A DNA stretch of 41,071 nucleotides, taken from the sequence record OZ035758.1, one strand, 5' to 3'. A program made the position numbers and the translations under genes. Of the stretch, positions 1-41,071 are shown in pieces. This stretch comes from Kagunavirus LF7074P1. The notes under the pieces were generated by a model that was not told the DNA's origin, ran no database searches, and saw nothing but the letters and a program-made list of their open reading frames with translations. How positions within the stretch are numbered: position 1 is the stretch's first letter; the number at the start of each line of letters is the position of its first letter.

Positions 1-33
1 GTAACAACGAATATGGGCGAGGTAGAGGAATGA
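1..33 (+). CDS. Probable C-terminal 11 codons of the terminase small subunit ORF that runs off the 3' end of the window (circular permutation)
   Basis: Frame of the open ORF ending at 41071 continues exactly at nt 1 and reaches TGA at 31-33, overlapping TerL ATG at 30-32 (ATGA coupling). Confidence 0.35.
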   Translation, partial: VTTNMGEVEE

Positions 34-1280
34 GTATTCAGCTATCCGCCCCTCAGGCACTGTTCCTGAATTGTGACAATAAATACAAGGCCTACGTCGG
101 TGGCTTCGGCAGCGGCAAGACGTTTGTCGGCTGTCTTGACCTGCTTACATTTATGCTCAAGCACCCCGGTACGCGCCTCGGATACTTCGGCCCGACATAT
201 CCGGCTATCCGTGACATCTTCTACCCGACATTTGAGGAAGCCGCTAACCTGCTCGGCCTCGATGTGCTGGTTAAATCTGGCGACAAAGAAGTCGTGGTTA
301 CTCGCGGTAAGACGGTGCTCGGTACAGTTATCTGCCGTTCTATGGATAACCCAGGCTCGATAGTCGGCTTCAAAATCGCTGCTGCGGTCGTGGATGAGCT
401 TGATGTATTGAGCCGTGAGAAAGCTGAGCTGGCGTGGAACAAAATAGTCGCCCGTATGCGTCTGGTTATCCCCGGCGTAACTAACCACATCTCTGTCACC
501 ACGACACCGGAAGGGTTCAAGTTCGTCTACGCCAAGTTCAAAGAGAACCCGACGCCGAGTTACTCGATGGTGCAGGCTTCTACACACGAGAACGCGCGAT
601 TCCTGCCGCCTGACTACATTAGCTCACTGACCGAGACTTACCCCGCGCAACTGATTAACGCGTACCTGAACGGTGAGTTCGTTAACCTGACATCCGGCAG
701 CGTGTATTATGCGTATGACCGTCGCAAGCACCGCAGCAAAGAGACAATTCAACCGGGCGATACACTGTACATCGGGCAGGACTTCAACGTTACGAAGAAC
801 GCCAGCGCCGTGTATGTGCAACGTAAAGACGGCTGGCACGCGGTGGCAGAACTGAAAGGTCTGTTTGATACGCCGGACACCGTGCGTGTAATTACTGAGA
901 AGTGGAAGTCGCAGGGCCACCGCATAGTCGTTTACCCGGACGCCAGCGGCAAGAACCGCAAGACCAACTCGGCGTCAATCTCAGATATTGCGTTACTCCA
1001 GCAGGCCGGTTTCGATGTTCGCGCTAAATCCGCCAACCCTCCGGTTAAAGACCGTGTTTTAGCCGTGAATACTGCACTGGAAAAAGGTAAGCTGTGGGTT
1101 AATGACCACTTATGCCCCGAGATAGCGAAGACGCTGGAGCAGCAGGCATACGATGATAACGGAGAGCCAGCTAAAGACGGCATCATTGACCATATGGCGG
1201 ATGCTCTCGGCTATCCTGTAGTTTACGAGATGCCGGTGGCTAAACCAGTAATCAACATCCCGGTGACTTTCGCACTTTAA
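30..1280 (+). CDS. terL: Terminase large subunit
   Basis: 416-aa ORF; N-terminal Walker A GGFGSGKT; RBS gaggtagagga upstream of ATG; immediately followed by portal-like ORF. Confidence 0.88.
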   Translation: MSIQLSAPQALFLNCDNKYKAYVGGFGSGKTFVGCLDLLTFMLKHPGTRLGYFGPTYPAIRDIFYPTFEEAANLLGLDVLVKSGDKEVVVTRGKTVLGTVICRSMDNPGSIVGFKIAAAVVDELDVLSREKAELAWNKIVARMRLVIPGVTNHISVTTTPEGFKFVYAKFKENPTPSYSMVQASTHENARFLPPDYISSLTETYPAQLINAYLNGEFVNLTSGSVYYAYDRRKHRSKETIQPGDTLYIGQDFNVTKNASAVYVQRKDGWHAVAELKGLFDTPDTVRVITEKWKSQGHRIVVYPDASGKNRKTNSASISDIALLQQAGFDVRAKSANPPVKDRVLAVNTALEKGKLWVNDHLCPEIAKTLEQQAYDDNGEPAKDGIIDHMADALGYPVVYEMPVAKPVINIPVTFAL

Positions 1281-1291
1281 GAGGACAACAA

Positions 1292-2785
1292 ATGGTTTCC
1301 GCAAACATTAACGCAGGGCAAGGGCAGAACGTTAAAACCCGCCACCGCCAGTACGAAGAGTATTTCCCTAAGTGGCAGAAGGTGCGACATGCGCTTTCTG
1401 GCGACCTGACATCGTATCTACGTGACGTCAGTAAGAACGAGCCGGACCCGGTTTACGGTCTCCAGCGTCAGGCTGAATACGAAGCGGGGGCAATTTGCTA
1501 CAACTTCACCAAGCGAACGCTTTCAGGCATGGTCGGCAGCGTAATGCGCAAAGACCCCGAGATGATTATTCCGTCTCAGATGGAATACCTGACCACTAAC
1601 TGTGACGGGTCGGGCGTTGGCCTGTGGCAGCACGCACAGGATACTCTGTATGAGATTGATGCTGTTGGTCGCGGTGGTTTGCTGGTTGACGCCCCCGCGG
1701 TAGAAGTAGCTACCATGGCAGAGCAAAACGAGGGTTTACTAAACCCAACAATCGCTTTCTACACCGCAGAGAATATCATCAACTGGCGTCTCCAGCGCGT
1801 CGGGTCTGTTAATCGTGTGGTTATGGTTGTATTGCGTGAGGAATACGAGTACACCGATGGCGCGAATGAGTTCCGCCCCAACTACGGCGAGCAATACCGA
1901 GTCCTTGATATTTTCGAAGGCCAGTATCGCCAGCGTCTGTACCGCTTTAACCAGAAAGGTGCACTGACGGAAGGTGGCTATATCGAAATATTCCCGAAAC
2001 TCGGTAATATTCCGGTCGGGGTGATTCCGTTCACGTTCATCGGCGCGGGAAATAACGACTCAACCCCTGACGATGCACCTTTGCTGCCGTTGGCTGAACT
2101 TAATATCGGGCACTACCGCAACAGCGCGGACAATGAGGAGTCCAGCTTCGTCGTAGGCCAGCCTACTCTGTTCATCGCCCCCGGTGAGAACATGAGCATG
2201 GGACAATGGAAAGAAGCCAACCCTCGCGGAGTGCGTATGGGGTCACGTTCTGGCCATAACATCGGTTACGGCGGCAATGCGTTTCTGGTCCAGGCCGGTG
2301 AGAACAACCTAGCCAAGCAGAACATGTTGGATAAAGAGAACCAGGCAATCCAGATTGGTGCACAGCTTATTACCCCGACGCAGCAAATCACCGCGGAATC
2401 GGCACGCCTGCAACGCGGCGCTGATACGTCCGTTATGGCAACAATCGCACGTAACGTAAGCATGGCGTATACCGATGCGTTGCGCTGGGTCGCGGGTATG
2501 CTTGGGCTTAGCGACAGCACTGAAATTGAGTTCAAACTGAACATGGAGTTCTTCCTGCAACCAATGACCGCTCAGGACCGCGCGCAGTGGATGGCGGATA
2601 TTAACGCGGGCCTGTTACCGGCTACCGCTTACTATGCTGCGTTGCGTAAGGCGGGGGTAACTGACTGGACAGACGAGGACATTAAGAACGCTATCGAGGA
2701 TGCGCCTCTGCCATTAGGTGCTGTTGCTCAGGTGGCTGGGGAGATTCCGCAGTCGGCGCAGCAAAAAGACCCCACCCAGCAGTAA
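1292..2785 (+). CDS. Portal protein
   Basis: 497-aa ORF directly downstream of TerL, RBS gagga 6 nt upstream; size and position typical of portal; followed by hairpin terminator. Confidence 0.75.
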   Translation: MVSANINAGQGQNVKTRHRQYEEYFPKWQKVRHALSGDLTSYLRDVSKNEPDPVYGLQRQAEYEAGAICYNFTKRTLSGMVGSVMRKDPEMIIPSQMEYLTTNCDGSGVGLWQHAQDTLYEIDAVGRGGLLVDAPAVEVATMAEQNEGLLNPTIAFYTAENIINWRLQRVGSVNRVVMVVLREEYEYTDGANEFRPNYGEQYRVLDIFEGQYRQRLYRFNQKGALTEGGYIEIFPKLGNIPVGVIPFTFIGAGNNDSTPDDAPLLPLAELNIGHYRNSADNEESSFVVGQPTLFIAPGENMSMGQWKEANPRGVRMGSRSGHNIGYGGNAFLVQAGENNLAKQNMLDKENQAIQIGAQLITPTQQITAESARLQRGADTSVMATIARNVSMAYTDALRWVAGMLGLSDSTEIEFKLNMEFFLQPMTAQDRAQWMADINAGLLPATAYYAALRKAGVTDWTDEDIKNAIEDAPLPLGAVAQVAGEIPQSAQQKDPTQQ

Positions 2786-2795
2786 GTTCACATAT

Positions 2796-2816
2796 AGCCC
2801 CGAAAGGGGCTTTCTT
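2796..2816 (+). terminator. Intrinsic terminator-like hairpin after portal gene
   Basis: agcccc-gaaa-ggggct stem-loop followed by ttctt. Confidence 0.5.
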
Positions 2817-2821
2817 ATAGT

Positions 2822-3898
2822 ATGCTATTAACTTTAGCGCCACAGGGTTTATCTATGAGCTTACTTACATCACTAATCAGCCACCAGATATGGCTGCAAC
2901 GAACCGCATCCGGTGAGGTGAAAGACCTCGCGCCGTTCATTAAGGAGATGCGGGACGAAATCAAACGGCAGGTGCTGCTATTCGGCGACGGCGGTCGCAG
3001 CACTGCGCGACTGAATAAACTGTTACGTGACCTTGAAGAAGCACTGACAGGACTTACTGGTGACTGGCAAACAAAGCTGGCAGAAGACCTCAAGGAACTG
3101 GCGGTGTATGAAGCTGAGTGGAACGTAAAGACCCTGACCGCCAACGTAGATGCGGAATTTGTTACGCCCACCGCCGAACAGGTGTGGGCCGCTGCTGAGT
3201 TTCAGCCATTATCATTGAGTGGCAAGCCAGTTGATTTCACTAAACTGATGTCAGGTTGGGGTGAAACGGAAGTAGCACGTCTTGTAACCGGCGTTAAGAT
3301 GGGCTTTGTACAAGGTCAAACAACACGGCAGATTGTTAAGAATGTAGTAGGCGCCGGTGGGCTGGCTGACATCTCTGAGCGTAACGCCGCTACCGTCATC
3401 CGCACCGCGCTGTCTCACGTGTCCAACGAAGCCCGTAACGAGACGTACCGCCAGAACGACGACATCATCGAGAAGTACGAGTGGGTGTCAACGCTGGACA
3501 GCCGTACCAGTACGATTTGCAGAGCCAGAGACGGAATGACGTGGGAAATTGGTAAAGGGCCGATGCCCCCTGCCCATCCGAACTGCCGGTCGTGCACGGC
3601 TCCGGTAATCAGTTCCGAGTTCGACTTCCTCGATAAAGGCGCAAAACGCGCGGCTAAGGGCGCCGAAGGCGGTACTCAGGTAAGTGCGGACACCACCTAT
3701 TACGAGTTCCTGAAACAACAACCGGCATGGTTTCAGGACCAGGCGCTCGGCCCTGTTCGCGGTAAGATTTTCCGTAACAGCGGTATATCGCCGGAAGAGT
3801 TTCGCGTAATATCTGTAGATGGTTTCGGGAACCCGCTGACGCTTAAGCAGATGGCGGAACTCGATAAACGTGTTGCTGATTATCTGAAAGGGGAATAA
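2822..3898 (+). CDS. Head morphogenesis / minor head protein (SPP1 gp7 / Mu F-like by position and size)
   Basis: 358-aa ORF after portal; start uncertain (ATG 2822 has no RBS; ATG 2856 alternative). Confidence 0.55.
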   Translation: MLLTLAPQGLSMSLLTSLISHQIWLQRTASGEVKDLAPFIKEMRDEIKRQVLLFGDGGRSTARLNKLLRDLEEALTGLTGDWQTKLAEDLKELAVYEAEWNVKTLTANVDAEFVTPTAEQVWAAAEFQPLSLSGKPVDFTKLMSGWGETEVARLVTGVKMGFVQGQTTRQIVKNVVGAGGLADISERNAATVIRTALSHVSNEARNETYRQNDDIIEKYEWVSTLDSRTSTICRARDGMTWEIGKGPMPPAHPNCRSCTAPVISSEFDFLDKGAKRAAKGAEGGTQVSADTTYYEFLKQQPAWFQDQALGPVRGKIFRNSGISPEEFRVISVDGFGNPLTLKQMAELDKRVADYLKGE

Positions 3899-4359
3899 TG
3901 ATGGGCTTTTTCAAAGTAACTGACGTACCGTCTCGTCGCGTAGTCCAGTACGCCCGCGTGTCTGGCTCTGGCGAGAACGTGGTGTTTATTGAAGACGAAA
4001 GTGTACTCGGAACACCAGTGGACGATATGCCGTTTGCGGACAAGACCGGTATTGCGCTGCCAGCGGCAGGTATGCTTTATGAGATTCAGTACCTGGCGGA
4101 TGCTGGTGATGTGTATTTCTCCGTACAACCGCAGGACGCTGAACTGGCAGACGGCAGCGCAAATATCGCTGTCGAAGTTAAGGCGGGCAAAGCACCATAT
4201 GCGCTGACCTGGTACAAAGACGGGAAGGAAGTGGTAAACGCCCCGGAAGAGGCTCTGTCTCTGACGGTTAACGCAGTTGGTGAATACTTCGTTAAAGTCA
4301 CTGATGCCGATGGTATAGAGGCCGTAAGTAAAGCAGCGAAGGTTACTAAGCCAGAATAA
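3898..4359 (+). CDS. Hypothetical protein, possibly Ig-like (beta-sandwich) C-terminal region; candidate head decoration protein
   Basis: 153-aa ORF, start overlaps upstream stop (TAATG); C-terminal alternating hydrophobic beta-strand-like pattern; followed by strong terminator. Confidence 0.4.
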   Translation: MMGFFKVTDVPSRRVVQYARVSGSGENVVFIEDESVLGTPVDDMPFADKTGIALPAAGMLYEIQYLADAGDVYFSVQPQDAELADGSANIAVEVKAGKAPYALTWYKDGKEVVNAPEEALSLTVNAVGEYFVKVTDADGIEAVSKAAKVTKPE

Positions 4360-4364
4360 ACTGA

Positions 4365-4385
4365 AGCCCCGAAAGGGGCTTTTTA
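4365..4385 (+). terminator. Rho-independent terminator
   Basis: agcccc-gaaa-ggggct hairpin followed by TTTTT. Confidence 0.75.
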
Positions 4386-4433
4386 GTGCCTGTGATTATT
4401 CCAGTTATTCCACTCAATTGTAAATGTTGGAAT

Positions 4434-4451
4434 AAACTATTCGAATAGTTT
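4434..4451. repeat. Perfect 18-bp palindrome AAACTATTCGAATAGTTT
   Basis: Read directly; lies in 316-bp intergenic region and is preceded by ATGTTGGAATAA, which recurs at 5207-5218. Confidence 0.8.
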
Positions 4452-4655
4452 ACTTTTCACCAAAAATGTGCTAAGCTCCACCTGAGCTTGTGAAGTATGA
4501 ACAAGCGACCGCGGCGCGGGCAGGTAACGGAGCGGGACGTAAGTCCTGAGTGTAGTTACGCTGACGCGTTCGGAAGGGCCATACTCTATTGCTTGTGTAA
4601 AAAGTAACTGGTTTACTGAGATTACGCCGTTTCTATGTTTAAATGATAAGGACTA

Positions 4656-4681
4656 GCGCCCCGCTTTAAGGCGGGGCTTTA
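4656..4681 (+). terminator. Terminator-like hairpin
   Basis: gccccgc-tttaag-gcggggc stem followed by ttt. Confidence 0.45.
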
Positions 4682-4701
4682 CTTATCGAGAAAGGGGAAA
4701 C

Positions 4702-5088
4702 ATGAATCTTAAAGCAACTGTCGTAGCGGGAGCATGTTTCATCATCCTGGCTTACGCACACGGCATCTACCAGTATCGCAGCGGCTGGAACGGAGGCCGG
4801 GCGAATCTCGTTTCGCAGCAACAGCAGAAAGCACAGGCTGAGTTAGCTAAGAAAACACAACGGCAGCGGCAGGATGAATCGAAGGCCGCCGCCGCTGATA
4901 ACGAAGGCAAGACGAAATCAGAGGTAATCACCCGTGAAGTCGTTAAGTACATTAAAACGCCTGGCCGCAGCGTGTGCACTTTTGACCCTGAGCGCGTGCA
5001 GCTCAAGTCCCGCGCCGTCGCAAACGCCAATTCCATCCCCGGATACGACGATGATGCAGCCGCCGTGCAAACTGGCACTGCCAAGTAA
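4702..5088 (+). CDS. i-spanin (Rz-like)
   Basis: 128 aa; N-terminal transmembrane segment (VVAGACFIILAYAHGIY) followed by charged, Q/A/K-rich predicted coiled coil; contains an overlapping +1-frame lipoprotein ORF. Confidence 0.65.
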   Translation: MNLKATVVAGACFIILAYAHGIYQYRSGWNGGRANLVSQQQQKAQAELAKKTQRQRQDESKAAAADNEGKTKSEVITREVVKYIKTPGRSVCTFDPERVQLKSRAVANANSIPGYDDDAAAVQTGTAK

Positions 5089-5197
5089 CGACGCGGACGA
5101 GGATTTAGCTATTGACGTCCAGAACGCAGAATGTGTACGGCAACTGAGACTTAAAGTGTTCATGTTGCAGGATTACGTGAGGAATATTCTGGAATAG
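4934..5197 (+). CDS. o-spanin (Rz1-like outer-membrane lipoprotein), overlapped with i-spanin
   Basis: GTG start with GAGG 9 nt upstream; signal peptide ending in lipobox LSAC; proline-rich mature region (PAPSQTPIPSP). Confidence 0.65.
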   Translation: MKSLSTLKRLAAACALLTLSACSSSPAPSQTPIPSPDTTMMQPPCKLALPSNDADEDLAIDVQNAECVRQLRLKVFMLQDYVRNILE

Positions 5198-5276
5198 TTG
5201 CCTTGTATGTTGGAATAATTTATTCTTGACATGTAAATCCGGGTGGCCCGGATTCCAACGTCCAGGGGACATACTG

Positions 5277-5903
5277 ATGAGCGAAGAAGTGAAAGACGAA
5301 ACTATCGAACAACAAGAGACTAAGACCACGTTTACCAAAGAAGAAGTTGACGCGCTGGTATCCGGTCTTAAAGCTAACAACGAGAAACTCTTGTCTGAAA
5401 AGAAAGCTGCCGCCGCTGCCGCGAAAGAAGCCGCAGATGCGAAGCTGAAAGCCGAACAGGAACGCGCAAAACAGAACGGCGAACTTGAGGCATTCGAGAA
5501 AACGTTGCGCAGTCAGTATGAGCCAGTACTCGCCGAGAAAGACGGTAAGATTAGCAAAATGGCTGAGCGTATCCTCGGCGCAGAACGTAAATCAGTTATC
5601 AGCCAGTTGTCTGGCATGTTGATTGATGCGAGCGCAGCGGATATTATCGCTATGATGGTCAAGACCGAATTTGACGGCGATGACGTTGTGACCAAGTTCA
5701 CAGGTGCAGATGGTAATGTCATCACCACCGACGCAGAGCAATTTAAAAAGTATCTGCGTGAGCACAAAGCATTTTCGCATCTGATTAAAGCAGATGCAGC
5801 AACCGGCGGCGGGGCTTCCGGTAACAAAAATTCTACTGGCGGGGCCGGTGGTGCGGACGTAATCCAGCAAAAACTTAACGCCAAATACGGCAAACGAGGA
5901 TAA
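5277..5903 (+). CDS. Putative scaffolding protein
   Basis: Acidic, Ala/Lys/Glu-rich helical 208-aa protein immediately upstream of major capsid gene; ATG 5277 with RBS aggggac preferred over in-frame TTG 5226. Confidence 0.5.
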   Translation: MSEEVKDETIEQQETKTTFTKEEVDALVSGLKANNEKLLSEKKAAAAAAKEAADAKLKAEQERAKQNGELEAFEKTLRSQYEPVLAEKDGKISKMAERILGAERKSVISQLSGMLIDASAADIIAMMVKTEFDGDDVVTKFTGADGNVITTDAEQFKKYLREHKAFSHLIKADAATGGGASGNKNSTGGAGGADVIQQKLNAKYGKRG

Positions 5904-5909
5904 CAGAAT

Positions 5910-6878
5910 ATGTCTCTGTCAGATATGAAGGTTTATAACGACGATATCGTCGGTACCACTATCGAACTGCTTGGCCAGAAAACTGACCAGTTTAACGCAG
6001 CCTCCGGTGGCGCAATTGTACTGTCTACCGCTTCATGGCGCGGTGACTTCTCCCGTGAGTCTTTCTTTAACCAGATTGCCTCCGCTAAACGCCGCGTTGA
6101 CCGTTACGCCGATATCGCGTCTCAGGCAGCTACCGCGCTGACTCAGGGCGAGCATGTAGGCGTTAAAGTAGCTGGCGGCTTCGGACCGGTACTGTTCGAG
6201 CCTGCGCAAATGACCTGGCTGAACGAAGACCCGGCGAGCGCGATTCGTGCTATCTCCGAAGGGTTCTCTGACGCACTGTTAGCTGACCAGCTTAACACCG
6301 CTGTTGGTGCCGCCGTTGCCGCGGTATCAGGTCAGACTGCACTGGTTAACGATGTATCCGCGACCGCTGGCTTGACCCTGAACGTGCTGAACAACAGCCA
6401 CGCTAAATTCGGCGACCAGTCTCAGTTGTTGGTCACTGACATCATGACCGGCGCGGCCTACCACACTCTGGTGGACAAAGCGCTGACCAACGCAAACCAG
6501 TTGTTCGTTGCTGGCAACGTTATGGTTGTCGATGTTCTCGGCAAGCGTTACGTAATCTCTGACATTCCTGCGCTGTACGAGGCCGGTACTCCGAACAAGA
6601 CTAAGGTCCTGTCCGTAGTTGCAAACGGCATCATCGTTGATAATGCTTCTGACATTATCAGCAACATTGACACCAGCAACGGTAACACCCGCATCCAGAC
6701 CACCTGGCAGGCGGACTACAGCTTCGGCCTGAAACTGAAAGGCTACAGCTGGGACGTTACCAACGGCGGTAAATCTCCGCTGGACGCAGAACTGTTCACC
6801 GCGACTAACTGGGACAAAGCTGTTGCCGAGAACAAGCACACCCTCGGTACTCTGGCAATCGCCGACGCAGACCTGTAA
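5910..6878 (+). CDS. Major capsid protein
   Basis: 322-aa ORF with strong RBS (cgagga), directly after scaffold-like gene and followed by strong terminator. Confidence 0.7.
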   Translation: MSLSDMKVYNDDIVGTTIELLGQKTDQFNAASGGAIVLSTASWRGDFSRESFFNQIASAKRRVDRYADIASQAATALTQGEHVGVKVAGGFGPVLFEPAQMTWLNEDPASAIRAISEGFSDALLADQLNTAVGAAVAAVSGQTALVNDVSATAGLTLNVLNNSHAKFGDQSQLLVTDIMTGAAYHTLVDKALTNANQLFVAGNVMVVDVLGKRYVISDIPALYEAGTPNKTKVLSVVANGIIVDNASDIISNIDTSNGNTRIQTTWQADYSFGLKLKGYSWDVTNGGKSPLDAELFTATNWDKAVAENKHTLGTLAIADADL

Positions 6879-6895
6879 CACGGTTAGTAGTAAAA

Positions 6896-6920
6896 ACAAA
6901 GGGGCTTCGGCCCCTTTTTA
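6896..6920 (+). terminator. Rho-independent terminator
   Basis: ggggc-ttcg-gcccc hairpin followed by TTTTT. Confidence 0.75.
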
Positions 6921-6935
6921 CTAGGAGAAATTAAA

Positions 6936-7103
6936 GTGGAAATTAAATACGTACCAATGCCAATTACCATCGAGCAGAAGCGCGAGTATAACCGTCAGGG
7001 GTTCCGTGTGGTAGATGCTCGTTTCGCACCAGAAGGCACCGTGGTAGAATCGGCTAAAGAAGAGACACCACGCCGCCAGCGCCGGGCGAAATCAGAGGAA
7101 TAA
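6936..7103 (+). CDS. Small hypothetical protein (55 aa), not in ORF track
   Basis: GTG start 8 nt after AGGAG; basic C-terminus (RRQRRAKSEE); fills gap between terminator and next gene. Confidence 0.3.
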   Translation: MEIKYVPMPITIEQKREYNRQGFRVVDARFAPEGTVVESAKEETPRRQRRAKSEE

Positions 7104-7106
7104 TTT

Positions 7107-7619
7107 ATGCCGCTAATCGTGGAAGATGGGTCGATAGTACCTGATGCCGACAGTTACATTAGTCTGACTGACGCCCGCGCGTTAGCGGCTAATTATGGTC
7201 TGGAGTTACCGGCAGACGATACTGCCGCAGAGGTGGCCTTACGTAACGGTGCTACTTATGTCGGGCTTGCAGAACCGCAGATGTGCGGTCGTCGGGTATC
7301 CGCTGAACAGTCTCTGGCGTATCCACGCACCGGTGTTACGTTGAATGGTTTCCCCGTAGCGAACAATGTCATTCCGAAGCAGGTGATTCTTGCGCAGGTA
7401 ATCGCCGCTGCTACATATGGCGCAGGTACTGAGGTGCGGGCTAACTCTGACGGACGTTCGGTACAGACCGAGCGCGTAGAGGGCGCAGTAACCGTCACCT
7501 ACTTCAATAACGGCAACAGTGGTTCTACAACCGCGATTACCGCCGCTGACGACGCCTTACGCCCGTTACTGTGTGGTGGTCTTAACAATGGCTTCTCGTT
7601 TAATGTGTACCGGGGTTAA
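7107..7619 (+). CDS. Head-tail adaptor/connector-like protein (DnaT-like N-terminal pattern)
   Basis: 170 aa beginning MPLIVEDGSIVPDADSYISLTDA, a pattern recalled from phage head-tail connector proteins; position after capsid gene. Confidence 0.45.
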   Translation: MPLIVEDGSIVPDADSYISLTDARALAANYGLELPADDTAAEVALRNGATYVGLAEPQMCGRRVSAEQSLAYPRTGVTLNGFPVANNVIPKQVILAQVIAAATYGAGTEVRANSDGRSVQTERVEGAVTVTYFNNGNSGSTTAITAADDALRPLLCGGLNNGFSFNVYRG

Positions 7620-7621
7620 AA

Positions 7622-8236
7622 ATGGCGAAGACTAAATCAGAGATGTTCACCCTTATCGGTGCGAACCTCCCCGATAACACCACCGGACTTATTACCCCGG
7701 CAGCATTGCGCGAGGTAATGACGCAGATGGCGGACTCGCCTATTTACGCCACTCCTGGTGTTAAAGAGGTTGAAGTTCTCCGCGCCGCGTCGACAGTAAC
7801 ACAAGCGCCTGCCGCAGTAGCTACGGCATTGCAGGTATCGTTCGGCTCTGCCCAGGGAAGCGCATCTGACCCGGTAATGATTAATGCTGCGGGGCTGGTT
7901 ACGTTCAACACAGCGGGTAACTACGCCGTTCGCATCAAGTTACAGGCGGGCCGTACAGGGGCCAGCGGTACATCTATCCTGCTATCGCGCATCCTCGTCA
8001 ACGGTGCTCAGTACGGCTCACCCGCCGCCACGAAACTGGTAAGCGCCGACGTAACAATACCGATTGAGTCCCGCGTCGTTATTAACCCCACCGCAGGCCA
8101 GACGTTTGCCGTTCAGATTATGCGAGATAGCGCCGGAAGCAGCTACGGCGGCGTGTACCCACAAGCCGCTACCGTAACCGCATGGGGCACAGCACCGTCC
8201 GCGCTACTGGTTATTTCGAGACTGGAGGCAGCGTAA
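7622..8236 (+). CDS. Hypothetical structural protein
   Basis: 204-aa ORF in head-tail joining region; stop overlaps next start (TAATG). Confidence 0.45.
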   Translation: MAKTKSEMFTLIGANLPDNTTGLITPAALREVMTQMADSPIYATPGVKEVEVLRAASTVTQAPAAVATALQVSFGSAQGSASDPVMINAAGLVTFNTAGNYAVRIKLQAGRTGASGTSILLSRILVNGAQYGSPAATKLVSADVTIPIESRVVINPTAGQTFAVQIMRDSAGSSYGGVYPQAATVTAWGTAPSALLVISRLEAA

Positions 8237-8595
8237 TGAGCACCGCTTTCAGTAAACGTATGCAAGGCGTGGGTACGCGCCTGCTAACCAAATTCGGTAG
8301 CACGGTATCTCTGATTCGCGCTGGTTCAAAAGTATGGGATGAAGTTCTCGGTGAGTACGTCTGGTCTGCGGATGAAGTGTTGCCGTTGAAGGCCGTTCCG
8401 GTTCCGGTAAACGCGGGACTGGTAAACGGTACGACGATTCAGGCTGGCGACATGATTGTTAAAGCCGATTACAGCGTCGTTCCGAAGATGGAAGACAAGG
8501 TGCAATTCGGCGGCGAGCAATGGTCCATCGTAGCTATTGAGAAGAAGATGGTTAACGATGACGTCGTGGCGTACTTTATTCAGGTGAGAAAATGA
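8236..8595 (+). CDS. Hypothetical head-tail joining protein
   Basis: ATG 8236 overlaps upstream stop; 119 aa; position. Confidence 0.45.
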   Translation: MSTAFSKRMQGVGTRLLTKFGSTVSLIRAGSKVWDEVLGEYVWSADEVLPLKAVPVPVNAGLVNGTTIQAGDMIVKADYSVVPKMEDKVQFGGEQWSIVAIEKKMVNDDVVAYFIQVRK

Positions 8596-8987
8596 GTTTC
8601 GCGCTCGATGTCTCTAAGTTCGTGGAAAAGGCGAAGAAGAACCCTGAGAAGGTGATGCGTCAGGTGTCTATCAAGCTGTTTTCCGCTATTATAAAGGCGA
8701 GTCCGGTAGACACGGGCCGCTTTCGTATGAACTGGATGGCATCTGGCGGTACTCCTGCTTCCGGGATTACGGACGCTACGGATAAATCAGGAAACACAGC
8801 AACCGGAAACGCTACGAGTTTCGTGCTGAAAGCCGCTGACTGGCATGAGTTCACGCTGACAAATAATCTGCCGTATGCGCAACGGCTGGAGTATGGTTGG
8901 TCGCAACAGGCGCCAGCCGGGGTTGTCAGGACTAATGTGTCTCGCTTCCAGCAACTCATTAACGAAGAAGCCAACAAGGTGAAATGA
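8592..8987 (+). CDS. Neck/tail component, HK97 gp10-like
   Basis: 131 aa containing PVDTGRFRMNW, resembling the conserved DTGxLRxS/NW region of the HK97 gp10 family. Confidence 0.5.
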   Translation: MSFALDVSKFVEKAKKNPEKVMRQVSIKLFSAIIKASPVDTGRFRMNWMASGGTPASGITDATDKSGNTATGNATSFVLKAADWHEFTLTNNLPYAQRLEYGWSQQAPAGVVRTNVSRFQQLINEEANKVK

Positions 8988-9400
8988 TGGGCTACTTTGA
9001 GGACTTAACAAAAGCGTTCGATGTTCCGCTGGTAGCCTTCGGAACCGCCAACGGCATCAAGGTCGCGCTTGAAAACATCTACGCGCCGACGTCAACCGAT
9101 ACGCCATATCTGGCAAGTTACATGTTACTGGCGGATACCGAGCAAGCAGATTTGTTCTTCACGGAACAACGCGCGGGTGTTTATCAGGTCGACATTAACT
9201 ACGCATCGGTGAAAGGTAGCGCGCCAATCAATAAAATGGCAGACTTACTTAACACGGCATTCAAAGCAGGTAAGTCATTTTCTCGTAACGACATCTGCGC
9301 CGAGGTTCAATCGGTTAGCCTGGGGCCGCTGATTGTAGAAAACGGATGGGCCAAACGACCATTGTCAATTAACTTTATTGCATTCACCAAGAGGCTGTGA
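8984..9400 (+). CDS. Putative tail terminator / tail completion protein
   Basis: 138-aa ORF translationally coupled, immediately upstream of major tail protein gene. Confidence 0.4.
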   Translation: MMGYFEDLTKAFDVPLVAFGTANGIKVALENIYAPTSTDTPYLASYMLLADTEQADLFFTEQRAGVYQVDINYASVKGSAPINKMADLLNTAFKAGKSFSRNDICAEVQSVSLGPLIVENGWAKRPLSINFIAFTKRL

Positions 9401-9402
9401 AT

Positions 9403-10569
9403 ATGGCTACAACTCCTTTTAAGGGCGCGAATACTGCGCAATTCTATGTGGCAGAAACTACCCCTGGCGTAACACCGACTAACCCGGTCTGGTCGCCATT
9501 GCGTAACACAGGTGGCGTTCCTGCCATTACCCGCGACACGCTGACCTCCAACGAACTGGACGGCAGCCGTGAAACTACGTCAATCCGCACCGGTAACAAG
9601 CAGGTTAGCGGAGAATACGCTATTGAGCTTAGCTCGAAAAGCCAGGACGACTGGCTGGCGGGTGCTTTAGGCTCTACATGGCAATCCGGTAGTTCTCTGA
9701 CCGGGCTATCAATTACCGTCGCGCCTGCAGGCAAGACCTTTACCCGTGCCGAAGGTAGCTTTATTTCTGACGGCGTTGAAGTGGGCGACCTGATTGCGTT
9801 TACCGACTTAACCGGTGACAACGCAAAACCGTTTATCGTAACTGCAGTAGAGGCGCTGGTAGTGACCGGGGCGGGTATCCAGCATACCCTGACCACAGAG
9901 ACAGTAACTACCGCCGCTAAGACAGGGGATAAACTGGAAACGGGAAGCCAGTGCAAGACGTTCTCTATTCTCACCTGGTACAAAGGCCAGTGCGGCGGGA
10001 CTGACGCGTACACACTAACCAAAGGCGTGGAAGTTTCTGGTTTTACCATCGAACAGGCTGTTAACGCTATGGTAACTGGCAGCTTCCCGTTCATCGGTCG
10101 CAGTCAGGAGATTCTCACCACGCAGCCGTCTGGTTCTGATTTCTCCTCTGTTACGTTTGGTGACGAGCCATTCTCCTCGGTCGATGTTTCTGTGTTCGAC
10201 GGTTCTACGCCGTTGCGTTGCGACAGCCTGACCATCACCAACGACAACAGCGCGTCCGCACAGTTCGAACTCGGCAACACTAACGTAGCGTTTGTGGAGC
10301 GTAGCCGAGCAGCTAACACCTTCTCCATCTCCGGTAAGCTGTACGACATGGCAATGATTCAGAAGTTTATCAACGAGCAGCAGGTGGAGATTAACTCTAT
10401 TCTGGCTGGGGTAAACGGGGCTATGTCTTTCAGTTTGAAACGTGCAGAACTTACGGCGGTTACACCTGAGATTGGAGGACCTGAGTCAATCACTCAGTCT
10501 ATTGAAGGCCAGGCTACTGGCAACCAGTACCAGTCGTCTATTGTTATTCAGCGTATCACATACGCATAA
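9403..10569 (+). CDS. Major tail protein
   Basis: ~389 aa Thr/Ser/Gly-rich; RBS gagg 8 nt before ATG 9403; followed by strong terminator. Confidence 0.6.
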   Translation: MATTPFKGANTAQFYVAETTPGVTPTNPVWSPLRNTGGVPAITRDTLTSNELDGSRETTSIRTGNKQVSGEYAIELSSKSQDDWLAGALGSTWQSGSSLTGLSITVAPAGKTFTRAEGSFISDGVEVGDLIAFTDLTGDNAKPFIVTAVEALVVTGAGIQHTLTTETVTTAAKTGDKLETGSQCKTFSILTWYKGQCGGTDAYTLTKGVEVSGFTIEQAVNAMVTGSFPFIGRSQEILTTQPSGSDFSSVTFGDEPFSSVDVSVFDGSTPLRCDSLTITNDNSASAQFELGNTNVAFVERSRAANTFSISGKLYDMAMIQKFINEQQVEINSILAGVNGAMSFSLKRAELTAVTPEIGGPESITQSIEGQATGNQYQSSIVIQRITYA

Positions 10570-10573
10570 AACT

Positions 10574-10598
10574 AAGGCCCCGAAAGGGGCCTTTTTCT
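10574..10598. terminator. Bidirectional intrinsic terminator between convergent genes
   Basis: aggcccc-gaaa-ggggcct hairpin flanked by A-run upstream and T-run downstream. Confidence 0.75.
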
Positions 10599-11152
10599 TA
10601 CAAACCTAATTTTAAAGCAATGTCTATAACGTTCGATTTAACGTCACCTGGTAGGATGTAGGTGTCGTAATCTTTTACACCGCTAACATCATACAGATAA
10701 CCGCGGCTGTCCCCCTCAAACGTATAGCCTTCTCGGTGCAGGCGAACGATTCTTACATCATGACCCGCGGCGACGATAGGGGCCACTTCGCTGGCGAACC
10801 CGCCGTCGGACACTACAAAAACTTCGTTGCCGTCGGGCAAGTTTTCAGCAAGATACTTACCGAAATAATCACTACCAAGTACCGGTTTAATGAATTGCTC
10901 AGATATAGCAATCATGAACTGACGCCGCGACAAGCCATTAAGGAAGCCTTCTGGCTTTTCTTTCCGCGCTCGGTCGTCGTAGCCGTCGAGAAACTCGTGG
11001 TAAGCACCCGGGCCTAACGCTGCCAGAGCAATATTGAACATTGGATTCTTGAAACTGGTAGTTCCCTTCGCAAAGCCCATCTCTACCAGCGCCATAGCAA
11101 GTGTGTCTTTCCCGCAACCCGCAGGGCCATTAAGAATAATTACCATAGCCAT
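10598..11152 (-). CDS. P-loop kinase, dNMP-kinase-like (could alternatively be a polynucleotide 5'-kinase)
   Basis: 184 aa; Walker A NGPAGCGKDT near N-terminus; overall arrangement reminiscent of T4 gp1-type kinases; start overlaps upstream stop. Confidence 0.6.
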   Translation of the reverse strand: MAMVIILNGPAGCGKDTLAMALVEMGFAKGTTSFKNPMFNIALAALGPGAYHEFLDGYDDRARKEKPEGFLNGLSRRQFMIAISEQFIKPVLGSDYFGKYLAENLPDGNEVFVVSDGGFASEVAPIVAAGHDVRIVRLHREGYTFEGDSRGYLYDVSGVKDYDTYILPGDVKSNVIDIALKLGL

Positions 11153-11637
11153 TACTTATCACTCCCGTGCGATTTTAAGTGTGTAGAGTTCCCGTTACAG
11201 TCGTATTCAGTAACCGCGTGAGTGGTTATACCGAGGCCACGGAAATGCTTTATTACCGCTGGCGAGTCGTCGAATGCGCACAAGATTCTTTCCAGCCCGA
11301 TAGTACGTAGCACCTCTTCCTTAATTACGATGTCTTTTCTGTTGTCGTGTTTGCTGCGCATGATTAACTGATAAAATTCGACGCGGTGGCGCTGCAACCA
11401 CATTCTGGTTTCTTTTTCCGCGTCATCACTACGGCCTGTTAAGATAATAACGGCATAGCGACGATTAAGGGCGTTACACAGTTCGATGTTATCTTTAATG
11501 GGTGCATCGTCTTTGCACGCCATGTTAAATGGTTTCCACGCCCAGGTTTCGCCGTAGTTATCTTTCGGCAGCAGGTGTAAACGATGAGCACCATCTGCCA
11601 ATGTCCCGTCTAAATCGAAAATCACAATATCTTTCAT
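11152..11637 (-). CDS. HAD-family phosphatase resembling the 3'-phosphatase domain of T4 polynucleotide kinase
   Basis: 161 aa; VIFDLDGTLA, ILTGR, DNRKDIVIKEE, AFDDSP blocks line up with the T4 Pnk C-terminal domain as recalled from memory. Confidence 0.65.
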   Translation of the reverse strand: MKDIVIFDLDGTLADGAHRLHLLPKDNYGETWAWKPFNMACKDDAPIKDNIELCNALNRRYAVIILTGRSDDAEKETRMWLQRHRVEFYQLIMRSKHDNRKDIVIKEEVLRTIGLERILCAFDDSPAVIKHFRGLGITTHAVTEYDCNGNSTHLKSHGSDK

Positions 11638-12770
11638 CCAAGCATCTCCGGTGAAATAGTTAAACGTGCGACCTCGCCATATTCGGCGCTATAAGTAATT
11701 ACGTTTGCACTGCGGCCCGACATCCACCCACCGCGGGAGGCATATGCATCTTTAGCCGCGAGAGTGCGGTGTTGCTCAACAATCATGTTACGGCTTTCTA
11801 CAATCTTTTGGTGGTGCAGGTGACCCACGTGGGCGTAGCTGTAAACACTCTCTCCGAACGCTTTGCGGAACTTGGCGATCATAACCGGTTCGATAGCGTC
11901 GAATCGTGCTTTATGCCCATGATGGAAGAACAGCGTCGTTTTGCCGTGTTGCACCATCTTGTAAACATCCGGCGACGTATCGACGAACACACGCGGCTCA
12001 TTGTCGTACAGCGTACTAAACATCTCAGCTAACCAAATCATTCCGCTTTCGTCGTGGTTACCTTGCACGATAAGCAAGCGAACATTTTTATGTTTAACGA
12101 GAGCCATATCAATGACACGGCGGACCATACGAATCATGTAGCGTACAAGTTTCTGATAGCGGGTGTCAGCGTCAAGAACATGGCCACTTGCGGGTGTAAC
12201 GGCATCCAGACTATCGAAGTGCGCGAAGTCACCTAGCAGGTTAATAACTCCTGTTCCCGCATCTGGCGCTTTCTGAAACGCTGCGTCGAACCATCGAGAG
12301 AACAGGTCTTCTGCGATTTTCATATCCCAGTCGTCGCCGCTCTCGTCGGCCCATGCCAGCATACCGAGATGAAAATCAGATACAGTGTAAAGATTGAGTA
12401 GCTTGTCGTCACGTTTGGTGCGCACGGCTTTAACCGGCGCAACGGGGGTAATCTCTGACTTCATGCCCTCAATTACGGCTTTCATAGCCTCTAACTGTTT
12501 CTCTTTATCCGGCTCGGAAATCACCCACGTCATCACCTCTTCGCCATTAGCCTTTACGCAAGCGGATATTCTTTTAGCAGAGAACCCTTCCGCTATGCGT
12601 TTGGATATTACTGGGTCGTTCCCGTGACCTATGCCCTTCTTGGCTAATCGTGCTTTACGGATACGAATTACGCGGTCTGAGATGCCGTATTTACGGGCGA
12701 TGTCTATATTCCTCATCCCGGCGCTCAATTCTTCCTGTAACTGTTCGTCGGTTATTTTCTTCTGGGCCAT
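11634..12770 (-). CDS. Calcineurin-like metallophosphoesterase with N-terminal helix-turn-helix-like domain
   Basis: Five metallophosphoesterase motifs in order (SDFHLG, LLGDFAHFD, VQGNHDES, FHHGH, HVGHLHH); ~100-aa N-terminal region with HTH-like IDIARKYGISDRVIRIRKARL; start ATG 12770 with RBS GAGGA. Confidence 0.6.
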   Translation of the reverse strand: MAQKKITDEQLQEELSAGMRNIDIARKYGISDRVIRIRKARLAKKGIGHGNDPVISKRIAEGFSAKRISACVKANGEEVMTWVISEPDKEKQLEAMKAVIEGMKSEITPVAPVKAVRTKRDDKLLNLYTVSDFHLGMLAWADESGDDWDMKIAEDLFSRWFDAAFQKAPDAGTGVINLLGDFAHFDSLDAVTPASGHVLDADTRYQKLVRYMIRMVRRVIDMALVKHKNVRLLIVQGNHDESGMIWLAEMFSTLYDNEPRVFVDTSPDVYKMVQHGKTTLFFHHGHKARFDAIEPVMIAKFRKAFGESVYSYAHVGHLHHQKIVESRNMIVEQHRTLAAKDAYASRGGWMSGRSANVITYSAEYGEVARLTISPEMLG

Positions 12771-12808
12771 GCTTACTTCCTCGTGTTTAGGATTTGTCCT
12801 ATAGTAGC

Positions 12809-13000
12809 CTACTTCTCTTTCACGTTCGAGTTGCAAGCCCAGATTAAAATAAAGACCCACGGCAGCAGAACCCAACCAAGAAACAGATTAGCCATGAATA
12901 TCGCTAACTTCGCTTTATGGTTACGGAAGTACGCAACCAGGAAAGGCGCGAAATAAGCGAGCAGTGCAAACAGAATTAAGGAAACTGGTAAACTGGACAT
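12809..13000 (-). CDS. Small two-TM membrane protein, superinfection-immunity (Imm)-like
   Basis: 63 aa; YFAPFLVAYFRNH...NLFLGWVLLPWVFILIWA resembles the Imm_superinfect family consensus; first gene after promoter P3; ATG 13000 has RBS aagggg (alternative ATG 13015). Confidence 0.5.
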   Translation of the reverse strand: MSSLPVSLILFALLAYFAPFLVAYFRNHKAKLAIFMANLFLGWVLLPWVFILIWACNSNVKEK

Positions 13001-13030
13001 TTTAAACCCCTTCATTGTTGGTGTAAGTGA

Positions 13031-13059
13031 ATAGTACCCTATTATATTGGGGTGTGCAA
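13031..13059 (-). promoter_or_regulatory. Sigma70-like promoter P3 (TTGCAC-17-TACTAT) driving the minus-strand cassette
   Basis: Minus strand reads TTGCACaccccaatataatagggTACTATtca, near-identical to promoter P1 at 35039. Confidence 0.6.
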
Positions 13060-13167
13060 GTAATGTGATAGAATAAGTTTGCGCCTAGTGTCGCACACGA
13101 AAAGCGGGTGGTTCCCGTCTGGCGCATTTATCGTTAACCTGTAACCTCTTAACCAAAGGATTAAAGA

Positions 13168-13584
13168 ATGAAACTTTCTGATTTTTATTTCGAAGAGAAA
13201 GCACTGGTAGGCAAGAAGATGCCCATTCTGCTGCCAAACGGCGAAGACTCCGGTGAATGGCTTAACGTTGTAAGTCCCGATGCGGATGTCGCCGTTAAAG
13301 CGGGGCGTGCTTTCATTATTGCGTACCGTCGCGGGTTGGCGCGTTTCGAAGAACTGGAAAAAGCCGCCAAAGAATCCGGCGACTATACTGAATATAACCT
13401 GGCTATTAACGAACTGGCGGAAGACCTCAACCGGCAACTCGCGGCAGAAGTCGTAAACGGCTGGAGCTTTGATGAGCCTTTCTCTAAAGAAGCATTTAAC
13501 AAATTGCTGGACCAGTTCAAGGCATTAGGCACACAGGTAGCAGCGTTCCATAACGCTGAGCGCAAAGCATTACAGGAAAAGTAG
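13168..13584 (+). CDS. Tail assembly chaperone (gpG-like)
   Basis: 138-aa acidic ORF with RBS aagga, immediately upstream of tape measure gene. Confidence 0.5.
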   Translation: MKLSDFYFEEKALVGKKMPILLPNGEDSGEWLNVVSPDADVAVKAGRAFIIAYRRGLARFEELEKAAKESGDYTEYNLAINELAEDLNRQLAAEVVNGWSFDEPFSKEAFNKLLDQFKALGTQVAAFHNAERKALQEK

Positions 13585-13616
13585 ACGCGCTGTACAGGTT
13601 CGCCACCTATGAGTTT

Positions 13617-13949
13617 GTGGATAAGCATAAAATCAGAGAGTTTGATTCTATAGCCGACGGACACGAACAGGCGCTTATCGCGATGGGTGTAATCGATAAG
13701 AAAAAACGTGCAGCGCGACGGGGTGGGCCAGAATGCCCGCCCCTTTTTATATCCACCTTCGAGACGTACTGCGACATTAAGTTTACGCGACACGTGCGCG
13801 AGGACGCTGTAGTATTGTTCGCAAGAGAATCCGTTACGTGGCAAGACCTGAAAGCCTATCTCGATGTTACGCAAAAACAGCTTAGCCTGTTCGAGATAGA
13901 CATTATCATGGGCTTAGAAGCAATCTTTGAAGGTAGAAATCATGGCTGA
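13617..13949 (+). CDS. Second tail chaperone ORF, possibly expressed as a -1 frameshift extension (gpGT-like)
   Basis: The -1 frame is open from 13560 to 13949; no RBS or ATG for independent initiation (track start is GTG 13617); the tape measure start overlaps its 3' end. Confidence 0.4.
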   Translation: MDKHKIREFDSIADGHEQALIAMGVIDKKKRAARRGGPECPPLFISTFETYCDIKFTRHVREDAVVLFARESVTWQDLKAYLDVTQKQLSLFEIDIIMGLEAIFEGRNHG

Positions 13950-16215
13950 TACCGCTAGCTTGATCGTACGAGTATCATCGACCGGCGTCGATAAAACCAC
14001 ATCACAACTGAACGGGCTTACCAAAGCCGCGGGGGCCGCCGCCGCTGCCGTTGTCAGTCTGGAAACTGCCAAACAGGTGTTCAGTGCGCTGGTGGACTCC
14101 CAGCGCAACTTCGATAAGCTGAACTCCGGCCTCATCACAATGACCGGGAGCGCCGAGAACGCTGCTAAGGCATTCAGCGTCCTGCAACAGTTCGCAAAAG
14201 AAACTCCGTATGGCCTCAATCAGGCGGTAGAGGGGTTTACCAAGCTCGTGGCGCTAGGTCTTAACCCCAGCAAAGAGGCGTTAATATCCTACGGCAACAC
14301 CGCGGCGGCTATGGGTAAAGACCTTAATCAGATGATTGAGGCGGTTGCCGACGCCAGTACCTTTGAGTTTGAGCGACTGAAAGAGTTCGGTATCAAGTCT
14401 TCCCAACAGGCGGATACCGTTTCGTTCACGTTCCGCGGCGTCACCACCACGGTTAAAAAGAACTCCGAAGAGATTCAGAAATACCTGCTAAACATCGGCA
14501 ACACCGATTTCGCCGGGGCGATGGAGACGCGCTCTAAGACGTTAGACGGTCAGTTGTCGAGCCTGGCGGACTCCTTTGATGGCCTTGTACTTGCGGTAGC
14601 GCAATCCGGTTTCGGCGACGCCGTAGGTGAGCAAGCCGCGAAGGCAGAAGACGCTATTTCGGCACTCACCGACGCCATTGCGTCTAATGAGATAGCCGCC
14701 ACGCTCCAGGATTGGGTGACACTGTTCAATGAATCATTCAAGTTTATTTCTGATGCCTTAAACGACCTGGCATACGATACCGAGGACAAATCCGCGGATA
14801 TGTCAGACTCGCTGGGTACTATACCGGATGCTATCCGTGAATGGTTGCCTGACATCCAGCAGACGTTTCACGAGGTTATTGCGTGGTTCCAGCGCATTGA
14901 CGATTACGCCGTAGCGTTAGGTCAGACCCTCGCAGACGTGTTTGATCCGAGCAAAACGGCAGCACTCACATTTAAAAACCTGACCGCAGAAGCTGACGCC
15001 GCATACGCCGCCAGCATAAAACGCGCCGAGGCCGAATCACAGGCCATCACCAACAGGTCTAAGCAGCGTAAGAAAGAAATTGAGGAACAGCGCAAGCAGT
15101 ACAACGAGCGTAAGAAGCAAGAAATAGACTTAGCCAGCCTTGTTAATAAAAAGGGCGGAACTGGTGGGGCAGGAAATGCCAACGACAAAGACGCGAAAGC
15201 CGCCGCTAAGAAAGCGGAGCAATTGCGCAAACAAGCCCAGGATTACCTCGACACTTTGGCCCGTCAGAACAACGACGAGTTAAAGGCTATCGACGCGCAG
15301 GAACAGCAGAAACTGGCTAAGGCAAAAGAGTTCTACAGCCAGGGCGCGTTGTCCCTGAAAGAATATGAACAAGCTAAAACAGCTATCGTCCTCGAAGCCG
15401 GGCAAAAACGACAAGATGAACTGGATAAACGCCAGAAAGAAGCCCAGGAAAAGCAACAGAAAGGTGACGACTTCATGGCTCAGATTATGGGTCAGAACGC
15501 TACTGAGCTTGAGCTTCTCGACATCCAGGAACAGCAGAAACTGGCGGTAGCGGATAAGTACCGCGAGCAGGGTTTTATTAGCGAGAAGCAGTATCAGGCC
15601 GCTCTTAACGCCATCAACGAGCAATACGCAACCAAACGTGCCGATGCAACGGCAACGGCCTTTGGTAACATGGCCTCAAACATCGGGTCTGCGTTGGGTG
15701 AGGCTTCTGGCGCGTACAAGGCATTCGCTATCGTACAGGCAACTATCGCCACGTACACCGCAGCTATTGAGGCGTACAAGTCAACGGCAGCTATCCCTGT
15801 AGTTGGCCCGTTCCTGGCCCCTGTAGCCGCTGCCGCTGCCGTTGGTGCAGGTATGGCGCAGGTTTCCGCTATCCGGTCCGCGCGTGAACAGGGCGGACAG
15901 TTATCCGCAGGGCAGGCTTCCACCATCGCAGAACGCGGTAAACCAGAAGTTATTATGCCGGCTGGCGCATCTCGTGTTCGCACAGCACAGCAGATGAAAG
16001 AAATTATGGGGCAAAACGGGTCTTCTTCCGGCCCGTCTAATGTTACTATCGTAAACAACACGAGTTCTCAAATCGGCAACGTATCCACTGAGCAAGATGA
16101 CGAAGGCCGTTTGCGAATCATCATCGAGGAGCAGGTGGCTGCCTCTTTGCAGAATAGCAACAGCAAGATTAGCAAGGCCCGCAAAGCCACAAGAAATGCG
16201 CCGGGGTTTAAATAA
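13942..16215 (+). CDS. Tail tape measure protein
   Basis: ~757 aa, Ala/Gln/Lys-rich helical repeats (DIQEQQKLA twice), long coiled-coil character; canonical position. Confidence 0.8.
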   Translation: MADTASLIVRVSSTGVDKTTSQLNGLTKAAGAAAAAVVSLETAKQVFSALVDSQRNFDKLNSGLITMTGSAENAAKAFSVLQQFAKETPYGLNQAVEGFTKLVALGLNPSKEALISYGNTAAAMGKDLNQMIEAVADASTFEFERLKEFGIKSSQQADTVSFTFRGVTTTVKKNSEEIQKYLLNIGNTDFAGAMETRSKTLDGQLSSLADSFDGLVLAVAQSGFGDAVGEQAAKAEDAISALTDAIASNEIAATLQDWVTLFNESFKFISDALNDLAYDTEDKSADMSDSLGTIPDAIREWLPDIQQTFHEVIAWFQRIDDYAVALGQTLADVFDPSKTAALTFKNLTAEADAAYAASIKRAEAESQAITNRSKQRKKEIEEQRKQYNERKKQEIDLASLVNKKGGTGGAGNANDKDAKAAAKKAEQLRKQAQDYLDTLARQNNDELKAIDAQEQQKLAKAKEFYSQGALSLKEYEQAKTAIVLEAGQKRQDELDKRQKEAQEKQQKGDDFMAQIMGQNATELELLDIQEQQKLAVADKYREQGFISEKQYQAALNAINEQYATKRADATATAFGNMASNIGSALGEASGAYKAFAIVQATIATYTAAIEAYKSTAAIPVVGPFLAPVAAAAAVGAGMAQVSAIRSAREQGGQLSAGQASTIAERGKPEVIMPAGASRVRTAQQMKEIMGQNGSSSGPSNVTIVNNTSSQIGNVSTEQDDEGRLRIIIEEQVAASLQNSNSKISKARKATRNAPGFK

Positions 16216-16715
16216 TGAGCGACTTATATTTCCCACGTAGCCTTAAGCCAATTGTATCGAAAGGCTACTCAATGACCAGACGTAACAACGTCTGGAGTGT
16301 AGATTTAGCCGGTGGCGGGGTGCGTCAGGGCCGTGACACGTATTACGACGTGTTCCCTGTTAGCGTAACCCTGATTACATCCGCAATGGGGCGACAGGCG
16401 TTTCTGTCGTTCCTCGAAAAAGTAGACGGCGGTGCGTCAAGTTTCTGGATGGCGCACGACTTCGGCATGGGCATCGAAGATTATCAGGTAACCATTACGT
16501 CCACTATCGCCGAGTCCACCGAAGACGGGATTAACTGGACAATCACCTTCACGGCAACCGCCGAGAAATCGCCGTTCCAGGACCTTGAGAACCAGTGCCT
16601 GATTAACAATCTGCCGGATTTGTACGGTTGCTATGGTGACGGGCTGGGGTGTTTCCTTAAAGCCTACGGAACTGCACAATCAACGTTTCCACGAATTTGG
16701 GACCCGATGCAATGA
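16215..16715 (+). CDS. Minor tail protein
   Basis: 166-aa ORF coupled to tape measure stop (TAATG). Confidence 0.5.
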   Translation: MSDLYFPRSLKPIVSKGYSMTRRNNVWSVDLAGGGVRQGRDTYYDVFPVSVTLITSAMGRQAFLSFLEKVDGGASSFWMAHDFGMGIEDYQVTITSTIAESTEDGINWTITFTATAEKSPFQDLENQCLINNLPDLYGCYGDGLGCFLKAYGTAQSTFPRIWDPMQ

Positions 16716-17227
16716 GCCAGGAATCAGTAGAAGCATCCTATCGCCGTAAGCTGGCGTCTAACCCGGACGGCGAGATGGACTACATCACGTTGCAAATCAG
16801 CCACCCGTTGCTATCAAAGACGTACTATCTTGTGCGCGGGCTACAGGAACTTACGGCAACACTGGAGACAGGCGAAACTATCACGTTTGAGCCAACCCCG
16901 ATGGAGGCGTCGGGGGCCGCTAACAATAGTGATATGGACCAGACGACGACGTTTACTCTACCGGATATTCTCAATCAACTGGACGATGAGATGGATAAAA
17001 TCCCGATGAGCAATACTGAGTTGCCGAAGTTCGTATTCCGCCGTTACGTCAGCACCGACCTGTCTTACCCGGCTGACGGCCCCGTCGTGTACGAGTTACA
17101 GGCCATCAACCAGGAGAAAGGCGAGTTTTCTGCGGATGTTGGTACGCCTATGCTGAACCAACGAAGCACTGGTATACTGATGACACCTAAAGAGATACCG
17201 TTATTACGCGGCCTGTTGACCACATGA
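16712..17227 (+). CDS. Minor tail protein
   Basis: ATG 16712 overlapping upstream stop (ATGA); 171 aa. Confidence 0.5.
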   Translation: MSQESVEASYRRKLASNPDGEMDYITLQISHPLLSKTYYLVRGLQELTATLETGETITFEPTPMEASGAANNSDMDQTTTFTLPDILNQLDDEMDKIPMSNTELPKFVFRRYVSTDLSYPADGPVVYELQAINQEKGEFSADVGTPMLNQRSTGILMTPKEIPLLRGLLTT

Positions 17228-17589
17228 ATATTAACGACTACACGGGCATACCTTACGACTTTCGCAAGCGCAATTGCTGGCATCACGTGCGCATTGTCCG
17301 CGCGGATGCCGGGCTAGATACTCCGGCGTTCGACGTTACAAGCCCGACGGCAATTAACGAAGCGTTTGACGAAGGCCACCGCAACACAAAAGGGCTTACG
17401 AAAATTGATAAGCCTGAAAACTTCTGTGCGGTGCTTATGGGGTATCGCCGTGGGGGTCGTATCGTGTGGCACGCAGGAGTTTACTTCGACGGGATGGTCA
17501 GCCATTGCGAGCTTGCCTCACGTCAGGTACGGCTTGACAGGCTGGCGGACCTCAGAGACACGTACACGGAGATTGAATTTTGGCGATAA
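17224..17589 (+). CDS. Tail assembly protein, gpK-like (possible NlpC/P60-type Cys-His)
   Basis: 121 aa with NCWHH near N-terminus and conserved His downstream; position after minor tail proteins. Confidence 0.45.
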   Translation: MNINDYTGIPYDFRKRNCWHHVRIVRADAGLDTPAFDVTSPTAINEAFDEGHRNTKGLTKIDKPENFCAVLMGYRRGGRIVWHAGVYFDGMVSHCELASRQVRLDRLADLRDTYTEIEFWR

Positions 17590-20135
17590 TCCTGCACTAC
17601 ACGCGAAACGCTGATGGAGCTTTCGACCGTACAAAACACGTCGGGATGCCGATGGAGTTTGTCGTTAACCGTATCCCTGACGGCGTGCCGGTGCGCGTCT
17701 ACCTCGGCGAGATTGGTGATGATACCGACGTAACTGACGACTTCGACGCACTCAAAGACGAAGACGCTGTGTACCACATTATTGAGGGTGCGGGTAGCGG
17801 GGCGCTCGGTGCGGTTAGTAAGGTGTTTGGTTTTATCCTTAAGCCAATCGCCAAGTTGTTTGGCCTGAACACGGCCGCCAACGCCAACTACACGGCGACT
17901 AACAACCAGACAACATCGCCTAATAACAGTCTCACAGACCGCTCAAACAAACCACGCCCTTACGAGCGCTCTTATGACATCTGCGGGACTGTGCAGACAA
18001 TCCCTAACGACCTGATGCAGACGTATAAAGCGTTCAACTCCACGGGTGCTTTGCTGGAGTATTCGTATTATGACGCGGGGCGCGGGCATCTGCATATTGA
18101 GGCTGATGGCGTAACGGAAGGCGACACCCTGATAAGCGACATCACAGGCTCCTCTGTAGCCGTGTATGCGCCGTATACTTCCCCGAACAACACCGCATCG
18201 CCCCAACTACAAATCGGCGACGTCATTGACCAGAAACTCTATGTGACATACTCCAACGACGACGTTGACGGTATTGTGCTGAAAGCGCCAAACGACATCG
18301 GAGCTAACCCAAGCGCCGACGGCACGGCTAAACGTATTTCAAACACCGGCTACATTTATGACCCGTCCGGCGACTCTGCTTTTTCTGAGTTTCTTAGCGT
18401 CGGTGATGTCGCGGTGTTGAGCAACTTTGACGTTGCTGATGTCACTAACCTGAACGGCTCGTTTGAGGTTTTATACGTTGACGACTTCGAAGTAAGATTA
18501 GCCGTAAACGGGGCGTCTAACTGGGCCGCGTTGACTAGCGGGCAGACGTACACGCTAACAGAGCGTTCAGATACGTTTATCGGCCCGAGCAACACCTACG
18601 ACGTATCCCTTACAGACTGGTATTACATGGTGCGTGGGGAAGTCGACCGTGTGCTCGCTAACGTAGCCGGGCAGAACGGCCTCTACAAATACGACGGCGG
18701 CTACAACCGCACCAGCGTAACCGTAGAACTCCAGTACCAGATGATTGATTCTCAGCGTAACCCGTTGAGCGATATCTACACGGTACAGGCCACAATTACC
18801 GGTAACAATACCGACTACGTCGGCACGTCTATTTACGGGCAGTTACCGACAGCATCGCGCTTCCGCGCCCGTATGCGCCGTATAACGAATTTCGATAAGG
18901 ATTACGACGGAACGGTAAGTGACGAAATAACATTCATCAACCTGTACGGGCAATCACTTGACACCACCCCCCACTACGGCAATAGGACAACGGTGCATTG
19001 CGCCCGTAAACAGACGCCGCGTGCGGCCAGTATAGACAACCCGGAACTGCGCATGATTGCAACCGAGATGTGTTACAAATATCTAGGTAACGGCGTATTT
19101 GATAGCGTAATGACACCGAACACCCGGGCCGTGCAGTCGCTAATCAGACTGGCTCGAGACCCTGCGGTGGGTAATCTGGAACTGACAACGGCAAATATGG
19201 ATAAGTTACTCGCTGTGCAGGAAGAAATTGAGTCCTATTTTGGCAGCGAATTAGCCGGACAATTCTGCTACACGTTCGACGACTACGACACCACGATGCA
19301 GGACGTCGTTCAGACTATAGCGGAAGCCGTGTTCTGTACTGCGTACCGTAAAGGCGCGGATATTATGCTGCGATTCGACCGTCCGGTTGCGGGGCCTGAA
19401 ATGGTGTTCACCCACCGCAGCAAAACTACCGGTACAGAGAAATGGACCCGCACGTTCAACGATTCGACAACCTACGATAGCCTGTCGTTCTCGTACATCG
19501 ACCCGGATACTAATGTACAGGAAACGATTTATATCCCGGAAGAACTCGGGGCAAATACAGAGGAATACGAATCGAAGGGCGTACGTAACTATCAGCAGGC
19601 GTATTGGCTGGCGTGGCGTCGCTATCAGCGCAATGCGTTAAGTAAAGTTGTCGTAGAGTTTGAAGCTACCGAAGAAGGTGCGCTCGCTACTCCAGGCGGT
19701 GTAATCAGCGTAGTTAAAGGCTCGCGTATTGCGCCACAGGACGGCTATGTTATTGCCGTTAATGGGCTTACGCTGACACTGTCGCAGCCTGTTACGTTCA
19801 CCCCCGGCGATGACCACTCCATCATTCTTAAGAAGCGCGACGGCTCTGTGCAGAGTATCTCTGTTATCAAAGGAAGCCACGACCGCGAAGTGATTATGCT
19901 TTCTGCCCCAGAGGAAGCAATCTACACAGGGAATAGCGCACTAAAAACTGAGTTTTCATTCGGCAACGAAGCAAGGCATAATGCTCAGAAGATAGTTGTT
20001 TCTTCAATCGACCCTGGCGACGACCGCACGGTCAAGATTACTGGCTACAACTATGACGACGGATTCTATAAATACGACGGCGTCGCGCCATACGGCAGCG
20101 GTTTCTCCGACGGATTCAGCAATGGTTTTAATTAA
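17580..20135 (+). CDS. Tail tip / host specificity protein (gpJ-like), N-terminal region gpI-like
   Basis: 851 aa; start codon uncertain (TTG 17580 after GGAG, or ATG 17643/17649); N-terminal GAGSGALGAVSKVFGFILKPIAKLFGL resembles the hydrophobic tail of gpI-type proteins. Confidence 0.55.
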   Translation: MAIILHYTRNADGAFDRTKHVGMPMEFVVNRIPDGVPVRVYLGEIGDDTDVTDDFDALKDEDAVYHIIEGAGSGALGAVSKVFGFILKPIAKLFGLNTAANANYTATNNQTTSPNNSLTDRSNKPRPYERSYDICGTVQTIPNDLMQTYKAFNSTGALLEYSYYDAGRGHLHIEADGVTEGDTLISDITGSSVAVYAPYTSPNNTASPQLQIGDVIDQKLYVTYSNDDVDGIVLKAPNDIGANPSADGTAKRISNTGYIYDPSGDSAFSEFLSVGDVAVLSNFDVADVTNLNGSFEVLYVDDFEVRLAVNGASNWAALTSGQTYTLTERSDTFIGPSNTYDVSLTDWYYMVRGEVDRVLANVAGQNGLYKYDGGYNRTSVTVELQYQMIDSQRNPLSDIYTVQATITGNNTDYVGTSIYGQLPTASRFRARMRRITNFDKDYDGTVSDEITFINLYGQSLDTTPHYGNRTTVHCARKQTPRAASIDNPELRMIATEMCYKYLGNGVFDSVMTPNTRAVQSLIRLARDPAVGNLELTTANMDKLLAVQEEIESYFGSELAGQFCYTFDDYDTTMQDVVQTIAEAVFCTAYRKGADIMLRFDRPVAGPEMVFTHRSKTTGTEKWTRTFNDSTTYDSLSFSYIDPDTNVQETIYIPEELGANTEEYESKGVRNYQQAYWLAWRRYQRNALSKVVVEFEATEEGALATPGGVISVVKGSRIAPQDGYVIAVNGLTLTLSQPVTFTPGDDHSIILKKRDGSVQSISVIKGSHDREVIMLSAPEEAIYTGNSALKTEFSFGNEARHNAQKIVVSSIDPGDDRTVKITGYNYDDGFYKYDGVAPYGSGFSDGFSNGFN

Positions 20136-20147
20136 AGAGGACTCTAT

Positions 20148-23102
20148 ATGTCAAGCGGATGCGGTGACGTTCTAAGCCTGGCGGATTTGCAAACCGCCAA
20201 GAAGCACCAGATTTTCGAAGCCGAAGTTATCACCGGTAAATCCGGTGGTGTTGCTGGTGGCGCTGATATCGATTACGCGACAAATCAGGTTACCGGGCAG
20301 ACACAGAAGACGTTACCTGCCGTGTTGCGTGATGCTGGTTTTAAACTGGCAGATTTTGATTTCACGTCAGGCGGTACACTATCCGCTAACGACCGAAACA
20401 CCGCAGTTTTGTGGCCGTCGTCCTCTGGCGGTGACGGGGATTGGTACTATTGGTTGGGTGCTCTACCAAAAATTATCCCAGCGTCATCTTCTCCGCAGTC
20501 CACCGGTGGCGTGGCAGATGGGGCGTGGCAGCCTGTCGGGTCGGTCATACTGCGGCAGCAAATATCAGATGTAAACGGTGCAATTCTGTACCCAGATTTA
20601 CATGTGGCGCGATGGAAGGACGAATACGACCCGCGCGCATGGGGCGCCGTGGGCGACGGCGTAACTGATGATACTCAATCTATTTTTAATGTATTAGCAG
20701 CTTCCCCCAACAATTGGATTATAGACGGCAGGGGTTTGACTTATAAAGTTTCCCAATTACCTGACATTAGTAAATTTAATAATGCTGCATTCGTTTACGA
20801 GCGCGTAGCCGGGCAACCGCTTACTTATGTAGCTGATGGCTTCTTTAACGGCTCACTAACTAAGGTGACGGATACCCCGTTCTACAACGCATGGACGCAG
20901 GATAAAACTTTCGTCTACGACCATGTTATTTACGCCCCGTTTATGGCGGGCGAACGACATGGTGTTAAAAACTTACATGTAGCTTGGGTTCGCTCTGGAG
21001 ACGACGGGCAGACTTGGTCAATGCCTGAGTGGTTGACTCCAATCCATGCTGACTATAATGCTAGTGTTTCTACGGACAGAGTTAACTACCACTGCATGAG
21101 CATGGGTACGTGCGGCAACCGATTATATGCAGTTATAGAAACTCGCTACTTATCTAATATGCGGATGAAGAAGGCAGAACTTTGGTCACGCCCAATGCCG
21201 TATTTTAGACACCCAACCGGCGGAATAACTATTAGTTCTGGCTCCACTACTGCTACCATTGTCATAGAAAATCATGGCCTAAAAGCAGGAGATGCGGTTA
21301 ACTTCTCTAATACATCGGCAACTGGCGTATCGGGTAATATGACGGTTTCGTCTATAATTAACCGAAATACGTTCACTGTTACGCTCTCAAGCCCGGCGAG
21401 TTCCACCATAAACAATGCGGGTGTTACCTGGAACTTCGCAACGCGATTCTGGGACAGCCCGTGGGAAATTACCGAATTGCCTGAGGTAGCATACTCCACT
21501 AATGCTGATTTGTGTGTCACGGAGACACATAGTTTTGCGGTTATAGATGATGTTAACTACACTATCGCTGTCGGCTATCACAACGGCGATGTGTCCCCTA
21601 GGCGTCTCGGTGTCTTGTATTTTAGTAACGTGTATGACAATCCTGGCGTATTCGTTCGTCGCACTGTCGCTCAGGCATACGCTGATAACGCTTCTGAGCC
21701 GTGCGTGAAAAGTTATGGTGGTGTGTTATACCTTACCACACGCGGCACATTACCTACTTCCCCTGGCTCTACACTGGCGATGAGCGCCGATTCTGGGCAA
21801 AACTGGAGCTACTTGCGATTTCCGAACAATGTACATCACTCCAATCTTCCGTTCGCTAAAGTAGGTGACTATCTCTACATCTTTGGTACAGAACGTGCCT
21901 TTGGTGAGTGGGAAGGTGGCGAGCAGGACAGCCGCTATGAAGGTTCGTATCCGAGGACCTTTATGTGCAAAGTTAATGTGTCGTCCTGGCCTTCATCTTT
22001 AGATGATGTTCAGTGGTTTAATATTACCGACCAAATATACCAGGGTCATATCGTTAACTCTGCTGTCGGCGTCGGCTCGGTCTGTGTTAAAGATGGCTGG
22101 TTGTACTATATCTTTGGTGGGGAAGACTTCTTCTCTCCCTGGAGCATAGGGGATAACAGTGCGAAGTTATGGTACAAACATGATGGGCATCCGGCTGACT
22201 TATATAGCTACCGGATAAAGATTGAAGACCACCCGTACGTATCACGTGATTTCAAATACGGAGCAACTCCTAACCGTACAATACCTGTCGCCATGGGGGT
22301 AGATGGTGTACGCCATGTAGAAGCACCTTTAACGTTTGACAATGATGTAAGCGTGTACTCCCTGCATGTAACGGGGCTGGAATACGATGGTACACAACAG
22401 TCTGCCGTGCGCGCACGGTTTGATGGTGATTACGGGCTGATTTCAAAAACAGTCCCCACTAAAACCCCATCGGGTCAAAGACTGATAGTTAGCGGTGGTG
22501 ATGGTGCATCCAGTTCCGATGGTGCGTTGCTGCAACTGTACGGGGCAAACCATGCAACGCCTAACAGGGCTATTATGTATGCGTCAGGAGGCTTCTACTC
22601 ATACAACAATTTTCTTCCTTACTTAGACTCGCAAGTGTCTTTAGGTTCGGCAGGTAATAGGTGGACTACGGTGTACGCGGCCACCGGTACGATAAACACG
22701 TCTGATGGTACACTTAAGACGGACAAAGAGGAAATTGAGGGACAACTCCTTACCGCATGGGAGGATATACATGTAATATCTTTTAAGTGGCTTGAAAGCC
22801 TAGCAATCAAGGGTGACACTGCAAGGATACACTTCGGTGTGATAGCCCAAGATGTGCGAGACATCTTGGTCAACCATGGGCTTATGGAGAAAGATTCTAC
22901 CGATTGTAAATATGCTTTCTTGTGCTACGACTCAATTGAAGCTGCGTATGATATTGATGAAGATGGCCAGACTGTACAAGTATCCCCTCCCGGCGGCAGA
23001 TGGGGGGTTAGGGCGGACCAGATGTTCTTCATAGAGATTGCCTATCAGCGTAAGAAGATGCGCGAGTTCGAGAAGAGGCTGGCAGCACTAGAAGATAAAT
23101 AA
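20148..23102 (+). CDS. Tailspike / receptor-binding protein with sialidase-type Asp-boxes and C-terminal intramolecular chaperone (peptidase S74-like) domain
   Basis: 984 aa; Asp-box SGDDGQTW (nt 20994-21017) and SADSGQNW (nt 21783-21806); pectate-lyase-like WGAVGDGVTDDTQS; C-terminal SDGTLK...HFGVIAQDV typical of endosialidase-type chaperone domains. Confidence 0.75.
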   Translation: MSSGCGDVLSLADLQTAKKHQIFEAEVITGKSGGVAGGADIDYATNQVTGQTQKTLPAVLRDAGFKLADFDFTSGGTLSANDRNTAVLWPSSSGGDGDWYYWLGALPKIIPASSSPQSTGGVADGAWQPVGSVILRQQISDVNGAILYPDLHVARWKDEYDPRAWGAVGDGVTDDTQSIFNVLAASPNNWIIDGRGLTYKVSQLPDISKFNNAAFVYERVAGQPLTYVADGFFNGSLTKVTDTPFYNAWTQDKTFVYDHVIYAPFMAGERHGVKNLHVAWVRSGDDGQTWSMPEWLTPIHADYNASVSTDRVNYHCMSMGTCGNRLYAVIETRYLSNMRMKKAELWSRPMPYFRHPTGGITISSGSTTATIVIENHGLKAGDAVNFSNTSATGVSGNMTVSSIINRNTFTVTLSSPASSTINNAGVTWNFATRFWDSPWEITELPEVAYSTNADLCVTETHSFAVIDDVNYTIAVGYHNGDVSPRRLGVLYFSNVYDNPGVFVRRTVAQAYADNASEPCVKSYGGVLYLTTRGTLPTSPGSTLAMSADSGQNWSYLRFPNNVHHSNLPFAKVGDYLYIFGTERAFGEWEGGEQDSRYEGSYPRTFMCKVNVSSWPSSLDDVQWFNITDQIYQGHIVNSAVGVGSVCVKDGWLYYIFGGEDFFSPWSIGDNSAKLWYKHDGHPADLYSYRIKIEDHPYVSRDFKYGATPNRTIPVAMGVDGVRHVEAPLTFDNDVSVYSLHVTGLEYDGTQQSAVRARFDGDYGLISKTVPTKTPSGQRLIVSGGDGASSSDGALLQLYGANHATPNRAIMYASGGFYSYNNFLPYLDSQVSLGSAGNRWTTVYAATGTINTSDGTLKTDKEEIEGQLLTAWEDIHVISFKWLESLAIKGDTARIHFGVIAQDVRDILVNHGLMEKDSTDCKYAFLCYDSIEAAYDIDEDGQTVQVSPPGGRWGVRADQMFFIEIAYQRKKMREFEKRLAALEDK

Positions 23103-23105
23103 AAC

Positions 23106-23130
23106 TAAGGCCCCAAACGGGGCCTTTTCT
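23106..23130. terminator. Bidirectional intrinsic terminator between convergent tailspike and replication operons
   Basis: aggcccc-aaac-ggggcct hairpin with flanking A/T runs. Confidence 0.7.
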
Positions 23131-23268
23131 CTACTCTTCTGATAGCTTCTCCAGTACAAACGCCAGTTGTGCATTAGCGGCATCCCTCTGTTGTCGTAGT
23201 CGTAGAACCTCCTCTTCAAGTTCCTTGATACGTTTTTGCAATGCCGGAATCGAGGCTATGATGTTCAT
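23131..23268 (-). CDS. Small hypothetical coiled-coil protein (45 aa), not in ORF track
   Basis: ATG overlaps Toprim gene stop (ATGA); heptad-like KRIKELEEEVLRLRQQ; stop abuts terminator. Confidence 0.3.
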   Translation of the reverse strand: MNIIASIPALQKRIKELEEEVLRLRQQRDAANAQLAFVLEKLSEE

Positions 23269-23780
23269 TTAACAAATTTCCTCGCAAGGTAGGTTATCTC
23301 TTCTTCACAAAGCTCATCAAGGTCGTTTGACACAAATCCTCTGGAGAATGTTCTGCTAAATTTTAAACCAGCTTTATCATTATCTCCGGCGCACACCCAA
23401 TCATACGGCAAAAGTGACATTTGCTGCCGTAGGTCTGCAGGTATACCCGACCCCAGTGCGCTTACTGCATGGAATCCGCAATTCATCAAGGCGACAGCTT
23501 TGAATATGCTTTCTGTAACAAATACTACACCGTCGCTTGGTAAATATTCCAACCCCCATAAGCAAGGTCTTGTTGTTCGGGTAAAATACCGCGCATCCTT
23601 TGGGTTCTTGCAGTTCTTTTCAGCATGTGGCTTGTAATGCTGGTACCCGCGTAGCCTACCGTCAAAACCCCACAAGTAGAATGTGGCAACGCCATGGGCT
23701 AAGACTACACGGAGACGGTCGGCGTCAAACCCACGCGCCAGCAGATGCGCCTTAAGTAGTAACTCCTCGCAATCCATCAT
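23265..23780 (-). CDS. Stand-alone Toprim-domain protein (primase-associated)
   Basis: 171 aa; VFVTESIFKAVAL (conserved Glu) and CAGDNDKAG (DxD), the Toprim signature; coupled to helicase gene. Confidence 0.5.
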   Translation of the reverse strand: MMDCEELLLKAHLLARGFDADRLRVVLAHGVATFYLWGFDGRLRGYQHYKPHAEKNCKNPKDARYFTRTTRPCLWGLEYLPSDGVVFVTESIFKAVALMNCGFHAVSALGSGIPADLRQQMSLLPYDWVCAGDNDKAGLKFSRTFSRGFVSNDLDELCEEEITYLARKFVK

Positions 23781-25201
23781 TTCTTACCTCGTCTCTTCAT
23801 ATAATTAAGTAGTTCATCCTGTACAGACCTTTTCTCGTCTGTGCGCGCGGCGACAACTTCATCAAGAGTATCTCGGGCTATTATTTGATAAATGAATACA
23901 GACCGTTTGTACCCAGACTGCATCTGCCTTACCGGACCTATGCGCTCGATAACCTGCAGATAATGTTCCAGGTTCCACCCCTGACTCATAAAGGCCATGT
24001 GATGTCCGCCGTGTTGTAGCGACAGCCCGTGGCCCGCGGAGGCCGGGTGTATCAGGAGCATAGGTATCTCCCCACGGTTCCACGCGTCCATCTGCTTATT
24101 ACCCTTAGCACCTTTGGCAAACGCCTGTGCCTGCGGGAATCGCTTAAGGATGCGCTCCAGTTCGTGCTTGAACTGATAGGCTACCAGTAATGGCGCACCC
24201 TGCAACTCCTCAACAATGGACTCAAGCGCATCCAGTTTCGTGTCGTGCACCTTCTCCCAGTCTTTCGTTGCTTCGCCATCAGGCCCCGACACATACACGG
24301 CACCAGATGCAATTTGCAGGCACTTAGACGTCTTCGCCGCAGCGTTAGCCGCTTCAACTTCTCCGCTCTCCAGCTCCGCGAATAGCTTCTCCTCCATATC
24401 GAGGTACGCCTGCCGCGCTTTCTTCGGCAGGTCGATTTCAACCGGTACGATAACAGGCGCTTCACACCCAAACCACTCTGCGGCGTCAATCGTGAGACTA
24501 ATGTCTTTCATCTTCTGGTGGATTTCATTATCCGCACCAGGACGCGCATGATACTCCCGCGCCATCGCCGACTTACCTTTTTGCACAGAGTTGAACCAGC
24601 GGTCGGTGAACGCAGTGTACGATGAACCGAGGCGCTCGCCAGCGTCGATAAACCAGTTCTGGCCCCACAGGTCTTTGAGGCCGTTAGGCGACGGTGTGCC
24701 CGTCAGATTGATGAAACGCTTAACTTTACCGAACGCCACTTTGCTGAGCGCCTTTGCCCGCTTGCTACCACCAGAACGGCTACGGAATGACTTCAGTTTC
24801 GTACTCTCATCCGCAACGATAACCGTAAAAGGCCAGTCGTCTTTGCCGTAGTAGTCAATCAGCCACTCGATAACTTCGTAGTTGGTACACACCACGTTAG
24901 CATCTGACTCCAGCGCCGCGATGCGGCGCTTCTCTGAACCTGTTGCATCTACGACACTCAGACATGGGAAGTCCCAACGTGCCTGTTCTGCAGGCCACGT
25001 ACCGGAAGCAACACGTAAAGGAGCCAGAATTAACACGCGGTCGTCATCATTAAGTTGGCCGTTGCGGAACAGTCGGTTGAGTACCCACAACGTTGCGGAA
25101 CTTTTGCCCGCGCCCATCGAAGCCCAAATATTACAGCGAGGATGCCGCAGCATGAATGAAGTCATGAGCTTTTGGTACTCTCGACGGATAAATTTAGACA
25201 T
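23777..25201 (-). CDS. SNF2/DEAD-like superfamily 2 helicase
   Basis: Walker A SMGAGKSS, DExx box VIVADEST, C-terminal helicase domain; ATG 25201 with RBS AAGGG (track start 25207 is TTG). Confidence 0.75.
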   Translation of the reverse strand: MSKFIRREYQKLMTSFMLRHPRCNIWASMGAGKSSATLWVLNRLFRNGQLNDDDRVLILAPLRVASGTWPAEQARWDFPCLSVVDATGSEKRRIAALESDANVVCTNYEVIEWLIDYYGKDDWPFTVIVADESTKLKSFRSRSGGSKRAKALSKVAFGKVKRFINLTGTPSPNGLKDLWGQNWFIDAGERLGSSYTAFTDRWFNSVQKGKSAMAREYHARPGADNEIHQKMKDISLTIDAAEWFGCEAPVIVPVEIDLPKKARQAYLDMEEKLFAELESGEVEAANAAAKTSKCLQIASGAVYVSGPDGEATKDWEKVHDTKLDALESIVEELQGAPLLVAYQFKHELERILKRFPQAQAFAKGAKGNKQMDAWNRGEIPMLLIHPASAGHGLSLQHGGHHMAFMSQGWNLEHYLQVIERIGPVRQMQSGYKRSVFIYQIIARDTLDEVVAARTDEKRSVQDELLNYMKRRGKK

Positions 25202-25203
25202 AA

Positions 25204-25398
25204 TCAACCCTTAATGTAGAGTACCAGCTCTTTACGCCCGAACGCCGTAACGTTACCCGTTACATCTTCGATAACCAGTTTACCGTTTGACTCGACGTAC
25301 ACCGTATCAACGGCAACAGGGTGGCGGGTCTTAACGTTGAAAATCATATCGCCAGGTACGATGTCACGTGCTGGTTTGCGGTCATATTCGTGTTTCAT
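25204..25398 (-). CDS. Hypothetical protein (64 aa)
   Basis: RBS AGGA 9 nt upstream; directly downstream of promoter P4. Confidence 0.4.
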   Translation of the reverse strand: MKHEYDRKPARDIVPGDMIFNVKTRHPVAVDTVYVESNGKLVIEDVTGNVTAFGRKELVLYIKG

Positions 25399-25428
25399 TT
25401 CTCAATTCCTTATATTGTTGGTGTGTGA

Positions 25429-25716
25429 TTAACTATAATAGCCCGCTATTAGGTCGTCAACCTGTTTAAACGAACCAACGACAAAAACATTTGCACCACG
25501 TTTACGCATCCGCTCGTGCTCTCGTAACTGGTGCGGGTCCGGCTTCGTGTTTTCGTCTTTCTTAACCTCGACGAACCAGATGATGCCACCAGGGAGAATT
25601 ACCAGCAGGTCGGGGGCGCCCGCTCTATTTTCGTACGACAATTTGCGTACGAGGCCTCCCAGGGCCTCGAATCGCTCTTTTGCGTATTTCTGCACGCGCC
25701 CCTCAGGCGTACTCAT
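25429..25716 (-). CDS. VRR-NUC domain nuclease (PD-(D/E)xK)
   Basis: 95 aa; GAPDLLVI...WFVEVKK pattern; RBS GGGAGG. Confidence 0.6.
   Translation of the reverse strand: MSTPEGRVQKYAKERFEALGGLVRKLSYENRAGAPDLLVILPGGIIWFVEVKKDENTKPDPHQLREHERMRKRGANVFVVGSFKQVDDLIAGYYS
25432..25460 (-). promoter_or_regulatory. Sigma70-like promoter P4 (TTGACG-17-TATAGT), internal to replication operon
   Basis: Minus strand TTGACGacctaatagcgggctatTATAGT; shares the conserved core with P5 and P6. Confidence 0.5.
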
Positions 25717-25797
25717 CTATACACCCCTCCCGTTTCGTATGCGCGATACCGCAGCGAGGGCAGATTCGACAGTCTTCTTCATATAACCAGTAAATTT

Positions 25798-25929
25798 TCA
25801 TTCCAGCACCCACAGATAAATTGCGATGAATATACCCAATACGGCAACCATCATGCCGTACTGACCCTCATGACAGTAAACACCGGCGGCGAATCCAGCC
25901 AGTACCGCGATAATCAGTTTACTTAGCAT
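25798..25929 (-). CDS. Small hydrophobic protein (43 aa), not in ORF track
   Basis: MLSKLIIAVLAGFAAGVYCHEGQYGMMVAVLGIFIAIYLWVLE; two predicted TM helices; start overlaps DNA polymerase stop. Confidence 0.3.
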   Translation of the reverse strand: MLSKLIIAVLAGFAAGVYCHEGQYGMMVAVLGIFIAIYLWVLE

Positions 25930-28168
25930 ATCGCTTCATCTCCGCACCTTCAGCTACAAGAGGGAACCCCTCCGCCCATTCCGGTAATTCGCACATCAAT
26001 CGTTCCAGTTCTGCTACATTATATTCCGGTGAATCTGGTGTCTCGCAGATAATCTCATCGTGTACGTGAAGTACAATCGGGTAGCCGTTTGCTTCTACGT
26101 TCAGCAGGGCATTAGCCAGCAAATCGCGGCACAGCGCCTGAGTGCAGTTTTCCACCAGTTTGCCTGAGTACGTGTACTGGAATCCCCACTGACGAGTTAA
26201 CTGGTTCTCCCCCTGATACTTGATGCGCACGTTAGTAGAAACTTTCCCGTCTTCGTCCGTCTCTTTCGATACGCTCAATCCGACGCCAGGGTAAGACATT
26301 ACGCGGCCTGACGGCAACGTCATACGCAACCACCAACCAGCGACTTTGTTGCCGTTGTTGTCTGTCTCCACGTTACGCGAAAACTTAACGCCGCGCGGCC
26401 CCGCGGTGAACTCTTTACCGGGATTGCGGATAGCCGCCATAGCTGCGTCTTCAATATCTCGCCAGAAAGCTACTGTTTCAGGATGAGACTCGCGCCACAT
26501 ACGCTTGATAGCGTCGCAGGTACGCCACACTTTCTTGTCCAGAATATATGATGGTCGGTCATCTTTTTCACCGGGACGTGGTGGTCTCTTGGCTTCCTGA
26601 ATACGCGCCCACTCATAACCCCGCGCGGTAGCGGCCCATATATGGCCTGGGAAAGTACCGTCCATTGTTTTAGCCATATCAACAAGGTTTAAGCCGAGGT
26701 TTTTAGCAAACTGAACGAAAGCACCGACACCACCTGCATAGCCGAGGCCCAATTCACATGCTTTACCAATCTGGCGCAGGTCACTACGGCTTTCGAGAAT
26801 GTAATCAGGGTCCATGCCAAACATCTTACCTGCAGTTACGCAGTAAATATCCAATCCCGCACGGAAGGTATCTAGCGCGGTTTCTTCTCCTGCCAGCCAT
26901 GCCAACCCGCGTCCTTCGACGTTAGAGTAATCGGCGACTACAAACTTATGTCCGGCTTCCGGTATGATGCAACTACGCACCGTCGACGCCGTTAGCTTGG
27001 CTACATCAAAACGGCGATGCGCACGACCTTTAAACAACAGGTCGATTCCGTAGGACAATGGGTGTGTTACTCTCCACCAGTCCTTCTCTGACATCCAGTC
27101 ATAACGTACTTTCTTCTTTTTATTCTTCGGGTCGTCGTGATAGTACCCGCGCGCCAGGTTCTGCGGCTGGAAGCCTTTACCCGCAAACCGTAATGTACGC
27201 TTTGCCCCACCGTACTGGATGCAACCGCGGCGTCGGTCGTCCGACGAGCGACCTAACAGCAGCGGGTTATATTTCGTTGACGCGGTAGACGCGGCCCCGA
27301 GTCGCATCTCGATAATCGCGCTGGCGTCGTCCGGTAAATCGTCGTCAGCAAGCAGGTCGTTAAGCGTTGACTTCTGTGCGTTGTGAATACGGTGTGCCGG
27401 TGCGAGTTCACGCAGAATCGGAAGGAAGTCCTTTCCGGTAAGCGAGCCGCCGTATTTACGTTGGGCTTCTTCCTGTAACTGTGCTTTGTGCTTCTCCACG
27501 GCTTCAATCGCGGCTTCCGCCAGTGCCACGTCAACCTTAAACCCGCGGTCATTTATTAACTGATCCAGTTCCAGTACCCGGTCCTCGAATTCAGAGTTAC
27601 CCCAACGCGGCAGCTTATAGAAGACTTCACGCATCGCAGTGATGTCGCTCACAGCGTACTTGATGAACAGAGCCCACTCGTCAGGGTGAGTTTCTGCGGT
27701 GTAGCGGCGGATTTTGTAGTTCTTTGGCGTCGGTTTAGAGAAACGCTTAATCAGCGCCTTGCCGCGTTTATCTTTCGCGTTGTCCGCGGATACACCCAGC
27801 ACTTCGCACAACGCATCAAGTGAACCAGGCAGCGCGTGACGAAACGCCCAAATCATCGTATCAATGGTGTTGCTTACCGGAATATCAAAGCCCCAGCAGT
27901 GTTTCATGATGAGCCTGTCGAACATTGAGCCGTTATGCCACACCATCTTGATGCGACTGTTTGGCTTCACCAGACGGCGTAACGCGCGGTGCAAATCCCC
28001 CGGCATGTCGCTGCCGTCTGTGCAATCCCATACCCGCACAGGCTCGTCGTCAAAAGCATATGTACAAATAAGGACTTCGGTAGTTGGATGCTCAGCGTAA
28101 GCGTAGGAACCAACTTTCTTCAAATCGGCTTCGGAGAATGTTTCAAAGTCTAAGAACAGGTAACTCAT
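25919..28168 (-). CDS. DNA polymerase I family (family A) with N-terminal 3'-5' exonuclease domain
   Basis: 749 aa; exo motif LFLDFETFS; polymerase motifs RQIGKACELGLGYAGG and VLHVHDEIICE. Confidence 0.9.
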   Translation of the reverse strand: MSYLFLDFETFSEADLKKVGSYAYAEHPTTEVLICTYAFDDEPVRVWDCTDGSDMPGDLHRALRRLVKPNSRIKMVWHNGSMFDRLIMKHCWGFDIPVSNTIDTMIWAFRHALPGSLDALCEVLGVSADNAKDKRGKALIKRFSKPTPKNYKIRRYTAETHPDEWALFIKYAVSDITAMREVFYKLPRWGNSEFEDRVLELDQLINDRGFKVDVALAEAAIEAVEKHKAQLQEEAQRKYGGSLTGKDFLPILRELAPAHRIHNAQKSTLNDLLADDDLPDDASAIIEMRLGAASTASTKYNPLLLGRSSDDRRRGCIQYGGAKRTLRFAGKGFQPQNLARGYYHDDPKNKKKKVRYDWMSEKDWWRVTHPLSYGIDLLFKGRAHRRFDVAKLTASTVRSCIIPEAGHKFVVADYSNVEGRGLAWLAGEETALDTFRAGLDIYCVTAGKMFGMDPDYILESRSDLRQIGKACELGLGYAGGVGAFVQFAKNLGLNLVDMAKTMDGTFPGHIWAATARGYEWARIQEAKRPPRPGEKDDRPSYILDKKVWRTCDAIKRMWRESHPETVAFWRDIEDAAMAAIRNPGKEFTAGPRGVKFSRNVETDNNGNKVAGWWLRMTLPSGRVMSYPGVGLSVSKETDEDGKVSTNVRIKYQGENQLTRQWGFQYTYSGKLVENCTQALCRDLLANALLNVEANGYPIVLHVHDEIICETPDSPEYNVAELERLMCELPEWAEGFPLVAEGAEMKRYAK

Positions 28169-28183
28169 TATTTTCGACCCTTA

Positions 28184-28210
28184 GTAAAAAGGCCCAATGA
28201 AGGGCCTTAG
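28184..28210 (-). terminator. Intrinsic terminator between SSB-like gene and DNA polymerase
   Basis: Minus strand aaggccc-ttcatt-gggcc followed by TTTTT. Confidence 0.65.
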
Positions 28211-28227
28211 TTAAATTGATTCAGATA

Positions 28228-28854
28228 TTATCGGCGACGACGTTCGCGGCGCGGTGCTTCATCCTCTTCATCGTCTTCAAGGTCATCGACGCTTGCGGCT
28301 ACTTTAGAACCGCCAAACGCTTTACCTTCACCAACGTATTTAATAGCCAGCAGGTTAACGCCGAGGACTTTGTATTTCTGGCTGAACCAGATTTCAACGC
28401 TTACGTTAGCGACGCAGCCGCTGTAAACCTGTTCACCTTCAATCTGTTCGCCGTCTACGTTGAAGTCCTGCTCTACCTGAGTCTCACCTTTTTTAGAGGT
28501 TACAATCAGCGGCTGCTTCTGTGCCTTCGCTTTGAAGTAGAAGCCTTCTGGGAAGTCTTCAAACGGGTTATCACGCTCAGCAATGTCTTTAATCGCGCAT
28601 TTATCCATGTGCTTACCTTCGCCGTAGTTGGACTTCATCCATTTCTCGGCAGCAGCTGCGCCTAACGCTTCTTCAACTACAGCGTAAACAGTGTCGTAGA
28701 GTGCATCGATTTGAGCGTGGTCAGACGGCAGGATGATAGTCGCGCTGTACTGGCCTTTAGTGATTGAGCCATCATCGTTTTCACGGTCTTTTTCGCGTTC
28801 GAATACGTTAACCCATGCAGTGTTTACTTTACGCAGATTTAATTTCAGTCCCAC
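28228..28854 (-). CDS. Putative ssDNA-binding protein (DUF2815-like)
   Basis: 208 aa, GTG start after gaggg; acidic C-terminal stretch DDLEDDEEDE; sits between Cas4-like nuclease and PolA as in DUF2800/DUF2815/PolA modules. Confidence 0.5.
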   Translation of the reverse strand: MGLKLNLRKVNTAWVNVFEREKDRENDDGSITKGQYSATIILPSDHAQIDALYDTVYAVVEEALGAAAAEKWMKSNYGEGKHMDKCAIKDIAERDNPFEDFPEGFYFKAKAQKQPLIVTSKKGETQVEQDFNVDGEQIEGEQVYSGCVANVSVEIWFSQKYKVLGVNLLAIKYVGEGKAFGGSKVAASVDDLEDDEEDEAPRRERRRR

Positions 28855-28919
28855 AGTTCAGCCCTCATTAAGTTTAGATTTTCAGTTTACTCCGGGAAGC
28901 TGCCCGGCCAGTGATTAGA

Positions 28920-28948
28920 ACTATAATAGCTAACTATTCAGGTGTCAA
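28920..28948 (-). promoter_or_regulatory. Sigma70-like promoter P5 (TTGACA-17-TATAGT)
   Basis: Minus strand TTGACAcctgaatagttagctatTATAGT. Confidence 0.6.
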
Positions 28949-28952
28949 CACT

Positions 28953-30224
28953 TTATTCTAAATCGTCTTCACTTACCTGATTCCACTCAGGCCGTTTATC
29001 ATCTGCCGTTGCGACACATGGTGTGCCGTGGTTACGAGTTACGTGTTTCTCCAGCGCAGCCCATAGCTCTGAGCCCTTATGCTGCTTCTCAGCCTCGGTC
29101 GGGGACATTAGGACTTCTTTATGGAGCATTTCGACACCAAGCTCAAATCGAGACAGGGTGTCCATAAGCGCCTGCTTATCTTTCCACGCGCGATTTCCTG
29201 GGCGGCCCTCAACCAGCTTGTACCCCGGCACTTTCTTACCGGAATGCAATGCGGCGGTCATCGCTTTCTCAACCTTGTCGATGTGCTGGCGTAACAGCGG
29301 CAACTTCTCATACTCAACTACGAGTTGCTCCGTCGTCAGTTCCAGCGCAAAGTCGTCTTCCAGTTCTTCCGCCAGTACAGAATTAACCGTCTTTGTACGT
29401 GCGGCACACTGTTCAGAGAACCGGCACCACTGGCAACCATCGACCGACGGTTTAAAGTCCGACGCTTTCAGGTTCTTCTTTCCACGGAAATAAGCATCAA
29501 GCGCTAACAGTGCCCGTTTCTGTGCGAACTTAGCGAACAGTTCCAGACCTTCGACAGAGATGTCCCACTCTGACGCACCCCCTGCGTACGGCTGGAAGAT
29601 GACCAGGCGCACTACTGTGATGTTATAACGTCTCTTGAGTCGGCGATAAACACCGAGAGCGTAAAGCATAAGCTGTTTGTTTTCTTTCGCTTCGACACGA
29701 TGTCGTCCTGTTTTCAGGTCGCCAATAATGAGCATGTGCTCGTCGGTGTTCGCCAGTTCCTGAACGGCAACAATGTCGGCGGTTCCGAATGTCTCAACGC
29801 CTTCGTAGCCTGGATGCAATACCTCAGTAAGATTGACACGCATCTCGAGTTTGGCGTAAGTCGCCACGTCTATAATCGCCTTGCAGTAGTCGGTATACTT
29901 GCGCACCTGCTCAATCATGTCAGCCGTGATTAGTACAGCGCCTTTCATCGGACTAATTAGCGCCTTAATCTGGCCTTTACCCTCGTCCAGCACGTAAGCA
30001 CCGACTTCACGCTCTAACGGCAGCGCAGTGCCTTTGATGTACTGGTTAAGGTGCATCTCAGCTATGGTGTGGCACGCAGTACCTGTAACGGCGGCTTTAC
30101 CAGACGTGTTGGGAATATCTTTTTCACAGGCCAGTGACGCGGCGCAGCTTAGCCACTTTTTAGCGCCTGATGGTGACAGTAAGGCGTGCACATCATTATT
30201 GCCGCCACGTTCTTTTAGAATCAT
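28953..30224 (-). CDS. PD-(D/E)xK nuclease with C-terminal Cys cluster (DUF2800 / Cas4-like exonuclease)
   Basis: 423 aa; N-terminal LSPSGAKKWLSCAASLAC; catalytic-like IIGDLKTG; C-terminal CQWCRFSEQC cluster. Confidence 0.6.
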   Translation of the reverse strand: MILKERGGNNDVHALLSPSGAKKWLSCAASLACEKDIPNTSGKAAVTGTACHTIAEMHLNQYIKGTALPLEREVGAYVLDEGKGQIKALISPMKGAVLITADMIEQVRKYTDYCKAIIDVATYAKLEMRVNLTEVLHPGYEGVETFGTADIVAVQELANTDEHMLIIGDLKTGRHRVEAKENKQLMLYALGVYRRLKRRYNITVVRLVIFQPYAGGASEWDISVEGLELFAKFAQKRALLALDAYFRGKKNLKASDFKPSVDGCQWCRFSEQCAARTKTVNSVLAEELEDDFALELTTEQLVVEYEKLPLLRQHIDKVEKAMTAALHSGKKVPGYKLVEGRPGNRAWKDKQALMDTLSRFELGVEMLHKEVLMSPTEAEKQHKGSELWAALEKHVTRNHGTPCVATADDKRPEWNQVSEDDLE

Positions 30225-30568
30225 CCTAAACTCTCCAAATACAAGTTTAATGCCTGTAGCTGTTCTTCTGTGGGGATGAAAGAATCATCGCGGTGTAAGT
30301 CGCTTAACTGTTGCAACATTCCTGCGAACTGACGTCTTGCGTCAACAGCGACCATGTGATGCTTTTCACTTTTGTATATTAATGTTTTCGGGTAATCCTC
30401 AAGCCTGCCAGACGATTTATTCACGCGGAGCGCGCGAGCTTCGTGCGCAATGTGGATGTACTTTTTGCCGTTTTGTAGCACAGTAGCTACACCGCTGTTC
30501 TTTCTGCGGTCACCGACGGTGTAAACTTTGTCGCCGCTGCGCAAATTAAGCCACCATTTATCAGTCAT
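30221..30568 (-). CDS. Hypothetical protein
   Basis: 116 aa from ATG 30568, coupled (ATGA) to flanking genes. Confidence 0.45.
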   Translation of the reverse strand: MTDKWWLNLRSGDKVYTVGDRRKNSGVATVLQNGKKYIHIAHEARALRVNKSSGRLEDYPKTLIYKSEKHHMVAVDARRQFAGMLQQLSDLHRDDSFIPTEEQLQALNLYLESLG

Positions 30569-30837
30569 ACCCTGTTCTCCCACTGATCAATTAAATGTCG
30601 TGTCTTATGGTCGCAGTGCATAGCCCAGCTGTACATCGGCTCAAAGACATAAAAGTCAGGCTTGGCGAATGTCGTGCGCTTAATCTGCGACACGTGACGG
30701 CCTATATCTTTAGACAGCGGTACTTTGCCTAAGTACGCCATCTCTTCCATCTGGTGTGCACCGGACGGCGCACGCAATAACCATAGCGCCTCTGTGGTAT
30801 CCCGCCGGTCAACGGCGCGGTATAGTTGGTAAATCAT
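30565..30837 (-). CDS. Hypothetical protein
   Basis: 90 aa, RBS gaggg 9 nt upstream. Confidence 0.45.
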   Translation of the reverse strand: MIYQLYRAVDRRDTTEALWLLRAPSGAHQMEEMAYLGKVPLSKDIGRHVSQIKRTTFAKPDFYVFEPMYSWAMHCDHKTRHLIDQWENRV

Positions 30838-30880
30838 AATCCCGACCCTCAGTTAAAGCGGCCCGAAGGCCGCGGGATAG

Positions 30881-31390
30881 TTATTCTTCTTCGAAATACT
30901 TGTTCTTGATTGCTGTCAGGCGCTCCAGATACTCAGCCAGGTCTTCGTCTTTAATCGCTGCAATCTTCATCTTCTTACCGGTAAACTCTTCCAGCAGTTC
31001 GTCAGAATCGTCGCACGCGGCATCGCTTGGGCCTTCGTTAATCGCATCGTCGATAGCCTGAATCTGGTCGCGCAGAGACTGGTAATCGACTTCTTCTTTC
31101 TCTTCTTCCGGCTCTGGCGTTGGCTCCTCTACTTTAGCTTTACGCGGCTTGCGTTTCGGCTTCTCTTCTTCCGCAGGTTTAGTGTCAACGAGGTCCTCGC
31201 CTTCGACCGGGATTTCTTTCCCGACGCCAGTGCCTGGGTCGACTTCAAGCACCTCTCCGGTAACCGATACATCTACAAGCATTTCACCTACACACTCAGT
31301 TGACGGCATCGGTCGTTTCGCGCTGTTCGCAGCAATCAGTTCATGCGCAACTACGAAACGTTCCAGTAATACTAAGAATTTCTCTAACAT
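30881..31390 (-). CDS. Highly acidic early protein (candidate DNA mimic / anti-restriction)
   Basis: 169 aa, very Glu/Asp-rich with long acidic runs (EEEKEEVD, DDSDELLEE); first gene after strong promoter P6; RBS GAGGAG. Confidence 0.5.
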   Translation of the reverse strand: MLEKFLVLLERFVVAHELIAANSAKRPMPSTECVGEMLVDVSVTGEVLEVDPGTGVGKEIPVEGEDLVDTKPAEEEKPKRKPRKAKVEEPTPEPEEEKEEVDYQSLRDQIQAIDDAINEGPSDAACDDSDELLEEFTGKKMKIAAIKDEDLAEYLERLTAIKNKYFEEE

Positions 31391-31421
31391 TATTTATTCT
31401 CCTCTCGTTTGGTATGGGCTA

Positions 31422-31450
31422 ACTATAATAGCGAACTATTCACTTGTCAA
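31422..31450 (-). promoter_or_regulatory. Sigma70-like promoter P6 (TTGACA-17-TATAGT), leftward early promoter
   Basis: Minus strand TTGACAagtgaatagttcgctatTATAGT. Confidence 0.65.
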
Positions 31451-31474
31451 TGGGCTTTTCTAAAATAATTAATA

Positions 31475-31483
31475 TGGTACTAT
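31475..31483 (+). promoter_or_regulatory. Extended -10 promoter element (TGgTACTAT) for the XRE regulator gene
   Basis: TGn motif directly upstream of TACTAT; no convincing -35; about 30 nt upstream of ATG 31515. Confidence 0.4.
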
Positions 31484-31514
31484 TCACATATCAACTGACT
31501 AAGGAGTAATTGAC

Positions 31515-31730
31515 ATGCAACCATCTGAACTAGGCATCCGTGTAGAGCAACGCCGTAAAGAACTCGGTATCTCCCAGCGCCATCTGGCTGTCCTGGCCGG
31601 TGTTTCCCAAGGCGCGATTAACCAGCTGGCACTTGGAGTAACTCAGGACGTCCGCCCGGCGACGCTGTTTAAACTGGCGGAAGTGCTGGAAGTAGACGCC
31701 AAGTGGCTGGCGTTCGGTGAAGGGGCTTAA
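31515..31730 (+). CDS. XRE-family helix-turn-helix transcriptional regulator (Cro/CI-like)
   Basis: 71 aa; HTH ISQRHLAVLAGVSQGAINQLALG; RBS AGGAG 8 nt upstream. Confidence 0.7.
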   Translation: MQPSELGIRVEQRRKELGISQRHLAVLAGVSQGAINQLALGVTQDVRPATLFKLAEVLEVDAKWLAFGEGA

Positions 31731-31746
31731 CGCCCCTTTCTTTTTA
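31721..31746. terminator. Bidirectional intrinsic terminator
   Basis: aggggc-ttaac-gcccct hairpin followed by ttcttttt; XRE stop codon lies in the loop; convergent primase gene ends at 31748. Confidence 0.7.
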
Positions 31747-31747
31747 C

Positions 31748-33955
31748 CTATTCCAAATCCTCTTCTGTCACCACCAGCATTTCATTCGGTTCGTATATTG
31801 TCTTCGGTCTTAGTCTATCCCCTATTCTTTCAGGTATACGATACGTTCTCGGTACTACTTCGCCATTAGCATCACAGCCTAGCATTAGTTCACCATCTTT
31901 CAGCATTTTATCAAGATGGGTGTTAGTCACAGAAAAGTCACCGGAACGGGCCACTATCTGCTGCTGAGTAAAACCGCGACCTGTGTCATCTGACTGTTGC
32001 AGGTCTTCCAGTGCCGAAAGTATCGACTCCTTCCTTACTTCATCCCTGCCGCGTTTAACTTCTTCCTTTACTTTTTGTTTACCTTCGTTAGTTAACCCTT
32101 CTTCCCGCTCTTTCTCCTCGTCAGTTTTGAACGGCTCGAAGCCCCACGGCATCAGAACAAGCGCCTTGTGTGGTTCCGGCAGGTCGAGGTTTACGATTGT
32201 GCCGTATTCCTCTGTGCTGCCCAAGAACTCAACAGCACGGTACTCTTTCGGCGGTGGTGCTTCACGGAACTGTACAGACTCAAGTACCATGCCAACCGTT
32301 TTCTGTTGAGGCCCGTGCTTAAATTTCGAGTGGTATACGTTTATCTGACGGTCGGTTGCACGTTCTATTGTCAGTTCCACATCGACACCCGCATACAGCG
32401 CCCCGCTGCCACGGGCTTTCTTTCCGCCCTTCGGTGTATGGTGGACGACGCCCACCGCGGCTTTAGTTGCGTCACGTACTTCTTTAAGGATGGCGATAAC
32501 TTTACCCATGCCGATTGCCGTTGATGAACTGTTCTCGTCGAACTTATCAATCGTCATGGCCAGTGTCTGGTTAAGGGTGTCGAACGCAACCATCCCAATT
32601 GGCTCGTCACCCGCAGTTTCTCGCATTAGCTTAATCAGGCTTTTCAGTTTGCCAACTTCGCCCATATCGATGACATGTACATAATCTTTACCTTCCTCGC
32701 CGTATTTAGCCGCGAGTGCATCAATACGGGTGCGTGTGGCAGCACCGCCCTCACCGTCAATATAGAAATGGTGGCAACGCTGTGTATCAGCGCCTGCAAA
32801 CCGGTACCCGGCGGCGCTCAGGTACATCATACCCAGCGTATAGAATGATTTATATGTGCCGGATTCCCCGACGATGTCCCAGATGCAATCCGACGGCATG
32901 TACCCTTCAACGACGAAATCAGCCTTTACCGGTTCAGGTAACTCGTCATCGTCTTCAAGGTCTTCCAGTGTACAAGTTACAGGCTCCTCGTTCTCTGTGC
33001 GGTGCAGTTCTTCAATCTCTTCATCCGGTAAATCAGGCAGAGCCGCACGAATGCTGTTAATACTGATAGGTTGCTTGTCTACGTTAAGCTCGTCCGGAAG
33101 GCCGCACATACGCAGGGCCAAATGTTGTCGGCGGTTAAGCTCAGTGCAAGCACCGTTGTTTGTGTGCTGGCACACGAAGCGCACTTCTTTACCGTCGAGC
33201 ATGATGCTGGTGGAGCCTTTGCCGGTGTGCAGGTGTTCGTTAGGGCAAGGCACTTCGTACCCGCGACCGGAAGATAAAGCGTCAAGGCCAAGCTCCGCTT
33301 CGCAGAAATGCGCTATATCCGCGTTAAGCCCATGCTCATCGGCAGCAAGGGTCTTAGCTTCACGCTTACGCAACCCCATTTCTTCGGCTTTCTTGATGTA
33401 CCGCTCGGCACGGATAACACGCCCTTCTGTAACCGTTATCTTCGACTCTTTATGCGGCAGGTAGATAAGGCGGTTGCCATCTTCTGTGCAGTGGTCGCGC
33501 AATGCTTCGTCTATTTCTAACTCAGCACAAATAGCACGTTGCACCATCCACGCGTCGTTAGAGTTAAACGGCGTGCGGGCCGGTACAAGAACGCGGAAAG
33601 CGTAGTCACCGTTTTTACACGCGTGCTGGTGCGACGCCGTTGTGTGCAGAATATTGAAGAACGGCGCGTTCTTGAATTTGCGGGTGAGGTCGCGGTACTG
33701 GGTACGGTTTAGATGGTCGAAATCGAACTTAACCACACTGTCTTCCAGAATCGCGTTCTTACGGCGACCGCCAACCGGCGCAATAGCTTTCTGCTTAATC
33801 TTGGCCGCGTCGTACTCTTCCTTAGTCCATGACGGGTCTACGGACAGACGCTTCGATGTATCGCAGACATACTCTACAAACTGCTCCAGTGGCATTTCAC
33901 GGGCTACCGGGTTTTTATCGAAAGTGTTACGCAGCGTTGCAAAAACAATATTCAT
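31748..33955 (-). CDS. Primase-helicase fusion (AEP/PrimPol-type N-terminal domain, Zn-binding region, P-loop helicase C-terminal domain)
   Basis: 735 aa; N-terminal VKFDFDHL (DxD); Cys/His cluster CPNEHLHTGK...CQHTNNGAC; Walker A GESGTYKS. Confidence 0.7.
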   Translation of the reverse strand: MNIVFATLRNTFDKNPVAREMPLEQFVEYVCDTSKRLSVDPSWTKEEYDAAKIKQKAIAPVGGRRKNAILEDSVVKFDFDHLNRTQYRDLTRKFKNAPFFNILHTTASHQHACKNGDYAFRVLVPARTPFNSNDAWMVQRAICAELEIDEALRDHCTEDGNRLIYLPHKESKITVTEGRVIRAERYIKKAEEMGLRKREAKTLAADEHGLNADIAHFCEAELGLDALSSGRGYEVPCPNEHLHTGKGSTSIMLDGKEVRFVCQHTNNGACTELNRRQHLALRMCGLPDELNVDKQPISINSIRAALPDLPDEEIEELHRTENEEPVTCTLEDLEDDDELPEPVKADFVVEGYMPSDCIWDIVGESGTYKSFYTLGMMYLSAAGYRFAGADTQRCHHFYIDGEGGAATRTRIDALAAKYGEEGKDYVHVIDMGEVGKLKSLIKLMRETAGDEPIGMVAFDTLNQTLAMTIDKFDENSSSTAIGMGKVIAILKEVRDATKAAVGVVHHTPKGGKKARGSGALYAGVDVELTIERATDRQINVYHSKFKHGPQQKTVGMVLESVQFREAPPPKEYRAVEFLGSTEEYGTIVNLDLPEPHKALVLMPWGFEPFKTDEEKEREEGLTNEGKQKVKEEVKRGRDEVRKESILSALEDLQQSDDTGRGFTQQQIVARSGDFSVTNTHLDKMLKDGELMLGCDANGEVVPRTYRIPERIGDRLRPKTIYEPNEMLVVTEEDLE

Positions 33956-34080
33956 TTCTTTTTCTCCGCGCGTTCTAAGGCTTCCTGCATACGACGCATT
34001 GCGCGGTTCATCTTTACCGGTGCGAAGAAATCAGCGCCGTGTTTCTGGCGGCGCAACTGTGGAACTATTAACTTCGTCAT
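33952..34080 (-). CDS. Small basic hypothetical protein (42 aa), not in ORF track
   Basis: RBS AGGA 8 nt upstream of ATG; stop overlaps primase ATG (ATGA). Confidence 0.3.
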   Translation of the reverse strand: MTKLIVPQLRRQKHGADFFAPVKMNRAMRRMQEALERAEKKK

Positions 34081-34149
34081 TGTATAATCCTTGTGCTTAC
34101 TTTGATGATTTGTGCTTCGGCCCCGACGTTCTAGCGTTGGGGTTTCTTT

Positions 34150-34440
34150 TTACCGTTTAGCCAACTCTTCCAGCAAATTTTTATACTCTTCAAAATATTC
34201 CTCGACCAAATCATCGCCGAAATAGAAGTCGATATACTCGAGATTATCTCTTACGTTAAGCGACGCAGACATGGTGCTTAGTTGGCGTAAGCTAATTAGC
34301 TTCATTTCTGTTTCTACACAGAAAGGCCGGTAGGTATCGAGGTGGCAAGAGATGTTGAAGCATAAAGCGAACTCTCCCGCCACGGAGTGAACCATATACA
34401 CTTCGTTTTCTGCTTTATTGTGGAAAATTACACCTTTCAT
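34150..34440 (-). CDS. Hypothetical protein
   Basis: 96-aa acidic ORF coupled to upstream HTH gene (ATGA). Confidence 0.45.
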   Translation of the reverse strand: MKGVIFHNKAENEVYMVHSVAGEFALCFNISCHLDTYRPFCVETEMKLISLRQLSTMSASLNVRDNLEYIDFYFGDDLVEEYFEEYKNLLEELAKR

Positions 34441-34619
34441 TTCACATTCTCCTTAATCCATTCTTCAACTTTATTACGGTCAAATGTACCTGGTAAACGG
34501 CGACCCATAACCTTAATACAACAATCAGGGAATTTACCACTGCGCAACCAGTTATTAATTGTCTGACGTGTTACCCCAATACGCTCGGCTACTTCATTCT
34601 GGGTCATGTAATGTTGCAT
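34437..34619 (-). CDS. Small HTH DNA-binding protein (AlpA/excisionase-like fold suggested)
   Basis: 60 aa from ATG 34619 (RBS AGGAG 8 nt upstream); MTQNEVAERIGVTRQTINNWLRSGKFP. Confidence 0.5.
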   Translation of the reverse strand: MQHYMTQNEVAERIGVTRQTINNWLRSGKFPDCCIKVMGRRLPGTFDRNKVEEWIKENVK

Positions 34620-34650
34620 TTTTATATCTCCTGTTTGTTTGGTGAAGCTG

Positions 34651-34679
34651 AGTATAGGATAGCGGGAATGTAAAAGCAA
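34651..34679 (-). promoter_or_regulatory. Candidate sigma70 promoter (TTGCTT-17-TATACT) for the HTH/primase operon
   Basis: Read on the minus strand upstream of the 34619 start. Confidence 0.4.
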
Positions 34680-34716
34680 CCAATCCCTGCAATATTTAAT
34701 CTTTACAAAAAAGTTA

Positions 34717-34746
34717 TTGAAAGTTCTTGACACATGTTTGTATAAT
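34717..34746 (+). promoter_or_regulatory. Candidate rightward sigma70 promoter (TTGAAA-18-TATAAT)
   Basis: Consensus -10 TATAAT at 34741-34746; reads into a non-coding region containing a long hairpin. Confidence 0.4.
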
Positions 34747-34773
34747 GGTTTTGGGACTTGTATATATTACGGA

Positions 34774-34805
34774 GTTGACGAACCCTCCCTGAGGGATTCG
34801 TCAAC
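34774..34805 (+). other. Long perfect inverted repeat / stem-loop (GTTGACGAACCCTC-CCT-GAGGGATTCGTCAAC)
   Basis: ~14-bp perfect stem read directly from sequence; about 30 nt downstream of the candidate promoter at 34717. Confidence 0.7.
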
Positions 34806-34946
34806 CCCTCCCAGACAGCTGAGATGCTTGTTTTAGGGTTTAAGGATAAGTGTATCTAAATCTCATTTAAAGAAGTAACCCACTGAAATATCTACTGTTT
34901 CTTAATGTGCCGTAGATTCGCAACCGTAAAAATGTAACGATTATTG

Positions 34947-34972
34947 GGCAGGCTTAAGGCCTGCCCTTTAGT
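34947..34972 (+). terminator. Weak terminator-like hairpin
   Basis: gggcaggc-ttaag-gcctgccc stem followed by ttt. Confidence 0.35.
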
Positions 34973-35038
34973 TACCAAGTAATAAGAATAAAGGCACAAC
35001 CTTCCCCGAAGAATCACAACGGCAACGTAACTAATCTC

Positions 35039-35067
35039 TTGCACACCCCAACATAATAGGATACTAT
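35039..35067 (+). promoter_or_regulatory. Sigma70-like promoter P1 (TTGCAC-17-TACTAT), rightward early promoter
   Basis: TTGCACaccccaacataataggaTACTAT; conserved leader ...aaacgagacagaggag... to ATG 35102. Confidence 0.65.
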
Positions 35068-35101
35068 TCACTTATCGAAACGAGACAGAGGAGTGAGGGT
35101 T

Positions 35102-35284
35102 ATGTTTAAGAATGGTCAGTTGGTGAAAACAAAGCGCAGCCGGCAACACGTAATAGTTACCAAAGACGAGGATGAATATGGTGTTGTCGCCGTATTTAGC
35201 CTTATACGGAGGAAACATGGTTATGTTCGTCACGATAATTTAGAACTCATCGGCAACAATTTTAAATTCAAAGGGGCGAAGTGA
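35102..35284 (+). CDS. Hypothetical early protein (60 aa)
   Basis: ATG 8 nt after GAGGAG. Confidence 0.45.
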   Translation: MFKNGQLVKTKRSRQHVIVTKDEDEYGVVAVFSLIRRKHGYVRHDNLELIGNNFKFKGAK

Positions 35285-35469
35285 TGGGAGAATTAATTTA
35301 CGACGTATACGTCGACGGGGTCATAACAGAGACGACAAGTAATAAAGATTACGCAATAAAGCGGTATGTGTATTATGCCGCAGTGGTAGGAAGGATGGTA
35401 GAAGTGCGGGAGCAAACGGCATCGAATCATGATGCTCGTGCCGACGACTCTGAGGGAGGTTGCCGTTAA
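35284..35469 (+). CDS. Hypothetical protein
   Basis: ATG overlapping upstream TGA; RBS aagggg. Confidence 0.4.
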   Translation: MGELIYDVYVDGVITETTSNKDYAIKRYVYYAAVVGRMVEVREQTASNHDARADDSEGGCR

Positions 35470-35624
35470 TGCGAATCCGTATAACTGACCGCAGGCTTAT
35501 AGATTTCGGTATCTCGGTAGGTGATGTTTTTCTGGCGTTCAGCAGCAACCATTATGGTTTTATGATTGAGTACAAAGGGTCGTTATTGTTCGTGTATCGG
35601 GATGAATGTGAGGTTCTGGTATGA
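35469..35624 (+). CDS. Small hypothetical protein (51 aa), not in ORF track
   Basis: TAATG coupling to the upstream gene. Confidence 0.3.
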   Translation: MRIRITDRRLIDFGISVGDVFLAFSSNHYGFMIEYKGSLLFVYRDECEVLV

Positions 35625-35764
35625 GAGAAGCATTTGAACGGTGGGCTGTGGTCGAGGGTCTGCCGGTTAACAAGGGTTCAAAGAAAGAGTACCTGAACGT
35701 TAAGACCCGTCTCGCGTGGCGGGCGTTGAAAGCTGGTGTGTTGTCTGTTGCGAATCCGAGGTGA
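35621..35764 (+). CDS. Small hypothetical protein (47 aa), not in ORF track
   Basis: ATGA coupling; basic. Confidence 0.3.
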   Translation: MREAFERWAVVEGLPVNKGSKKEYLNVKTRLAWRALKAGVLSVANPR

Positions 35765-35767
35765 GAT

Positions 35768-35968
35768 ATGAGCGAGTGGATTAAGTGTAGTGAGATGCTG
35801 CCAGGTAATGGGTATACGGATAAAGAGTTCCTGGTGTATGAAACGTTAAATAACGCAGTTCAGCACGATTATTACATAGTTCCTGATGACGGGAGAAAGC
35901 CTTTCTGGAATCACTACGATAAGTACGTGACGCACTGGATGCCGTTACCCGAGCCGCCAGAAGTGTGA
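35768..35968 (+). CDS. Hypothetical protein, DUF551-like C-terminus
   Basis: 66 aa ending THWMPLPEPPEV, a motif recalled from a widespread enterophage protein family. Confidence 0.45.
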   Translation: MSEWIKCSEMLPGNGYTDKEFLVYETLNNAVQHDYYIVPDDGRKPFWNHYDKYVTHWMPLPEPPEV

Positions 35969-36101
35969 TGTTCAATAGTTTGGGATCTTACTGAGTGACT
36001 TACGCTGCTACACAGCAGCGTACAACTTTAACTTAGTGTCGTCAAAGGCGACACTTTCATCAAACGCAACAATCGAAGCGACTATTGCAGGAGATGCAAC
36101 A

Positions 36102-36275
36102 ATGATTACTAAAGAACAGGCTGAACGACTAATCACGTTAATCGACACGATGATTGACGTAAAAACCGATTTAGCAACGGCAACAGAGGAATCCGCTACC
36201 TGGTCGCTTGAAGAAAGAGAAGCAGAAGCGGAAAGGGAGTTACTGGCGTTCATCGACTCTATAACACACCAATAA
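36102..36275 (+). CDS. Hypothetical acidic protein (57 aa)
   Basis: ATG 36102 8 nt after AGGAG (track ORF starts further upstream at 36036). Confidence 0.4.
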   Translation: MITKEQAERLITLIDTMIDVKTDLATATEESATWSLEEREAEAERELLAFIDSITHQ

Positions 36276-36282
36276 AATTTAC

Positions 36283-36311
36283 TTGCACACTAAGATAGAA
36301 TAGGCTACTAT
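36283..36311 (+). promoter_or_regulatory. Sigma70-like promoter P2 (TTGCAC-17-TACTAT)
   Basis: TTGCACactaagatagaataggcTACTAT; conserved leader ...aaacgagaggggag... to ATG 36343. Confidence 0.65.
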
Positions 36312-36342
36312 TCATTTACACAAACGAGAGGGGAGACAGAAT

Positions 36343-36471
36343 ATGAAAGATTATAGCGAAGTAACTTTAGGCGAGTTGCAGGACGAGTACGAAGATATGC
36401 TCTACCCGTTCATCTGCGACGGGGACTACAACGGCGTCTATAACGGGGTGAGCGAAGAATATGAACACTAA
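36343..36471 (+). CDS. Small acidic hypothetical protein (42 aa), not in ORF track
   Basis: Strong RBS gagaggggag; first ORF after P2. Confidence 0.35.
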   Translation: MKDYSEVTLGELQDEYEDMLYPFICDGDYNGVYNGVSEEYEH

Positions 36472-36919
36472 AAACGAAATATTCGAGTACCTGATCGACC
36501 AACTACGGCAGCAGGTAAATAACAGCCGGAGCGAAGACCTGGCGCATGAGGTGCAGTCACTTAAGAATCAGTTACGTGATGCGTCGGCGCAGATTAAGGA
36601 GTTGCGTCTGGCGCTGGTCAAAGCTACGGGTGACGTGGAGGCGTACAAACTTATCCGCAAACAGGAGCAATCCGGTTGCCGTAAGGAAGACGTTCAGGAA
36701 TGCGACCACAATTGGATTATCGCTCCCGGATTGTTTATTGCCGAAGGTCACAAGGATAACGTGCCAGGTAGTCGGTTTTGCCGTGAATGTGGTGCGCGTG
36801 AGTGGGACGACAAGGAATATAAACCTAAAAACGATACGCAGAAATGCAAACACGAGTGGAGTAGGTACATTGTACACCCTCACAGAAAGATATGTTTAGT
36901 ATGCGGGGTGGAGGAATGA
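36461..36919 (+). CDS. Hypothetical protein with N-terminal coiled coil and C-terminal Cys-rich (zinc-ribbon-like) region
   Basis: 152 aa; Cys pairs CRKEDVQEC, CRECG, CKHEW, CLVCG. Confidence 0.45.
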   Translation: MNTKNEIFEYLIDQLRQQVNNSRSEDLAHEVQSLKNQLRDASAQIKELRLALVKATGDVEAYKLIRKQEQSGCRKEDVQECDHNWIIAPGLFIAEGHKDNVPGSRFCRECGAREWDDKEYKPKNDTQKCKHEWSRYIVHPHRKICLVCGVEE

Positions 36920-37119
36920 CCAGCATCTTATTTATCTGGGTGCTGTCCACGGGTCAGATGCAACTAGCGGCATCAGAAACGTTTTACTCGATGGAGGCGT
37001 GCCAGTCCGCGGCACGCGCCGCAGAGAACGCACACTTCCTGTTTCAGGGCGACAAGCCCAACGATTCAGAGGTGCGCGCTATCTGCTCACCTAAGCGACT
37101 TGGTAAACAGGAGAAGTGA
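36892..37119 (+). CDS. Hypothetical protein with N-terminal hydrophobic (signal-like) segment
   Basis: Start uncertain (ATG 36892/36901/36916); ILFIWVLSTGQMQLAASE. Confidence 0.35.
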   Translation: MFSMRGGGMTSILFIWVLSTGQMQLAASETFYSMEACQSAARAAENAHFLFQGDKPNDSEVRAICSPKRLGKQEK

Positions 37120-37325
37120 TTGTGGCGCAGAGATATTTATTACAAGGCGGTTTAATTGGACCGCACGATGCAGGTGATTGGGTTGGCTATGAAGATTACG
37201 CAAAACTTGAGGCCGCCGTTATCGCATTACTTGCGGACATAAACCGACGCTACCCTGGAGAAGGGTTTAAGTGCCCGTTAATACTTAAACTCGCGGAGAT
37301 TGTGGAACATGAGCCTGGCAACTGA
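37116..37325 (+). CDS. Hypothetical protein
   Basis: 69-aa ORF; start probably GTG 37122, 8 nt after AGGAG. Confidence 0.4.
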   Translation: MIVAQRYLLQGGLIGPHDAGDWVGYEDYAKLEAAVIALLADINRRYPGEGFKCPLILKLAEIVEHEPGN

Positions 37326-37602
37326 CATCCTTAAACGCAGCGGCCTTGCGCCGCTGTCGCCGAGAGCGAATACACGAATACACAAGCGCCGCCGTAATGC
37401 ACTGTACCCCGAGATTCAGGCCAGGCGCAAAGCGGTCCGCGCCTGTGGATTCCAGAACGGGAAGGCCGTGAATCTCGGTGAGTTTAAAACGCAGGAACGT
37501 GCAGCTATCGCTAATCGGCTATTTAATTACTGGAAATCGCTGGGGTACGTGGATATTCCGACGAAACCACAGAGACGACAATACATCTGGCGGCATAAAT
37601 AA
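37309..37602 (+). CDS. Hypothetical basic protein
   Basis: 97 aa from ATG 37309; Arg/Lys-rich. Confidence 0.4.
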   Translation: MSLATDILKRSGLAPLSPRANTRIHKRRRNALYPEIQARRKAVRACGFQNGKAVNLGEFKTQERAAIANRLFNYWKSLGYVDIPTKPQRRQYIWRHK

Positions 37603-37677
37603 ACCGTTATTAAGATAATTCCTACCCGTGGTATCCTCCAGTTACTGCATACTTAATACGCACCTGGAGGATTCATC

Positions 37678-37986
37678 TTGGATAAATTTACTGAAACAGT
37701 GACAGGCTGGCTTCTCGCCGCCGCGCTCGCCGGAGGGGTCATCGGACTACGACAACATAAGTCCGTTATTTCTGGCCCTATCGACGGATTCTGCTTTATT
37801 GCTACTGGTTTCGCCTGCGCTGTATTTGGCGCACCTCTCGCGGCTCAATGGTTCGGTATCACGGGCGACCGTGAAATCGCTGGCCTTGGCTTCATCATCG
37901 CTATTCTCTGGATGCCTATCTATTCCCGTCTCTCCAGTATCGTCGCTGGAGAATACATCGCACGTCGAGGAGGCACAGATGAATGA
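37678..37986 (+). CDS. Holin (three predicted TM segments)
   Basis: TTG start 7 nt after GGAGG; three hydrophobic helices; immediately upstream of endolysin. Confidence 0.55.
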   Translation: MDKFTETVTGWLLAAALAGGVIGLRQHKSVISGPIDGFCFIATGFACAVFGAPLAAQWFGITGDREIAGLGFIIAILWMPIYSRLSSIVAGEYIARRGGTDE

Positions 37987-38251
37987 GTTATTCTGGTTCG
38001 GCGGTATGCTGGCAATCGGCGGCACATCGCTGTTTAATGTATACCATCCGAGCGTGGATGACGGGCTATTTGGTCGGGTGCTCTATATCCTGACTGCTAT
38101 CGTCTGCGCTGCCGGATGTATCCACCTGTTACAGGGCAGCATGTCGCCGACGCTGCCTGAGACATTAATCACATTAGTTGCGCTGCGTCAGATTCGTCAG
38201 GCGTGGCTGTCATACGGAGGACATAAGCGTGTCTCGAAACATTTCAGATAA
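37979..38251 (+). CDS. Second small membrane protein (two TM segments); holin/antiholin-like
   Basis: 90 aa from ATG 37979 overlapping the upstream gene end; hydrophobic FWFGGMLAIGGTSLF and VLYILTAIVCAAGCIHLL. Confidence 0.45.
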   Translation: MNELFWFGGMLAIGGTSLFNVYHPSVDDGLFGRVLYILTAIVCAAGCIHLLQGSMSPTLPETLITLVALRQIRQAWLSYGGHKRVSKHFR

Positions 38252-38717
38252 TGGATTGCATTTTACCGCCGCGTTTGAGGGGTTCCGCGGAACTGCGTAT
38301 CGTGCTACGCCATCGGAAAAATACTTAACTATAGGCTACGGTCATTACGGGCCGGACGTGGCCCCAGGCAAGACCATCACGCCAGGGCAAGGCCTCCTGT
38401 TACTGAACCGTGATATGGCTAAGGCCGTAGCTGCGGTTGACGCAGCGGCGCACCATTCGCTAACACAGGCGCAGTTTGATGCAGTGTGCGACCTGGTCTA
38501 TAACGCGGGGGCCGGCGTTATTTCGGCTACTACCGGTACAGGTAAGGCACTGCGCTCCGGTGATATCGCGACGTTACGGGCTAAACTGGCGCTGTTCATC
38601 AACCAGAACGGCAAACCGTTACTGGGCCTTCGCCGCCGTACCGCCGGTCGCCTGGCGCTGTTTGACGGTAAACCGTGGCAAGAGGCGGAGGCTATCGGGC
38701 GCGCGGTGAAAGGTTGA
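38229..38717 (+). CDS. Endolysin, glycoside hydrolase family 24 (lambdoid/P22 gp19-type lysozyme)
   Basis: GTG start 8 nt after GGAGG; motifs EGFRGTAY...TIGYGH...QFDAVCDLVYNAG...LLGLRRRTAGRLALF parallel P22-type lysozymes; no N-terminal signal-arrest-release segment. Confidence 0.8.
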   Translation: MSRNISDNGLHFTAAFEGFRGTAYRATPSEKYLTIGYGHYGPDVAPGKTITPGQGLLLLNRDMAKAVAAVDAAAHHSLTQAQFDAVCDLVYNAGAGVISATTGTGKALRSGDIATLRAKLALFINQNGKPLLGLRRRTAGRLALFDGKPWQEAEAIGRAVKG

Positions 38718-38782
38718 CACCCAAGACTAATCCGATGATACTTAAATCACCTCCTGTTCCATCCCTCTGCTCTCCAGTTTTA

Positions 38783-38813
38783 TCCCGGCCCTGACCCAGC
38801 CGGGATTTTTTTT
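38783..38813 (+). terminator. Strong rho-independent terminator after lysis cassette
   Basis: tcccggc-(9-nt loop)-gccggga stem followed by 8 T. Confidence 0.8.
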
Positions 38814-38835
38814 ATCTATTTTCTGCAATGACTAG

Positions 38836-38864
38836 TTGACTATTATCCTAGACCCTACTATATT
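38836..38864 (+). promoter_or_regulatory. Sigma70-like promoter P8 (TTGACT-17-TATATT)
   Basis: TTGACTattatcctagaccctacTATATT; leader contains the conserved ACGAGA before the RBS. Confidence 0.55.
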
Positions 38865-38897
38865 TACTTCATCGACAACGAGAACGGAGTAGAGAAG

Positions 38898-39047
38898 ATG
38901 AAAATCACAGATACCGAAGCATTCGAAGACGCGCAACTGATGGCGCGCATTGCCGTTAGTCACCGGGGTGGGAGCATTCCCGCGGACTCGTTCTGGTTCG
39001 CTGCGATGCAGACACTGAAAGCAGCTTATGCAGGAGAGAAGAAATGA
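38898..39047 (+). CDS. Small hypothetical protein (49 aa), not in ORF track
   Basis: RBS ggag; ATGA-coupled to next ORF. Confidence 0.3.
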   Translation: MKITDTEAFEDAQLMARIAVSHRGGSIPADSFWFAAMQTLKAAYAGEKK

Positions 39048-39238
39048 AAAATATAGTCCCAGAAGTCGGTAAAGGTTGCTTCGTTGTTTCTTATTTCGAT
39101 GGGGACGAGTACGTTGATTGCGGCCAGTTTCATCAATCTGGTGATGCTGGTGCTTACGCCGCGAAGTTAGTAGGTACTACGCCACTGGAAGACATTCGTA
39201 TTGTATTCAATATGGAACTTGCAGGAGATAAGAAATGA
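39044..39238 (+). CDS. Hypothetical protein
   Basis: 64-aa ORF, coupled. Confidence 0.4.
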   Translation: MKNIVPEVGKGCFVVSYFDGDEYVDCGQFHQSGDAGAYAAKLVGTTPLEDIRIVFNMELAGDKK

Positions 39239-39393
39239 GCGAACACGGTGAAGTAAGCCAACCATTACGAGTAGGCCGTAAAGTCAGTCACACCCCGTTC
39301 CCGACACGCGAGGAACTGATGAAACGTAATAGTTTCCCGGGGCCGGACAAGAACAAGTATCTCAATCGCATGTGGGGAGAGCGTAAAGAATGA
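39235..39393 (+). CDS. Small hypothetical protein (52 aa), not in ORF track
   Basis: ATGA coupling on both sides. Confidence 0.3.
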   Translation: MSEHGEVSQPLRVGRKVSHTPFPTREELMKRNSFPGPDKNKYLNRMWGERKE

Positions 39394-39563
39394 CTAACAA
39401 CGAATACGAGAAACTTAGCGTCGAATCTGCGACCGGTGAATCAGAAATAGCATGGATTGACGCCCACATTGAGCACTACTTACGGCAAGTAGACGCCCTT
39501 ATGGAACGCCGCCGCGAGCTGATTAACCGCTTCAACCTGAACAAATGTGACACCAATGCCTAA
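39390..39563 (+). CDS. Small hypothetical protein (57 aa), not in ORF track
   Basis: ATGA coupling. Confidence 0.3.
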   Translation: MTNNEYEKLSVESATGESEIAWIDAHIEHYLRQVDALMERRRELINRFNLNKCDTNA

Positions 39564-39759
39564 AATCACAATCGCATCACTCGAGCGCCGTATTCTGGTG
39601 CTTGAGTCAGAGAAACAGACGTTAGGCGGACAACTGTCAATTAACGGTGAGTTTCAGCTGGAGGCGTTTAAGTTGTTGCTCGGGAAATTGAAGGAAGAAG
39701 AGCAGAAGCTACTACTCTCCCCTGAGTTCGATTACGGTGTTGATGATGAAAGCGCCTGA
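39556..39759 (+). CDS. Hypothetical coiled-coil protein
   Basis: ORF in track (39547 GTG or 39556 ATG start). Confidence 0.4.
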   Translation: MPKITIASLERRILVLESEKQTLGGQLSINGEFQLEAFKLLLGKLKEEEQKLLLSPEFDYGVDDESA

Positions 39760-39928
39760 ACCCGTAGTTATCGATGGCGTCCTGTGGAAACCATACTCGG
39801 TTAACCACATCGACGCCGACGGGAAGAAGTTCAGCTTCTACATTTTTGCAATTAGCCGTGAGCACGCCGCTTGTGTGGTTGATGATATACGAGAAACAGC
39901 GTGGCTTGGTGATGAGATAGTGGGGTGA
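39737..39928 (+). CDS. Hypothetical protein
   Basis: ORF in track; start TTG 39737 or ATG 39740/39743. Confidence 0.4.
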   Translation: MLMMKAPEPVVIDGVLWKPYSVNHIDADGKKFSFYIFAISREHAACVVDDIRETAWLGDEIVG

Positions 39929-39932
39929 GAGT

Positions 39933-40103
39933 ATGTTCAGTGACATCAACGCAGCAATCGAAGAAGCAATCTGGCGCAGATACAACGGCGAGCAACAACG
40001 GCACTTCTGCCTGGTGCAACGTGGAAACATGATTGCCGTAGTGCAGGACCGCGATAACAAATATCCGAATGCGATGTGGACAACGAGGAATTTTGTAGGA
40101 TGA
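39933..40103 (+). CDS. Small hypothetical protein (56 aa), not in ORF track
   Basis: ATG 39933; stop overlaps next ATG (ATGA). Confidence 0.3.
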   Translation: MFSDINAAIEEAIWRRYNGEQQRHFCLVQRGNMIAVVQDRDNKYPNAMWTTRNFVG

Positions 40104-40336
40104 TTACCAGCATTCCGAACCTGATTAAAGAATACGGCACGATGGCGGAGACATGCCGACAAACCGGCATCAACGAAATGACGATTGCCAAGTACCGCAA
40201 CGACGTGAACTGCGAGCGCCACGTAATTTATAACAACCGTCTTATGACGCACGTTAAGACAAGCCCGGTGTTATTCACGCGCCGTGGTATCACTAAAACT
40301 GAGCAACGTATTGCTAAAGAGGAGAGCGGAGAATGA
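40100..40336 (+). CDS. Small HTH-like protein; candidate regulator
   Basis: 78 aa from ATG 40100; ETCRQTGINEMTIAKYRN helix-turn-helix-like; last substantial gene before the terS promoter region. Confidence 0.4.
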   Translation: MITSIPNLIKEYGTMAETCRQTGINEMTIAKYRNDVNCERHVIYNNRLMTHVKTSPVLFTRRGITKTEQRIAKEESGE

Positions 40337-40436
40337 GACTGCTAACCATTCCGAATGCCTGGGCTATTGCCGTAGCTAACGACCATTACGGCGGCGATGG
40401 TAAAAGAGCACCACGACATGGCCTATACAACTGATA

Positions 40437-40459
40437 CAAGCCCTCTACGGAGGGCTTTT
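40437..40459 (+). terminator. Intrinsic terminator
   Basis: agccctc-tacg-gagggct hairpin followed by tttt. Confidence 0.65.
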
Positions 40460-40482
40460 CTGTACATCCCGCCCAATCCCCT

Positions 40483-40488
40483 TATATA
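40483..40488 (+). promoter_or_regulatory. Candidate -10 element (TATAAT) of late/terS promoter lacking a clear -35
   Basis: Consensus hexamer about 70 nt upstream of terS ATG; no TTGACA-like -35 at the proper spacing. Confidence 0.35.
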
Positions 40489-40494
40489 ATCCCT

Positions 40495-40538
40495 TTAGAC
40501 GCGTAGGGCGCGTCTGATGCGCTCTGATGGTCAGACGC
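40495..40538 (+). other. Two adjacent inverted repeats in the terS leader
   Basis: AGACGCG-taggg-CGCGTCT and ATGCGCTCTGA-tgg-TCAGACGCAT, flanked by outer AATCCCC ... GGGGATT inverted repeat. Confidence 0.6.
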
Positions 40539-40555
40539 ATACGAAAGGGGATTCT

Positions 40556-41071
40556 ATGAAGCTGAAACTCAAGCAGCCATCGCCAGAGGTGGTGCAAGCT
40601 GCACATGAAGAAGCTGTTAGCGCAAACCGTCGACGTAAACGACCGCGCGGTAAACAGAGCCTTTATCAATCGTCCCGTAATTCCGCCGCGTTGTGGGACC
40701 CGGACTATTGCGACGAATTGATTCGTTTCTTCGACCGCACGTCATGGGAGTCTATGCCGACCGGTGCACACGGAGACTACAAAGCTGTCATTGCGGACAA
40801 GCCACCGTCACTGGCCCGCTTTGCATTGCACATCGGCGTCACTATCCCGATTATTAAGTTGTGGCTGCGTGAGATTCCAGCTTTTGCAGAAGCATATGAA
40901 ACAGCACAGGCGCTGGAAGAGGCATACTTCACTGAGACGGGGGCCGCGGGTATCTCCGCTACGTTTGCTGCCGCGAAGCTGGGCCTCGGTAAAGAGAAAC
41001 CAGTTGAATCTACAGAAGAAACAGCACCGACTGAGATTATTTTCAGTGTTGCAGAGCCTGTAGGTAAAATC
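40556..41071 (+). CDS. Putative terminase small subunit, truncated by window end (continues in frame at nt 1-33)
   Basis: ORF with RBS aaagggg, 172 codons without stop to the last base; basic N-terminus (RRRKRPRGK); missed by the ORF track because there is no stop inside the window. Confidence 0.5.
   Translation, partial: MKLKLKQPSPEVVQAAHEEAVSANRRRKRPRGKQSLYQSSRNSAALWDPDYCDELIRFFDRTSWESMPTGAHGDYKAVIADKPPSLARFALHIGVTIPIIKLWLREIPAFAEAYETAQALEEAYFTETGAAGISATFAAAKLGLGKEKPVESTEETAPTEIIFSVAEPVGKI

What the first reader, a model, noticed from the sequence alone, without database searches (positions are those of the whole stretch)
20148..23102. Tailspike with sialidase-type Asp-boxes and a C-terminal self-cleaving chaperone domain: candidate capsule depolymerase (endosialidase-like)
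Two canonical Asp-box motifs (SGDDGQTW, SADSGQNW) in the central region, a pectate-lyase-like GDGVTDDT motif, and a C-terminal SDGTLK...HFGVIAQDV module match the organisation of polysialic-acid-degrading tailspikes that release their C-terminal intramolecular chaperone by autoproteolysis. This suggests the host carries a polysialic acid (K1-type) or related capsule.
Basis: partly seen in the sequence, partly recalled or inferred. Interest (0 to 1): 0.45.

Follow-up and report, generated by a model that had tools for sequence, protein, structure and literature searches.

The report
Known K1-capsule endosialidase tailspike gene

Summary
It is a known endosialidase, not merely endosialidase-like. 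All four endosialidase-specific Pfam domains hit in order (E 2e-223 for the beta-propeller), followed by Peptidase_S74. It matches the crystal structures of phi92 endosialidase (4HIZ, E = 0) and K1F endoNF (1V0E/3GVL, E ~1e-230), and the endoNF C-terminal chaperone (3GW6, E 4e-59).

The protein is 100% identical to that of Kagunavirus LF7074P1. It is 99.2% identical to K1G, 97.7% to the cloned, enzymatically active phage 63D endosialidase, and 97.0% to K1H. The purified K1H enzyme degrades K1 capsule and runs at 93 kDa after self-cleavage.

The endoNF catalytic residues H350, R549, E581, R596 and R647 map to identical residues here. The cleavage pair S911/K916 maps to S852/K857.

The whole window is a Kagunavirus genome, 99.5-99.8% identical to LF7074P1.

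One correction: GDGVTDDT belongs to the endosialidase N-terminal cap domain, not to a pectate-lyase module.

Verdict: observation confirmed, interpretation supported, already known, low interest.

The parts
20135..20141 (+). Shine-Dalgarno sequence AAGAGGA, 6 nt upstream of the ATG. The upstream tail-tip gene stops at 20133-20135.
   Evidence: Read directly from the sequence. The 63D record annotates an RBS at the equivalent place.
20148..20342 (+). aa 1-65: Kagunavirus-specific N-terminal anchor, inferred to attach the spike to the tail tip. It is shared with non-sialidase tailspikes of sister phages.
   Evidence: The first 195 nt are 90-97% identical in Kagunaviruses that have other tailspikes (H24-H30). 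The LF7074P3 675-aa tailspike has aa 1-65 identical and then diverges. Attachment function is inferred, not shown.
20343..20645 (+). aa 66-166: neck or linker region containing a Tail_spike_N-like domain. It already belongs to the transferable endosialidase cassette, being homologous to K1F endoNF aa ~143-244.
   Evidence: Pfam PF18668 covers aa 97-131, E 1e-13. BLASTP against K1F aa 85-244 gives 38% identity, E 2e-28. PDB hits are 9vvr, 4oj5 and 8x8m.
20646..20846 (+). aa 167-233: endosialidase N-terminal cap domain. It contains GDGVTDDT (20652-20675).
   Evidence: Pfam PF12218, E 2e-37. It aligns with the start of the 4HIZ and 1V0E crystal chains.
20847..22226 (+). aa 234-693: catalytic beta-propeller. 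Asp-boxes lie at 20994-21017 and 21783-21806. Catalytic residues are H271 (20958-20960), R485 (21600-21602), E517 (21696-21698), R532 (21741-21743) and R583 (21894-21896).
   Evidence: Pfam PF12217, E 2.1e-223, full-length profile match 1-367. The catalytic role of those residues is stated in PMC12632334.
21198..21446 (+). aa 351-433: beta-barrel domain inserted in the propeller. In endoNF this is one of the three polysialic-acid binding sites.
   Evidence: Pfam PF12195, E 5.6e-41, nested within PF12217. The three binding sites are described in PMC12632334.
22227..22700 (+). aa 694-851: stalk ('tail spike') domain, the C-terminal part of the mature enzyme. It ends at T851.
   Evidence: Pfam PF12219, E 7.1e-75. 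The 4HIZ chain ends at the residue aligned to T851.
22701..23099 (+). aa 852-984: C-terminal intramolecular chaperone / autoprotease domain (15.2 kDa), predicted to be released by cleavage of the T851-S852 bond. S852 (22701-22703) and K857 (22716-22718) form the catalytic pair. The ARIHFGVIAQ motif lies at aa 892-901.
   Evidence: Pfam PF13884, E 1.3e-12. 3GW6 matches at E 4.6e-59 and aligns to the last residue. The Ser-Lys dyad is stated in PMC3742443. K1H enzyme runs at 93 kDa after proteolysis, against a calculated 92.8 kDa for aa 1-851.
23100..23102 (+). TAA stop codon.
23107..23126 (.). GC-rich palindromic hairpin AAGGCCCC-AAAC-GGGGCCTT, 4 nt after the stop codon. It is a likely bidirectional terminator between the rightward late (tail) genes and the leftward replication genes.
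   Evidence: The pattern scan flags it on the minus strand, where AGTTTTATTT follows it. On the plus strand TTTCTCT follows it. This is a consensus match only; function is not shown.

Best explanation
The gene encodes the receptor-destroying tailspike of a K1-dependent Kagunavirus (K1G/K1H/63D type siphophage). It is a homotrimeric endo-N-acetylneuraminidase (endosialidase).

Proposed working:
- The 108-kDa precursor trimerises with the help of its C-terminal chaperone domain (aa 852-984).
- Once the stalk has folded, the S852/K857 dyad cuts the T851-S852 bond. This releases the 15-kDa chaperone and leaves a 92.8-kDa mature subunit.
- The N-terminal 65 residues dock the spike to the phage tail tip.
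- The beta-propeller (active-site residues H271, R485, E517, R532, R583) hydrolyses internal alpha-2,8 linkages of the polysialic-acid K1 capsule.
- The beta-barrel and stalk provide extra polysialic-acid binding sites, so the virion can tunnel through the capsule to the outer membrane.

Shown here: ORF integrity, domain order, near-identity to characterised enzymes, and conservation of the catalytic and cleavage residues. Inferred from orthologues: enzymatic activity, trimer state, autocleavage, and the tail-docking role of aa 1-65.
For: - Domain architecture: all four endosialidase-specific Pfam domains plus Peptidase_S74, in the canonical order and far above the curated cut-offs.
- Solved structures: 4HIZ phi92 endosialidase (E = 0, aa 166-851), endoNF 1V0E/3GVL (E ~1e-230), and the 3GW6 chaperone construct (E 4.6e-59, aligned to the C-terminus).
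- Protein identity: 100% to LF7074P1, 99.2% to K1G, 97.7% to 63D, 97.0% to K1H, 51% to K1F, and 78.7% to phi92 endoN92 over the catalytic part.
- Functional residues: endoNF H350, R549, E581, R596, R647, K585, Q330, D331, H527, S528 and N699 all map to identical residues. S911 and K916 map to S852 and K857. Their roles are stated in PMC12632334 and PMC3742443.
- Experiments on orthologues: recombinant K1H depolymerase runs at 93 kDa 'after proteolysis' and degrades K1 capsule in vitro (PMC5696595). The calculated mature mass here is 92.8 kDa. The 63D gene is listed among those encoding cloned, enzymatically active endosialidases (PMC3594737; PMC5380687). The JSSK01 homologue has the same four Pfam domains and was expressed (PMC11641727).
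- Genomic context: the gene is the last one of the tail module, after the tape-measure and tail-tip genes, as in K1G. The whole window is 99.5-99.8% identical to Kagunavirus LF7074P1. The closest annotated relatives were isolated on E. coli O18:K1:H7.
Against: I found nothing substantive against it.

No experiment exists on this exact isolate. The host of LF7074P1 is not stated in its record, and a literature search for that name found nothing relevant.

The 63D enzyme was reported as a homotetramer (PMC5380687). That conflicts with the three-chain crystal entry of the phi92 homologue (4HIZ, 3 chains). The oligomeric state of this subtype therefore rests on homology.
Confidence: 0.97

Rival explanations
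1. The enzyme is a bifunctional endosialidase that cleaves both alpha-2,8 and alpha-2,9 linkages, as phi92 endoN92 does. The phage would then also attack K92-type capsules, not only K1.
For: The closest solved structure is phi92 endoN92 (4HIZ, E = 0; 78.7% identity over the catalytic part). EndoN92 is reported to hydrolyse both kinds of polysialic acid (PMC13450770, citing Schwarzer 2015). The window enzyme is much nearer to endoN92 than to the K1F or K1E enzymes (~50%).
Against: All close relatives at 95% identity or more were isolated on K1 strains and are described as K1-dependent. About 21% sequence divergence from endoN92 is ample to change linkage tolerance. I found no data on alpha-2,9 cleavage by 63D, K1G or K1H enzymes. 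This refines the main explanation rather than contradicting it.
Confidence: 0.2
2. The protein is a catalytically dead, lectin-like tailspike that binds polysialic acid without cleaving it.
For: Inactive endosialidase variants that still bind polysialic acid exist as laboratory tools (PMC5380687).
Against: All listed catalytic and second-shell residues are identical to endoNF. There are only 8 amino-acid differences from K1G and 23-30 from the active 63D and K1H enzymes, and none is at a mapped catalytic position.
Confidence: 0.02
3. The protein is a non-sialidase depolymerase: either a pectate-lyase-fold beta-helix, as GDGVTDDT suggested, or a generic exo-sialidase BNR propeller.
For: There are sub-threshold Pfam hits to PF12708 (E 0.16), BNR_2 (E 0.029) and BNR (E 0.68). 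Sister phage LF7074P3 and the K1-independent Kagunaviruses do carry non-sialidase spikes on the same anchor.
Against: All those hits are far below the curated cut-offs and lie underneath endosialidase-specific domains scoring 127-741 bits. The GDGVTDDT motif is part of the endoNF N-terminal cap.
Confidence: 0.01

Closest known systems
Tailspike endosialidase of Kagunavirus K1G (ADA82273.1, 'tailspike 63D sialidase'), K1H (ADA82322.1) and Kagunavirus LF7074P1 (OZ035752.1)
   Same: Same length (984 aa), same position in the genome and same domain order. Protein identity is 100% (LF7074P1), 99.2% (K1G) and 97.0% (K1H). The K1H enzyme was purified, is self-processed to 93 kDa and degrades K1 capsule.
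   Different: There are 8 substitutions against K1G: N211K, K274Q, E446G, A547T, G776A, A845T, D859N and D919S. Against LF7074P1 there are only 16 synonymous transitions, clustered in nt 25-150 of the gene.
Phage 63D endo-N-acetylneuraminidase (BAA32990.1, AB015437; Machida et al. 2000)
   Same: 97.7% protein identity over all 984 aa. It is listed among the cloned, enzymatically active endosialidases of siphophages.
   Different: 23 substitutions. The 63D enzyme was reported as a tetramer, which homology to trimeric crystal structures makes doubtful for this subtype.
Phage phi92 endosialidase endoN92 / gp143 (PDB 4HIZ)
   Same: It has the same catalytic cap-propeller-barrel-stalk fold. The structure aligns over aa 166-851 (E = 0) with 78.7% identity. 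The crystallised chain ends exactly at the residue equivalent to T851, immediately before the predicted cleavage site.
   Different: It sits on a myophage with a different N-terminal attachment region. It is reported to be bifunctional for alpha-2,8 and alpha-2,9, which is untested for this enzyme. The window protein has a 4-residue insertion (SVST, aa ~305-308) relative to 4HIZ.
Phage K1F endosialidase endoNF (gp17; PDB 1V0E, 3GVJ/K/L, 3GW6)
   Same: It is the mechanistic reference. It has the same domains, identical catalytic residues, the same Ser-Lys autocleavage dyad and the identical ARIHFGVIAQ motif in the chaperone.
   Different: Only 51% identity overall. K1F has an extra N-terminal segment: the homologous region begins at K1F aa ~85, and a review describes the K1F N-terminus as T7 tail-fibre-like (PMC5380687). 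The window protein has a Kagunavirus anchor instead. The window propeller carries several short insertions, and the window chaperone lacks about 21 residues present in endoNF.

Membership tests
Bacteriophage endosialidase (endo-N-acetylneuraminidase; CAZy GH58 by my own knowledge) | Endosialidase-type beta-propeller catalytic domain with two Asp-boxes | tested here: met
   PF12217 matches its full length, E 2.1e-223. Two Asp-boxes lie at aa 283 and 546, homologous to endoNF 362 and 610. PDB 4HIZ gives E = 0 and 1V0E gives E 3e-230.
Bacteriophage endosialidase (endo-N-acetylneuraminidase; CAZy GH58 by my own knowledge) | Active-site residues equivalent to endoNF E581, R596, R647 (plus H350, R549) | tested here: met
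   E517, R532, R583, H271 and R485 are identical in the alignment. Their roles are stated in PMC12632334.
Bacteriophage endosialidase (endo-N-acetylneuraminidase; CAZy GH58 by my own knowledge) | Beta-barrel domain inserted in the propeller, and a C-terminal stalk domain (the additional polysialic-acid binding sites) | tested here: met
   PF12195 covers aa 351-433, nested in PF12217. PF12219 covers aa 694-851, E 7e-75. Conservation of individual binding-site residues was not checked.
Bacteriophage endosialidase (endo-N-acetylneuraminidase; CAZy GH58 by my own knowledge) | [quoted passage not shown] | not testable with these tools
   Activity is shown for orthologues: K1H enzyme (97.0% identical) on purified K1 capsule, and 63D enzyme (97.7% identical) listed as an enzymatically active cloned endosialidase. 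It has not been measured for this protein.
Peptidase S74 / C-terminal intramolecular chaperone autoprocessing domain (CIMCD, ICA) | Domain homology at the extreme C-terminus, directly following a trimeric stalk | tested here: met
   PF13884 covers aa 852-912, E 1.3e-12. 3GW6 gives E 4.6e-59 and aligns to residue 984. Other CIMCD structures also hit: 3gud, 4uw8, 7y5s.
Peptidase S74 / C-terminal intramolecular chaperone autoprocessing domain (CIMCD, ICA) | Conserved Ser-(x4)-Lys catalytic dyad at the cleavage site | tested here: met
   S852 and K857 align with endoNF S911 and K916. In 3GW6 the aligned residue is Ala, within the sequence 'tANGERKTE', which I take to be the non-cleavable S911A construct. 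The dyad is described in PMC3742443.
Peptidase S74 / C-terminal intramolecular chaperone autoprocessing domain (CIMCD, ICA) | Actual autoproteolytic release of the domain | not testable with these tools
   The K1H orthologue runs at 93 kDa 'after proteolysis'. Calculated masses here are 92.8 kDa mature and 108.1 kDa precursor.
Kagunavirus (Guernseyvirinae) tailspike | Conserved N-terminal anchor and position as the last gene of the tail module in a Kagunavirus genome | tested here: met
   aa 1-65 are identical to the LF7074P3 tailspike. The first 195 nt are 90-97% identical in other Kagunaviruses. The window is 99.5-99.8% identical to LF7074P1. Gene order is as in K1G.
Pectate-lyase-fold (PF12708) beta-helix depolymerase | Significant match to the right-handed beta-helix domain | tested here: not met
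   PF12708 scores 12.2 bits against a cut-off of 27 (E 0.16), over 20 residues only, and lies under PF12218.
Exo-sialidase / BNR neuraminidase (PF13088, PF02012) | Match above the gathering threshold to the BNR sialidase propeller | tested here: not met
   BNR_2 scores 14.2 bits against a cut-off of 31.4. BNR scores 10.6 against 27. Only the Asp-box motif is shared.

The most novel reading that the evidence does not exclude
The most novel reading still open is that this 63D/K1G-type enzyme shares endoN92's dual alpha-2,8/alpha-2,9 specificity, being 79% identical to the bifunctional phi92 endoN92. Linked to this, the codon-65 boundary plus the patch of 16 synonymous changes just upstream of it (nt 25-150) may mark an actively used recombination junction, through which co-circulating Kagunaviruses swap capsule-specific and O-antigen-specific spikes. 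Both would be incremental additions to known biology.
Probability: 0.2. Interest if true: 0.2.

Novelty: already known. Interest (0 to 1): 0.07.

Why it matters
It adds nothing to basic understanding. Endosialidase tailspikes and their self-cleaving chaperone domains are textbook examples, with crystal structures, mutational scans and animal therapy studies.

The practical value is annotation. The window can be labelled as a K1-capsule-dependent Kagunavirus, whose host range is set by this gene. The nearest database record (OZ035752.1) carries no annotation, so the domain and residue map given here could be transferred to it. Enzymes of this subtype are of applied interest as anti-K1 therapeutics and as polysialic-acid detection reagents.

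Tried and rejected
- Pectate-lyase reading of GDGVTDDT: rejected. The PF12708 hit is sub-threshold, and the motif lies in the endosialidase cap domain shared with endoNF.
- Generic BNR exo-sialidase: rejected. The hits are sub-threshold and only the Asp-boxes are shared.
- Chance occurrence of the Asp-boxes: rejected by shuffling (P = 5e-5).
- Literature search for the isolate name 'LF7074', to learn the host strain: only an unrelated botany paper was found.
- Search of the K1F mutational-scan preprint for S911/K916 and for the stalk-site residues R837/S848/Q853, which I recalled from memory: those residues are not mentioned there. I make no claim about stalk binding-site residues. The Ser-Lys dyad rests on PMC3742443 and on the alignment.
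- Not run on purpose: the large protein-database searches, structure prediction and fold search. Sequence matches to solved endosialidase structures at E = 0 and 97-100% identity to characterised proteins already answer the question, so the shared compute was not justified.
- First Python attempt failed on a file-naming assumption and was repeated.
Full report
**1. Observation**

Window 20148-23102 on the + strand is a single uninterrupted ORF: ATG start, 984 codons, TAA stop. An AAGAGGA ribosome-binding site lies 6 nt upstream. The preceding 851-aa tail-tip gene stops 12 nt before the ATG.

- GDGVTDDT at aa 169-176
- SGDDGQTW at aa 283-290
- SADSGQNW at aa 546-553
- SDGTLK at aa 852-857
- HFGVIAQDV at aa 895-903

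Two strict Asp-box matches (S-x-D-x-G-x-x-W) are not a chance event. Shuffles of this protein give 0.017 matches on average, and P(>=2) = 5e-5. These are also the only two matches in all six frames of the 41-kb window. The other ORFs overlapping the gene are at most 109 aa. I did not search those individually.

**2. What it is**

A Pfam scan gives the complete, ordered endosialidase architecture, far above the curated thresholds:

| Pfam domain | aa | E-value |
|---|---|---|
| Tail_spike_N | 97-131 | 1e-13 |
| End_N_terminal | 167-233 | 2e-37 |
| End_beta_propel | 234-693 | 2.1e-223 |
| End_beta_barrel (nested in the propeller) | 351-433 | 5.6e-41 |
| End_tail_spike | 694-851 | 7.1e-75 |
| Peptidase_S74 | 852-912 | 1.3e-12 |

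Against the sequences of solved structures, the matches are as follows:
- The best is the phi92 endosialidase 4HIZ (E = 0, aa 166-851).
- Next come the K1F endoNF structures 1V0E, 3GVJ, 3GVK and 3GVL (E ~1e-230).
- The endoNF stalk-plus-chaperone construct 3GW6 matches at E 4.6e-59 and aligns to the very last residue.

At the nucleotide level the gene is 99.5% identical to Kagunavirus LF7074P1. It is 98.7% identical to K1G, 96.8% to K1H and 96.5% to the phage 63D endo-N-acetylneuraminidase gene AB015437. Twenty records cover at least 80% of it. Protein identities are 100% (LF7074P1), 99.2% (K1G), 97.7% (63D), 97.0% (K1H) and 51% (K1F). Identity to phi92 endoN92 is 78.7% over the catalytic part.

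**3. Context**

The whole window is a Kagunavirus (Guernseyvirinae) genome. It is 99.5% identical to LF7074P1 over 1-20500 and 99.8% over the rest.

Gene order around the spike matches K1G. The rightward tape-measure, small tail and large tail-tip genes come first, then the tailspike. After that come the leftward helicase and DNA polymerase genes.

A GC-rich palindromic hairpin (23107-23126) sits 4 nt after the stop codon, between the two convergent gene blocks. The closest annotated relatives were isolated on E. coli O18:K1:H7.

**4. Mechanism**

The endoNF residues described as catalytic or substrate-binding are H350, R549, E581, R596 and R647. The second-shell residues are Q330, D331, H527, S528, K585 and N699 (PMC12632334). 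All map to identical residues in the window protein: H271, R485, E517, R532 and R583, and Q251, D252, H461, S462, K521 and N637.

At the C-terminus, endoNF T910, S911 and K916 map to T851, S852 and K857. In phage endosialidases this Ser-Lys pair is the catalytic dyad for autocleavage, and it becomes competent only after trimer folding (PMC3742443). Three further observations support the cleavage site:
- The 3GW6 chain has Ala at the aligned Ser position.
- The mature phi92 crystal chain ends exactly at the residue aligned to T851.
- The ARIHFGVIAQ segment is identical in endoNF and the window protein.

Calculated masses are 108.1 kDa for the precursor, 92.8 kDa for aa 1-851 and 15.2 kDa for the released domain. 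Recombinant K1H depolymerase, 97.0% identical, migrates at 93 kDa 'after proteolysis' and degrades purified K1 capsule in vitro (PMC5696595). The 63D enzyme is listed among the cloned, enzymatically active endosialidases (PMC3594737; PMC5380687).

The best explanation is therefore a self-processing tailspike that hydrolyses alpha-2,8 polysialic acid and lets the phage penetrate the K1 capsule. Activity, trimer state and cleavage are inferred from orthologues. The ORF, its domains and its residues are shown directly.

**5. Modularity**

The first 65 residues are a Kagunavirus-specific anchor. Sister phage LF7074P3 is 97.6% identical over the structural half of the genome. It encodes a 675-aa, non-sialidase tailspike with the same first 65 residues, which then diverges completely. 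Other Kagunaviruses share only the first ~195 nt of the gene.

From about aa 85 of K1F endoNF onwards, the K1F protein is homologous to window aa 6-165 (38% identity, E 2e-28). The transferable endosialidase cassette therefore starts well before the crystallised catalytic part.

The G+C content of the gene body (0.47-0.50) is slightly lower than that of the neighbouring tail genes (0.51-0.54).

**6.

The GDGVTDDT motif is not a pectate-lyase signature here. It lies in the endosialidase N-terminal cap domain and occurs verbatim in endoNF. The PF12708 match is 12 bits against a cut-off of 27.

The generic BNR sialidase families are also sub-threshold. Only the Asp-box motif is shared with exo-sialidases.

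The inference of a K1 host is supported by the hosts of near-identical phages. The host of this isolate itself is not recorded.

**7. Rivals**

- Dual alpha-2,8/alpha-2,9 specificity, as in endoN92 (PMC13450770), is not excluded and is a refinement of the main explanation (about 0.2).
- A catalytically dead lectin-like spike is very unlikely, because all catalytic residues are intact (0.02).
- A non-sialidase depolymerase is refuted at the sequence level (0.01).

**8. Novelty and verdict**

This is already known. The enzyme subtype was cloned in 2000 (63D), sequenced in K1G and K1H, expressed and tested in mice (K1H), and has a close crystal structure (phi92, 79% identical). The exact protein sequence is in a public record (OZ035752.1), although that record is unannotated.

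Interest is low (0.07).

I did not run the large protein-database searches, structure prediction or fold searches, because the sequence-level evidence is already decisive.

Noticed in passing
window 20172-20297 (nt 25-150 of the tailspike gene): The only differences from LF7074P1 inside the gene are 16 transitions, all synonymous and all within codons 9-50. The remaining 2,760 nt are identical. In nt 1-195 the window is closer to sister phage LF7074P3 (5 differences). This looks like a small recombination patch in the conserved anchor, just upstream of the module-swap junction.
   Followed up: partly
window 6869-6889, 10583-11320, 35467-35621, 37368-37381, 39910-40330: Genome-wide, the 294 differing alignment columns against LF7074P1 are confined to a few patches. 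One of them is a ~155-nt segment at 35467-35621 that does not align at all. This pattern is mosaic exchange between co-circulating Kagunaviruses rather than point-mutation drift. The window is therefore a sibling isolate, not the deposited record itself.
   Followed up: partly
L003 4001-6028 (Kagunavirus LF7074P3, OZ035791.1): A 675-aa alternative tailspike whose residues 1-65 are identical to the window protein and which is unrelated afterwards. It has only a weak Tail_spike_N hit and no endosialidase domains. Two phages whose names share the LF7074 prefix thus carry different receptor-binding modules on the same anchor.
   Followed up: partly
window 23265-23780 (-): A 171-aa ORF directly downstream of the tailspike, on the opposite strand. 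It has a weak Toprim-like match (PF13155, E 7.7e-4, below the cut-off). K1G has only a 61-aa hypothetical ORF at that position, so this is a variable spot between the tailspike and helicase genes.
   Followed up: partly
window 23107-23126: A perfect 8-bp GC-rich hairpin (AAGGCCCC/GGGGCCTT, loop AAAC) 4 nt after the tailspike stop, with T-rich tracts on both sides. It is a probable bidirectional terminator between convergent late and replication genes.
   Followed up: partly
Hits H80 and H81 (Mannheimia phages vB_MhM_1127AP1 and vB_MhM_587AP1): 'Tail fiber' genes of Mannheimia haemolytica serotype A2 phages match aa 59-568 of the query fragment (the catalytic part, protein aa 167-851) at 37% identity (E 5e-90). 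A 2012 review says endosialidases were known only from E. coli phages. By my own recollection, the A2 capsule is polysialic acid, so these may be genuine non-coliphage endosialidases.
   Followed up: no
Literature on phage 63D against PDB 4HIZ: The 63D enzyme, 97.7% identical to this one, is cited as a homotetramer. The 79%-identical phi92 enzyme is deposited with three chains, and the chaperone mechanism is described as trimer-dependent. The tetramer report looks inconsistent with this.
   Followed up: no
window 34001-36000: G+C drops to 0.41 at 34001-35000, the lowest in the window. GC skew then jumps to +0.24 at 35001-36000. This is next to the segment that is replaced relative to LF7074P1. 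It may be a strand-switch, origin or regulatory region.
   Followed up: no

What the first reader, a model, noticed from the sequence alone, without database searches (positions are those of the whole stretch)
31391..31746. Isolated Cro-like XRE regulator in a divergent promoter region carrying tandem 16-bp direct repeats
The only clear XRE-family HTH gene is transcribed alone, opposite to the leftward early operon, and terminates at a bidirectional hairpin. The divergent region contains two copies of ACTATTCAC-N-T-N-TCAA (about 31434 and 31478) that overlap the -35 of P6 and the -10 of the XRE promoter. This is the layout of an autoregulatory switch. No CI-like repressor or integrase is present, so it may time the early-to-late transition rather than control lysogeny.
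Basis: partly seen in the sequence, partly recalled or inferred. Interest (0 to 1): 0.4.

Follow-up and report, generated by a model that had tools for sequence, protein, structure and literature searches.

The report
Cro-like repressor with genome-wide operators
A virulent E. coli phage (Kagunavirus) keeps a small phage-434-Cro-like DNA-binding protein, and the two "direct repeats" next to its gene are two of at least seven copies of a 14-bp palindrome that sits inside the phage's non-structural promoters, so this is probably a Cro-type shut-off regulon and not a local switch; it is interesting but of a known kind.

Summary
The window is the whole genome of Kagunavirus LF7074P1 (Guernseyvirinae, virulent siphovirus).

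**What is confirmed**
- The 71-aa gene at 31515..31730 is real. Its best solved relative is phage 434 Cro.
- The two 16-bp repeats are real, at 31435-31450 and 31479-31494, and are not chance.

**What the repeats are**
- They are the right halves of longer repeats whose core is a 14-bp palindrome, AATAG-N4-CTATT.
- The palindrome is perfect at 13030, 25437, 28925, 31427, 35055 and 36299, and has one mismatch at 31471.
- An unbiased screen ranks it the top gapped palindrome in three genomes of two genera.
- Every copy lies inside a sigma-70-like promoter. O1 lies between -35 and -10 of the near-consensus leftward promoter. O2 covers the -10 of the regulator's own promoter.

**Comparative evidence**
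- Arms are conserved across relatives and the central N4 varies.
- Related lineages with different recognition helices carry variant half-sites.

**Most likely mechanism (inferred)**
- A dimer represses the early and replication promoters, and represses its own promoter more weakly.

**Prior knowledge and corrections**
- Published genome notes listed the same motif as "phage promoters" and did not link it to this protein.
- The hairpin is not bidirectional.
- A second HTH protein (HTH_17) exists at 34437..34619.
- Binding is untested.

The parts
31515..31730 (+). 71-aa XRE/HTH_3 regulator, 434-Cro-like (five helices; recognition helix about residues 31-39, VSQGAINQL)
   Evidence: 434 Cro E 5.5e-7, full length; 2cro TM 0.73/0.79
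31501..31506 (+). Shine-Dalgarno AAGGAG of the regulator gene
   Evidence: invariant in the alignment of 41 distinct upstream regions
31427..31440 (.). O1: perfect palindrome AATAGCGAACTATT, at about -25..-12 of the leftward promoter
   Evidence: arms conserved, centre variable
31471..31484 (.). O2: AATATGGTACTATT (one mismatch), covering the -10 of the regulator's own promoter; 44 bp centre-to-centre from O1
31422..31450 (-). leftward sigma-70-like promoter TTGACA-17-TATAGT (11/12) for 30881..31390 and downstream genes
31475..31483 (+). extended -10 TGgTACTAT, presumptive promoter of the regulator gene (Jerseyvirus has TTGCAC-17-TACTAT at the same place)
   Evidence: sequence reading; inference
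31470..31494 (+). direct repeat copy 2 (25 nt; contains the 16-mer at 31479-31494)
31719..31748 (+). intrinsic terminator hairpin (stop codon in the loop) plus T-run; + strand only
28925..28938 (.). perfect palindrome inside leftward promoter TTGACA-17-TATAGT (28948-28920), upstream of the ssDNA-binding and DNA polymerase genes
25437..25450 (.). perfect palindrome inside leftward promoter TTGACG-17-TATAGT (25460-25432), upstream of the helicase gene
13030..13043 (.). perfect palindrome in a divergent intergenic region; leftward TTGCAC-17-TACTAT type promoter
35055..35068 (.). perfect palindrome over the -10 of rightward promoter TTGCAC-17-TACTAT, upstream of the gene starting at 35103; also contains the 16-mer with one mismatch
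36299..36312 (.). perfect palindrome over the -10 of rightward promoter TTGCAC-17-TACTAT
38831..38844 (.). one-mismatch palindrome overlapping the -35 of TTGACT-17-TATATT (10/12); possible weaker site
34437..34619 (-). second DNA-binding candidate: 60-aa HTH_17 / excisionase-like protein (phrog_66); a rival binder, not shown to be part of the system

Best explanation
The gene encodes a phage-434-Cro-type homodimeric repressor. Its likely operators are 14-bp palindromes, AATAG-N4-CTATT: 5-bp contacted arms and a 4-bp centre that is not read.

Seven good copies lie in the core of the phage's sigma-70-type promoters for non-structural genes. These are the three leftward replication-module promoters, the promoter of the 11-13 kb leftward block, two rightward small-gene promoters, and the regulator's own promoter.

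Proposed sequence of events:
1. The host RNA polymerase fires these promoters early.
2. The regulator accumulates and occupies the perfect operators. O1 sits between -35 and -10 of the 31450->31422 promoter. Other operators sit over the -10.
3. This turns down early and replication transcription.
4. At higher concentration the regulator occupies the mismatched O2 over its own -10, which is negative autoregulation.

This is a Cro-like shut-off in a phage that has no CI and no integrase.

Shown here: the fold and family, the motif with its statistics and its conservation, and its position in promoter-like sequences. Inferred: that this protein binds the motif, that binding represses, and the timing.
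For: **Protein.**
- The best PDB match by sequence is 434 Cro: 71 aa against 71 aa, E 5.5e-7.
- The best match by predicted fold is also 434 Cro, 2cro, TM 0.73/0.79. P22 c2 is also hit.
- 434 operators are 14 bp with a centre that is not contacted. This is established knowledge.

**Motif statistics.**
- AATAG-N4-CTATT gives 11 hits at up to 1 mismatch against 0.94 expected. None of 100 shuffles reached 11.
- In an unbiased screen of all 5-mer arms with gaps of 0-10, it is the top gapped palindrome. This holds independently in the window, in fBC-Eco01 and in Jerseyvirus SETP7, at syntenic positions.

**Position in promoters.**
- Three of the four best - strand sigma-70 matches in the genome carry a perfect copy in the same register.
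- The other perfect copies overlap a TACTAT -10.

**Conservation.**
- In 41 distinct upstream regions the arms are conserved, with one arm substitution in fBC-Eco01.
- The central N4 and the adjacent spacer vary in sequence, and the spacer also varies in length.

**Own-promoter site is the imperfect one.** This holds in Kagunavirus (1 mismatch), Jerseyvirus (2) and Cornellvirus.

**Half-sites differ between HTH lineages.**
- Kagunavirus and Jerseyvirus genomes carry 5-7 perfect AATAG..CTATT and none of the variants.
- Cornellvirus has no AATAG..CTATT. It has AATAC..CTAAT and ATTAG..GTAAT.
- The L049/L106 lineage has AATAC..GTATT.

**The other HTH candidate is absent from Cornellvirus.** tblastn does not find HTH_17 in Cornellvirus genomes that keep the XRE gene and a motif variant.

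**Ancestral layout.** In Cornellvirus and L049 the gene is the first gene of the rightward helicase-primase operon, divergent from the leftward genes, like lambda PR-cro-replication.
Against: - No binding data exist, and no transcript maps exist for any Guernseyvirinae. Searches of the held library found none.
- Kagunavirus and Jerseyvirus recognition helices differ at 4 of 8 positions (SQGAINQL against SQSLITHL) yet share the same arms.
- A contig with a Jersey-type helix (L087) has only 8/10 matches at two syntenic sites, and a different palindrome at the O1 position.
- The Cornellvirus motif is not a strict palindrome.
- Variation by lineage also follows phylogeny, so it does not single out this protein.
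- Flanks are shared between copies, as is the TTGCRC-ACCCCAAYAT cassette. Part of the repetition may therefore be common descent of promoter cassettes and not selection for binding.
Confidence: 0.6

Rival explanations
1. The palindromes are operators for a different factor: the 60-aa HTH_17 / excisionase-like protein (34437..34619) or a host regulator. In this reading the XRE protein has another target or role.
For: - A second HTH protein is encoded at the head of the leftward helicase-primase operon.
- It is conserved in Kagunavirus and Jerseyvirus, the two genera that share the exact AATAG..CTATT motif despite different XRE recognition helices.
- It is called a marker of Jerseyvirus in PMC9409062.
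Against: - tblastn does not detect it in the two complete Cornellvirus genomes, which still have the XRE gene and a related motif.
- By established knowledge, excisionase/HTH_17 proteins usually bind direct repeats as monomers, not 5-N4-5 palindromes.
- Two motif copies bracket the XRE gene's own promoter region.
Confidence: 0.15
2. The repeats are only shared promoter cassettes (the 'phage promoters' of published genome notes). They would have spread by duplication and been kept because they are good promoters, with no repressor bound.
For: - PHIRE found the same consensus, tgAATAGTa-ccTATTat-T, seven times in fBC-Eco01 and called them phage promoters (PMC9825357; annotation).
- Flanks beyond the palindrome are shared (CTATTCAC, TTGCRC-ACCCCAAYAT).
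- The cassette travels with morons, accessory genes inserted in the structural region.
Against: - No RNA polymerase gene is annotated in the relatives.
- The palindrome occurs in two different registers relative to the -35/-10 hexamers: -25..-12 and -19..-6. In Cornellvirus the register shifts by about 3 nt.
- Dyad symmetry with a free 4-bp centre is not a property of sigma-70 promoter elements.
Confidence: 0.15
3. The protein is a true immunity-type repressor. It would allow a quiescent carrier or episomal state, or exclude superinfecting relatives, and would not be a lytic-cycle timer.
For: - Operators sit on essentially every non-structural promoter.
- A circular 44,086-bp 'plasmid' from a blood isolate is a Kagunavirus genome.
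Against: - It is a single such record among 72,556 plasmids.
- No copy is integrated in 5,426 complete E. coli genomes.
- The protein has no C-terminal oligomerisation or S24 domain (71 aa).
- The group is described as strictly virulent (PMC9409062; bioRxiv 10.1101/2024.09.12.612763).
Confidence: 0.07

Closest known systems
Phage 434 Cro (PDB 2CRO/3CRO) and its 14-bp operators
   Same: - Same length (71 aa), same five-helix XRE fold, about 40% identity.
- The Gln at the first exposed position of the recognition helix is invariant.
- The candidate operator is 14 bp, has dyad symmetry, starts with A and ends with T, and has a variable 4-bp centre.
- The sites overlap promoters.
- In Cornellvirus the gene is the first gene of the operon that carries the replication genes.
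   Different: - No partner CI gene and no OR1-OR2-OR3 triplet.
- The arms are AATAG, not ACAA.
- There are two sites 44 bp apart at its own locus, plus at least five dispersed sites.
- The host phage is virulent.
- In Kagunavirus and Jerseyvirus the gene is a lone + strand island that converges on the helicase-primase gene.
Phage P22 c2 repressor N-terminal domain and operators (ATTTAAG-N4-CTTAAAT; PDB 2R1J/3JXB)
   Same: - XRE fold.
- Operator arms flank a 4-bp centre, with G/C as the innermost arm base. This rests on my own knowledge of the P22 operators.
   Different: c2 has a C-terminal dimerisation and cleavage domain and maintains lysogeny. The protein here has only the DNA-binding domain.
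Cro-like regulators kept by virulent Streptococcus thermophilus phages
   Same: A Cro-like gene without integrase in lytic phages, read as descent from temperate ancestors (PMC5338259).
   Different: Unrelated phage group. No dispersed operator set is described in that source.
Mycobacteriophage L5 gp71 repressor and its dispersed 'stoperator' sites (own knowledge, not checked here)
   Same: One small phage repressor has many sites spread over the genome.
   Different: The L5 sites are asymmetric 13-mers. They work in one orientation inside transcribed regions, and the repressor maintains lysogeny. The sites here are palindromes inside promoter cores of a virulent phage.
Restriction-modification controller (C) proteins such as C.AhdI and C.BclI
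   Same: Small XRE dimers of similar fold that autoregulate through paired palindromic boxes at their own promoter.
   Different: No restriction or modification genes are adjacent. The operator position over the -10 and the spacer does not fit the activating geometry of C-boxes.

Membership tests
XRE / HTH_3 (Pfam PF01381) | Score above the Pfam gathering cut-off over the whole HTH domain | tested here: met
   44.2 bits against a cut-off of 23, residues 11-65
434 Cro-type single-domain repressors | About 70-aa protein made only of the five-helix DNA-binding domain, with 434 Cro or 434 repressor as the closest solved structure | tested here: met
   phmmer against PDB: 434 Cro E 5.5e-7, residues 6-68. 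Model pLDDT 79.8, five helices. Foldseek top hit 2cro.
434 Cro-type single-domain repressors | Binds 14-bp dyad-symmetric operators as a dimer | not testable with these tools
   A matching 14-bp palindrome family exists, but binding was not measured.
434 Cro-type single-domain repressors | Sits in an immunity region next to a divergent cI gene with tandem OR1-3 operators | tested here: not met
   The profile search of all 592 ORFs finds no second XRE protein. The neighbours are a 169-aa acidic protein and the helicase-primase. There are two sites 44 bp apart, not a triplet.
Lambda Cro family (Pfam Cro) | Match to the lambda Cro fold or family | tested here: not met
   The Pfam scan returns only HTH_3, HTH_19 and HTH_31.
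CI/LexA-type cleavable repressors | C-terminal S24 peptidase or oligomerisation domain | tested here: not met
   71 aa in total; no such domain.
XRE antitoxins (HipB/HigA type) | Co-transcribed adjacent toxin gene | tested here: not met
   The gene is monocistronic between its own promoter and terminator. Both neighbours are on the other strand.
R-M controller C-proteins | Adjacent restriction and methylase genes | tested here: not met
   None in the neighbourhood and none in the annotated relatives.

The most novel reading that the evidence does not exclude
The regulator is a master silencer able to shut every non-structural promoter at once. This would give these 'strictly virulent' Guernseyvirinae a reversible quiescent episomal (carrier) state without CI or integrase. 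The circular Kagunavirus 'plasmid' found in a blood isolate would be an instance.
Probability: 0.07. Interest if true: 0.7.

Novelty: new member of a known kind. Interest (0 to 1): 0.35.

Why it matters
Kagunavirus and Jerseyvirus phages are widely isolated for therapy and biocontrol and are used as engineering chassis. Their gene regulation is nevertheless uncharacterised.

- Linking the routinely annotated 'transcriptional repressor' to a defined set of 7-10 promoter-embedded palindromes gives a concrete, cheaply testable regulon. It also yields a set of portable, probably repressible promoter cassettes.
- It corrects a published reading of the motif as promoters for a phage RNA polymerase.
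- It adds a case of a Cro-type protein retained without CI in a virulent lineage.
- The Cornellvirus layout suggests descent from a lambdoid-style PL/PR-cro-replication arrangement.

Tried and rejected
- **Rfam scan of the whole window:** no family.
- **Full-library phmmer with the protein:** only generic XRE hits, dominated by multi-HTH proteins. One close cluster representative. Not informative about function.
- **Word-index homologue search:** only relatives of at least 77% identity, on about 40-45 kb phage contigs.
- **Prophage copies in E. coli genomes:** none. The only hit is a CRISPR spacer.
- **Strict 5-N4-5 palindrome screen with one mismatch:** swamped by GC-rich coding words, and it failed to define the Cornellvirus motif. 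The motif was recovered only by reading intergenic regions and syntenic sites.
- **One-residue recognition code:** I tried to link recognition-helix residues to half-site bases across lineages (Kagunavirus, Jerseyvirus, Cornellvirus, L049/L106, L101, L087). The variants are lineage-specific but no consistent code emerges, and L087 is an outlier.
- **Second leftward promoter in repeat copy 2 (TTGATA-18-AATTAT):** it matches only 9 of 12 and its -35 is not conserved in Jerseyvirus, so I do not count it.
- **Host ArgR or Fur boxes as an explanation:** considered from memory and rejected, because the spacing and inner arm bases do not fit. Not tested.
- **Literature:** no transcriptomic or binding study of any Guernseyvirinae regulator in the held library.

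Full report
**Identity of the window.** The 1.5 kb around the finding is 100% identical to Kagunavirus LF7074P1 (41,072 bp). It is 86-97% identical to many Escherichia Kagunavirus phages, and 445 phage records match in all, mostly Salmonella Jerseyvirus. The window is therefore a whole genome of a Guernseyvirinae siphovirus. This group is described as strictly virulent (PMC9409062; bioRxiv 10.1101/2024.09.12.612763).

**The observation.**
- The ORF at 31515..31730 (+) encodes 71 aa and follows a good RBS. It matches Pfam HTH_3 (E 2e-11).
- A profile of this protein type, run against all 592 stop-to-stop ORFs of at least 35 aa, hits only this ORF strongly. The next hit (E 0.0017) is a 60-aa HTH_17 / excisionase-like protein at 34437..34619.
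- The two 16-mers are at 31435-31450 and 31479-31494, 44 bp apart, and extend to 25-nt repeats.
- The 16-mer pattern occurs four times in the genome at up to 2 mismatches, against 0.22 expected.
- The gene is a lone + strand island. Both neighbours are on the - strand: a 169-aa acidic protein at 30881..31390 and the helicase-primase at 31748..33955.
- The hairpin at 31719-31739 has a T-run only on the + strand. Leftward transcription of the helicase-primase gene probably reads through, antisense to the regulator gene. This last point is inference.

**What the repeats are.**
- The left part of each 25-nt repeat plus the ACTATT of the 16-mer forms a 14-bp palindrome, AATAG-N4-CTATT.
- It is perfect at 13030, 25437, 28925, 31427 (O1), 35055 and 36299. 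It has one mismatch at 31471 (O2) and at four further places. That is 11 hits against 0.94 expected.
- An unbiased count of all 5-mer arms with gaps of 0-10 ranks AATAG/4 first in the window (6 copies), in fBC-Eco01 (7) and in Jerseyvirus SETP7 (5, as TAATAG-N4-CTATTA). The positions are syntenic.
- The fBC-Eco01 paper reported the same consensus (tgAATAGTa-ccTATTat-T) as seven PHIRE 'phage promoters' used by a phage RNA polymerase (PMC9825357). The annotated relatives list no RNA polymerase gene, and the paper did not link the motif to the HTH protein.

**Relation to promoters.**
- Class A, on the - strand: the sites at 31427, 28925 and 25437 lie in TTGAC[A/G]-17-TATAGT promoters matching 10-11 of 12. 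The palindrome occupies about -25..-12. These are three of the four best - strand promoter matches in the genome.
- Class B: the sites at 13030 (leftward), 35055 and 36299 (rightward) lie in TTGCAC-17-TACTAT promoters. The palindrome spans about -19..-6.
- O2 has the class B geometry. TACTAT (31478-31483) is preceded by TGg, an extended -10, in Kagunavirus. Jerseyvirus has TTGCAC-17-TACTAT at the same place.
- In fBC-Eco01 the class B cassette also drives two - strand morons, accessory genes inserted in the structural region.
- No perfect copy precedes a structural gene.
- The strongest + strand promoter (34717-34746) has no copy.

**Conservation.**
- In 41 distinct upstream regions from Kagunavirus and Jerseyvirus, the conserved blocks are:
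  - the leftward -10 with its leader;
  - the right arms of O1 and O2;
  - the RBS.
- Within Kagunavirus both O1 arms are conserved, with one arm substitution in fBC-Eco01.
- By contrast, the central N4 shows five variants, and the segment between O1 and the -35 varies in sequence and in length by one base.
- The site at the regulator's own promoter is always the imperfect one: 1 mismatch in Kagunavirus, 2 in Jerseyvirus, and imperfect in Cornellvirus.

**The protein.**
- Its best solved relative by sequence is 434 Cro: 71 aa, E 5.5e-7 over residues 6-68. Next come the 434 repressor DNA-binding domain and, weakly, P22 c2.
- The AlphaFold2 model has pLDDT 79.8 and five helices. It hits 2cro first, with TM 0.73/0.79.
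- The Gln at the start of the recognition helix is invariant in all lineages aligned.
- It is established knowledge that 434 Cro and 434 repressor bind 14-bp operators with contacted outer bases and a centre that is not contacted. The motif here has that architecture.

**Does the motif track the protein?** Perfect-copy counts are.

| Lineage | Recognition helix | Motif |
|---|---|---|
| Kagunavirus | SQGAINQ | 5-7 perfect AATAG..CTATT, none of the variants |
| Jerseyvirus | SQSLITH | 5 perfect AATAG..CTATT, none of the variants |
| Cornellvirus | TQSAISH | no AATAG..CTATT; AATAC..CTAAT and ATTAG..GTAAT, roughly TAWTAS-N4-STAATA |
| L049/L106 | TQGGIGH | AATAC..GTATT, with an AATAG/GTATT hybrid at O1 in L106 |

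- The HTH_17 protein is found by tblastn in Kagunavirus and Jerseyvirus but not in the two complete Cornellvirus genomes. The XRE gene is present in all of them.
- Two points count against the link. Kagunavirus and Jerseyvirus share the arms although their helices differ. Contig L087 has a Jersey-type helix but only 8/10 matches at two syntenic sites, and an unrelated palindrome (CCCTAC-GAC-GTAGGG) at the O1 position.
- Lineage-specific variation is also what phylogeny alone would give. The association is therefore supportive, not decisive.

**Layout in relatives.** In Cornellvirus and L049 the regulator is the first gene of a rightward operon that continues into the helicase-primase. That operon is divergent from the leftward replication genes. 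This is the lambda PR-cro-O-P arrangement without cI. In Kagunavirus and Jerseyvirus the helicase-primase block is inverted, which leaves the regulator as an island.

**Mechanism proposed.** The host polymerase fires the operator-bearing promoters early. The regulator accumulates, fills the perfect operators and turns down early and replication transcription. It then limits itself through the weaker O2. I put this at about 0.6. The rivals are:
- another binder, HTH_17 or a host factor (0.15);
- promoter cassettes with no repressor (0.15);
- a true immunity or carrier-state repressor (0.07).

**Comparison with what is known.** The fold and the inferred operator type are those of 434 Cro. The immunity-region context that defines lambdoid Cro is not met: there is no cI and no OR triplet. 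Virulent phages that keep cro-like genes are already described (PMC5338259). The gene is already annotated as a repressor in relatives, and the motif has been published under another name. I file this as a new member of a known kind, with a dispersed regulon as its distinctive trait.

**Verdict.** Interest is 0.35.

Noticed in passing
window 34717-34975 (+): A near-consensus promoter (TTGAAA-18-TATAAT, 11/12) has no palindrome. It is followed by about 220 nt with no credible ORF and then an intrinsic terminator (34946-34966). The RNA folds at -70.1 kcal/mol against -50.2 +/- 4.4 for shuffles (z -4.5), and there is no Rfam match. fBC-Eco01 has a promoter and a terminator annotated at the syntenic place. 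This is a candidate phage non-coding RNA just upstream of the 35055 operator-bearing promoter.
   Followed up: partly
window 31678-31712 (inside the regulator gene); L085 1501-1535: The type I-E CRISPR array of E. coli 2017.09.02CC (NZ_AP025214.2) contains a 35-nt stretch 100% identical to the regulator gene. It lies next to cas1e and cas2e.
   Followed up: partly
L086 (CP088689.1, 44,086-bp circular 'plasmid pC16EC0033-2'): A record deposited as a plasmid of a human blood E. coli isolate is a Kagunavirus genome, about 93% identical over the region and with the same gene order. It may reflect a carrier state or carry-over of phage in the culture.
   Followed up: partly
window 34437-34619 (-): A 60-aa HTH_17 / excisionase-like protein (phrog_66) sits at the head of the leftward helicase-primase operon. 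It is present in Kagunavirus and Jerseyvirus but not detected in Cornellvirus. PMC9409062 notes it as a marker of Jerseyvirus although these phages have no integrase.
   Followed up: partly
L003 14353-17001, L004 9779-12685, L049 2507-5145 against window 31515-33955: The helicase-primase block is inverted in Kagunavirus and Jerseyvirus relative to Cornellvirus and the L049 lineage. In the latter two the regulator and the helicase-primase are co-directional.
   Followed up: partly
L002 3919 and 6063 (fBC-Eco01): A complete cassette, TTGCRC-ACCCCAAYAT-AATAGG-NN-TACTATTCA, then an RBS and ATG, precedes two - strand morons inserted in the structural gene region. The promoter/operator unit appears to move together with accessory genes.
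   Followed up: no
L087 3163-3295 and 724-815: A Logan contig of a further lineage has a Jersey-type recognition helix. It carries ACTAG-N4-CGATT at two syntenic sites and a different 15-bp palindrome, CCCTAC-GAC-GTAGGG, in the spacer of the leftward promoter.
   Followed up: partly
window 30221-30583 (-): The 120-aa protein two genes downstream of the leftward promoter nearly reaches the Pfam cut-off for Phage_ProQ_C_like (26.8 against 27 bits). It may be an RNA-binding protein.
   Followed up: no

What the first reader, a model, noticed from the sequence alone, without database searches (positions are those of the whole stretch)
34734..35038. ~300-bp non-coding region with promoter, 14-bp-stem hairpin and terminator-like hairpin between divergent early operons
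A TATAAT-containing rightward promoter (34717-34746) is followed within 30 nt by a perfect long stem-loop (34774-34805), an AT-rich stretch and a weaker hairpin (34947-34972), with no ORF of meaningful length. It lies between the leftward primase operon and the rightward early operon. Candidates are a small regulatory RNA, a transcriptional attenuator, or the replication origin (hairpin and AT-rich region next to the primase genes).
Basis: seen in the sequence. Interest (0 to 1): 0.55.

Follow-up and report, generated by a model that had tools for sequence, protein, structure and literature searches.

The report
Early structured non-coding RNA cassette
The 480-bp gap between the two divergent early operons of this lytic E. 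coli phage (a Kagunavirus) most likely encodes an undescribed structured non-coding RNA of about 217 nt, made from a strong host-type promoter, whose relatives carry reshuffled versions that keep their hairpins through compensatory mutations.

Summary
There is an 11/12 sigma-70 promoter at 34717-34746. A 14-bp hairpin follows at 34774-34805; it has one bulged A, so it is not perfect. A GC-rich terminator-like hairpin sits at 34946-34966, and the region has no conserved ORF. The window is Kagunavirus LF7074P1. The non-coding gap is larger than reported, 34620-35101.

About 70 related loci carry four unrelated cassette types in this slot. Each has its own rightward promoter, its own hairpins and a GC-rich 3' hairpin. 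The 5' and 3' modules reassort.

In the best-sampled type, the hairpin at the equivalent position covaries strongly: 14 of 18 pairs change on both sides, 94% of cells are paired, 0/500 shuffles match, and nearly all wobbles are G.U on the + strand. The window's own 5' hairpin has no variation, so it cannot be tested.

The 3' half (34883-35080) is about 89-95% identical between Kagunavirus and Salmonella Jerseyvirus, more conserved than the flanking genes. It matches no Rfam family and I found no paper on it.

Best reading: an immediate-early non-coding RNA gene with a leaky terminator in front of a second, operator-bearing promoter. Its function is not established. A structured leader and a transcript-primed origin remain possible. 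An iteron-type origin and a coding role are disfavoured.

The parts
34651..34679 (-). PL, the leftward promoter for the HTH and replication operon (TTGCTT-17 nt-TATACT read on the minus strand)
   Evidence: Read directly from the sequence. The equivalent TTGATT-17-TATACT site is called by the scan in the ZCEC5 relative. The sequence is conserved across types B and D. It scores below the scan threshold in the window itself.
34710..34730 (+). Tandem 10-mer AAAGTTATTG/AAAGTTCTTG (2.1 copies) overlapping the -35 of P1
   Evidence: Tandem Repeats Finder and the repeat finder family D3. Its function is unknown.
34717..34746 (+). P1, a sigma-70 promoter TTGAAA-18 nt-TATAAT; predicted transcription start near 34753
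   Evidence: 11/12 match. It is one of three 11/12 sites in the genome. It is invariant in the four type-D sequences aligned, and the module is at least 95.7% identical in 20 phage records.
34771..34808 (+). HP1, the 5' hairpin of the RNA (core 34774-34805: 14 bp, bulged A34796, loop CCT)
   Evidence: -24 kcal/mol, z = -5.4. There is no variation among type-D relatives. The hairpin at the equivalent position in type A covaries strongly.
34809..34907 (+). Central A/U-rich part of the RNA. It carries the short words TATCT, AAGTA and ACTGA that are shared with all other cassette types.
   Evidence: Four 5-mers are shared across the four unrelated 5' modules, against 0.79 expected (P = 0.005).
34908..34943 (+). 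S1, a near-invariant stretch TGCCGTAGATTCGCAACCGTAAAAATGTAACGATTA directly 5' of the terminator hairpin
   Evidence: Nearly invariant in all module-iii sequences from both Kagunavirus and Jerseyvirus; the exceptions are a 1-nt shorter A-run in four, and single substitutions in L033 and L023. The middle part is predicted to be unpaired.
34946..34974 (+). HP-T, a terminator-like hairpin (34946-34966) plus the tail TTTAGTTA; the predicted RNA 3' end is near 34969
   Evidence: Terminator scan hit with 9 pairs, 7 of them G-C. -18.6 kcal/mol, z = -3.3. The stem is conserved and the loop varies in relatives.
34967..35001 (+). S2, a conserved A/T-rich stretch downstream of the hairpin
   Evidence: Near-invariant across genera. 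It is followed by a variable patch at 35002-35008.
35009..35033 (+). S3, AAGAATCACAACGGCAACGTAACTA. Its core ACAACGGC...ACGTAAC is kept in all four cassette types, also in loci fetched without using it as bait.
   Evidence: It is absent upstream of the other two TTGCAC promoters in the genome. It stays next to module iii where the P2 core lies about 500 nt away.
35039..35070 (+). P2, a second rightward promoter TTGCAC-17 nt-TACTAT, overlapped by the dyad motif ATAATAGGATACTATTCA (35053-35070)
   Evidence: A 37-nt copy lies at 13060-13024. The motif occurs six times in the genome against 0 expected. It was predicted as a 'phage promoter' in the fBC-Eco01 annotation (PMC9825357).
34883..35080 (+). 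Block conserved at about 89-95% between Kagunavirus and Salmonella Jerseyvirus
   Evidence: BLAST coverage of query 263-460 in hundreds of Jerseyvirus records. In ZCEC5 vs Kenya-K2, 40-column windows score 0.88-0.95 here, against 0.57-0.90 in the flanking genes.

Best explanation
The gap holds a gene for a structured non-coding RNA of about 217 nt. Inferred: right after DNA entry, host sigma-70 RNA polymerase starts at P1, near 34753. Shown by folding only: the transcript forms a stable 5' hairpin (HP1), an A/U-rich middle, and then the near-invariant stretch S1 next to a GC-rich hairpin with a short U tail (HP-T). Inferred: most transcripts end there, near 34969. A fraction probably reads through into the rightward early genes, which also have their own operator-bearing promoter P2. 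Shown: the locus is modular, and relatives carry four unrelated 5' modules and three 3' modules in a slot of constant size. Shown in relatives: the hairpins are kept by compensatory changes while their sequences drift. S1 is almost unchanged between E. coli and Salmonella phages. Inferred from that pattern: the 5' hairpin serves as a structural or stabilising element, and S1 is the working surface that contacts a partner common to both hosts or both phage genera. What the RNA acts on is not known.
For: P1 scores 11/12 and is among the three best promoter matches in the genome.

HP1, HP-T and the whole 224-nt transcript fold far better than shuffles (z = -5.4, -3.3 and -4.25).

There is no + strand ORF after the start site. 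The 59-aa minus-strand ORF is broken by stops or frameshifts in at least 10 relatives. The type-A hairpin varies in length by 2, 5, 12 and 14 nt.

All four cassette types keep a rightward promoter at the same place: C and D at 11/12, A and B with TTGACA or TTGACT, a 17-nt spacer and TAAGNT.

In the type-A hairpin, 18 distinct sequences give 94.1% paired cells against 73.3% in shuffles (0/500). Fourteen of 18 pairs change on both sides (3/500). The covariation score is 0.569 against 0.209 (0/500). Slid controls give 25-44% paired.

Nearly all wobbles in covarying helices are G.U on the + strand. On the other strand these would be A.C mismatches.

Type B also shows compensated pairs.

The 3' hairpins of modules iii and i pass the terminator scan.

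The non-coding 3' block is more conserved than the neighbouring genes.

The HTH gene that diverges from the same region is an early gene in RNA-seq of a 97%-identical phage (PMC12645636).
Against: No transcript data exist for this RNA; the only RNA-seq study reports genes only.

The window's own HP1 has no sequence variation (20 records, at least 95.7% identical). Its structure is therefore supported only by energy and by analogy with other cassette types.

The U tail is short (TTTAGTTA). The module-ii hairpin does not pass the terminator scan, so some versions may be leaders rather than discrete RNAs.

Conservation continues downstream of the hairpin (S2, S3), which a terminated RNA does not explain.

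Whole-strand folding energy does not favour the + strand.

No target is known. Complementarity to the first gene's ribosome-binding site is not above chance.
Confidence: 0.5

Rival explanations
1. It is a structured 5' leader or attenuator of the rightward early operon, acting in cis. P1 would be the immediate-early promoter of genes 35102 onward. The roughly 350-nt leader, with HP-T as a partial terminator or the tip of a larger 3' domain, would set how much transcription reaches the genes, or control the processing or stability of the long mRNA. P2 would supply a short-leader mRNA later.
For: P1 and the early genes point the same way with nothing coding in between. The U tail of HP-T is short, and the module-ii hairpin is not called a terminator. 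S3 lies beyond the hairpin, is specific to this locus and travels with module iii when the P2 core is displaced. The stretch 34903-35033 folds as one 131-nt domain (z = -3.9).
Against: P2 sits directly before the genes, so a long leader is not needed to express them. The proposed closing helix S1-S3 is not kept: GAATC is deleted in L012 and L023 and mismatched in L008, L022 and L024, with no compensation. No convincing terminators lie inside the rightward operon that would call for antitermination. Anti-RBS pairing is at chance level.
Confidence: 0.2
2. It is a replication origin activated or primed by transcription. The P1 transcript would form an R-loop, or supply a 3' end in the A/T-rich S2 region, that the phage family-A polymerase extends. 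The helicase-primase would load there. This works like ColE1 RNA II or the T7 primary origin.
For: The region lies beside the helicase-primase operon. Its 1-kb bin has the lowest GC in the genome (0.41) and the cumulative GC-skew minimum falls here. No iteron array was found in the window, and no initiator protein is named in the records I read. Those records were only read near this locus, so this is not a whole-genome check. A structured RNA followed by invariant DNA (S2, S3) matches the logic of a primer RNA. The slot size is constant at 377-404 nt.
Against: At 100-nt resolution the skew switch sits at the gene boundary near 34600, and the non-coding part is roughly neutral, so gene orientation explains it. 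Phages with 98-100% identical helicase-primase N-terminal halves carry cassettes D/iii, B/i or B/ii, and module iii occurs with both N-terminal types. S2 is not shared between the 3' modules. There is no direct evidence of initiation.
Confidence: 0.15
3. It is only a DNA-level control region. The gap would hold divergent promoters and protein-binding sites, the inverted repeats would be operators or incidental, and mosaicism would reflect recombination between conserved linkers with no function for the RNA itself.
For: There are three promoters in 480 bp, and a dyad operator motif at P2 is shared with five other sites. A tandem 10-mer overlaps P1. An HTH protein is encoded next door. Short shared words sit at module junctions.
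Against: Operators do not tolerate five or more unrelated sequences of varying length with base-pair-preserving double changes and G.T wobbles on one strand only. The candidate half-site AAGTTAC is only marginally enriched (P about 0.06). The 5' modules differ completely in phages whose HTH proteins are 98% identical.
Confidence: 0.08
4. It is a small protein-coding gene, as some automatic annotations suggest. The candidates are the 33-aa and 59-aa ORFs on the minus strand and the 39-aa ORF on the plus strand.
For: BASEL phage Bas74 annotates two minus-strand ORFs here. Kenya-K2 annotates a 51-aa ORF in the same region.
Against: The 59-aa ORF has in-frame stops or frameshifts in at least 10 relatives. 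The + strand ORFs start upstream of the predicted transcription start. Indels are not multiples of three. The substitution pattern is that of paired RNA.
Confidence: 0.02

Closest known systems
Short promoter-to-terminator RNAs of phage lambda (oop RNA, 77 nt; 6S RNA from PR', 194 nt). Recalled from general knowledge.
   Same: A host-polymerase promoter, a short untranslated transcript, an intrinsic terminator, and phage genes just downstream. Lambda's 6S RNA likewise sits in front of an operon.
   Different: There is no sequence or Rfam relationship. This is a strictly lytic siphovirus. No Q-like antiterminator or antisense target is evident. This RNA is longer and has a covarying multi-hairpin body.
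phi29 pRNA. Recalled from general knowledge.
   Same: An early-transcribed, roughly 170-nt structured phage RNA whose sequence diverges between relatives while its secondary structure is kept.
   Different: pRNA is part of the packaging motor of phages with protein-primed genomes. Relatives of this phage are reported as headful packagers, or had no termini detected (PMC9409062, PMC9825357). There is no similarity in sequence or in predicted fold.
ColE1 RNA II primer and origin. Recalled from general knowledge.
   Same: A sigma-70 promoter, a several-hundred-nt structured RNA whose stems vary between relatives, and a conserved DNA segment at its 3' end next to replication functions.
   Different: No antisense RNA I promoter was found. 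No RNase H cleavage motif was tested. Cassette type is uncoupled from the replication protein. There is no evidence of initiation here.
HK022 put RNA (cis-acting antitermination RNA). Recalled from general knowledge.
   Same: A stem-loop RNA encoded just downstream of an early promoter in a phage with no obvious N-type protein.
   Different: Put has two adjacent stem-loops with conserved features that bind polymerase. Here the 5' hairpin sequence is freely replaceable, and no convincing terminators needing suppression lie in the downstream operon.
Sodalis phage SO-1 (Dhillonvirus) 'region B' repeat region beside a 35%-identical helicase-primase
   Same: A roughly 480-bp non-coding region between the helicase-primase and small early genes. 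It shares the words ACTATTCACT, TTGCACACC and GCAACCAAT.
   Different: SO-1 has seven GCGGGACA iterons. The window has none and instead carries a promoter, a structured RNA and a terminator unit.

Membership tests
Any Rfam 15 RNA family | A covariance-model score at or above the family's gathering threshold | tested here: not met
   There were no hits at gathering on the whole window. The best sub-threshold hit was Hrs12 at 22.6 bits against a cutoff of 70, driven by the terminator. Representatives of cassette types A, B and C gave no hit at E of 0.1 or lower.
Sigma-70 promoter | -35 and -10 hexamers close to TTGACA and TATAAT, spaced 16-18 nt | tested here: met
   TTGAAA-18-TATAAT, 11/12. Activity was not tested.
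Intrinsic (Rho-independent) terminator | A GC-rich hairpin immediately followed by a U-rich tract | tested here: inconclusive
   The hairpin is strong (9 pairs, -18.6 kcal/mol) and passes the scan. However, only three consecutive T follow it (TTTAGTTA), so efficiency cannot be judged from sequence.
Structured non-coding RNA (generic) | Secondary structure kept by compensatory base changes across homologues | tested here: inconclusive
   Met for the type-A and type-B cassettes of relatives. It cannot be assessed for the window's own type-D 5' hairpin, which shows no variation. The window's 3' module is too conserved to covary.
Hfq-dependent small RNA | A terminator hairpin with a long 3' U tail, an adjacent A/U-rich Hfq site, and a conserved single-stranded seed | tested here: inconclusive
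   The conserved unpaired stretch with AAAAAUG lies next to the terminator, but the U tail is short. Hfq binding and targets are not testable with these tools.
Iteron-type replication origin | An array of three or more direct repeats (iterons) beside an A/T-rich region | tested here: not met
   The only repeat is one 2.1-copy 10-mer, at P1. No array was found in the other four non-coding gaps examined, nor by the whole-window tandem-repeat scan. SO-1 shows what such an array looks like.
Transcript-primed origin (ColE1 RNA II or T7 type) | DNA synthesis that starts at the 3' end of, or within the R-loop of, the promoter-driven transcript | not testable with these tools
   Only the position, the low GC and the skew are available, and gene orientation explains the skew.
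HK022 put-type antitermination RNA | A conserved two-stem-loop RNA that makes polymerase resistant to downstream terminators | not tested
   No model was available. The downstream operon has no convincing terminators, and the 5' hairpin is sequence-variable between types.
Packaging (pac/cos) site | Physical genome ends at this position | tested here: not met
   The sidste record starts inside S1 and the horsemountain record appears to start at the same point. The sidste record is a seamless cut of a circular assembly. Members of this group are reported as circularly permuted, or had no termini detected (PMC9409062, PMC9825357).

The most novel reading that the evidence does not exclude
The cassette is the replication start of a lytic phage group in which no initiator protein or iterons were found. 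A host-made, structured primer RNA of the ColE1 RNA II kind would have interchangeable 5' modules, and its near-invariant 3' region (S1 through S3) would be where phage polymerase and helicase-primase take over. A second reading is not excluded either: the interchangeable modules could be variants of an RNA that counters a host defence, diversified by an arms race.
Probability: 0.15. Interest if true: 0.8.

Novelty: new member of a known kind. Interest (0 to 1): 0.55.

Why it matters
Guernseyvirinae (Kagunavirus and Jerseyvirus) are among the most often isolated E. coli and Salmonella phages. They are used in therapy cocktails, as BASEL model phages and as engineering chassis (CM001). Yet their most conserved non-coding segment is either unannotated or mis-annotated as small ORFs.

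A strongly transcribed, structurally constrained and modular early RNA would be a new family for RNA databases. It would also be a tractable case of RNA-module shuffling in lytic phages. It matters for engineering: deleting or inserting at this 'empty' gap could affect early expression or replication.

If the RNA turns out to prime replication or to counter host defence, it would explain how these phages start their cycle.

Tried and rejected
**Known RNA families.** Rfam gave nothing at gathering or relaxed thresholds, for the window or for the other cassette types.

**Host origin.** The conserved block has no match in 5,426 E. coli genomes. An exact S3 search hit only two contigs in 185,579 species genomes, both from metagenome bins.

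**Coding.** The 59-aa minus-strand ORF is broken in relatives.

**Packaging site.** This was suggested by GenBank records that start inside S1. It was rejected because the sidste record is a seamless cut of a circular assembly and the group is reported as circularly permuted, or had no termini detected (PMC9409062, PMC9825357).

**Anti-RBS pairing.** Every cassette has a pyrimidine tract complementary to the first gene's GAGGAGTGAGGG. Duplex energies are no better than for shuffled leaders (z = +0.3 to -1.5, P = 0.08-0.57).

**Long-range S1-S3 helix (TGCCGT-A-GATTC with GAATC-ACA-ACGGCA).** It appears in minimum-energy folds. However, GAATC is deleted or mismatched without compensation in five Jerseyvirus sequences.

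**AAGTTAC-type operator sites.** Enrichment is marginal only (P about 0.06-0.07).

**Whole-strand folding asymmetry.** It was uninformative, because the minus strand folds as well or better. The helix-level wobble test was used instead.

**GC skew as origin evidence.** At fine scale it follows gene orientation.

**Iterons.** None were found.

**Literature.** I found no paper on an RNA, origin or non-coding element at this locus. The one Kagunavirus RNA-seq paper reports genes only.

Full report
**Identity and context.** The window is the genome of Kagunavirus LF7074P1 (OZ035752.1, 100% identity), a lytic siphovirus of the subfamily Guernseyvirinae. The finding lies in the 482-bp gap 34620-35101.
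- On the left, on the minus strand, are a 60-aa HTH_17 protein (34437-34619), two small ORFs and a 735-aa helicase-primase (AAA_25, phrog_3228). A family-A DNA polymerase lies further left.
- On the right, on the plus strand, a string of small genes of unknown function starts at 35102.
- Relatives of this phage are reported as circularly permuted, or had no detectable termini (PMC9409062, PMC9825357).

**The observation.**
- P1 is TTGAAA-18-TATAAT at 34717-34746, 11/12. Only two other sites in the 41 kb reach 11/12, and both face left.
- The first hairpin (34774-34805) has 14 base pairs with one bulged A, so it is not perfect. It folds at -24 kcal/mol with z = -5.4.
- The second hairpin (34946-34966) is not weak. 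It has nine pairs, seven of them G-C, folds at -18.6 kcal/mol and is followed by TTTAGTTA. It passes the terminator scan.
- The 224-nt stretch from the predicted start to the end of that tail folds with z = -4.25.
- No plus-strand ORF of 20 codons starts downstream of the predicted start.

**What else is in the gap.**
- A leftward promoter (TTGCTT-17-TATACT, 34679-34651) sits back to back with P1. Its counterpart in a relative is picked up by the scan.
- Downstream of the second hairpin lies a second rightward promoter, P2 (TTGCAC-17-TACTAT, 35039-35067).
- P2 overlaps the dyad motif ATAATAGGATACTATTCA. That motif occurs six times in the genome against none expected. In two other places it sits in the spacer of 11/12 leftward promoters.
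- The rightward early genes therefore have their own promoter, apparently a regulated one. P1 does not carry the motif.

**Comparative picture.** BLAST found the region in about 400 to 450 phage records. I gathered about 70 loci from phage records, IMG/VR and metagenomes.
- The distance from the HTH start codon to the conserved S3 sequence (35009-35033) is 377-404 nt in nearly all loci. The exceptions are a few with an extra small ORF (533-543 nt) and two outliers (358 and 367 nt).
- The sequence in between falls into four unrelated types:
  - A: Jerseyviruses and some Kagunaviruses.
  - B: fKuEco01-like.
  - C: K1ind2-like.
  - D: the window and 20 near-identical records.
- Each type has a rightward promoter at the equivalent place. 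C and D score 11/12. A and B have TTGACA or TTGACT, a 17-nt spacer and an invariant TAAGNT.
- Each type then has its own hairpins and a GC-rich 3' hairpin.
- The 3' parts come in three forms, and these reassort with the 5' parts. The window combines a private 5' module with 3' module iii, which it shares with type A.

**Evidence that the RNA matters.** The hairpin that occupies the equivalent position in type A exists in 16 to 18 distinct sequence versions of 60-74 nt.
- Folded independently, all adopt the same three-tier hairpin.
- Seven of twelve outer pairs show three different Watson-Crick types.
- On a structure-guided alignment, 94.1% of cells pair, against 73.3% in shuffles (0/500).
- Fourteen of 18 pairs change on both sides (3/500).
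- The covariation score is 0.569 against 0.209 (0/500).
- Sliding the partners drops pairing to 25-44%.
- That alignment was fitted to the model, which favours the structure. The independent folds agree with it.
- Type B also shows compensated pairs.
- Nearly every wobble in these helices is G.U as read on the plus strand, including two positions that are G.U in all ten type-B sequences. On the minus strand these would be A.C mismatches. The folded strand is therefore the one P1 transcribes.
- Length changes that are not multiples of three, and a 59-aa minus-strand ORF broken in at least ten relatives, rule out coding.

**Limits for the window itself.** The window's own 5' hairpin cannot be tested this way, because its 20 relatives are at least 95.7% identical. 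Its 3' module is too conserved to covary. What the 3' module does show is unusual constraint.
- Between a Kagunavirus and a Jerseyvirus that both carry type A, 40-column identity is 0.88-0.95 across the 3' non-coding block.
- It is 0.60-0.78 in the 5' module and 0.57-0.90 in the flanking genes.
- S1, the 36 nt just before the hairpin, is nearly invariant.

**Does the RNA end at the hairpin?**
- Modules iii and i pass the terminator scan. Module ii does not.
- The window's U tail is short.
- Conservation continues past the hairpin (S2, S3). S3 is specific to this locus and stays with module iii in Jerseyviruses whose P2 core lies about 500 nt further on.
- A long-range S1-S3 helix would explain that, but it is not maintained.
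- I therefore favour a discrete RNA with some read-through, and I keep the leader or attenuator reading as the main rival.

**Origin of replication.**
- In favour: the position, the lowest GC in the genome and the cumulative skew minimum, and the absence of iterons in the window.
- Against: the skew follows gene orientation at fine scale.
- Against: cassette type is independent of the helicase-primase. Phages with 98-100% identical N-terminal halves carry D/iii, B/i or B/ii, and module iii occurs with both N-terminal types.
- A distant relative, Sodalis phage SO-1, has a classical iteron region beside its helicase-primase. Nothing like it is present here.
- Only a transcript-primed origin remains possible.

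**Comparison with what is known.**
- No Rfam family matches any cassette type.
- The conserved block is absent from E. coli genomes.
- I found no paper on an RNA or origin at this locus.
- In kind it resembles other short phage RNAs made from a host-type promoter and ended by a terminator, and phi29 pRNA in keeping structure while the sequence drifts. It belongs to none of these families.

**Verdict.** The best-supported reading is an undescribed, modular, immediate-early structured RNA locus. That some RNA-level function exists I put at about 0.7 to 0.75; a discrete RNA gene at 0.5. Its function has not been established. The interest is moderate: it is a new family of a known kind, in a much-used group of phages.

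Noticed in passing
window 13028-13045(-), 28923-28940, 31425-31442, 31469-31486, 35053-35070, 36297-36314: The dyad motif ATAATAGnnnACTATTCA occurs six times against 0 expected. It overlaps the spacer and -10 of TTGCAC-17-TACTAT promoters, and it lies in the spacer of two 11/12 leftward promoters (TTGACA-17-TATAGT at 28948-28920 and 31450-31422). It looks like the operator of a phage regulator. It was published as a 'phage RNA polymerase promoter' consensus for fBC-Eco01, although no RNA polymerase gene is annotated in the records I read. ACTATTCACT also occurs in Dhillonvirus SO-1.
   Followed up: partly
window 31748-33955 (-): The helicase-primase is itself mosaic. Residues 343-735 are shared at 72-95% with Guernseyvirinae generally. 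Residues 1-343 are found at 90% or more in only about 60 records and are replaced in K1ind1 and the Jerseyviruses.
   Followed up: partly
L003 1660-2190, L005 1660-2190, L024 120-650: Some Jerseyviruses (UPWr_S5, VSe103, sidste) carry an extra GC-rich non-coding segment of about 500 nt between S3 and the operator/-10 of P2. It has several strong hairpins, including CTTGCCTTACGGCAAG. It gave no Rfam hit.
   Followed up: no
L020 1508-1522, L029 and other loci with 3' module i: A (CTCA)n microsatellite just before the GGTGCC hairpin varies from three to about seven copies between phages.
   Followed up: no
window 34710-34730: A 10-bp tandem repeat AAAGTTATTG/AAAGTTCTTG overlaps the -35 of P1. It spans two helical turns and could be a protein-binding site.
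   Followed up: no
L072 904-1005 and 1093-1272 (Bas74_0053, Bas74_0054); L002 1341-1496 (K2_046): Automatic annotations place small hypothetical proteins on the minus strand inside this non-coding region. The 59-aa one is interrupted in many relatives, so these are probably false gene calls.
   Followed up: yes
L075 5197-5676 (Sodalis phage SO-1): An annotated 480-bp repeat region lies next to a 35%-identical helicase-primase. It has seven GCGGGACA iterons and four ATTGGTTGC repeats, and is a likely classical origin in Dhillonvirus. ATTGGTTGC also forms the -35 region of the window's leftward promoter (34676-34684).
   Followed up: partly
window 34119-34144: A strong hairpin with a T tract on the plus strand (GGCCCCGACG...GTTGGGGTT TCTTTTT) lies inside the leftward operon, between the 96-aa and 42-aa genes. 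It is oriented to stop rightward (antisense) transcription rather than the operon itself. fBC-Eco01 annotates it as a terminator on both strands.
   Followed up: no

What the first reader, a model, noticed from the sequence alone, without database searches (positions are those of the whole stretch)
35102..37602. Array of 11 small, translationally coupled early ORFs: candidate host-takeover or anti-defence genes
Downstream of promoters P1 and P2 lie 11 ORFs of 40-150 aa, many joined by ATGA/TAATG overlaps and several shorter than 60 aa (so missing from the ORF track). One has a DUF551-like C-terminus and one a Cys-rich zinc-ribbon-like region; the rest have no recognisable features. Early small-gene arrays of this kind are where anti-restriction, anti-CRISPR and host shut-off proteins are typically found.
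Basis: inference. Interest (0 to 1): 0.4.

Follow-up and report, generated by a model that had tools for sequence, protein, structure and literature searches.

The report
Small accessory-gene array of a Kagunavirus
The eleven small genes are real, but they are the ordinary shuffled block of small genes that every K1G-like E. coli phage carries between its replication and lysis genes; eight are swappable accessory genes of unknown role, three are conserved core genes (one a likely DNA-binding regulator), and nothing ties any of them to host takeover or anti-defence.

Summary
The window is a complete Kagunavirus genome (Guernseyvirinae, K1G-like), 99.6% identical to OZ035752.1. All 11 ORFs exist at 35102-37602. 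They are 42-152 aa, each has a Shine-Dalgarno-like sequence, and 8 of 10 junctions overlap or leave at most 3 nt. pN/pS is 0.07-0.34 for ten of them, so they are genes.

They form two units behind two copies of a conserved promoter-like motif, TTGCAC-N17-TACTAT. A third copy drives a superinfection-immunity/polynucleotide-kinase cassette elsewhere.

The array is not uniform. o8, o9 and o11 occur in nearly all relatives:
- o11 is a remote AP2-type DNA-binding protein.
- o9 is a very conserved small protein that looks exported.
- o8 is a coiled coil with 1-4 CxHxW...CxxC zinc-ribbon modules. It is hypervariable: 1357 clusters at 90% identity, against 49 (o9) and 42 (o11).

o4 is also near-universal. 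The other ORFs (o1-o3, o5-o7, o10) are patchy or allelic cassettes swapped between invariant non-coding junctions.

No ORF matches a known anti-defence or host-shutoff family. Published phenotyping reports that Kagunavirus isolates Bas70-76 are highly restriction-sensitive. "Early" timing is unproven, and one coarse transcriptome argues against it for most of the array.

Verdict: observation confirmed, interpretation partly supported. This is an ordinary accessory region, already deposited in hundreds of genomes as hypothetical proteins.

The parts
35039..35067 (+). P1: promoter-like motif TTGCAC-N17-TACTAT. Its conserved flanks and 5'UTR (CTTGCACAC..ATAATAGGaTACTATTCAcTTA..AACGAGACAGAGGAG) run to the o1 start codon.
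   Evidence: Exact motif copy and a 48-nt direct repeat with P2. It is nearly invariant in 8 Kagunavirus relatives even where o1 is only 44% identical, and it is recognisable in Jerseyvirus SE2. It matches sigma-70 at only 7 of 12 positions, so the scanner did not call it.
35102..35284 (+). o1, 60 aa, unknown function (phrog_12538). The slot is nearly always occupied, but by divergent alleles.
   Evidence: pN/pS 0.34. Full-length hit in 28 of 32 arrays, only 4 of them at 80% identity or more.
35284..35469 (+). o2, 61 aa, unknown function (phrog_30617). This is the weakest coding evidence of the eleven. A mosaic breakpoint lies inside it: only the C-terminal 18 aa are shared with most relatives.
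   Evidence: pN/pS 0.69 on few differences. 10 full-length and 20 C-terminal-only hits in 32 arrays.
35469..35624 (+). o3, 51 aa, unknown function (phrog_30395). GenBank depositors label the fTaEco01 and G AB-2017 homologues FeoA-like (SH3-type barrel).
   Evidence: pN/pS 0.18. Present in 18 of 32 arrays.
35621..35764 (+). o4, 47 aa, unknown function (phrog_15836). ATGA-coupled to o3. Near-universal in Kagunavirus.
   Evidence: pN/pS 0.25. 30 of 32 arrays, 29 of them at 80% identity or more.
35768..35968 (+). o5, 66 aa, a stand-alone DUF551 domain. Two allelic types circulate (about 95-98% and about 40% identity).
   Evidence: PF04448, E 6.3e-12, 46.6 bits against a cut-off of 22. pN/pS 0.19. 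Alleles. DUF551 is a portable domain of unknown function (PMC10834534, PMC4776307).
36001..36055 (+). Two stable hairpins (36001-36022 and 36035-36055) inside the invariant 133-nt o5-o6 spacer. Probably a leaky terminator or processing site that ends the P1 unit.
   Evidence: Fold z-score -2.95. The spacer is identical in 9 phages. In SZH-1 and SCS92 hairpin 1 is followed by a T-run, as in a classical intrinsic terminator. The terminator scanner did not call it in the window.
36102..36275 (+). o6, 57 aa, acidic helical protein of family DUF7438. It is a cassette, replaced by an unrelated ORF or absent in some relatives.
   Evidence: PF24219, E 2.2e-11, 44.4 bits against a cut-off of 25. phrog_653. 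pN/pS 0.17. 10 of 32 arrays. Cassette replacement seen.
36283..36311 (+). P2: second copy of the promoter-like motif, immediately after the o6 stop codon. It heads o7-o11, and no terminator-like site was called between it and the lysis genes.
   Evidence: Invariant block ACACCAATAAAATTTACTTGCACAC...TACTATTCATTTACAC in 9 phages, with different genes downstream. Two motif copies in 31 of 33 arrays. The only terminator-like site called downstream lies inside the holin ORF at 38017-38032.
36343..36471 (+). o7, 42 aa, very acidic, unknown function (phrog_35344). A rare accessory cassette.
   Evidence: pN/pS 0.07 on 3 pairs. Found in only 25 of 50,697 phage records.
36461..36919 (+). o8, 152 aa. Conserved 48-aa N-terminus, variable-length coiled coil, and two CxHxW-(13-25)-CxxC(G) zinc-ribbon-like modules. 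A core gene by position, but hypervariable in sequence.
   Evidence: phrog_6094. Weak zinc-ribbon Pfam hits, all below cut-off. 1357 clusters at 90% identity, lengths 104-260 aa, 1-4 modules. C81, H83, W85, C107 and C110 are invariant; C129, H131, W133, C145 and C148 are at least 90% conserved. Present in 30 of 32 arrays, never at 80% identity or more. Model pLDDT 65. No significant fold match.
36916..37119 (+). o9, 67 aa (72 aa if started at ATG 36901). Hydrophobic N-terminal segment followed by QLAA/SE and two Cys, so probably a small exported or membrane protein. The most conserved gene of the array.
   Evidence: 93-99% identity in all 10 relatives across two genera, pN/pS 0.07. 474 phage records. 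Only 49 clusters at 90% identity. Export is inferred from the sequence, not tested.
37116..37325 (+). o10, 69 aa, GTG start, unknown function (phrog_23083/23941 over residues 19-66). A variable slot: relatives share only the first 32-35 aa, or carry other genes here.
   Evidence: 3 full-length and 6 partial hits in 32 arrays.
37309..37602 (+). o11, 97 aa, basic. Invariant N-terminus MSLATDILK plus a remote, N-terminally trimmed AP2-type DNA-binding domain (two strands and a helix, residues 43-77). A core gene sitting just before the holin here and in several relatives; others have one extra gene in between.
13031..13059 (-). P3: third exact copy of the same promoter-like motif, on the other strand inside the structural module. 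It heads a superinfection-immunity / metallophosphoesterase / PNK-phosphatase / kinase cassette (about 12999-10598).
   Evidence: The same three sites occur in fTaEco01, where 0.17 matches are expected by chance.

Best explanation
This is the hyperplastic accessory-plus-regulatory block of a Kagunavirus. It lies between the divergent control region and the lysis cassette.

Shown:
- There are two tandem, translationally coupled gene units, o1-o5(-o6) and o7-o11. Each starts behind a copy of one conserved promoter-like element with a conserved 5'UTR and Shine-Dalgarno sequence.
- A third copy of that element drives an immunity/RNA-end-repair-like cassette elsewhere in the genome.
- Non-coding junctions (P1, the o5-o6 hairpin spacer, P2) are invariant among relatives, while the genes between them are swapped.
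- All the ORFs except possibly o2 are under purifying selection.

Inferred:
- The invariant junctions serve both as regulatory sites and as homologous-recombination anchors for cassette exchange.
- The patchy or allelic genes (o1-o3, o5-o7, o10) are dispensable fitness factors that act on the host, its defences or competing phages. Their individual targets are unknown.
- The conserved trio o8-o9-o11 belongs to the phage's own programme. o11 is a sequence-specific DNA-binding regulator. o9 is an envelope-directed small protein. o8 is an oligomeric zinc-binding adaptor whose rapid diversification suggests that it contacts a variable partner.
- Because the motif has a poor -35 hexamer and extra conserved bases, and because a consensus sigma-70 promoter plus a hairpin lies upstream of P1, the array is more likely delayed-early or middle than immediate-early.
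For: - Identity of the phage and synteny with annotated relatives.
- ORFs, ribosome-binding sites and coupling.
- Purifying selection.
- Promoter motif: three exact copies in the window and three in fTaEco01 (0.17 expected); diverged copies in Jerseyvirus; two copies in 31 of 33 arrays.
- Invariant junctions around swapped cassettes.
- Core versus accessory split. Arrays run 1783-4213 nt. A rough clustering gives 45 ORF families in 33 arrays, with only 6 families in 79% or more of arrays and 22 singletons.
- Lower GC (0.41-0.47 against about 0.50-0.55 elsewhere).
- o11 as an AP2-type protein.
- o8 architecture and hypervariability.
- Upstream consensus promoter and hairpin.
- The accessory-region concept: bioRxiv 10.1101/2023.04.06.535777.
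Against: - There are no expression, translation or phenotype data for this phage.
- The promoter assignment rests on conservation alone. The hexamers match sigma-70 at 7 of 12 positions and no transcription start site is mapped.
- No function is assigned to 9 of the 11 proteins.
- The o8 cluster count could be inflated by its greater length and internal repeats, and the search retrieves candidates through a word index.
- o4 is near-universal despite sitting in the 'accessory' half, so the core/accessory split is not clean.
- The ORF-family clustering is rough. Single linkage merged o8, o9 and o10 into one family.
Confidence: 0.55

Rival explanations
1. The whole array is an immediate-early host-takeover or anti-defence operon, transcribed by unmodified host RNA polymerase from P1 and P2. 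Its products inhibit restriction, CRISPR or other defences, or shut off host functions.
For: - The genes are small, coupled, lower in GC and next to the divergent control region.
- Most slots are variable among relatives, as in known anti-defence accessory regions.
- The same promoter type drives a superinfection-immunity/PNK cassette, which is a host- or competitor-interaction module.
Against: - No similarity to any known anti-defence or shut-off family.
- Kagunavirus isolates are reported as highly RM-sensitive and variably Old-sensitive (PMC11990801).
- Three or four genes are core, and one is a DNA-binding-type protein.
- At most 3 of the 7 called array genes can be early in the K1B4 time course.
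- P1 and P2 are poor consensus matches, while a far better sigma-70 promoter lies upstream.
Confidence: 0.2
2. A nin-like or exo-xis-like housekeeping block. Most of the products serve the phage's own DNA metabolism, transcription control or lysis timing, as in the lambda nin and exo-xis regions. Variation reflects functionally equivalent alleles rather than an arms race.
For: - The position between the replication and lysis genes mirrors the lambda nin region.
- DUF551 occurs in an Ea22 variant and in YfdS of prophage CPS-53.
- The o1, o5 and o8 slots are nearly always filled, by divergent alleles.
- o11 is DNA-binding-like.
- A NinH-like gene lies in the second small-ORF array downstream of the endolysin in fTaEco01.
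Against: - No Nin, Ea22 or TraR Pfam family is hit by any of the 11 ORFs.
- Several cassettes (o6, o7, o10, o3) are simply absent from most relatives, which does not fit housekeeping roles.
Confidence: 0.2
3. Many of the ORFs are annotation noise: chance open frames in a transcribed leader of the lysis/late operon.
For: Four ORFs are shorter than 60 aa. o2 has pN/pS 0.69 and an internal mosaic breakpoint. Older records such as K1G annotate only 2 genes here.
Against: - pN/pS is 0.07-0.34, with third-position-biased substitutions, for ten ORFs.
- Shine-Dalgarno-like sequences and start/stop overlaps occur at every junction.
- Every ORF has a PHROG family.
- Independent annotations call the same frames.
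Confidence: 0.05

Closest known systems
The same region in published Guernseyvirinae genomes (Kagunavirus LF7074P1 OZ035752.1; fTaEco01 MT711527.1 genes TE1_049-060; L AB-2017; K1G; Jerseyvirus SE2 and LP31)
   Same: Same position, strand, promoter-like motifs and junctions. 99.6% nucleotide identity to LF7074P1. Homologues of o8, o9 and o11 are present in both genera.
   Different: Only 6-7 of about 360-460 matching records cover 80% or more of the region. This particular cassette combination is rare. All homologues are annotated as hypothetical, or carry evidently spurious names such as 'lactocepin', 'glycosyl hydrolase' or 'TolA-binding'.
Phage accessory regions as defined by Silas et al. 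(bioRxiv 10.1101/2023.04.06.535777); classical examples are the T7 0.3-0.7 genes and the lambda nin and exo-xis regions
   Same: A hotspot of small, fast-changing genes on one strand, flanked by conserved genes. Gene content differs between close relatives.
   Different: No gene here matches a characterised accessory gene (ocr, ral, abc2, nin, ea22 and so on). The Guernseyvirinae names searched for do not occur in that paper's main text. Three or four genes inside the block are core. The T7 and lambda comparisons are from general knowledge and were not tested.
Lambda Ea22 (exo-xis region)
   Same: o8 shares the design principle: a conserved N-terminal segment, a central coiled coil and mosaic C-terminal modules. 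An Ea22 variant carries DUF551, the domain of o5 (PMC10834534).
   Different: No sequence similarity, and no hit to the Ead_Ea22 family. The C-terminal modules of o8 are CxHxW...CxxC zinc ribbons in variable copy number.
AP2/ERF DNA-binding domain (PF00847), as found in plant and apicomplexan transcription factors
   Different: o11 itself gets no Pfam AP2 hit and appears to lack the first strand. It is a stand-alone 97-aa protein with a conserved extra N-terminal motif. DNA binding is untested.

Membership tests
Phage accessory (hyperplastic) small-gene region | A cluster of small ORFs on one strand, tightly packed or translationally coupled | tested here: met
   11 ORFs of 42-152 aa. 8 of 10 junctions overlap or leave at most 3 nt.
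Phage accessory (hyperplastic) small-gene region | Gene content varies among close relatives while the flanks are conserved | tested here: met
   Arrays are 1783-4213 nt long. o6, o7 and o10 are present in 3-10 of 32 arrays, against 32 of 32 for o11. About 45 ORF families occur in 33 arrays. The HTH gene and holin flanks are conserved.
Phage accessory (hyperplastic) small-gene region | Genes dispensable for growth on a permissive host | not testable with these tools
   Needs deletion mutants. Natural absence of o3, o6, o7 and o10 from many viable relatives is indirect support.
Early (pre-replicative) host-takeover operon | Transcribed first after infection, by unmodified host RNA polymerase | tested here: inconclusive
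   P1 and P2 match sigma-70 at 7 of 12 positions and were not called by the scanner. A separate promoter matching at 11 of 12 sits upstream. In the K1B4 time course only 4 of 57 genes are early, one of them the HTH gene.
Known anti-defence proteins (anti-restriction, anti-CRISPR and similar) | Sequence or fold similarity to a characterised inhibitor family | tested here: not met
   No functional hit in Pfam, PHROGs, NCBIfam or PDB sequences. No dedicated anti-defence HMM library was available, and PADLOC holds defence-system models only.
Known anti-defence proteins (anti-restriction, anti-CRISPR and similar) | Protects the phage from a defence system | not testable with these tools
   Indirect evidence against: Kagunavirus Bas70-76 are reported as highly RM-sensitive (PMC11990801).
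DUF551 (PF04448), for o5 | Score above the Pfam gathering threshold over the full domain | tested here: met
   46.6 bits against a cut-off of 22. Residues 3-65 align to profile positions 1-68 of 68.
DUF7438 (PF24219), for o6 | Score above the Pfam gathering threshold | tested here: met
   44.4 bits against a cut-off of 25. Residues 2-54 align to profile positions 1-57 of 57.
AP2 DNA-binding domain (PF00847), for o11 | Direct Pfam match above threshold | tested here: not met
   No Pfam hit for o11 at E up to 1. Family member P0164 scores 21.6 bits against a cut-off of 33.3.
AP2 DNA-binding domain (PF00847), for o11 | Three-stranded sheet packed on a helix, with remote profile or fold similarity to bona fide AP2 domains | tested here: inconclusive
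Zinc-ribbon proteins (DZR PF12773, Zn_Ribbon_1 PF13240), for o8 | Pfam match above threshold and four conserved metal ligands per module | tested here: inconclusive
   Pfam scores of 17.3 and 16.5 bits fall below the cut-offs of 27.3 and 25. C81, H83, C107 and C110 are invariant, and C129, H131, C145 and C148 are at least 90% conserved, in 45 sequences. No significant fold match. Metal binding is untested.
Lambda nin / exo-xis region gene families (Nin proteins, Ead_Ea22, TraR-like) | Sequence membership of any of the 11 ORFs in those families | tested here: not met
   No such family appears in the Pfam scan at E up to 1. The resemblance is positional and architectural only.

The most novel reading that the evidence does not exclude
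The array and its surroundings form one phage-specific regulon. A phage DNA-binding protein (the early HTH protein or the AP2-like o11) would control the extended TTGCAC-N17-TACTAT elements. The ~115-nt structured element just upstream of P1 would gate read-through from the strong upstream promoter; it has an invariant GCCGUA...ACGGC closing stem around interchangeable GC hairpins. Within the regulon, the hypervariable coiled-coil/zinc-ribbon protein o8 would be an arms-race interface with a host factor or defence sensor, which would make it a new class of modular counter-defence or takeover protein.
Probability: 0.1. Interest if true: 0.6.

Novelty: new member of a known kind. Interest (0 to 1): 0.3.

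Why it matters
Kagunaviruses are being developed as therapeutic and synthetic-biology chassis phages (PMC11990801). It helps to know which small genes are swappable cargo and which are core: o8, o9 and o11, with o4 also near-universal. It also helps to know that invariant junctions and a three-copy promoter-like motif organise the block. Together these tell engineers where payloads can go and which genes to test first. For basic biology, the useful leads are the hypervariable zinc-ribbon protein o8 and the AP2-like o11. The array as such is an ordinary example of a well-known kind of locus.

Tried and rejected
- **Rfam.** Nothing in the whole window at gathering thresholds. The only match in 34400-37800 at E up to 5 was one chance-level hit (Hrs12, 22.6 bits against a gathering score of 70).
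- **Family libraries.** PADLOC, NCBIfam and PDB-sequence searches of the ORFs gave nothing meaningful.
- **Fold search for o8.** Foldseek against the PDB gave a best E-value of 1.3, on Rpb9-type tandem zinc ribbons. Treated as no match because the model is of low confidence.
- **TraR/DksA-like or Ogr-like zinc finger for o8.** Considered from memory and rejected, because no such Pfam hit appeared.
- **K1B4 transcriptome paper (PMC12645636).** Neither the text nor the supplements name the three other early genes, and the time resolution is coarse.
- **Accessory-gene screen papers.** The Guernseyvirinae names searched for do not occur in their main text, and DUF551 does not occur in PMC12373910.
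- **First motif pattern.** It used the wrong spacer length and found nothing. It was redone as a regular expression; that expression missed P2, which has a 1-nt register difference, and was corrected.
- **ORF clustering.** Single linkage merged o8, o9 and o10, and also o2 and o3, so family counts are approximate.
- **Longer o6 start (GTG 36036).** Rejected in favour of ATG 36102, which has an AGGAG Shine-Dalgarno sequence and matches the 174-nt gene annotated in relatives.
- **Overlapping alternative frames inside o8** (36546-36899 on + and 36572-36883 on -). Treated as chance ORFs.

Full report
**What the window is.** The 41,071-nt window is a complete genome of a K1G-like siphophage (Guernseyvirinae, Kagunavirus). 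The finding's region is 99.6% identical to OZ035752.1 (Kagunavirus LF7074P1, 41,072 bp). It matches about 360-460 Escherichia and Salmonella phage records, but only 6-7 of them cover 80% or more of it. The layout:
- Structural genes lie on the + strand from 30 to 23102.
- Replication genes lie on the - strand from 23265 to 34619, ending with a small HTH gene at 34440-34619.
- The + strand then carries the 11 small ORFs, a holin (37678), a second holin, an endolysin, another run of small ORFs and the small terminase.

**Checking the observation.** All 11 ORFs are present at the stated coordinates. They are 42-152 aa long and four are shorter than 60 aa. Each start codon follows a Shine-Dalgarno-like sequence. 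Eight of the ten junctions are overlaps (TGATG, TAATG, ATGA twice, GTGA, 11 nt, 17 nt) or a 3-nt gap. The two real gaps are the 133-nt o5-o6 spacer and the 67-nt o6-o7 spacer, which contains P2. o5 is a full-length DUF551 domain and o6 is a DUF7438 domain, both above Pfam thresholds. o8 has the Cys-rich region, whose zinc-ribbon hits are all below threshold. All 11 fall in PHROG families of unknown function.

These are real genes rather than chance frames. In codon alignments against ten fetched relatives, pN/pS is 0.07-0.34 for ten ORFs and substitutions are biased to third positions; the neighbouring holin scores 0.14. o2 is the weak one, at 0.69 on few differences. Independent GenBank annotations call the same frames.

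**Promoters.** They match the sigma-70 consensus at only 7 of 12 positions, so the scanner did not report them. They are nonetheless exact copies of one motif inside a 48-nt direct repeat. A third exact copy lies at 13059-13031 on the minus strand. It sits in front of a small membrane ORF and metallophosphoesterase, PNK-phosphatase and kinase-like genes embedded in the tail-gene module. In fTaEco01 that small ORF is annotated as a superinfection-immunity protein. The same three sites, with the same sequences, occur in fTaEco01, where 0.17 matches are expected by chance. Diverged copies (TTGACG...ATATAATAGTGTACTATTAC...AACGAGA) occur in Jerseyvirus, and 31 of 33 complete arrays carry two copies. 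P1 with its 5'UTR is almost invariant even where the downstream o1 protein is only 44% identical. P2 is invariant in front of different genes. I therefore accept them as functional regulatory elements. Whether host RNA polymerase uses them unaided is unknown.

**Mosaic structure.** I compared ten annotated relatives and 39 IMG/VR contigs, the latter retrieved with the invariant box CACAACGGCAACGTAAC. The distance from the box to the holin ranges from 1783 to 4213 nt. In 32 other complete arrays the hits were:

| ORF | Full-length hits (of 32) | Note |
|---|---|---|
| o11 | 32 | 29 at ≥80% identity |
| o4 | 30 | 29 at ≥80% identity |
| o9 | 28 | plus 2 partial; all 28 at ≥80% identity |
| o8 | 21 | plus 9 partial; none at ≥80% identity |
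| o1 | 28 | only 4 at ≥80% identity |
| o5 | 25 | two allele types |
| o3 | 18 | |
| o2 | 10 | plus 20 that share only the C-terminal 18 aa |
| o6 | 10 | |
| o7 | 10 | |
| o10 | 3 | plus 6 partial |

A rough clustering of all ORFs in 33 arrays gave about 45 families, with six present in at least 79% of arrays and 22 singletons (approximate, because single linkage merged some families). Across all phage records, o9 is found in 474, o11 in 493 and o7 in only 25. The segment also has lower GC, 0.41-0.47 against about 0.50-0.55 elsewhere. So the block is a typical accessory hotspot, but it contains a conserved core.

**The core genes.**
- **o11** has an invariant N-terminus (MSLATDILK) and a basic C-terminal half. 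Its Jerseyvirus homologues show the classical AP2 pattern.
  - An exhaustive HMMER search with the family profile found 70 proteins. One is a 924-aa protein with nine AP2 repeats (Pfam AP2 E 6.9e-33), each of which the profile matches weakly. One family member hits AP2 below threshold.
  - I read o11 as a remote, trimmed AP2-type DNA-binding protein. Membership by Pfam threshold is not met.
- **o9** is 93-99% identical across two genera, with pN/pS 0.07. It has a hydrophobic N-terminal segment followed by QLAA/SE and two cysteines, so it is probably exported. That is inference only.
- **o8** has a conserved 48-aa N-terminus, a coiled coil of variable length and 1-4 copies of a CxHxW-(13-25)-CxxC module with invariant candidate metal ligands.
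  - Its family has 1357 clusters at 90% identity, against 49 for o9 and 42 for o11, which are adjacent genes in the same genomes.
  - The model is of low confidence and has no significant fold match.

**Is it early, and is it anti-defence?** No ORF resembles a known anti-defence, anti-CRISPR or shut-off protein in Pfam, PHROGs, NCBIfam, PADLOC or PDB sequences. No dedicated anti-defence library was available. [quoted passage not shown] Two of those isolates carry 97%-identical o9 or o11. This argues against potent general anti-restriction genes in typical arrays, but it says nothing about other defences or about this phage's particular cassettes.

On timing, the only Kagunavirus time course (PMC12645636) classes 4 of 57 genes as early, one of them the leftward HTH gene. 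So at most three of the seven genes it calls in the equivalent array can be early. The study is coarse and does not name them.

From the sequence, a much better sigma-70 promoter (TTGAAA-18-TATAAT, 11 of 12) lies at 34717-34746. It would transcribe an ORF-free, strongly structured leader (fold z-score -4.4) that ends in a GC hairpin at 34946-34966, about 70 nt before P1. Relatives have different promoter-like and leader sequences at the same place. All share GCCGTA, one of three alternative GC hairpins, and the invariant box AAGAATCACAACGGCAACGTAAC; the GCCGU and ACGGC parts can pair. Together with the poor -35 hexamer and the extra conserved bases of the P motif, this makes a delayed-early or middle, factor-dependent programme at least as likely as immediate-early expression.

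**Most likely mechanism (confidence about 0.55).** Two coupled operons are driven by a phage-specific conserved promoter type that also drives the immunity/PNK cassette. A hairpin pair at 36001-36055 separates the first unit from o6 and P2; it is invariant in nine phages and is followed by a T-run in two of them. No terminator-like site was called between o11 and the holin, so the second unit may read into the lysis genes; this is inferred. The invariant junctions act as recombination anchors, so cassettes are exchanged among co-infecting relatives. The variable cassettes are probably dispensable host-, defence- or competitor-directed factors. o8, o9 and o11 serve the phage's own programme, with o11 as a DNA-binding regulator. 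Rivals:
- A nin/exo-xis-like housekeeping block (0.2).
- Annotation noise (0.05).

**Comparison with what is known, and novelty.** The region is already deposited in hundreds of genomes, with the ORFs annotated as hypothetical proteins. As a kind, it matches the accessory-region concept (bioRxiv 10.1101/2023.04.06.535777) and, by position, the lambda nin and exo-xis blocks. o8 resembles Ea22 in design only (PMC10834534). It is a new member of a known kind. The modestly new points are the three-copy promoter motif, the invariant junctions, the AP2-like call for o11, the extreme diversity of o8 and the structured element upstream of P1. Interest 0.3.

Noticed in passing
window 13059-10598, minus strand: A third exact copy of the P1/P2 motif (13059-13031) heads a leftward cassette inserted between tail genes. 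The cassette holds a small membrane ORF starting near 12999 (annotated as a superinfection-immunity, Imm-type, protein in fTaEco01), a 413-aa metallophosphoesterase-like protein, a 161-aa PNK-type HAD phosphatase (E 3.6e-19) and a 184-aa kinase-like protein. It could be an RNA/DNA-end repair module directed against host nucleases, co-regulated with the small-ORF array. A hairpin with a closing stem (GCGCC...GGCGC) lies just upstream of this promoter too.
   Followed up: partly
window 34909-35031: A conserved element of about 115 nt lies immediately upstream of P1. The invariant GCCGTA(G) and the invariant box AAGAATCACAACGGCAACGTAAC can pair (GCCGU/ACGGC). They enclose one of three unrelated GC-rich hairpins in different relatives (GGGCAGGC.., TTGGTGCC.., GGGGTGGGC..). 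There is one compensatory change within a type (GGC/GCC to GGT/ACC in L017 and L047). It could be a terminator or attenuator, an RNA processing site, or a pair of inverted protein-binding half-sites. It has no Rfam match.
   Followed up: partly
window 34717-34980: The best sigma-70 consensus promoter of the region (TTGAAA-18-TATAAT, 11 of 12) points rightward into about 220 nt with no credible ORF. That stretch folds unusually well (z-score -4.4) and ends at the hairpin 34946-34966 followed by CTTTAG. It may be a small non-coding RNA or a regulatory leader. Relatives carry different promoter-like and leader sequences in the same position.
   Followed up: partly
window 34619-34700, minus strand: A probable leftward promoter for the HTH/replication operon (TTGCTT-17-TATACT). 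Its -10 hexamer falls on columns that are invariant in all nine aligned phages.
   Followed up: no
window 37634-37680: The holin starts with TTG (37678). Its Shine-Dalgarno sequence (GGAGG, 37666-37670) lies in the 3' arm of an 8-bp inverted repeat, TCCTCCAG (37634-37641) / CTGGAGGA (37664-37671). This could mask the ribosome-binding site and tune holin translation.
   Followed up: no
window 38714-40336: A second run of small coupled ORFs (about 49-86 aa) follows the endolysin. It is preceded by two good sigma-70-like promoters (38714-38742 TTGACA-17-GATACT; 38836-38864 TTGACT-17-TATATT). Relatives annotate DUF2737 and NinH-like proteins there.
   Followed up: no
window 36461-36919 and loci L001-L050: The o8 family varies in coiled-coil length and in the number of CxHxW...CxxC modules (1-4), giving proteins of 104-260 aa. 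It has about 30 times more clusters at 90% identity than the two genes downstream of it in the same genomes.
   Followed up: partly
window 37309-37335 and the homologues aligned in A1: The first nine residues of o11 (MSLATDILK) are identical in all 17 sequences aligned, Jerseyvirus homologues included, although the rest of the protein falls to about 33% identity. The cause could be a protein motif, or a constraint from the overlap with the upstream gene and its coupling signal.
   Followed up: no

What the first reader, a model, noticed from the sequence alone, without database searches (positions are those of the whole stretch)
38898..40434. Second array of nine coupled small ORFs between the lysis cassette and terS, ending in an HTH protein
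After a strong terminator and promoter P8, nine ORFs of 33-78 aa follow with ATGA overlaps. The penultimate one (40100-40336) has an HTH-like segment and directly precedes the terminator and the -35-less terS promoter, making it a candidate late-gene activator.
Basis: inference. Interest (0 to 1): 0.35.

Follow-up and report, generated by a model that had tools for sequence, protein, structure and literature searches.

The report
Small accessory-gene operon of a Kagunavirus
The nine tiny genes are real and form one conserved operon of swappable accessory genes found in hundreds of related E. coli and Salmonella phages, and its helix-turn-helix protein is an already-annotated NinH-like DNA-binding protein with nothing pointing to a late-gene activator.

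Summary
The window is a near-complete Kagunavirus genome (Guernseyvirinae, virulent siphophage), 98.5-99.7% identical to deposited records.

**Observation: confirmed.** Nine same-strand ORFs of 33-78 aa tile 38898-40434. A sigma-70 promoter (38836-38864) and an intrinsic terminator lie upstream, and a second terminator (40438-40460) lies downstream. Five of eight junctions are ATGA. All nine ORFs show purifying selection (pN/pS 0.06-0.37).

**What it is.** In 37 related loci the array is a mosaic operon:
- Four core genes are present in 36-37 loci: o1, o3 (DUF2737), o4 and o8 (NinH-like).
- The other genes are interchangeable cassettes swapped at the ATGA junctions. A 19-nt direct repeat flanks o2.
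- o3 and o8 have relatives in lambdoid delayed-early accessory regions.

ORF8 belongs to the NinH (Fis-like) family. It keeps the phosphate-contact and dimerisation residues but has Glu and Ala in place of two DNA-contact arginines of lambda NinH.

**Late-activator idea: no support.**
- ORF8 matches no known activator family.
- Its distance to terS varies from 137 to 847 bp among relatives.
- The terS promoter lacks the genome's recurrent operator-like palindrome, which the array's own promoter carries.

The promoter and the NinH-like gene are already annotated in phage Jersey. The finding is ordinary, so interest is low.

**By-products:** a candidate CU-rich small RNA, a two-hairpin terS leader, and the promoter palindrome.

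The parts
38782..38814 (+). Intrinsic terminator upstream of the array. It ends the lysis transcript and possibly a ~65-nt small RNA.
   Evidence: 8-bp stem ATCCCGGC/GCCGGGAT with a 9-nt loop and a U8 run. Conserved in Kagunavirus-like and Jersey-like loci, with a different stem extension in the latter.
38831..38844 (.). Operator-like palindrome ACTAGTTGACTATT, a 13/14 match to AATAG-N4-CTATT, overlapping the -35 of the array promoter.
   Evidence: In phage Jersey the equivalent site is AATAGTTGACTAGT at 42338-42351, overlapping the 5' end of the annotated array promoter.
38836..38864 (+). Sigma-70 promoter of the array, TTGACT-17-TATATT.
   Evidence: Both hexamers are conserved in the aligned loci of both phage groups that extend through this region. 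The same promoter is annotated in phage Jersey at 42343-42371.
38865..38897 (+). Conserved leader with the Shine-Dalgarno sequence (CATCGACAACGAGAACGGAGTAGAGAAG).
   Evidence: Nearly invariant between Kagunavirus-like and Jersey-like loci, although the first ORF after it differs between phages. The AACGAGA..GGAG motif is shared with three other promoter leaders.
38898..39047 (+). o1, 49 aa, core gene of unknown function (phrog_2180).
   Evidence: Present in 37/37 loci. pN/pS 0.28. PHROG match E 3e-24.
39044..39238 (+). o2, 64 aa, rare acidic cassette flanked by 19-nt direct repeats (39029-39047 and 39220-39238).
   Evidence: Present in 3/37 loci. Repeat D1 is 18/19 identical with 191-nt spacing. 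pN/pS 0.14. No Pfam or PHROG hit.
39235..39393 (+). o3, 52 aa, basic, DUF2737 family, core gene.
   Evidence: PF10930 at 38.9 bits against a cut-off of 25. Present in 36/37 loci. Relatives lie next to abc2/erf in the early-left operon of P22-like and HK97-like phages.
39390..39563 (+). o4, 57 aa, acidic, core gene, annotated 'NinZ-like' in some records.
   Evidence: phrog_1402 at E 8e-20. Present in 37/37 loci. Directly abuts the NinH-like gene in Jersey-like loci.
39556..39759 (+). o5, 67 aa, semi-core cassette (phrog_9023).
   Evidence: Present in 29/37 loci. pN/pS 0.37, from only 2 ungapped homologues.
39743..39928 (+). o6, 61 aa, semi-core cassette (phrog_10509).
   Evidence: Present in 31/37 loci. 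pN/pS 0.06.
39933..40103 (+). o7, 56 aa, semi-core cassette (phrog_5407).
   Evidence: Present in 28/37 loci. pN/pS 0.08.
40100..40336 (+). o8, 78 aa, NinH-family helix-turn-helix protein, core gene.
   Evidence: PF06322 at 24.3 bits, below the cut-off of 29.8. 17 of 18 subfamily members match PF06322. 33% identity to lambda NinH over 51 aa, E 1e-9. AF2 model pLDDT 71 with three helices and a beta hairpin. BFVD hit to a NinH family protein at E 5e-5.
40333..40434 (+). o9, 33 aa, semi-core cassette (phrog_32259).
   Evidence: Present in 27/37 loci. pN/pS 0.12.
40438..40460 (+). Intrinsic terminator of the array.
   Evidence: -14.9 kcal/mol, z -5.0. Compensatory change CCCTC/GAGGG to CCCGC/GCGGG in Jersey-like loci.
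40461..40490 (+). terS (late operon) promoter-like site, TGTACA-18-TATAAT. Context, not part of the array.
   Evidence: The hexamers are conserved between Kagunavirus-like and Jersey-like loci but the spacer is not.
40497..40541 (+). Two adjacent conserved hairpins in the terS leader. Context, not part of the array.
   Evidence: -24.1 kcal/mol. 99.5% of cells paired, with G.U-preserving and compensatory changes. Unique in the window.

Best explanation
The array is a self-contained accessory operon of a virulent Guernseyvirinae siphophage.

**How it is expressed.** Host sigma-70 RNA polymerase starts at a near-consensus promoter (38836-38864). It reads through a conserved leader and nine translationally coupled small genes, then stops at an intrinsic terminator (40438-40460) just before the separate terS promoter.

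**How it evolves.** It behaves like the lambdoid nin and ea regions. Four core genes (o1, DUF2737 o3, o4, NinH-like o8) are kept. Between and around them are slots where unrelated small cassettes are gained and lost. The exchange happens by recombination at the short conserved stop/start junctions that carry the Shine-Dalgarno sequence.

**What ORF8 probably does.** It is a small dimeric HTH DNA-binding protein of the NinH (Fis-like) family. It most likely acts as an architectural or nucleoid-associated DNA binder, or as a local regulator. It is not a dedicated late-gene activator.

**Basis of each step.**
- Shown: the anatomy, the coding status, the conservation, the mosaic pattern and the family assignments.
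- Inferred: the early or middle timing and the accessory role in host takeover or anti-defence.
For: - **Anatomy:** searches give the ORFs, promoter, terminators and junctions.
- **Coding status:** pN/pS is 0.06-0.37 for all nine ORFs.
- **Conservation:** the region matches 424 phage records. The promoter hexamers and the leader are conserved across Kagunavirus-like and Jersey-like loci, even where the first ORF differs.
- **Mosaic pattern:** across 37 loci, o1, o4 and o8 are in 37, o3 in 36, o5-o7 and o9 in 27-31, and o2 in 3. ORF clustering gave about 60 other families, part of them overlapping-frame artefacts; the plausible cassettes occupy fixed slots.
- **Minimal form:** one Jersey-like locus (L053) holds just the four core genes.
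- **Exchange mechanism:** the same junction sequences precede different cassettes. A 19-nt direct repeat brackets o2 exactly.
- **Links to lambdoid delayed-early accessory genes:** o8 is NinH-family. o3 is DUF2737, whose relatives sit just after abc2/erf in P22-like and HK97-like phages.
- **Regulatory class:** the array promoter carries a 13/14 copy of the palindrome found in the replication-operon promoters, in both the window and phage Jersey. This groups it with non-late promoters.
- **Expression data:** the one RNA-seq study of a close relative places the NinH gene in the broad 'middle' class (PMC12645636).
Against: - No expression or protein data exist at useful time resolution. The only transcriptome samples at 5, 15, 30 and 50 min and onwards. 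It puts 42 of 57 genes, structural ones included, in a single class.
- The functions of eight of the nine proteins are unknown.
- An accessory, dispensable role is inferred from mosaicism and from lambdoid analogy. Four genes are universally conserved, which could mean they matter more than 'accessory' implies.
- The one-mismatch palindrome at the promoter overlaps the -35 hexamer. Part of its conservation may therefore be due to the promoter itself.
Confidence: 0.65

Rival explanations
1. ORF8 binds in 40460-40555 and activates the weak terS promoter, switching on late genes.
For: - ORF8 is a plausible DNA-binding protein.
- The terS promoter has an imperfect -35, TGTACA, with an 18-nt spacer.
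- In this window ORF8 lies 220 bp upstream of terS.
Against: - ORF8 matches no activator or antiterminator family.
- Lambda NinH is a Fis-like nucleoid-associated protein of the delayed-early nin region; the late activator of lambda is the separately annotated Q antiterminator (PMC7166090).
- Two DNA-contact arginines of lambda NinH are not conserved: R30 aligns with an invariant Glu, and R34 with Ala in most members.
- The distance from ORF8 to terS varies from 137 to 847 bp.
- Upstream of the terS -35 there is only a terminator hairpin that evolves by compensatory changes. The promoter spacer is not conserved.
- The conserved elements downstream of the -10 behave as RNA hairpins. G.U-preserving changes are tolerated there.
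Confidence: 0.05
2. ORF8 is the protein that binds the recurrent palindrome AATAG-N4-CTATT. Binding would repress the array's own promoter, in the manner of Aca proteins in anti-CRISPR operons. It would also repress the replication and other non-late promoters, shifting transcription to the palindrome-free late promoter by repression rather than activation.
For: - The palindrome is strongly enriched: 6 perfect copies against 0.19 expected, and 11 within one mismatch against 0.94 expected.
- Phage Jersey shows the same enrichment, 7 against 1.06 expected.
- All six perfect copies in the window sit in promoter-like contexts, in the spacer or over the -10-like hexamer. In Jersey three of the four perfect copies lie at annotated promoters, and the array-promoter copy has one mismatch.
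- A 13/14 copy overlaps the -35 of the array promoter in both the window and phage Jersey.
- ORF8 keeps the residues that align with lambda NinH H45 and H55, which are needed for dimer formation.
- The terS promoter has no copy.
Against: - A second conserved HTH protein (34440-34733, - strand; HTH_17 and HTH_3 matches) is the first gene of the leftward operon. A gene annotated only as a 'Helix-turn-helix domain' (K1B4_008) is one of the four earliest genes in the K1B4 RNA-seq; equating the two is inference, not mapped here. This protein is at least as good a candidate.
- NinH and Fis sites are 15 bp (G-N13-C) with an odd-length core, whereas this palindrome is even.
- There is no co-variation between protein and site that would tell the candidates apart.
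- A collection scan for the motif was uninformative.
Confidence: 0.13
3. The array is specifically an anti-defence island. The variable small cassettes would be inhibitors of host immunity such as restriction, CRISPR or abortive infection, kept under a strong early promoter.
For: - Cassettes are small, mostly acidic or of unknown function.
- Turnover is extreme, with fixed insertion slots.
- The promoter is strong and host-type.
- An HTH gene sits near the end of the operon.
- The DUF2737 relatives lie next to the anti-RecBCD gene abc2 in lambdoid phages.
Against: - No cassette matched a family annotated as anti-defence in Pfam or PHROGs; the only family with a functional name was phrog_986/DUF3850, 'RNA-binding protein'.
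- No anti-defence library was available.
- The four core genes are invariant across hosts, which is unusual for arms-race genes.
Confidence: 0.15

Closest known systems
The annotated array of Salmonella phage Jersey (KF148055, Jersey_65 to Jersey_69, promoter 42343-42371) and the equivalent genes in other Guernseyvirinae records
   Same: - Same position, between the lysin and terS.
- Same promoter.
- Same core genes, ending in an annotated 'putative NinH protein'.
- Kagunavirus records annotate the same ORFs as hypothetical, DUF2737, NinZ-like or NinH-like proteins.
- The fBC-Eco01 paper notes the NinH-like gene at the genome end.
   Different: - The window has nine genes against five in Jersey, because extra cassettes (o2, o5, o6, o7, o9) occupy the slots.
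- No record assigns a function to these genes.
Lambdoid nin region (lambda ninB-ninI, P22 nin genes) and the early-left 'ea'/abc region
   Same: - Runs of short genes with overlapping stop and start codons.
- Shared families: NinH, and DUF2737 next to abc2.
- The mosaic content and dispensability of the lambdoid regions are established knowledge of my own, not tested here.
   Different: - The lambdoid regions lie in the PR and PL delayed-early operons of temperate phages and depend on N antitermination.
- Here the genes form their own promoter-to-terminator unit, between the lysis and packaging genes of a virulent phage.
- Enzymes such as NinB, NinG and NinI are absent.
Lambda NinH, a Fis-like nucleoid-associated protein (PMC7166090)
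   Same: - 33% identity over 51 aa.
- Predicted three-helix HTH followed by a beta hairpin.
- Conserved T32, K35, H45 and H55 equivalents.
   Different: - R30 aligns with an invariant Glu.
- R34 aligns with Ala.
- N18 and R56 are not conserved.
- ORF8 has a 10-aa longer C-terminus.
- The window copy scores below the Pfam cut-off, 24.3 against 29.8 bits.
- Its DNA specificity is therefore probably different.
Anti-CRISPR/Aca operons (small variable genes followed by an HTH autorepressor)
   Same: - A strong promoter, variable small genes, and an HTH gene near the 3' end.
- A palindrome overlapping the promoter.
   Different: - No homology to any known Acr or Aca protein was tested or found.
- The palindrome is shared with many other promoters in the genome rather than being private to this operon.

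Membership tests
Phage NinH (Pfam PF06322) | Score at or above the Pfam gathering cut-off. | tested here: inconclusive
   The window copy scores 24.3 bits against a cut-off of 29.8, E 3e-5. However, 17 of 18 close subfamily members match PF06322 at E <= 0.01, best 1.5e-7. BLASTP against lambda NinH gives E 1e-9.
Phage NinH (Pfam PF06322) | A 60-80 aa protein with an N-terminal three-helix HTH followed by C-terminal beta strands. | tested here: met
   The AF2 model has pLDDT 71, helices at 5-12, 15-22 and 26-31, and strands at 41-44 and 47-50. BFVD matches include a NinH family protein at E 4.8e-5. The PDB search gave only weak generic HTH hits, best E 0.85.
Phage NinH (Pfam PF06322) | Fis-like DNA-contact residues (lambda N18, R30, T32, R34, K35). 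| tested here: not met
   T32 aligns with T28 and K35 with K31, both invariant. R30 aligns with E26 (invariant), R34 with A30, and N18 with a variable T14.
Phage NinH (Pfam PF06322) | His45 and His55, which are needed for dimer formation. | tested here: met
   H41 is nearly invariant and H51 invariant, and both align with lambda H45 and H55.
Phage NinH (Pfam PF06322) | Homodimer that binds and bends DNA at G-N13-C sites. | not testable with these tools
   This needs purified protein (EMSA, FRET, AUC), as in PMC7166090.
DUF2737 (Pfam PF10930), for o3 | Score at or above the Pfam gathering cut-off. | tested here: met
   38.9 bits against a cut-off of 25, E 8e-10.
Phage late-gene activators and antiterminators (lambda Q, P2 Ogr, Mu C and similar) | Sequence or fold relationship to a known activator family. 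| tested here: not met
   No such hit for any of the nine ORFs in Pfam, PHROGs or NCBIfam. None for the ORF8 model in PDB or BFVD.
Phage late-gene activators and antiterminators (lambda Q, P2 Ogr, Mu C and similar) | A conserved protein-binding DNA site at or upstream of the late promoter. | tested here: not met
   Only a terminator hairpin with compensatory changes lies upstream. The spacer is not conserved. The elements downstream of the -10 behave as RNA hairpins. No copy of the genome's recurrent palindrome is present.
Phage late-gene activators and antiterminators (lambda Q, P2 Ogr, Mu C and similar) | Late transcription depends on the protein. | not testable with these tools
   This needs a knockout and RT-qPCR or RNA-seq.
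Lambdoid-type non-essential accessory region (nin / ea) | A run of short same-strand genes with overlapping stop and start codons. | tested here: met
   Nine ORFs with eight junctions: five ATGA overlaps, two longer overlaps and one 4-nt gap.
Lambdoid-type non-essential accessory region (nin / ea) | Mosaic gene content among close relatives, with exchange at gene boundaries. | tested here: met
   37 loci show fixed slots holding alternative cassettes and shared junction sequences. A 19-nt direct repeat flanks o2.
Lambdoid-type non-essential accessory region (nin / ea) | Dispensability for lytic growth. | not testable with these tools
   This needs deletion mutants. Five of the nine genes are missing from at least 6 of the 37 related loci, which shows that those five are dispensable.
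Anti-CRISPR / Aca operon | Homology of the HTH protein to an Aca family, or of a cassette to a known Acr. | not tested
   No Acr or Aca library was available. Pfam and PHROGs gave nothing relevant.

The most novel reading that the evidence does not exclude
ORF8 would be the dimeric regulator that binds the recurrent AATAG-N4-CTATT palindromes. These overlap the core elements of the replication, first-array and second-array promoters. ORF8 would then autoregulate its own operon and shut off non-late promoters. Only the palindrome-free terS promoter, with its two-hairpin RNA leader, would keep driving late genes. That is a temporal switch by a NinH/Fis-like repressor in a virulent phage, rather than by an activator.
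Probability: 0.12. Interest if true: 0.4.

Novelty: already known. Interest (0 to 1): 0.15.

Why it matters
**As written, the finding matters little.** These genes, the promoter and the NinH-like annotation are already in public records of phage Jersey and many Kagunaviruses. There is no sign of a new mechanism.

**The array does have modest value as an example.** It shows cleanly how small accessory genes are shuffled at stop/start junctions in therapeutic-candidate E. coli and Salmonella phages. Its four universally conserved tiny proteins are uncharacterised.

**The regulatory by-products could be more useful** if confirmed experimentally, because they could explain how these polymerase-less virulent phages time their transcription:
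- the operator-like palindrome at non-late promoters;
- the structured terS leader;
- a candidate CU-rich small RNA.

Tried and rejected
1. **PDB by sequence (ORF8).** Nothing relevant came back; the best hit was E 1.1 to a neuraminidase.
2. **Foldseek against PDB (ORF8 model).** Only generic HTH hits at E >= 0.85, and Fis was not retrieved. The Fis link therefore rests on the NinH paper and on sequence.
3. **NCBIfam for all nine ORFs.** No hits.
4. **Rfam.** There were no matches at gathering thresholds anywhere in the window. The sub-threshold hits to CU-rich sRNA families are design resemblances, not membership.
5. **Targets for the candidate small RNA.** RNAduplex scanning of the phage genome gave a best energy of -31.0 kcal/mol. 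Shuffled seeds gave -27.4 to -33.0, so there is no specific phage target.
6. **Shared late-promoter motif.** TGTACA-N16-19-TAYAAT occurs only at terS.
7. **Inverted-repeat operator private to the array promoter.** The repeat finder returned only the terminator.
8. **Scan of viral contigs for TGAATAGNNNNCTATTAT.** I hoped for phylogenetic profiling of the palindrome against the two HTH candidates. The result mixed chance single hits with Guernseyvirinae contigs and was uninformative.
9. **K1B4 RNA-seq paper.** The supplements held no usable phage expression table. Its temporal classes are too coarse.
10. **Further literature searches** on Jerseyvirus transcriptomics and DUF2737 gave nothing useful.
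11. **The 194-aa antisense ORF at 39668-40252.** Rejected as a gene.
Full report
**What the window is.** The region 38700-40600 matches 424 phage records. It is 99.7% and 98.5% identical to two Kagunavirus genomes of 40.8 and 41.1 kb, so the window is essentially a whole genome of a virulent Guernseyvirinae siphophage. The layout follows from the ORF map and the annotation of a close relative:
- terL, portal, head and tail genes on the + strand;
- replication genes on the - strand (about 23.2-34.7 kb);
- a first run of small ORFs, then holins and endolysin (ending 38717);
- the array in question, then terS (from 40556), which runs into terL at the start of the window.

**Observation.** The nine ORFs are at the stated coordinates.
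- Five of the eight junctions are ATGA overlaps. The o4/o5 junction overlaps by 8 nt, o5/o6 by 17 nt, and o6/o7 is separated by 4 nt.
- Most starts are preceded by GGAG-like motifs inside the previous ORF.
- The upstream terminator (38782-38814) and downstream terminator (40438-40460) fold far better than shuffles, at z -3.3 and -5.0.
- The array promoter is TTGACT-17-TATATT at 38836-38864.
- The terS promoter is TGTACA-18-TATAAT, a weak -35 rather than none.

**Are they genes?** Against up to 51 distinct ungapped homologues per ORF, substitutions pile up at third codon positions. Examples are o6 with 59/13/365 and o8 with 265/160/883 across positions 1/2/3. pN/pS runs from 0.06 to 0.37. Eight of the nine ORFs match PHROG families. 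The long antisense ORF at 39668-40252 is broken by stops or frame changes in 45 of 46 loci. The nine + strand ORFs are therefore real coding genes. The sequences are related, so these counts are not independent events.

**What the proteins are.**
- Only two ORFs have a named family. o3 is DUF2737, at 38.9 bits against a cut-off of 25. o8 hits Phage_NinH at 24.3 bits, below the cut-off of 29.8. NCBIfam gives nothing.
- For o8, 17 of 18 members of its 60-97% identity subfamily hit PF06322.
- BLASTP against lambda NinH gives 33% identity over 51 residues, E 1e-9.
- The AlphaFold model (pLDDT 71) has three helices, then a beta hairpin, then a C-terminal helix. That is the architecture proposed for lambda NinH (PMC7166090).
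- BFVD returns a NinH family protein at E 4.8e-5. PDB returns only weak generic HTH hits.
- Lambda NinH is a Fis-like homodimer that binds and bends DNA. T32A and K35A abolish binding, R30A weakens it more than a thousand-fold, and H45A and H55A shift the protein to monomers.
- In o8 the T, K and both His positions are invariant or nearly so. R30 is replaced by an invariant Glu, R34 by Ala, and N18 and R56 vary.
- The reading is that DNA binding and dimerisation are plausible, but Fis-like base recognition is probably not retained.

**Comparative anatomy.** I took 51 IMG/VR loci found with o8 and three annotated records. In 37 loci, the window's own copy included, both the endolysin and terS could be located.
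- Clustering all + strand ORFs between the endolysin and terS gives four core families: o1, o4 and o8 in 37/37 and o3 in 36/37.
- Four families are semi-core: o6 in 31, o5 in 29, o7 in 28 and o9 in 27.
- o2 is in 3 loci only. Clustering gave about 60 further families. Part of them are overlapping-frame artefacts, and many of the rest are singletons.
- Gene order is colinear, with alternative cassettes in fixed slots. One Jersey-like locus contains only o1-o3-o4-o8.
- The same 22-nt junctions precede different cassettes. TTATGCAGGAGAGAAGAAATGA precedes o3, o2, f13 and f14.
- In the window a 19-nt direct repeat (39029-39047 and 39220-39238, 18/19 identical) brackets o2 exactly. Cassette gain and loss by recombination at the stop/start junctions fits this pattern.
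- The 15 accessory cassettes scanned are nearly all of unknown function. One is DUF3850/ASCH-like. By inspection of their sequences, several look like membrane proteins.
- The region between the endolysin and terS is 1.2-3.0 kb long across the 37 loci.

**Links to lambdoid phages.** DUF2737 relatives occur in P22-like and HK97-like phages, immediately after erf and abc2 in the early-left operon. NinH lies in the early-right nin region. Both are delayed-early accessory regions. That fits, but does not prove, an early or middle accessory role here.

**Regulatory signals.**
- The promoter hexamers and the 31-nt leader (CATCGACAACGAGAACGGAGTAGAGAAGATG) are conserved between Kagunavirus-like and Jersey-like loci, even when the first ORF differs.
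- A palindrome, AATAG-N4-CTATT, occurs six times perfectly against 0.19 expected, and 11 times within one mismatch against 0.94 expected.
- All six perfect copies sit inside promoter-like sites.
  - Three are in the spacer of TTGACA-17-TATAGT promoters of the replication operons.
  - Three lie over a -10-like TACTAT downstream of CTTGCACAC.
- A 13/14 copy overlaps the -35 of the array promoter.
- In phage Jersey the motif is again enriched, 7 against 1.06 expected. It coincides with annotated promoters, including the array promoter.
- The motif is absent from the terS promoter.
- The fBC-Eco01 paper lists this motif as 'phage RNAP promoters'. No RNA polymerase gene is annotated in the two relatives whose annotation I read.
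- I read it as the operator of an unidentified phage regulator. On that reading the array belongs to the regulon of the non-late promoters.

**The late-activator idea.**
- Nothing ties o8 to terS. The distance from its stop to the terS ATG is 137-847 bp, median 378, and is window-like (223-226 bp) in 7 of 37 loci.
- The sequence upstream of the terS -35 is the terminator hairpin, which changes by compensatory substitution. The spacer differs between genera.
- Downstream of the -10 are two adjacent hairpins (40497-40541, -24.1 kcal/mol).
- In 11 distinct sequences, 99.5% of the cells of those hairpins are paired. Several A-U to G-U changes and two double changes are tolerated. That favours an RNA element over a DNA operator.
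- Another HTH protein exists at 34440-34733 on the - strand (HTH_17 E 5e-8, HTH_3 E 9e-7).
- In the only transcriptome of a relative, an HTH-domain gene is among the four earliest genes. The NinH gene falls in the 42-gene 'middle' class together with structural genes. That study is too coarse to decide.

**Comparison with what is known, and novelty.**
- The phage Jersey record already annotates the array promoter, five small genes and a 'putative NinH protein'.
- Kagunavirus records annotate the same ORFs, and a genome paper comments on the NinH-like gene.
- The array is therefore an already-known, functionally uncharacterised feature. It works like a lambdoid nin/ea accessory region. It is not that region by position or regulation.
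- The slot-and-junction description and the promoter palindrome assignment are refinements, not a new kind of system.

**Verdict.**
- Observation: confirmed.
- Interpretation: partly supported (operon and HTH yes, late activator no).
- Interest: 0.15.
- The most novel reading still open is that o8 is the palindrome-binding temporal repressor (probability about 0.12).

Noticed in passing
window 38714-38814 (+): Candidate ~65-nt small RNA.
- A promoter-like site, TTGACA-17-GATACT, overlaps the endolysin stop. Both hexamers are conserved in Kagunavirus-like and Jersey-like loci while the spacer diverges. The -35 is also kept where other genes are inserted after the endolysin.
- It is followed by an unstructured CU-rich stretch (AUCACCUCCUGUUCCAUCCCUCUGCUCUCCAG) and then the intrinsic terminator.
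- From my own knowledge, AUCACCUCCU equals the anti-Shine-Dalgarno tail of 16S rRNA.
- Rfam gives only sub-threshold hits to CU-rich sRNAs: RF02278 at 25 bits against 50, and RF02837.
- No specific target was found in the phage genome.

   Followed up: partly
window 13030, 25437, 28925, 31427, 35055, 36299 (perfect); 2816, 4444, 31471, 38831 (one mismatch): A palindrome, AATAG-N4-CTATT, is strongly enriched and sits inside promoter-like sites of the replication operons, the first small-ORF array and the second array.
- It is also enriched in phage Jersey, at annotated promoters.
- It was published for fBC-Eco01 as 'phage RNAP promoters', although no RNA polymerase gene is annotated in the relatives I read.
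- It is probably the operator of an unidentified phage regulator.

   Followed up: partly
window 40497-40541 (+): Two adjacent hairpins lie in the terS leader, right after the -10.
- They are conserved in Kagunavirus-like and Jersey-like loci, with compensatory and G.U-preserving changes.
- They are unique in the genome.
- They could be an mRNA-stabilising element or a cis-acting antitermination element in the style of HK022 put. That comparison is speculation from memory and was not tested.

   Followed up: partly
window 34440-34733 (-): A second HTH protein (HTH_17, HTH_3, excisionase-like) is the first gene of the leftward operon. A gene annotated only as an HTH domain is among the four earliest genes in the K1B4 RNA-seq; that it is this protein's counterpart is my inference and was not mapped. 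It is an alternative candidate for the temporal regulator.
   Followed up: partly
L003 about 1400-1500 and L039 about 2135-2235 (related loci, not the window): A ~100-nt insertion with terminal inverted repeats (TTAGGCGAGTAGT ... ACTACTCGCCTAA) sits between the small-RNA promoter and the CU-rich body in two related phages. It looks like a miniature mobile or hairpin element.
   Followed up: no
window 39390-39563 and 40100-40336; Jersey-like loci L043-L055: phrog_268 (119 positions) matches o4 with its N-terminal part and o8 with its C-terminal part. In Jersey-like phages o4 directly abuts o8. In the window o5-o7 are inserted between them. This may point to a functional pair, or to merged annotations in the PHROG.
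   Followed up: partly
L001 / L056 (OR594183.1): This GenBank record is named vB_EcoM and classified under Autographiviridae/Kayfunavirus. Its gene content and its 93% identity to the window make it a Kagunavirus-like siphophage, so the taxonomy line looks wrong.
   Followed up: no
window 38865-38897, about 31395-31420 (-), about 35075-35095, about 36320-36342: A shared leader motif, AACGAGA..GGAG, lies downstream of four different promoters. It may be a common translation-initiation or regulatory element.
   Followed up: no
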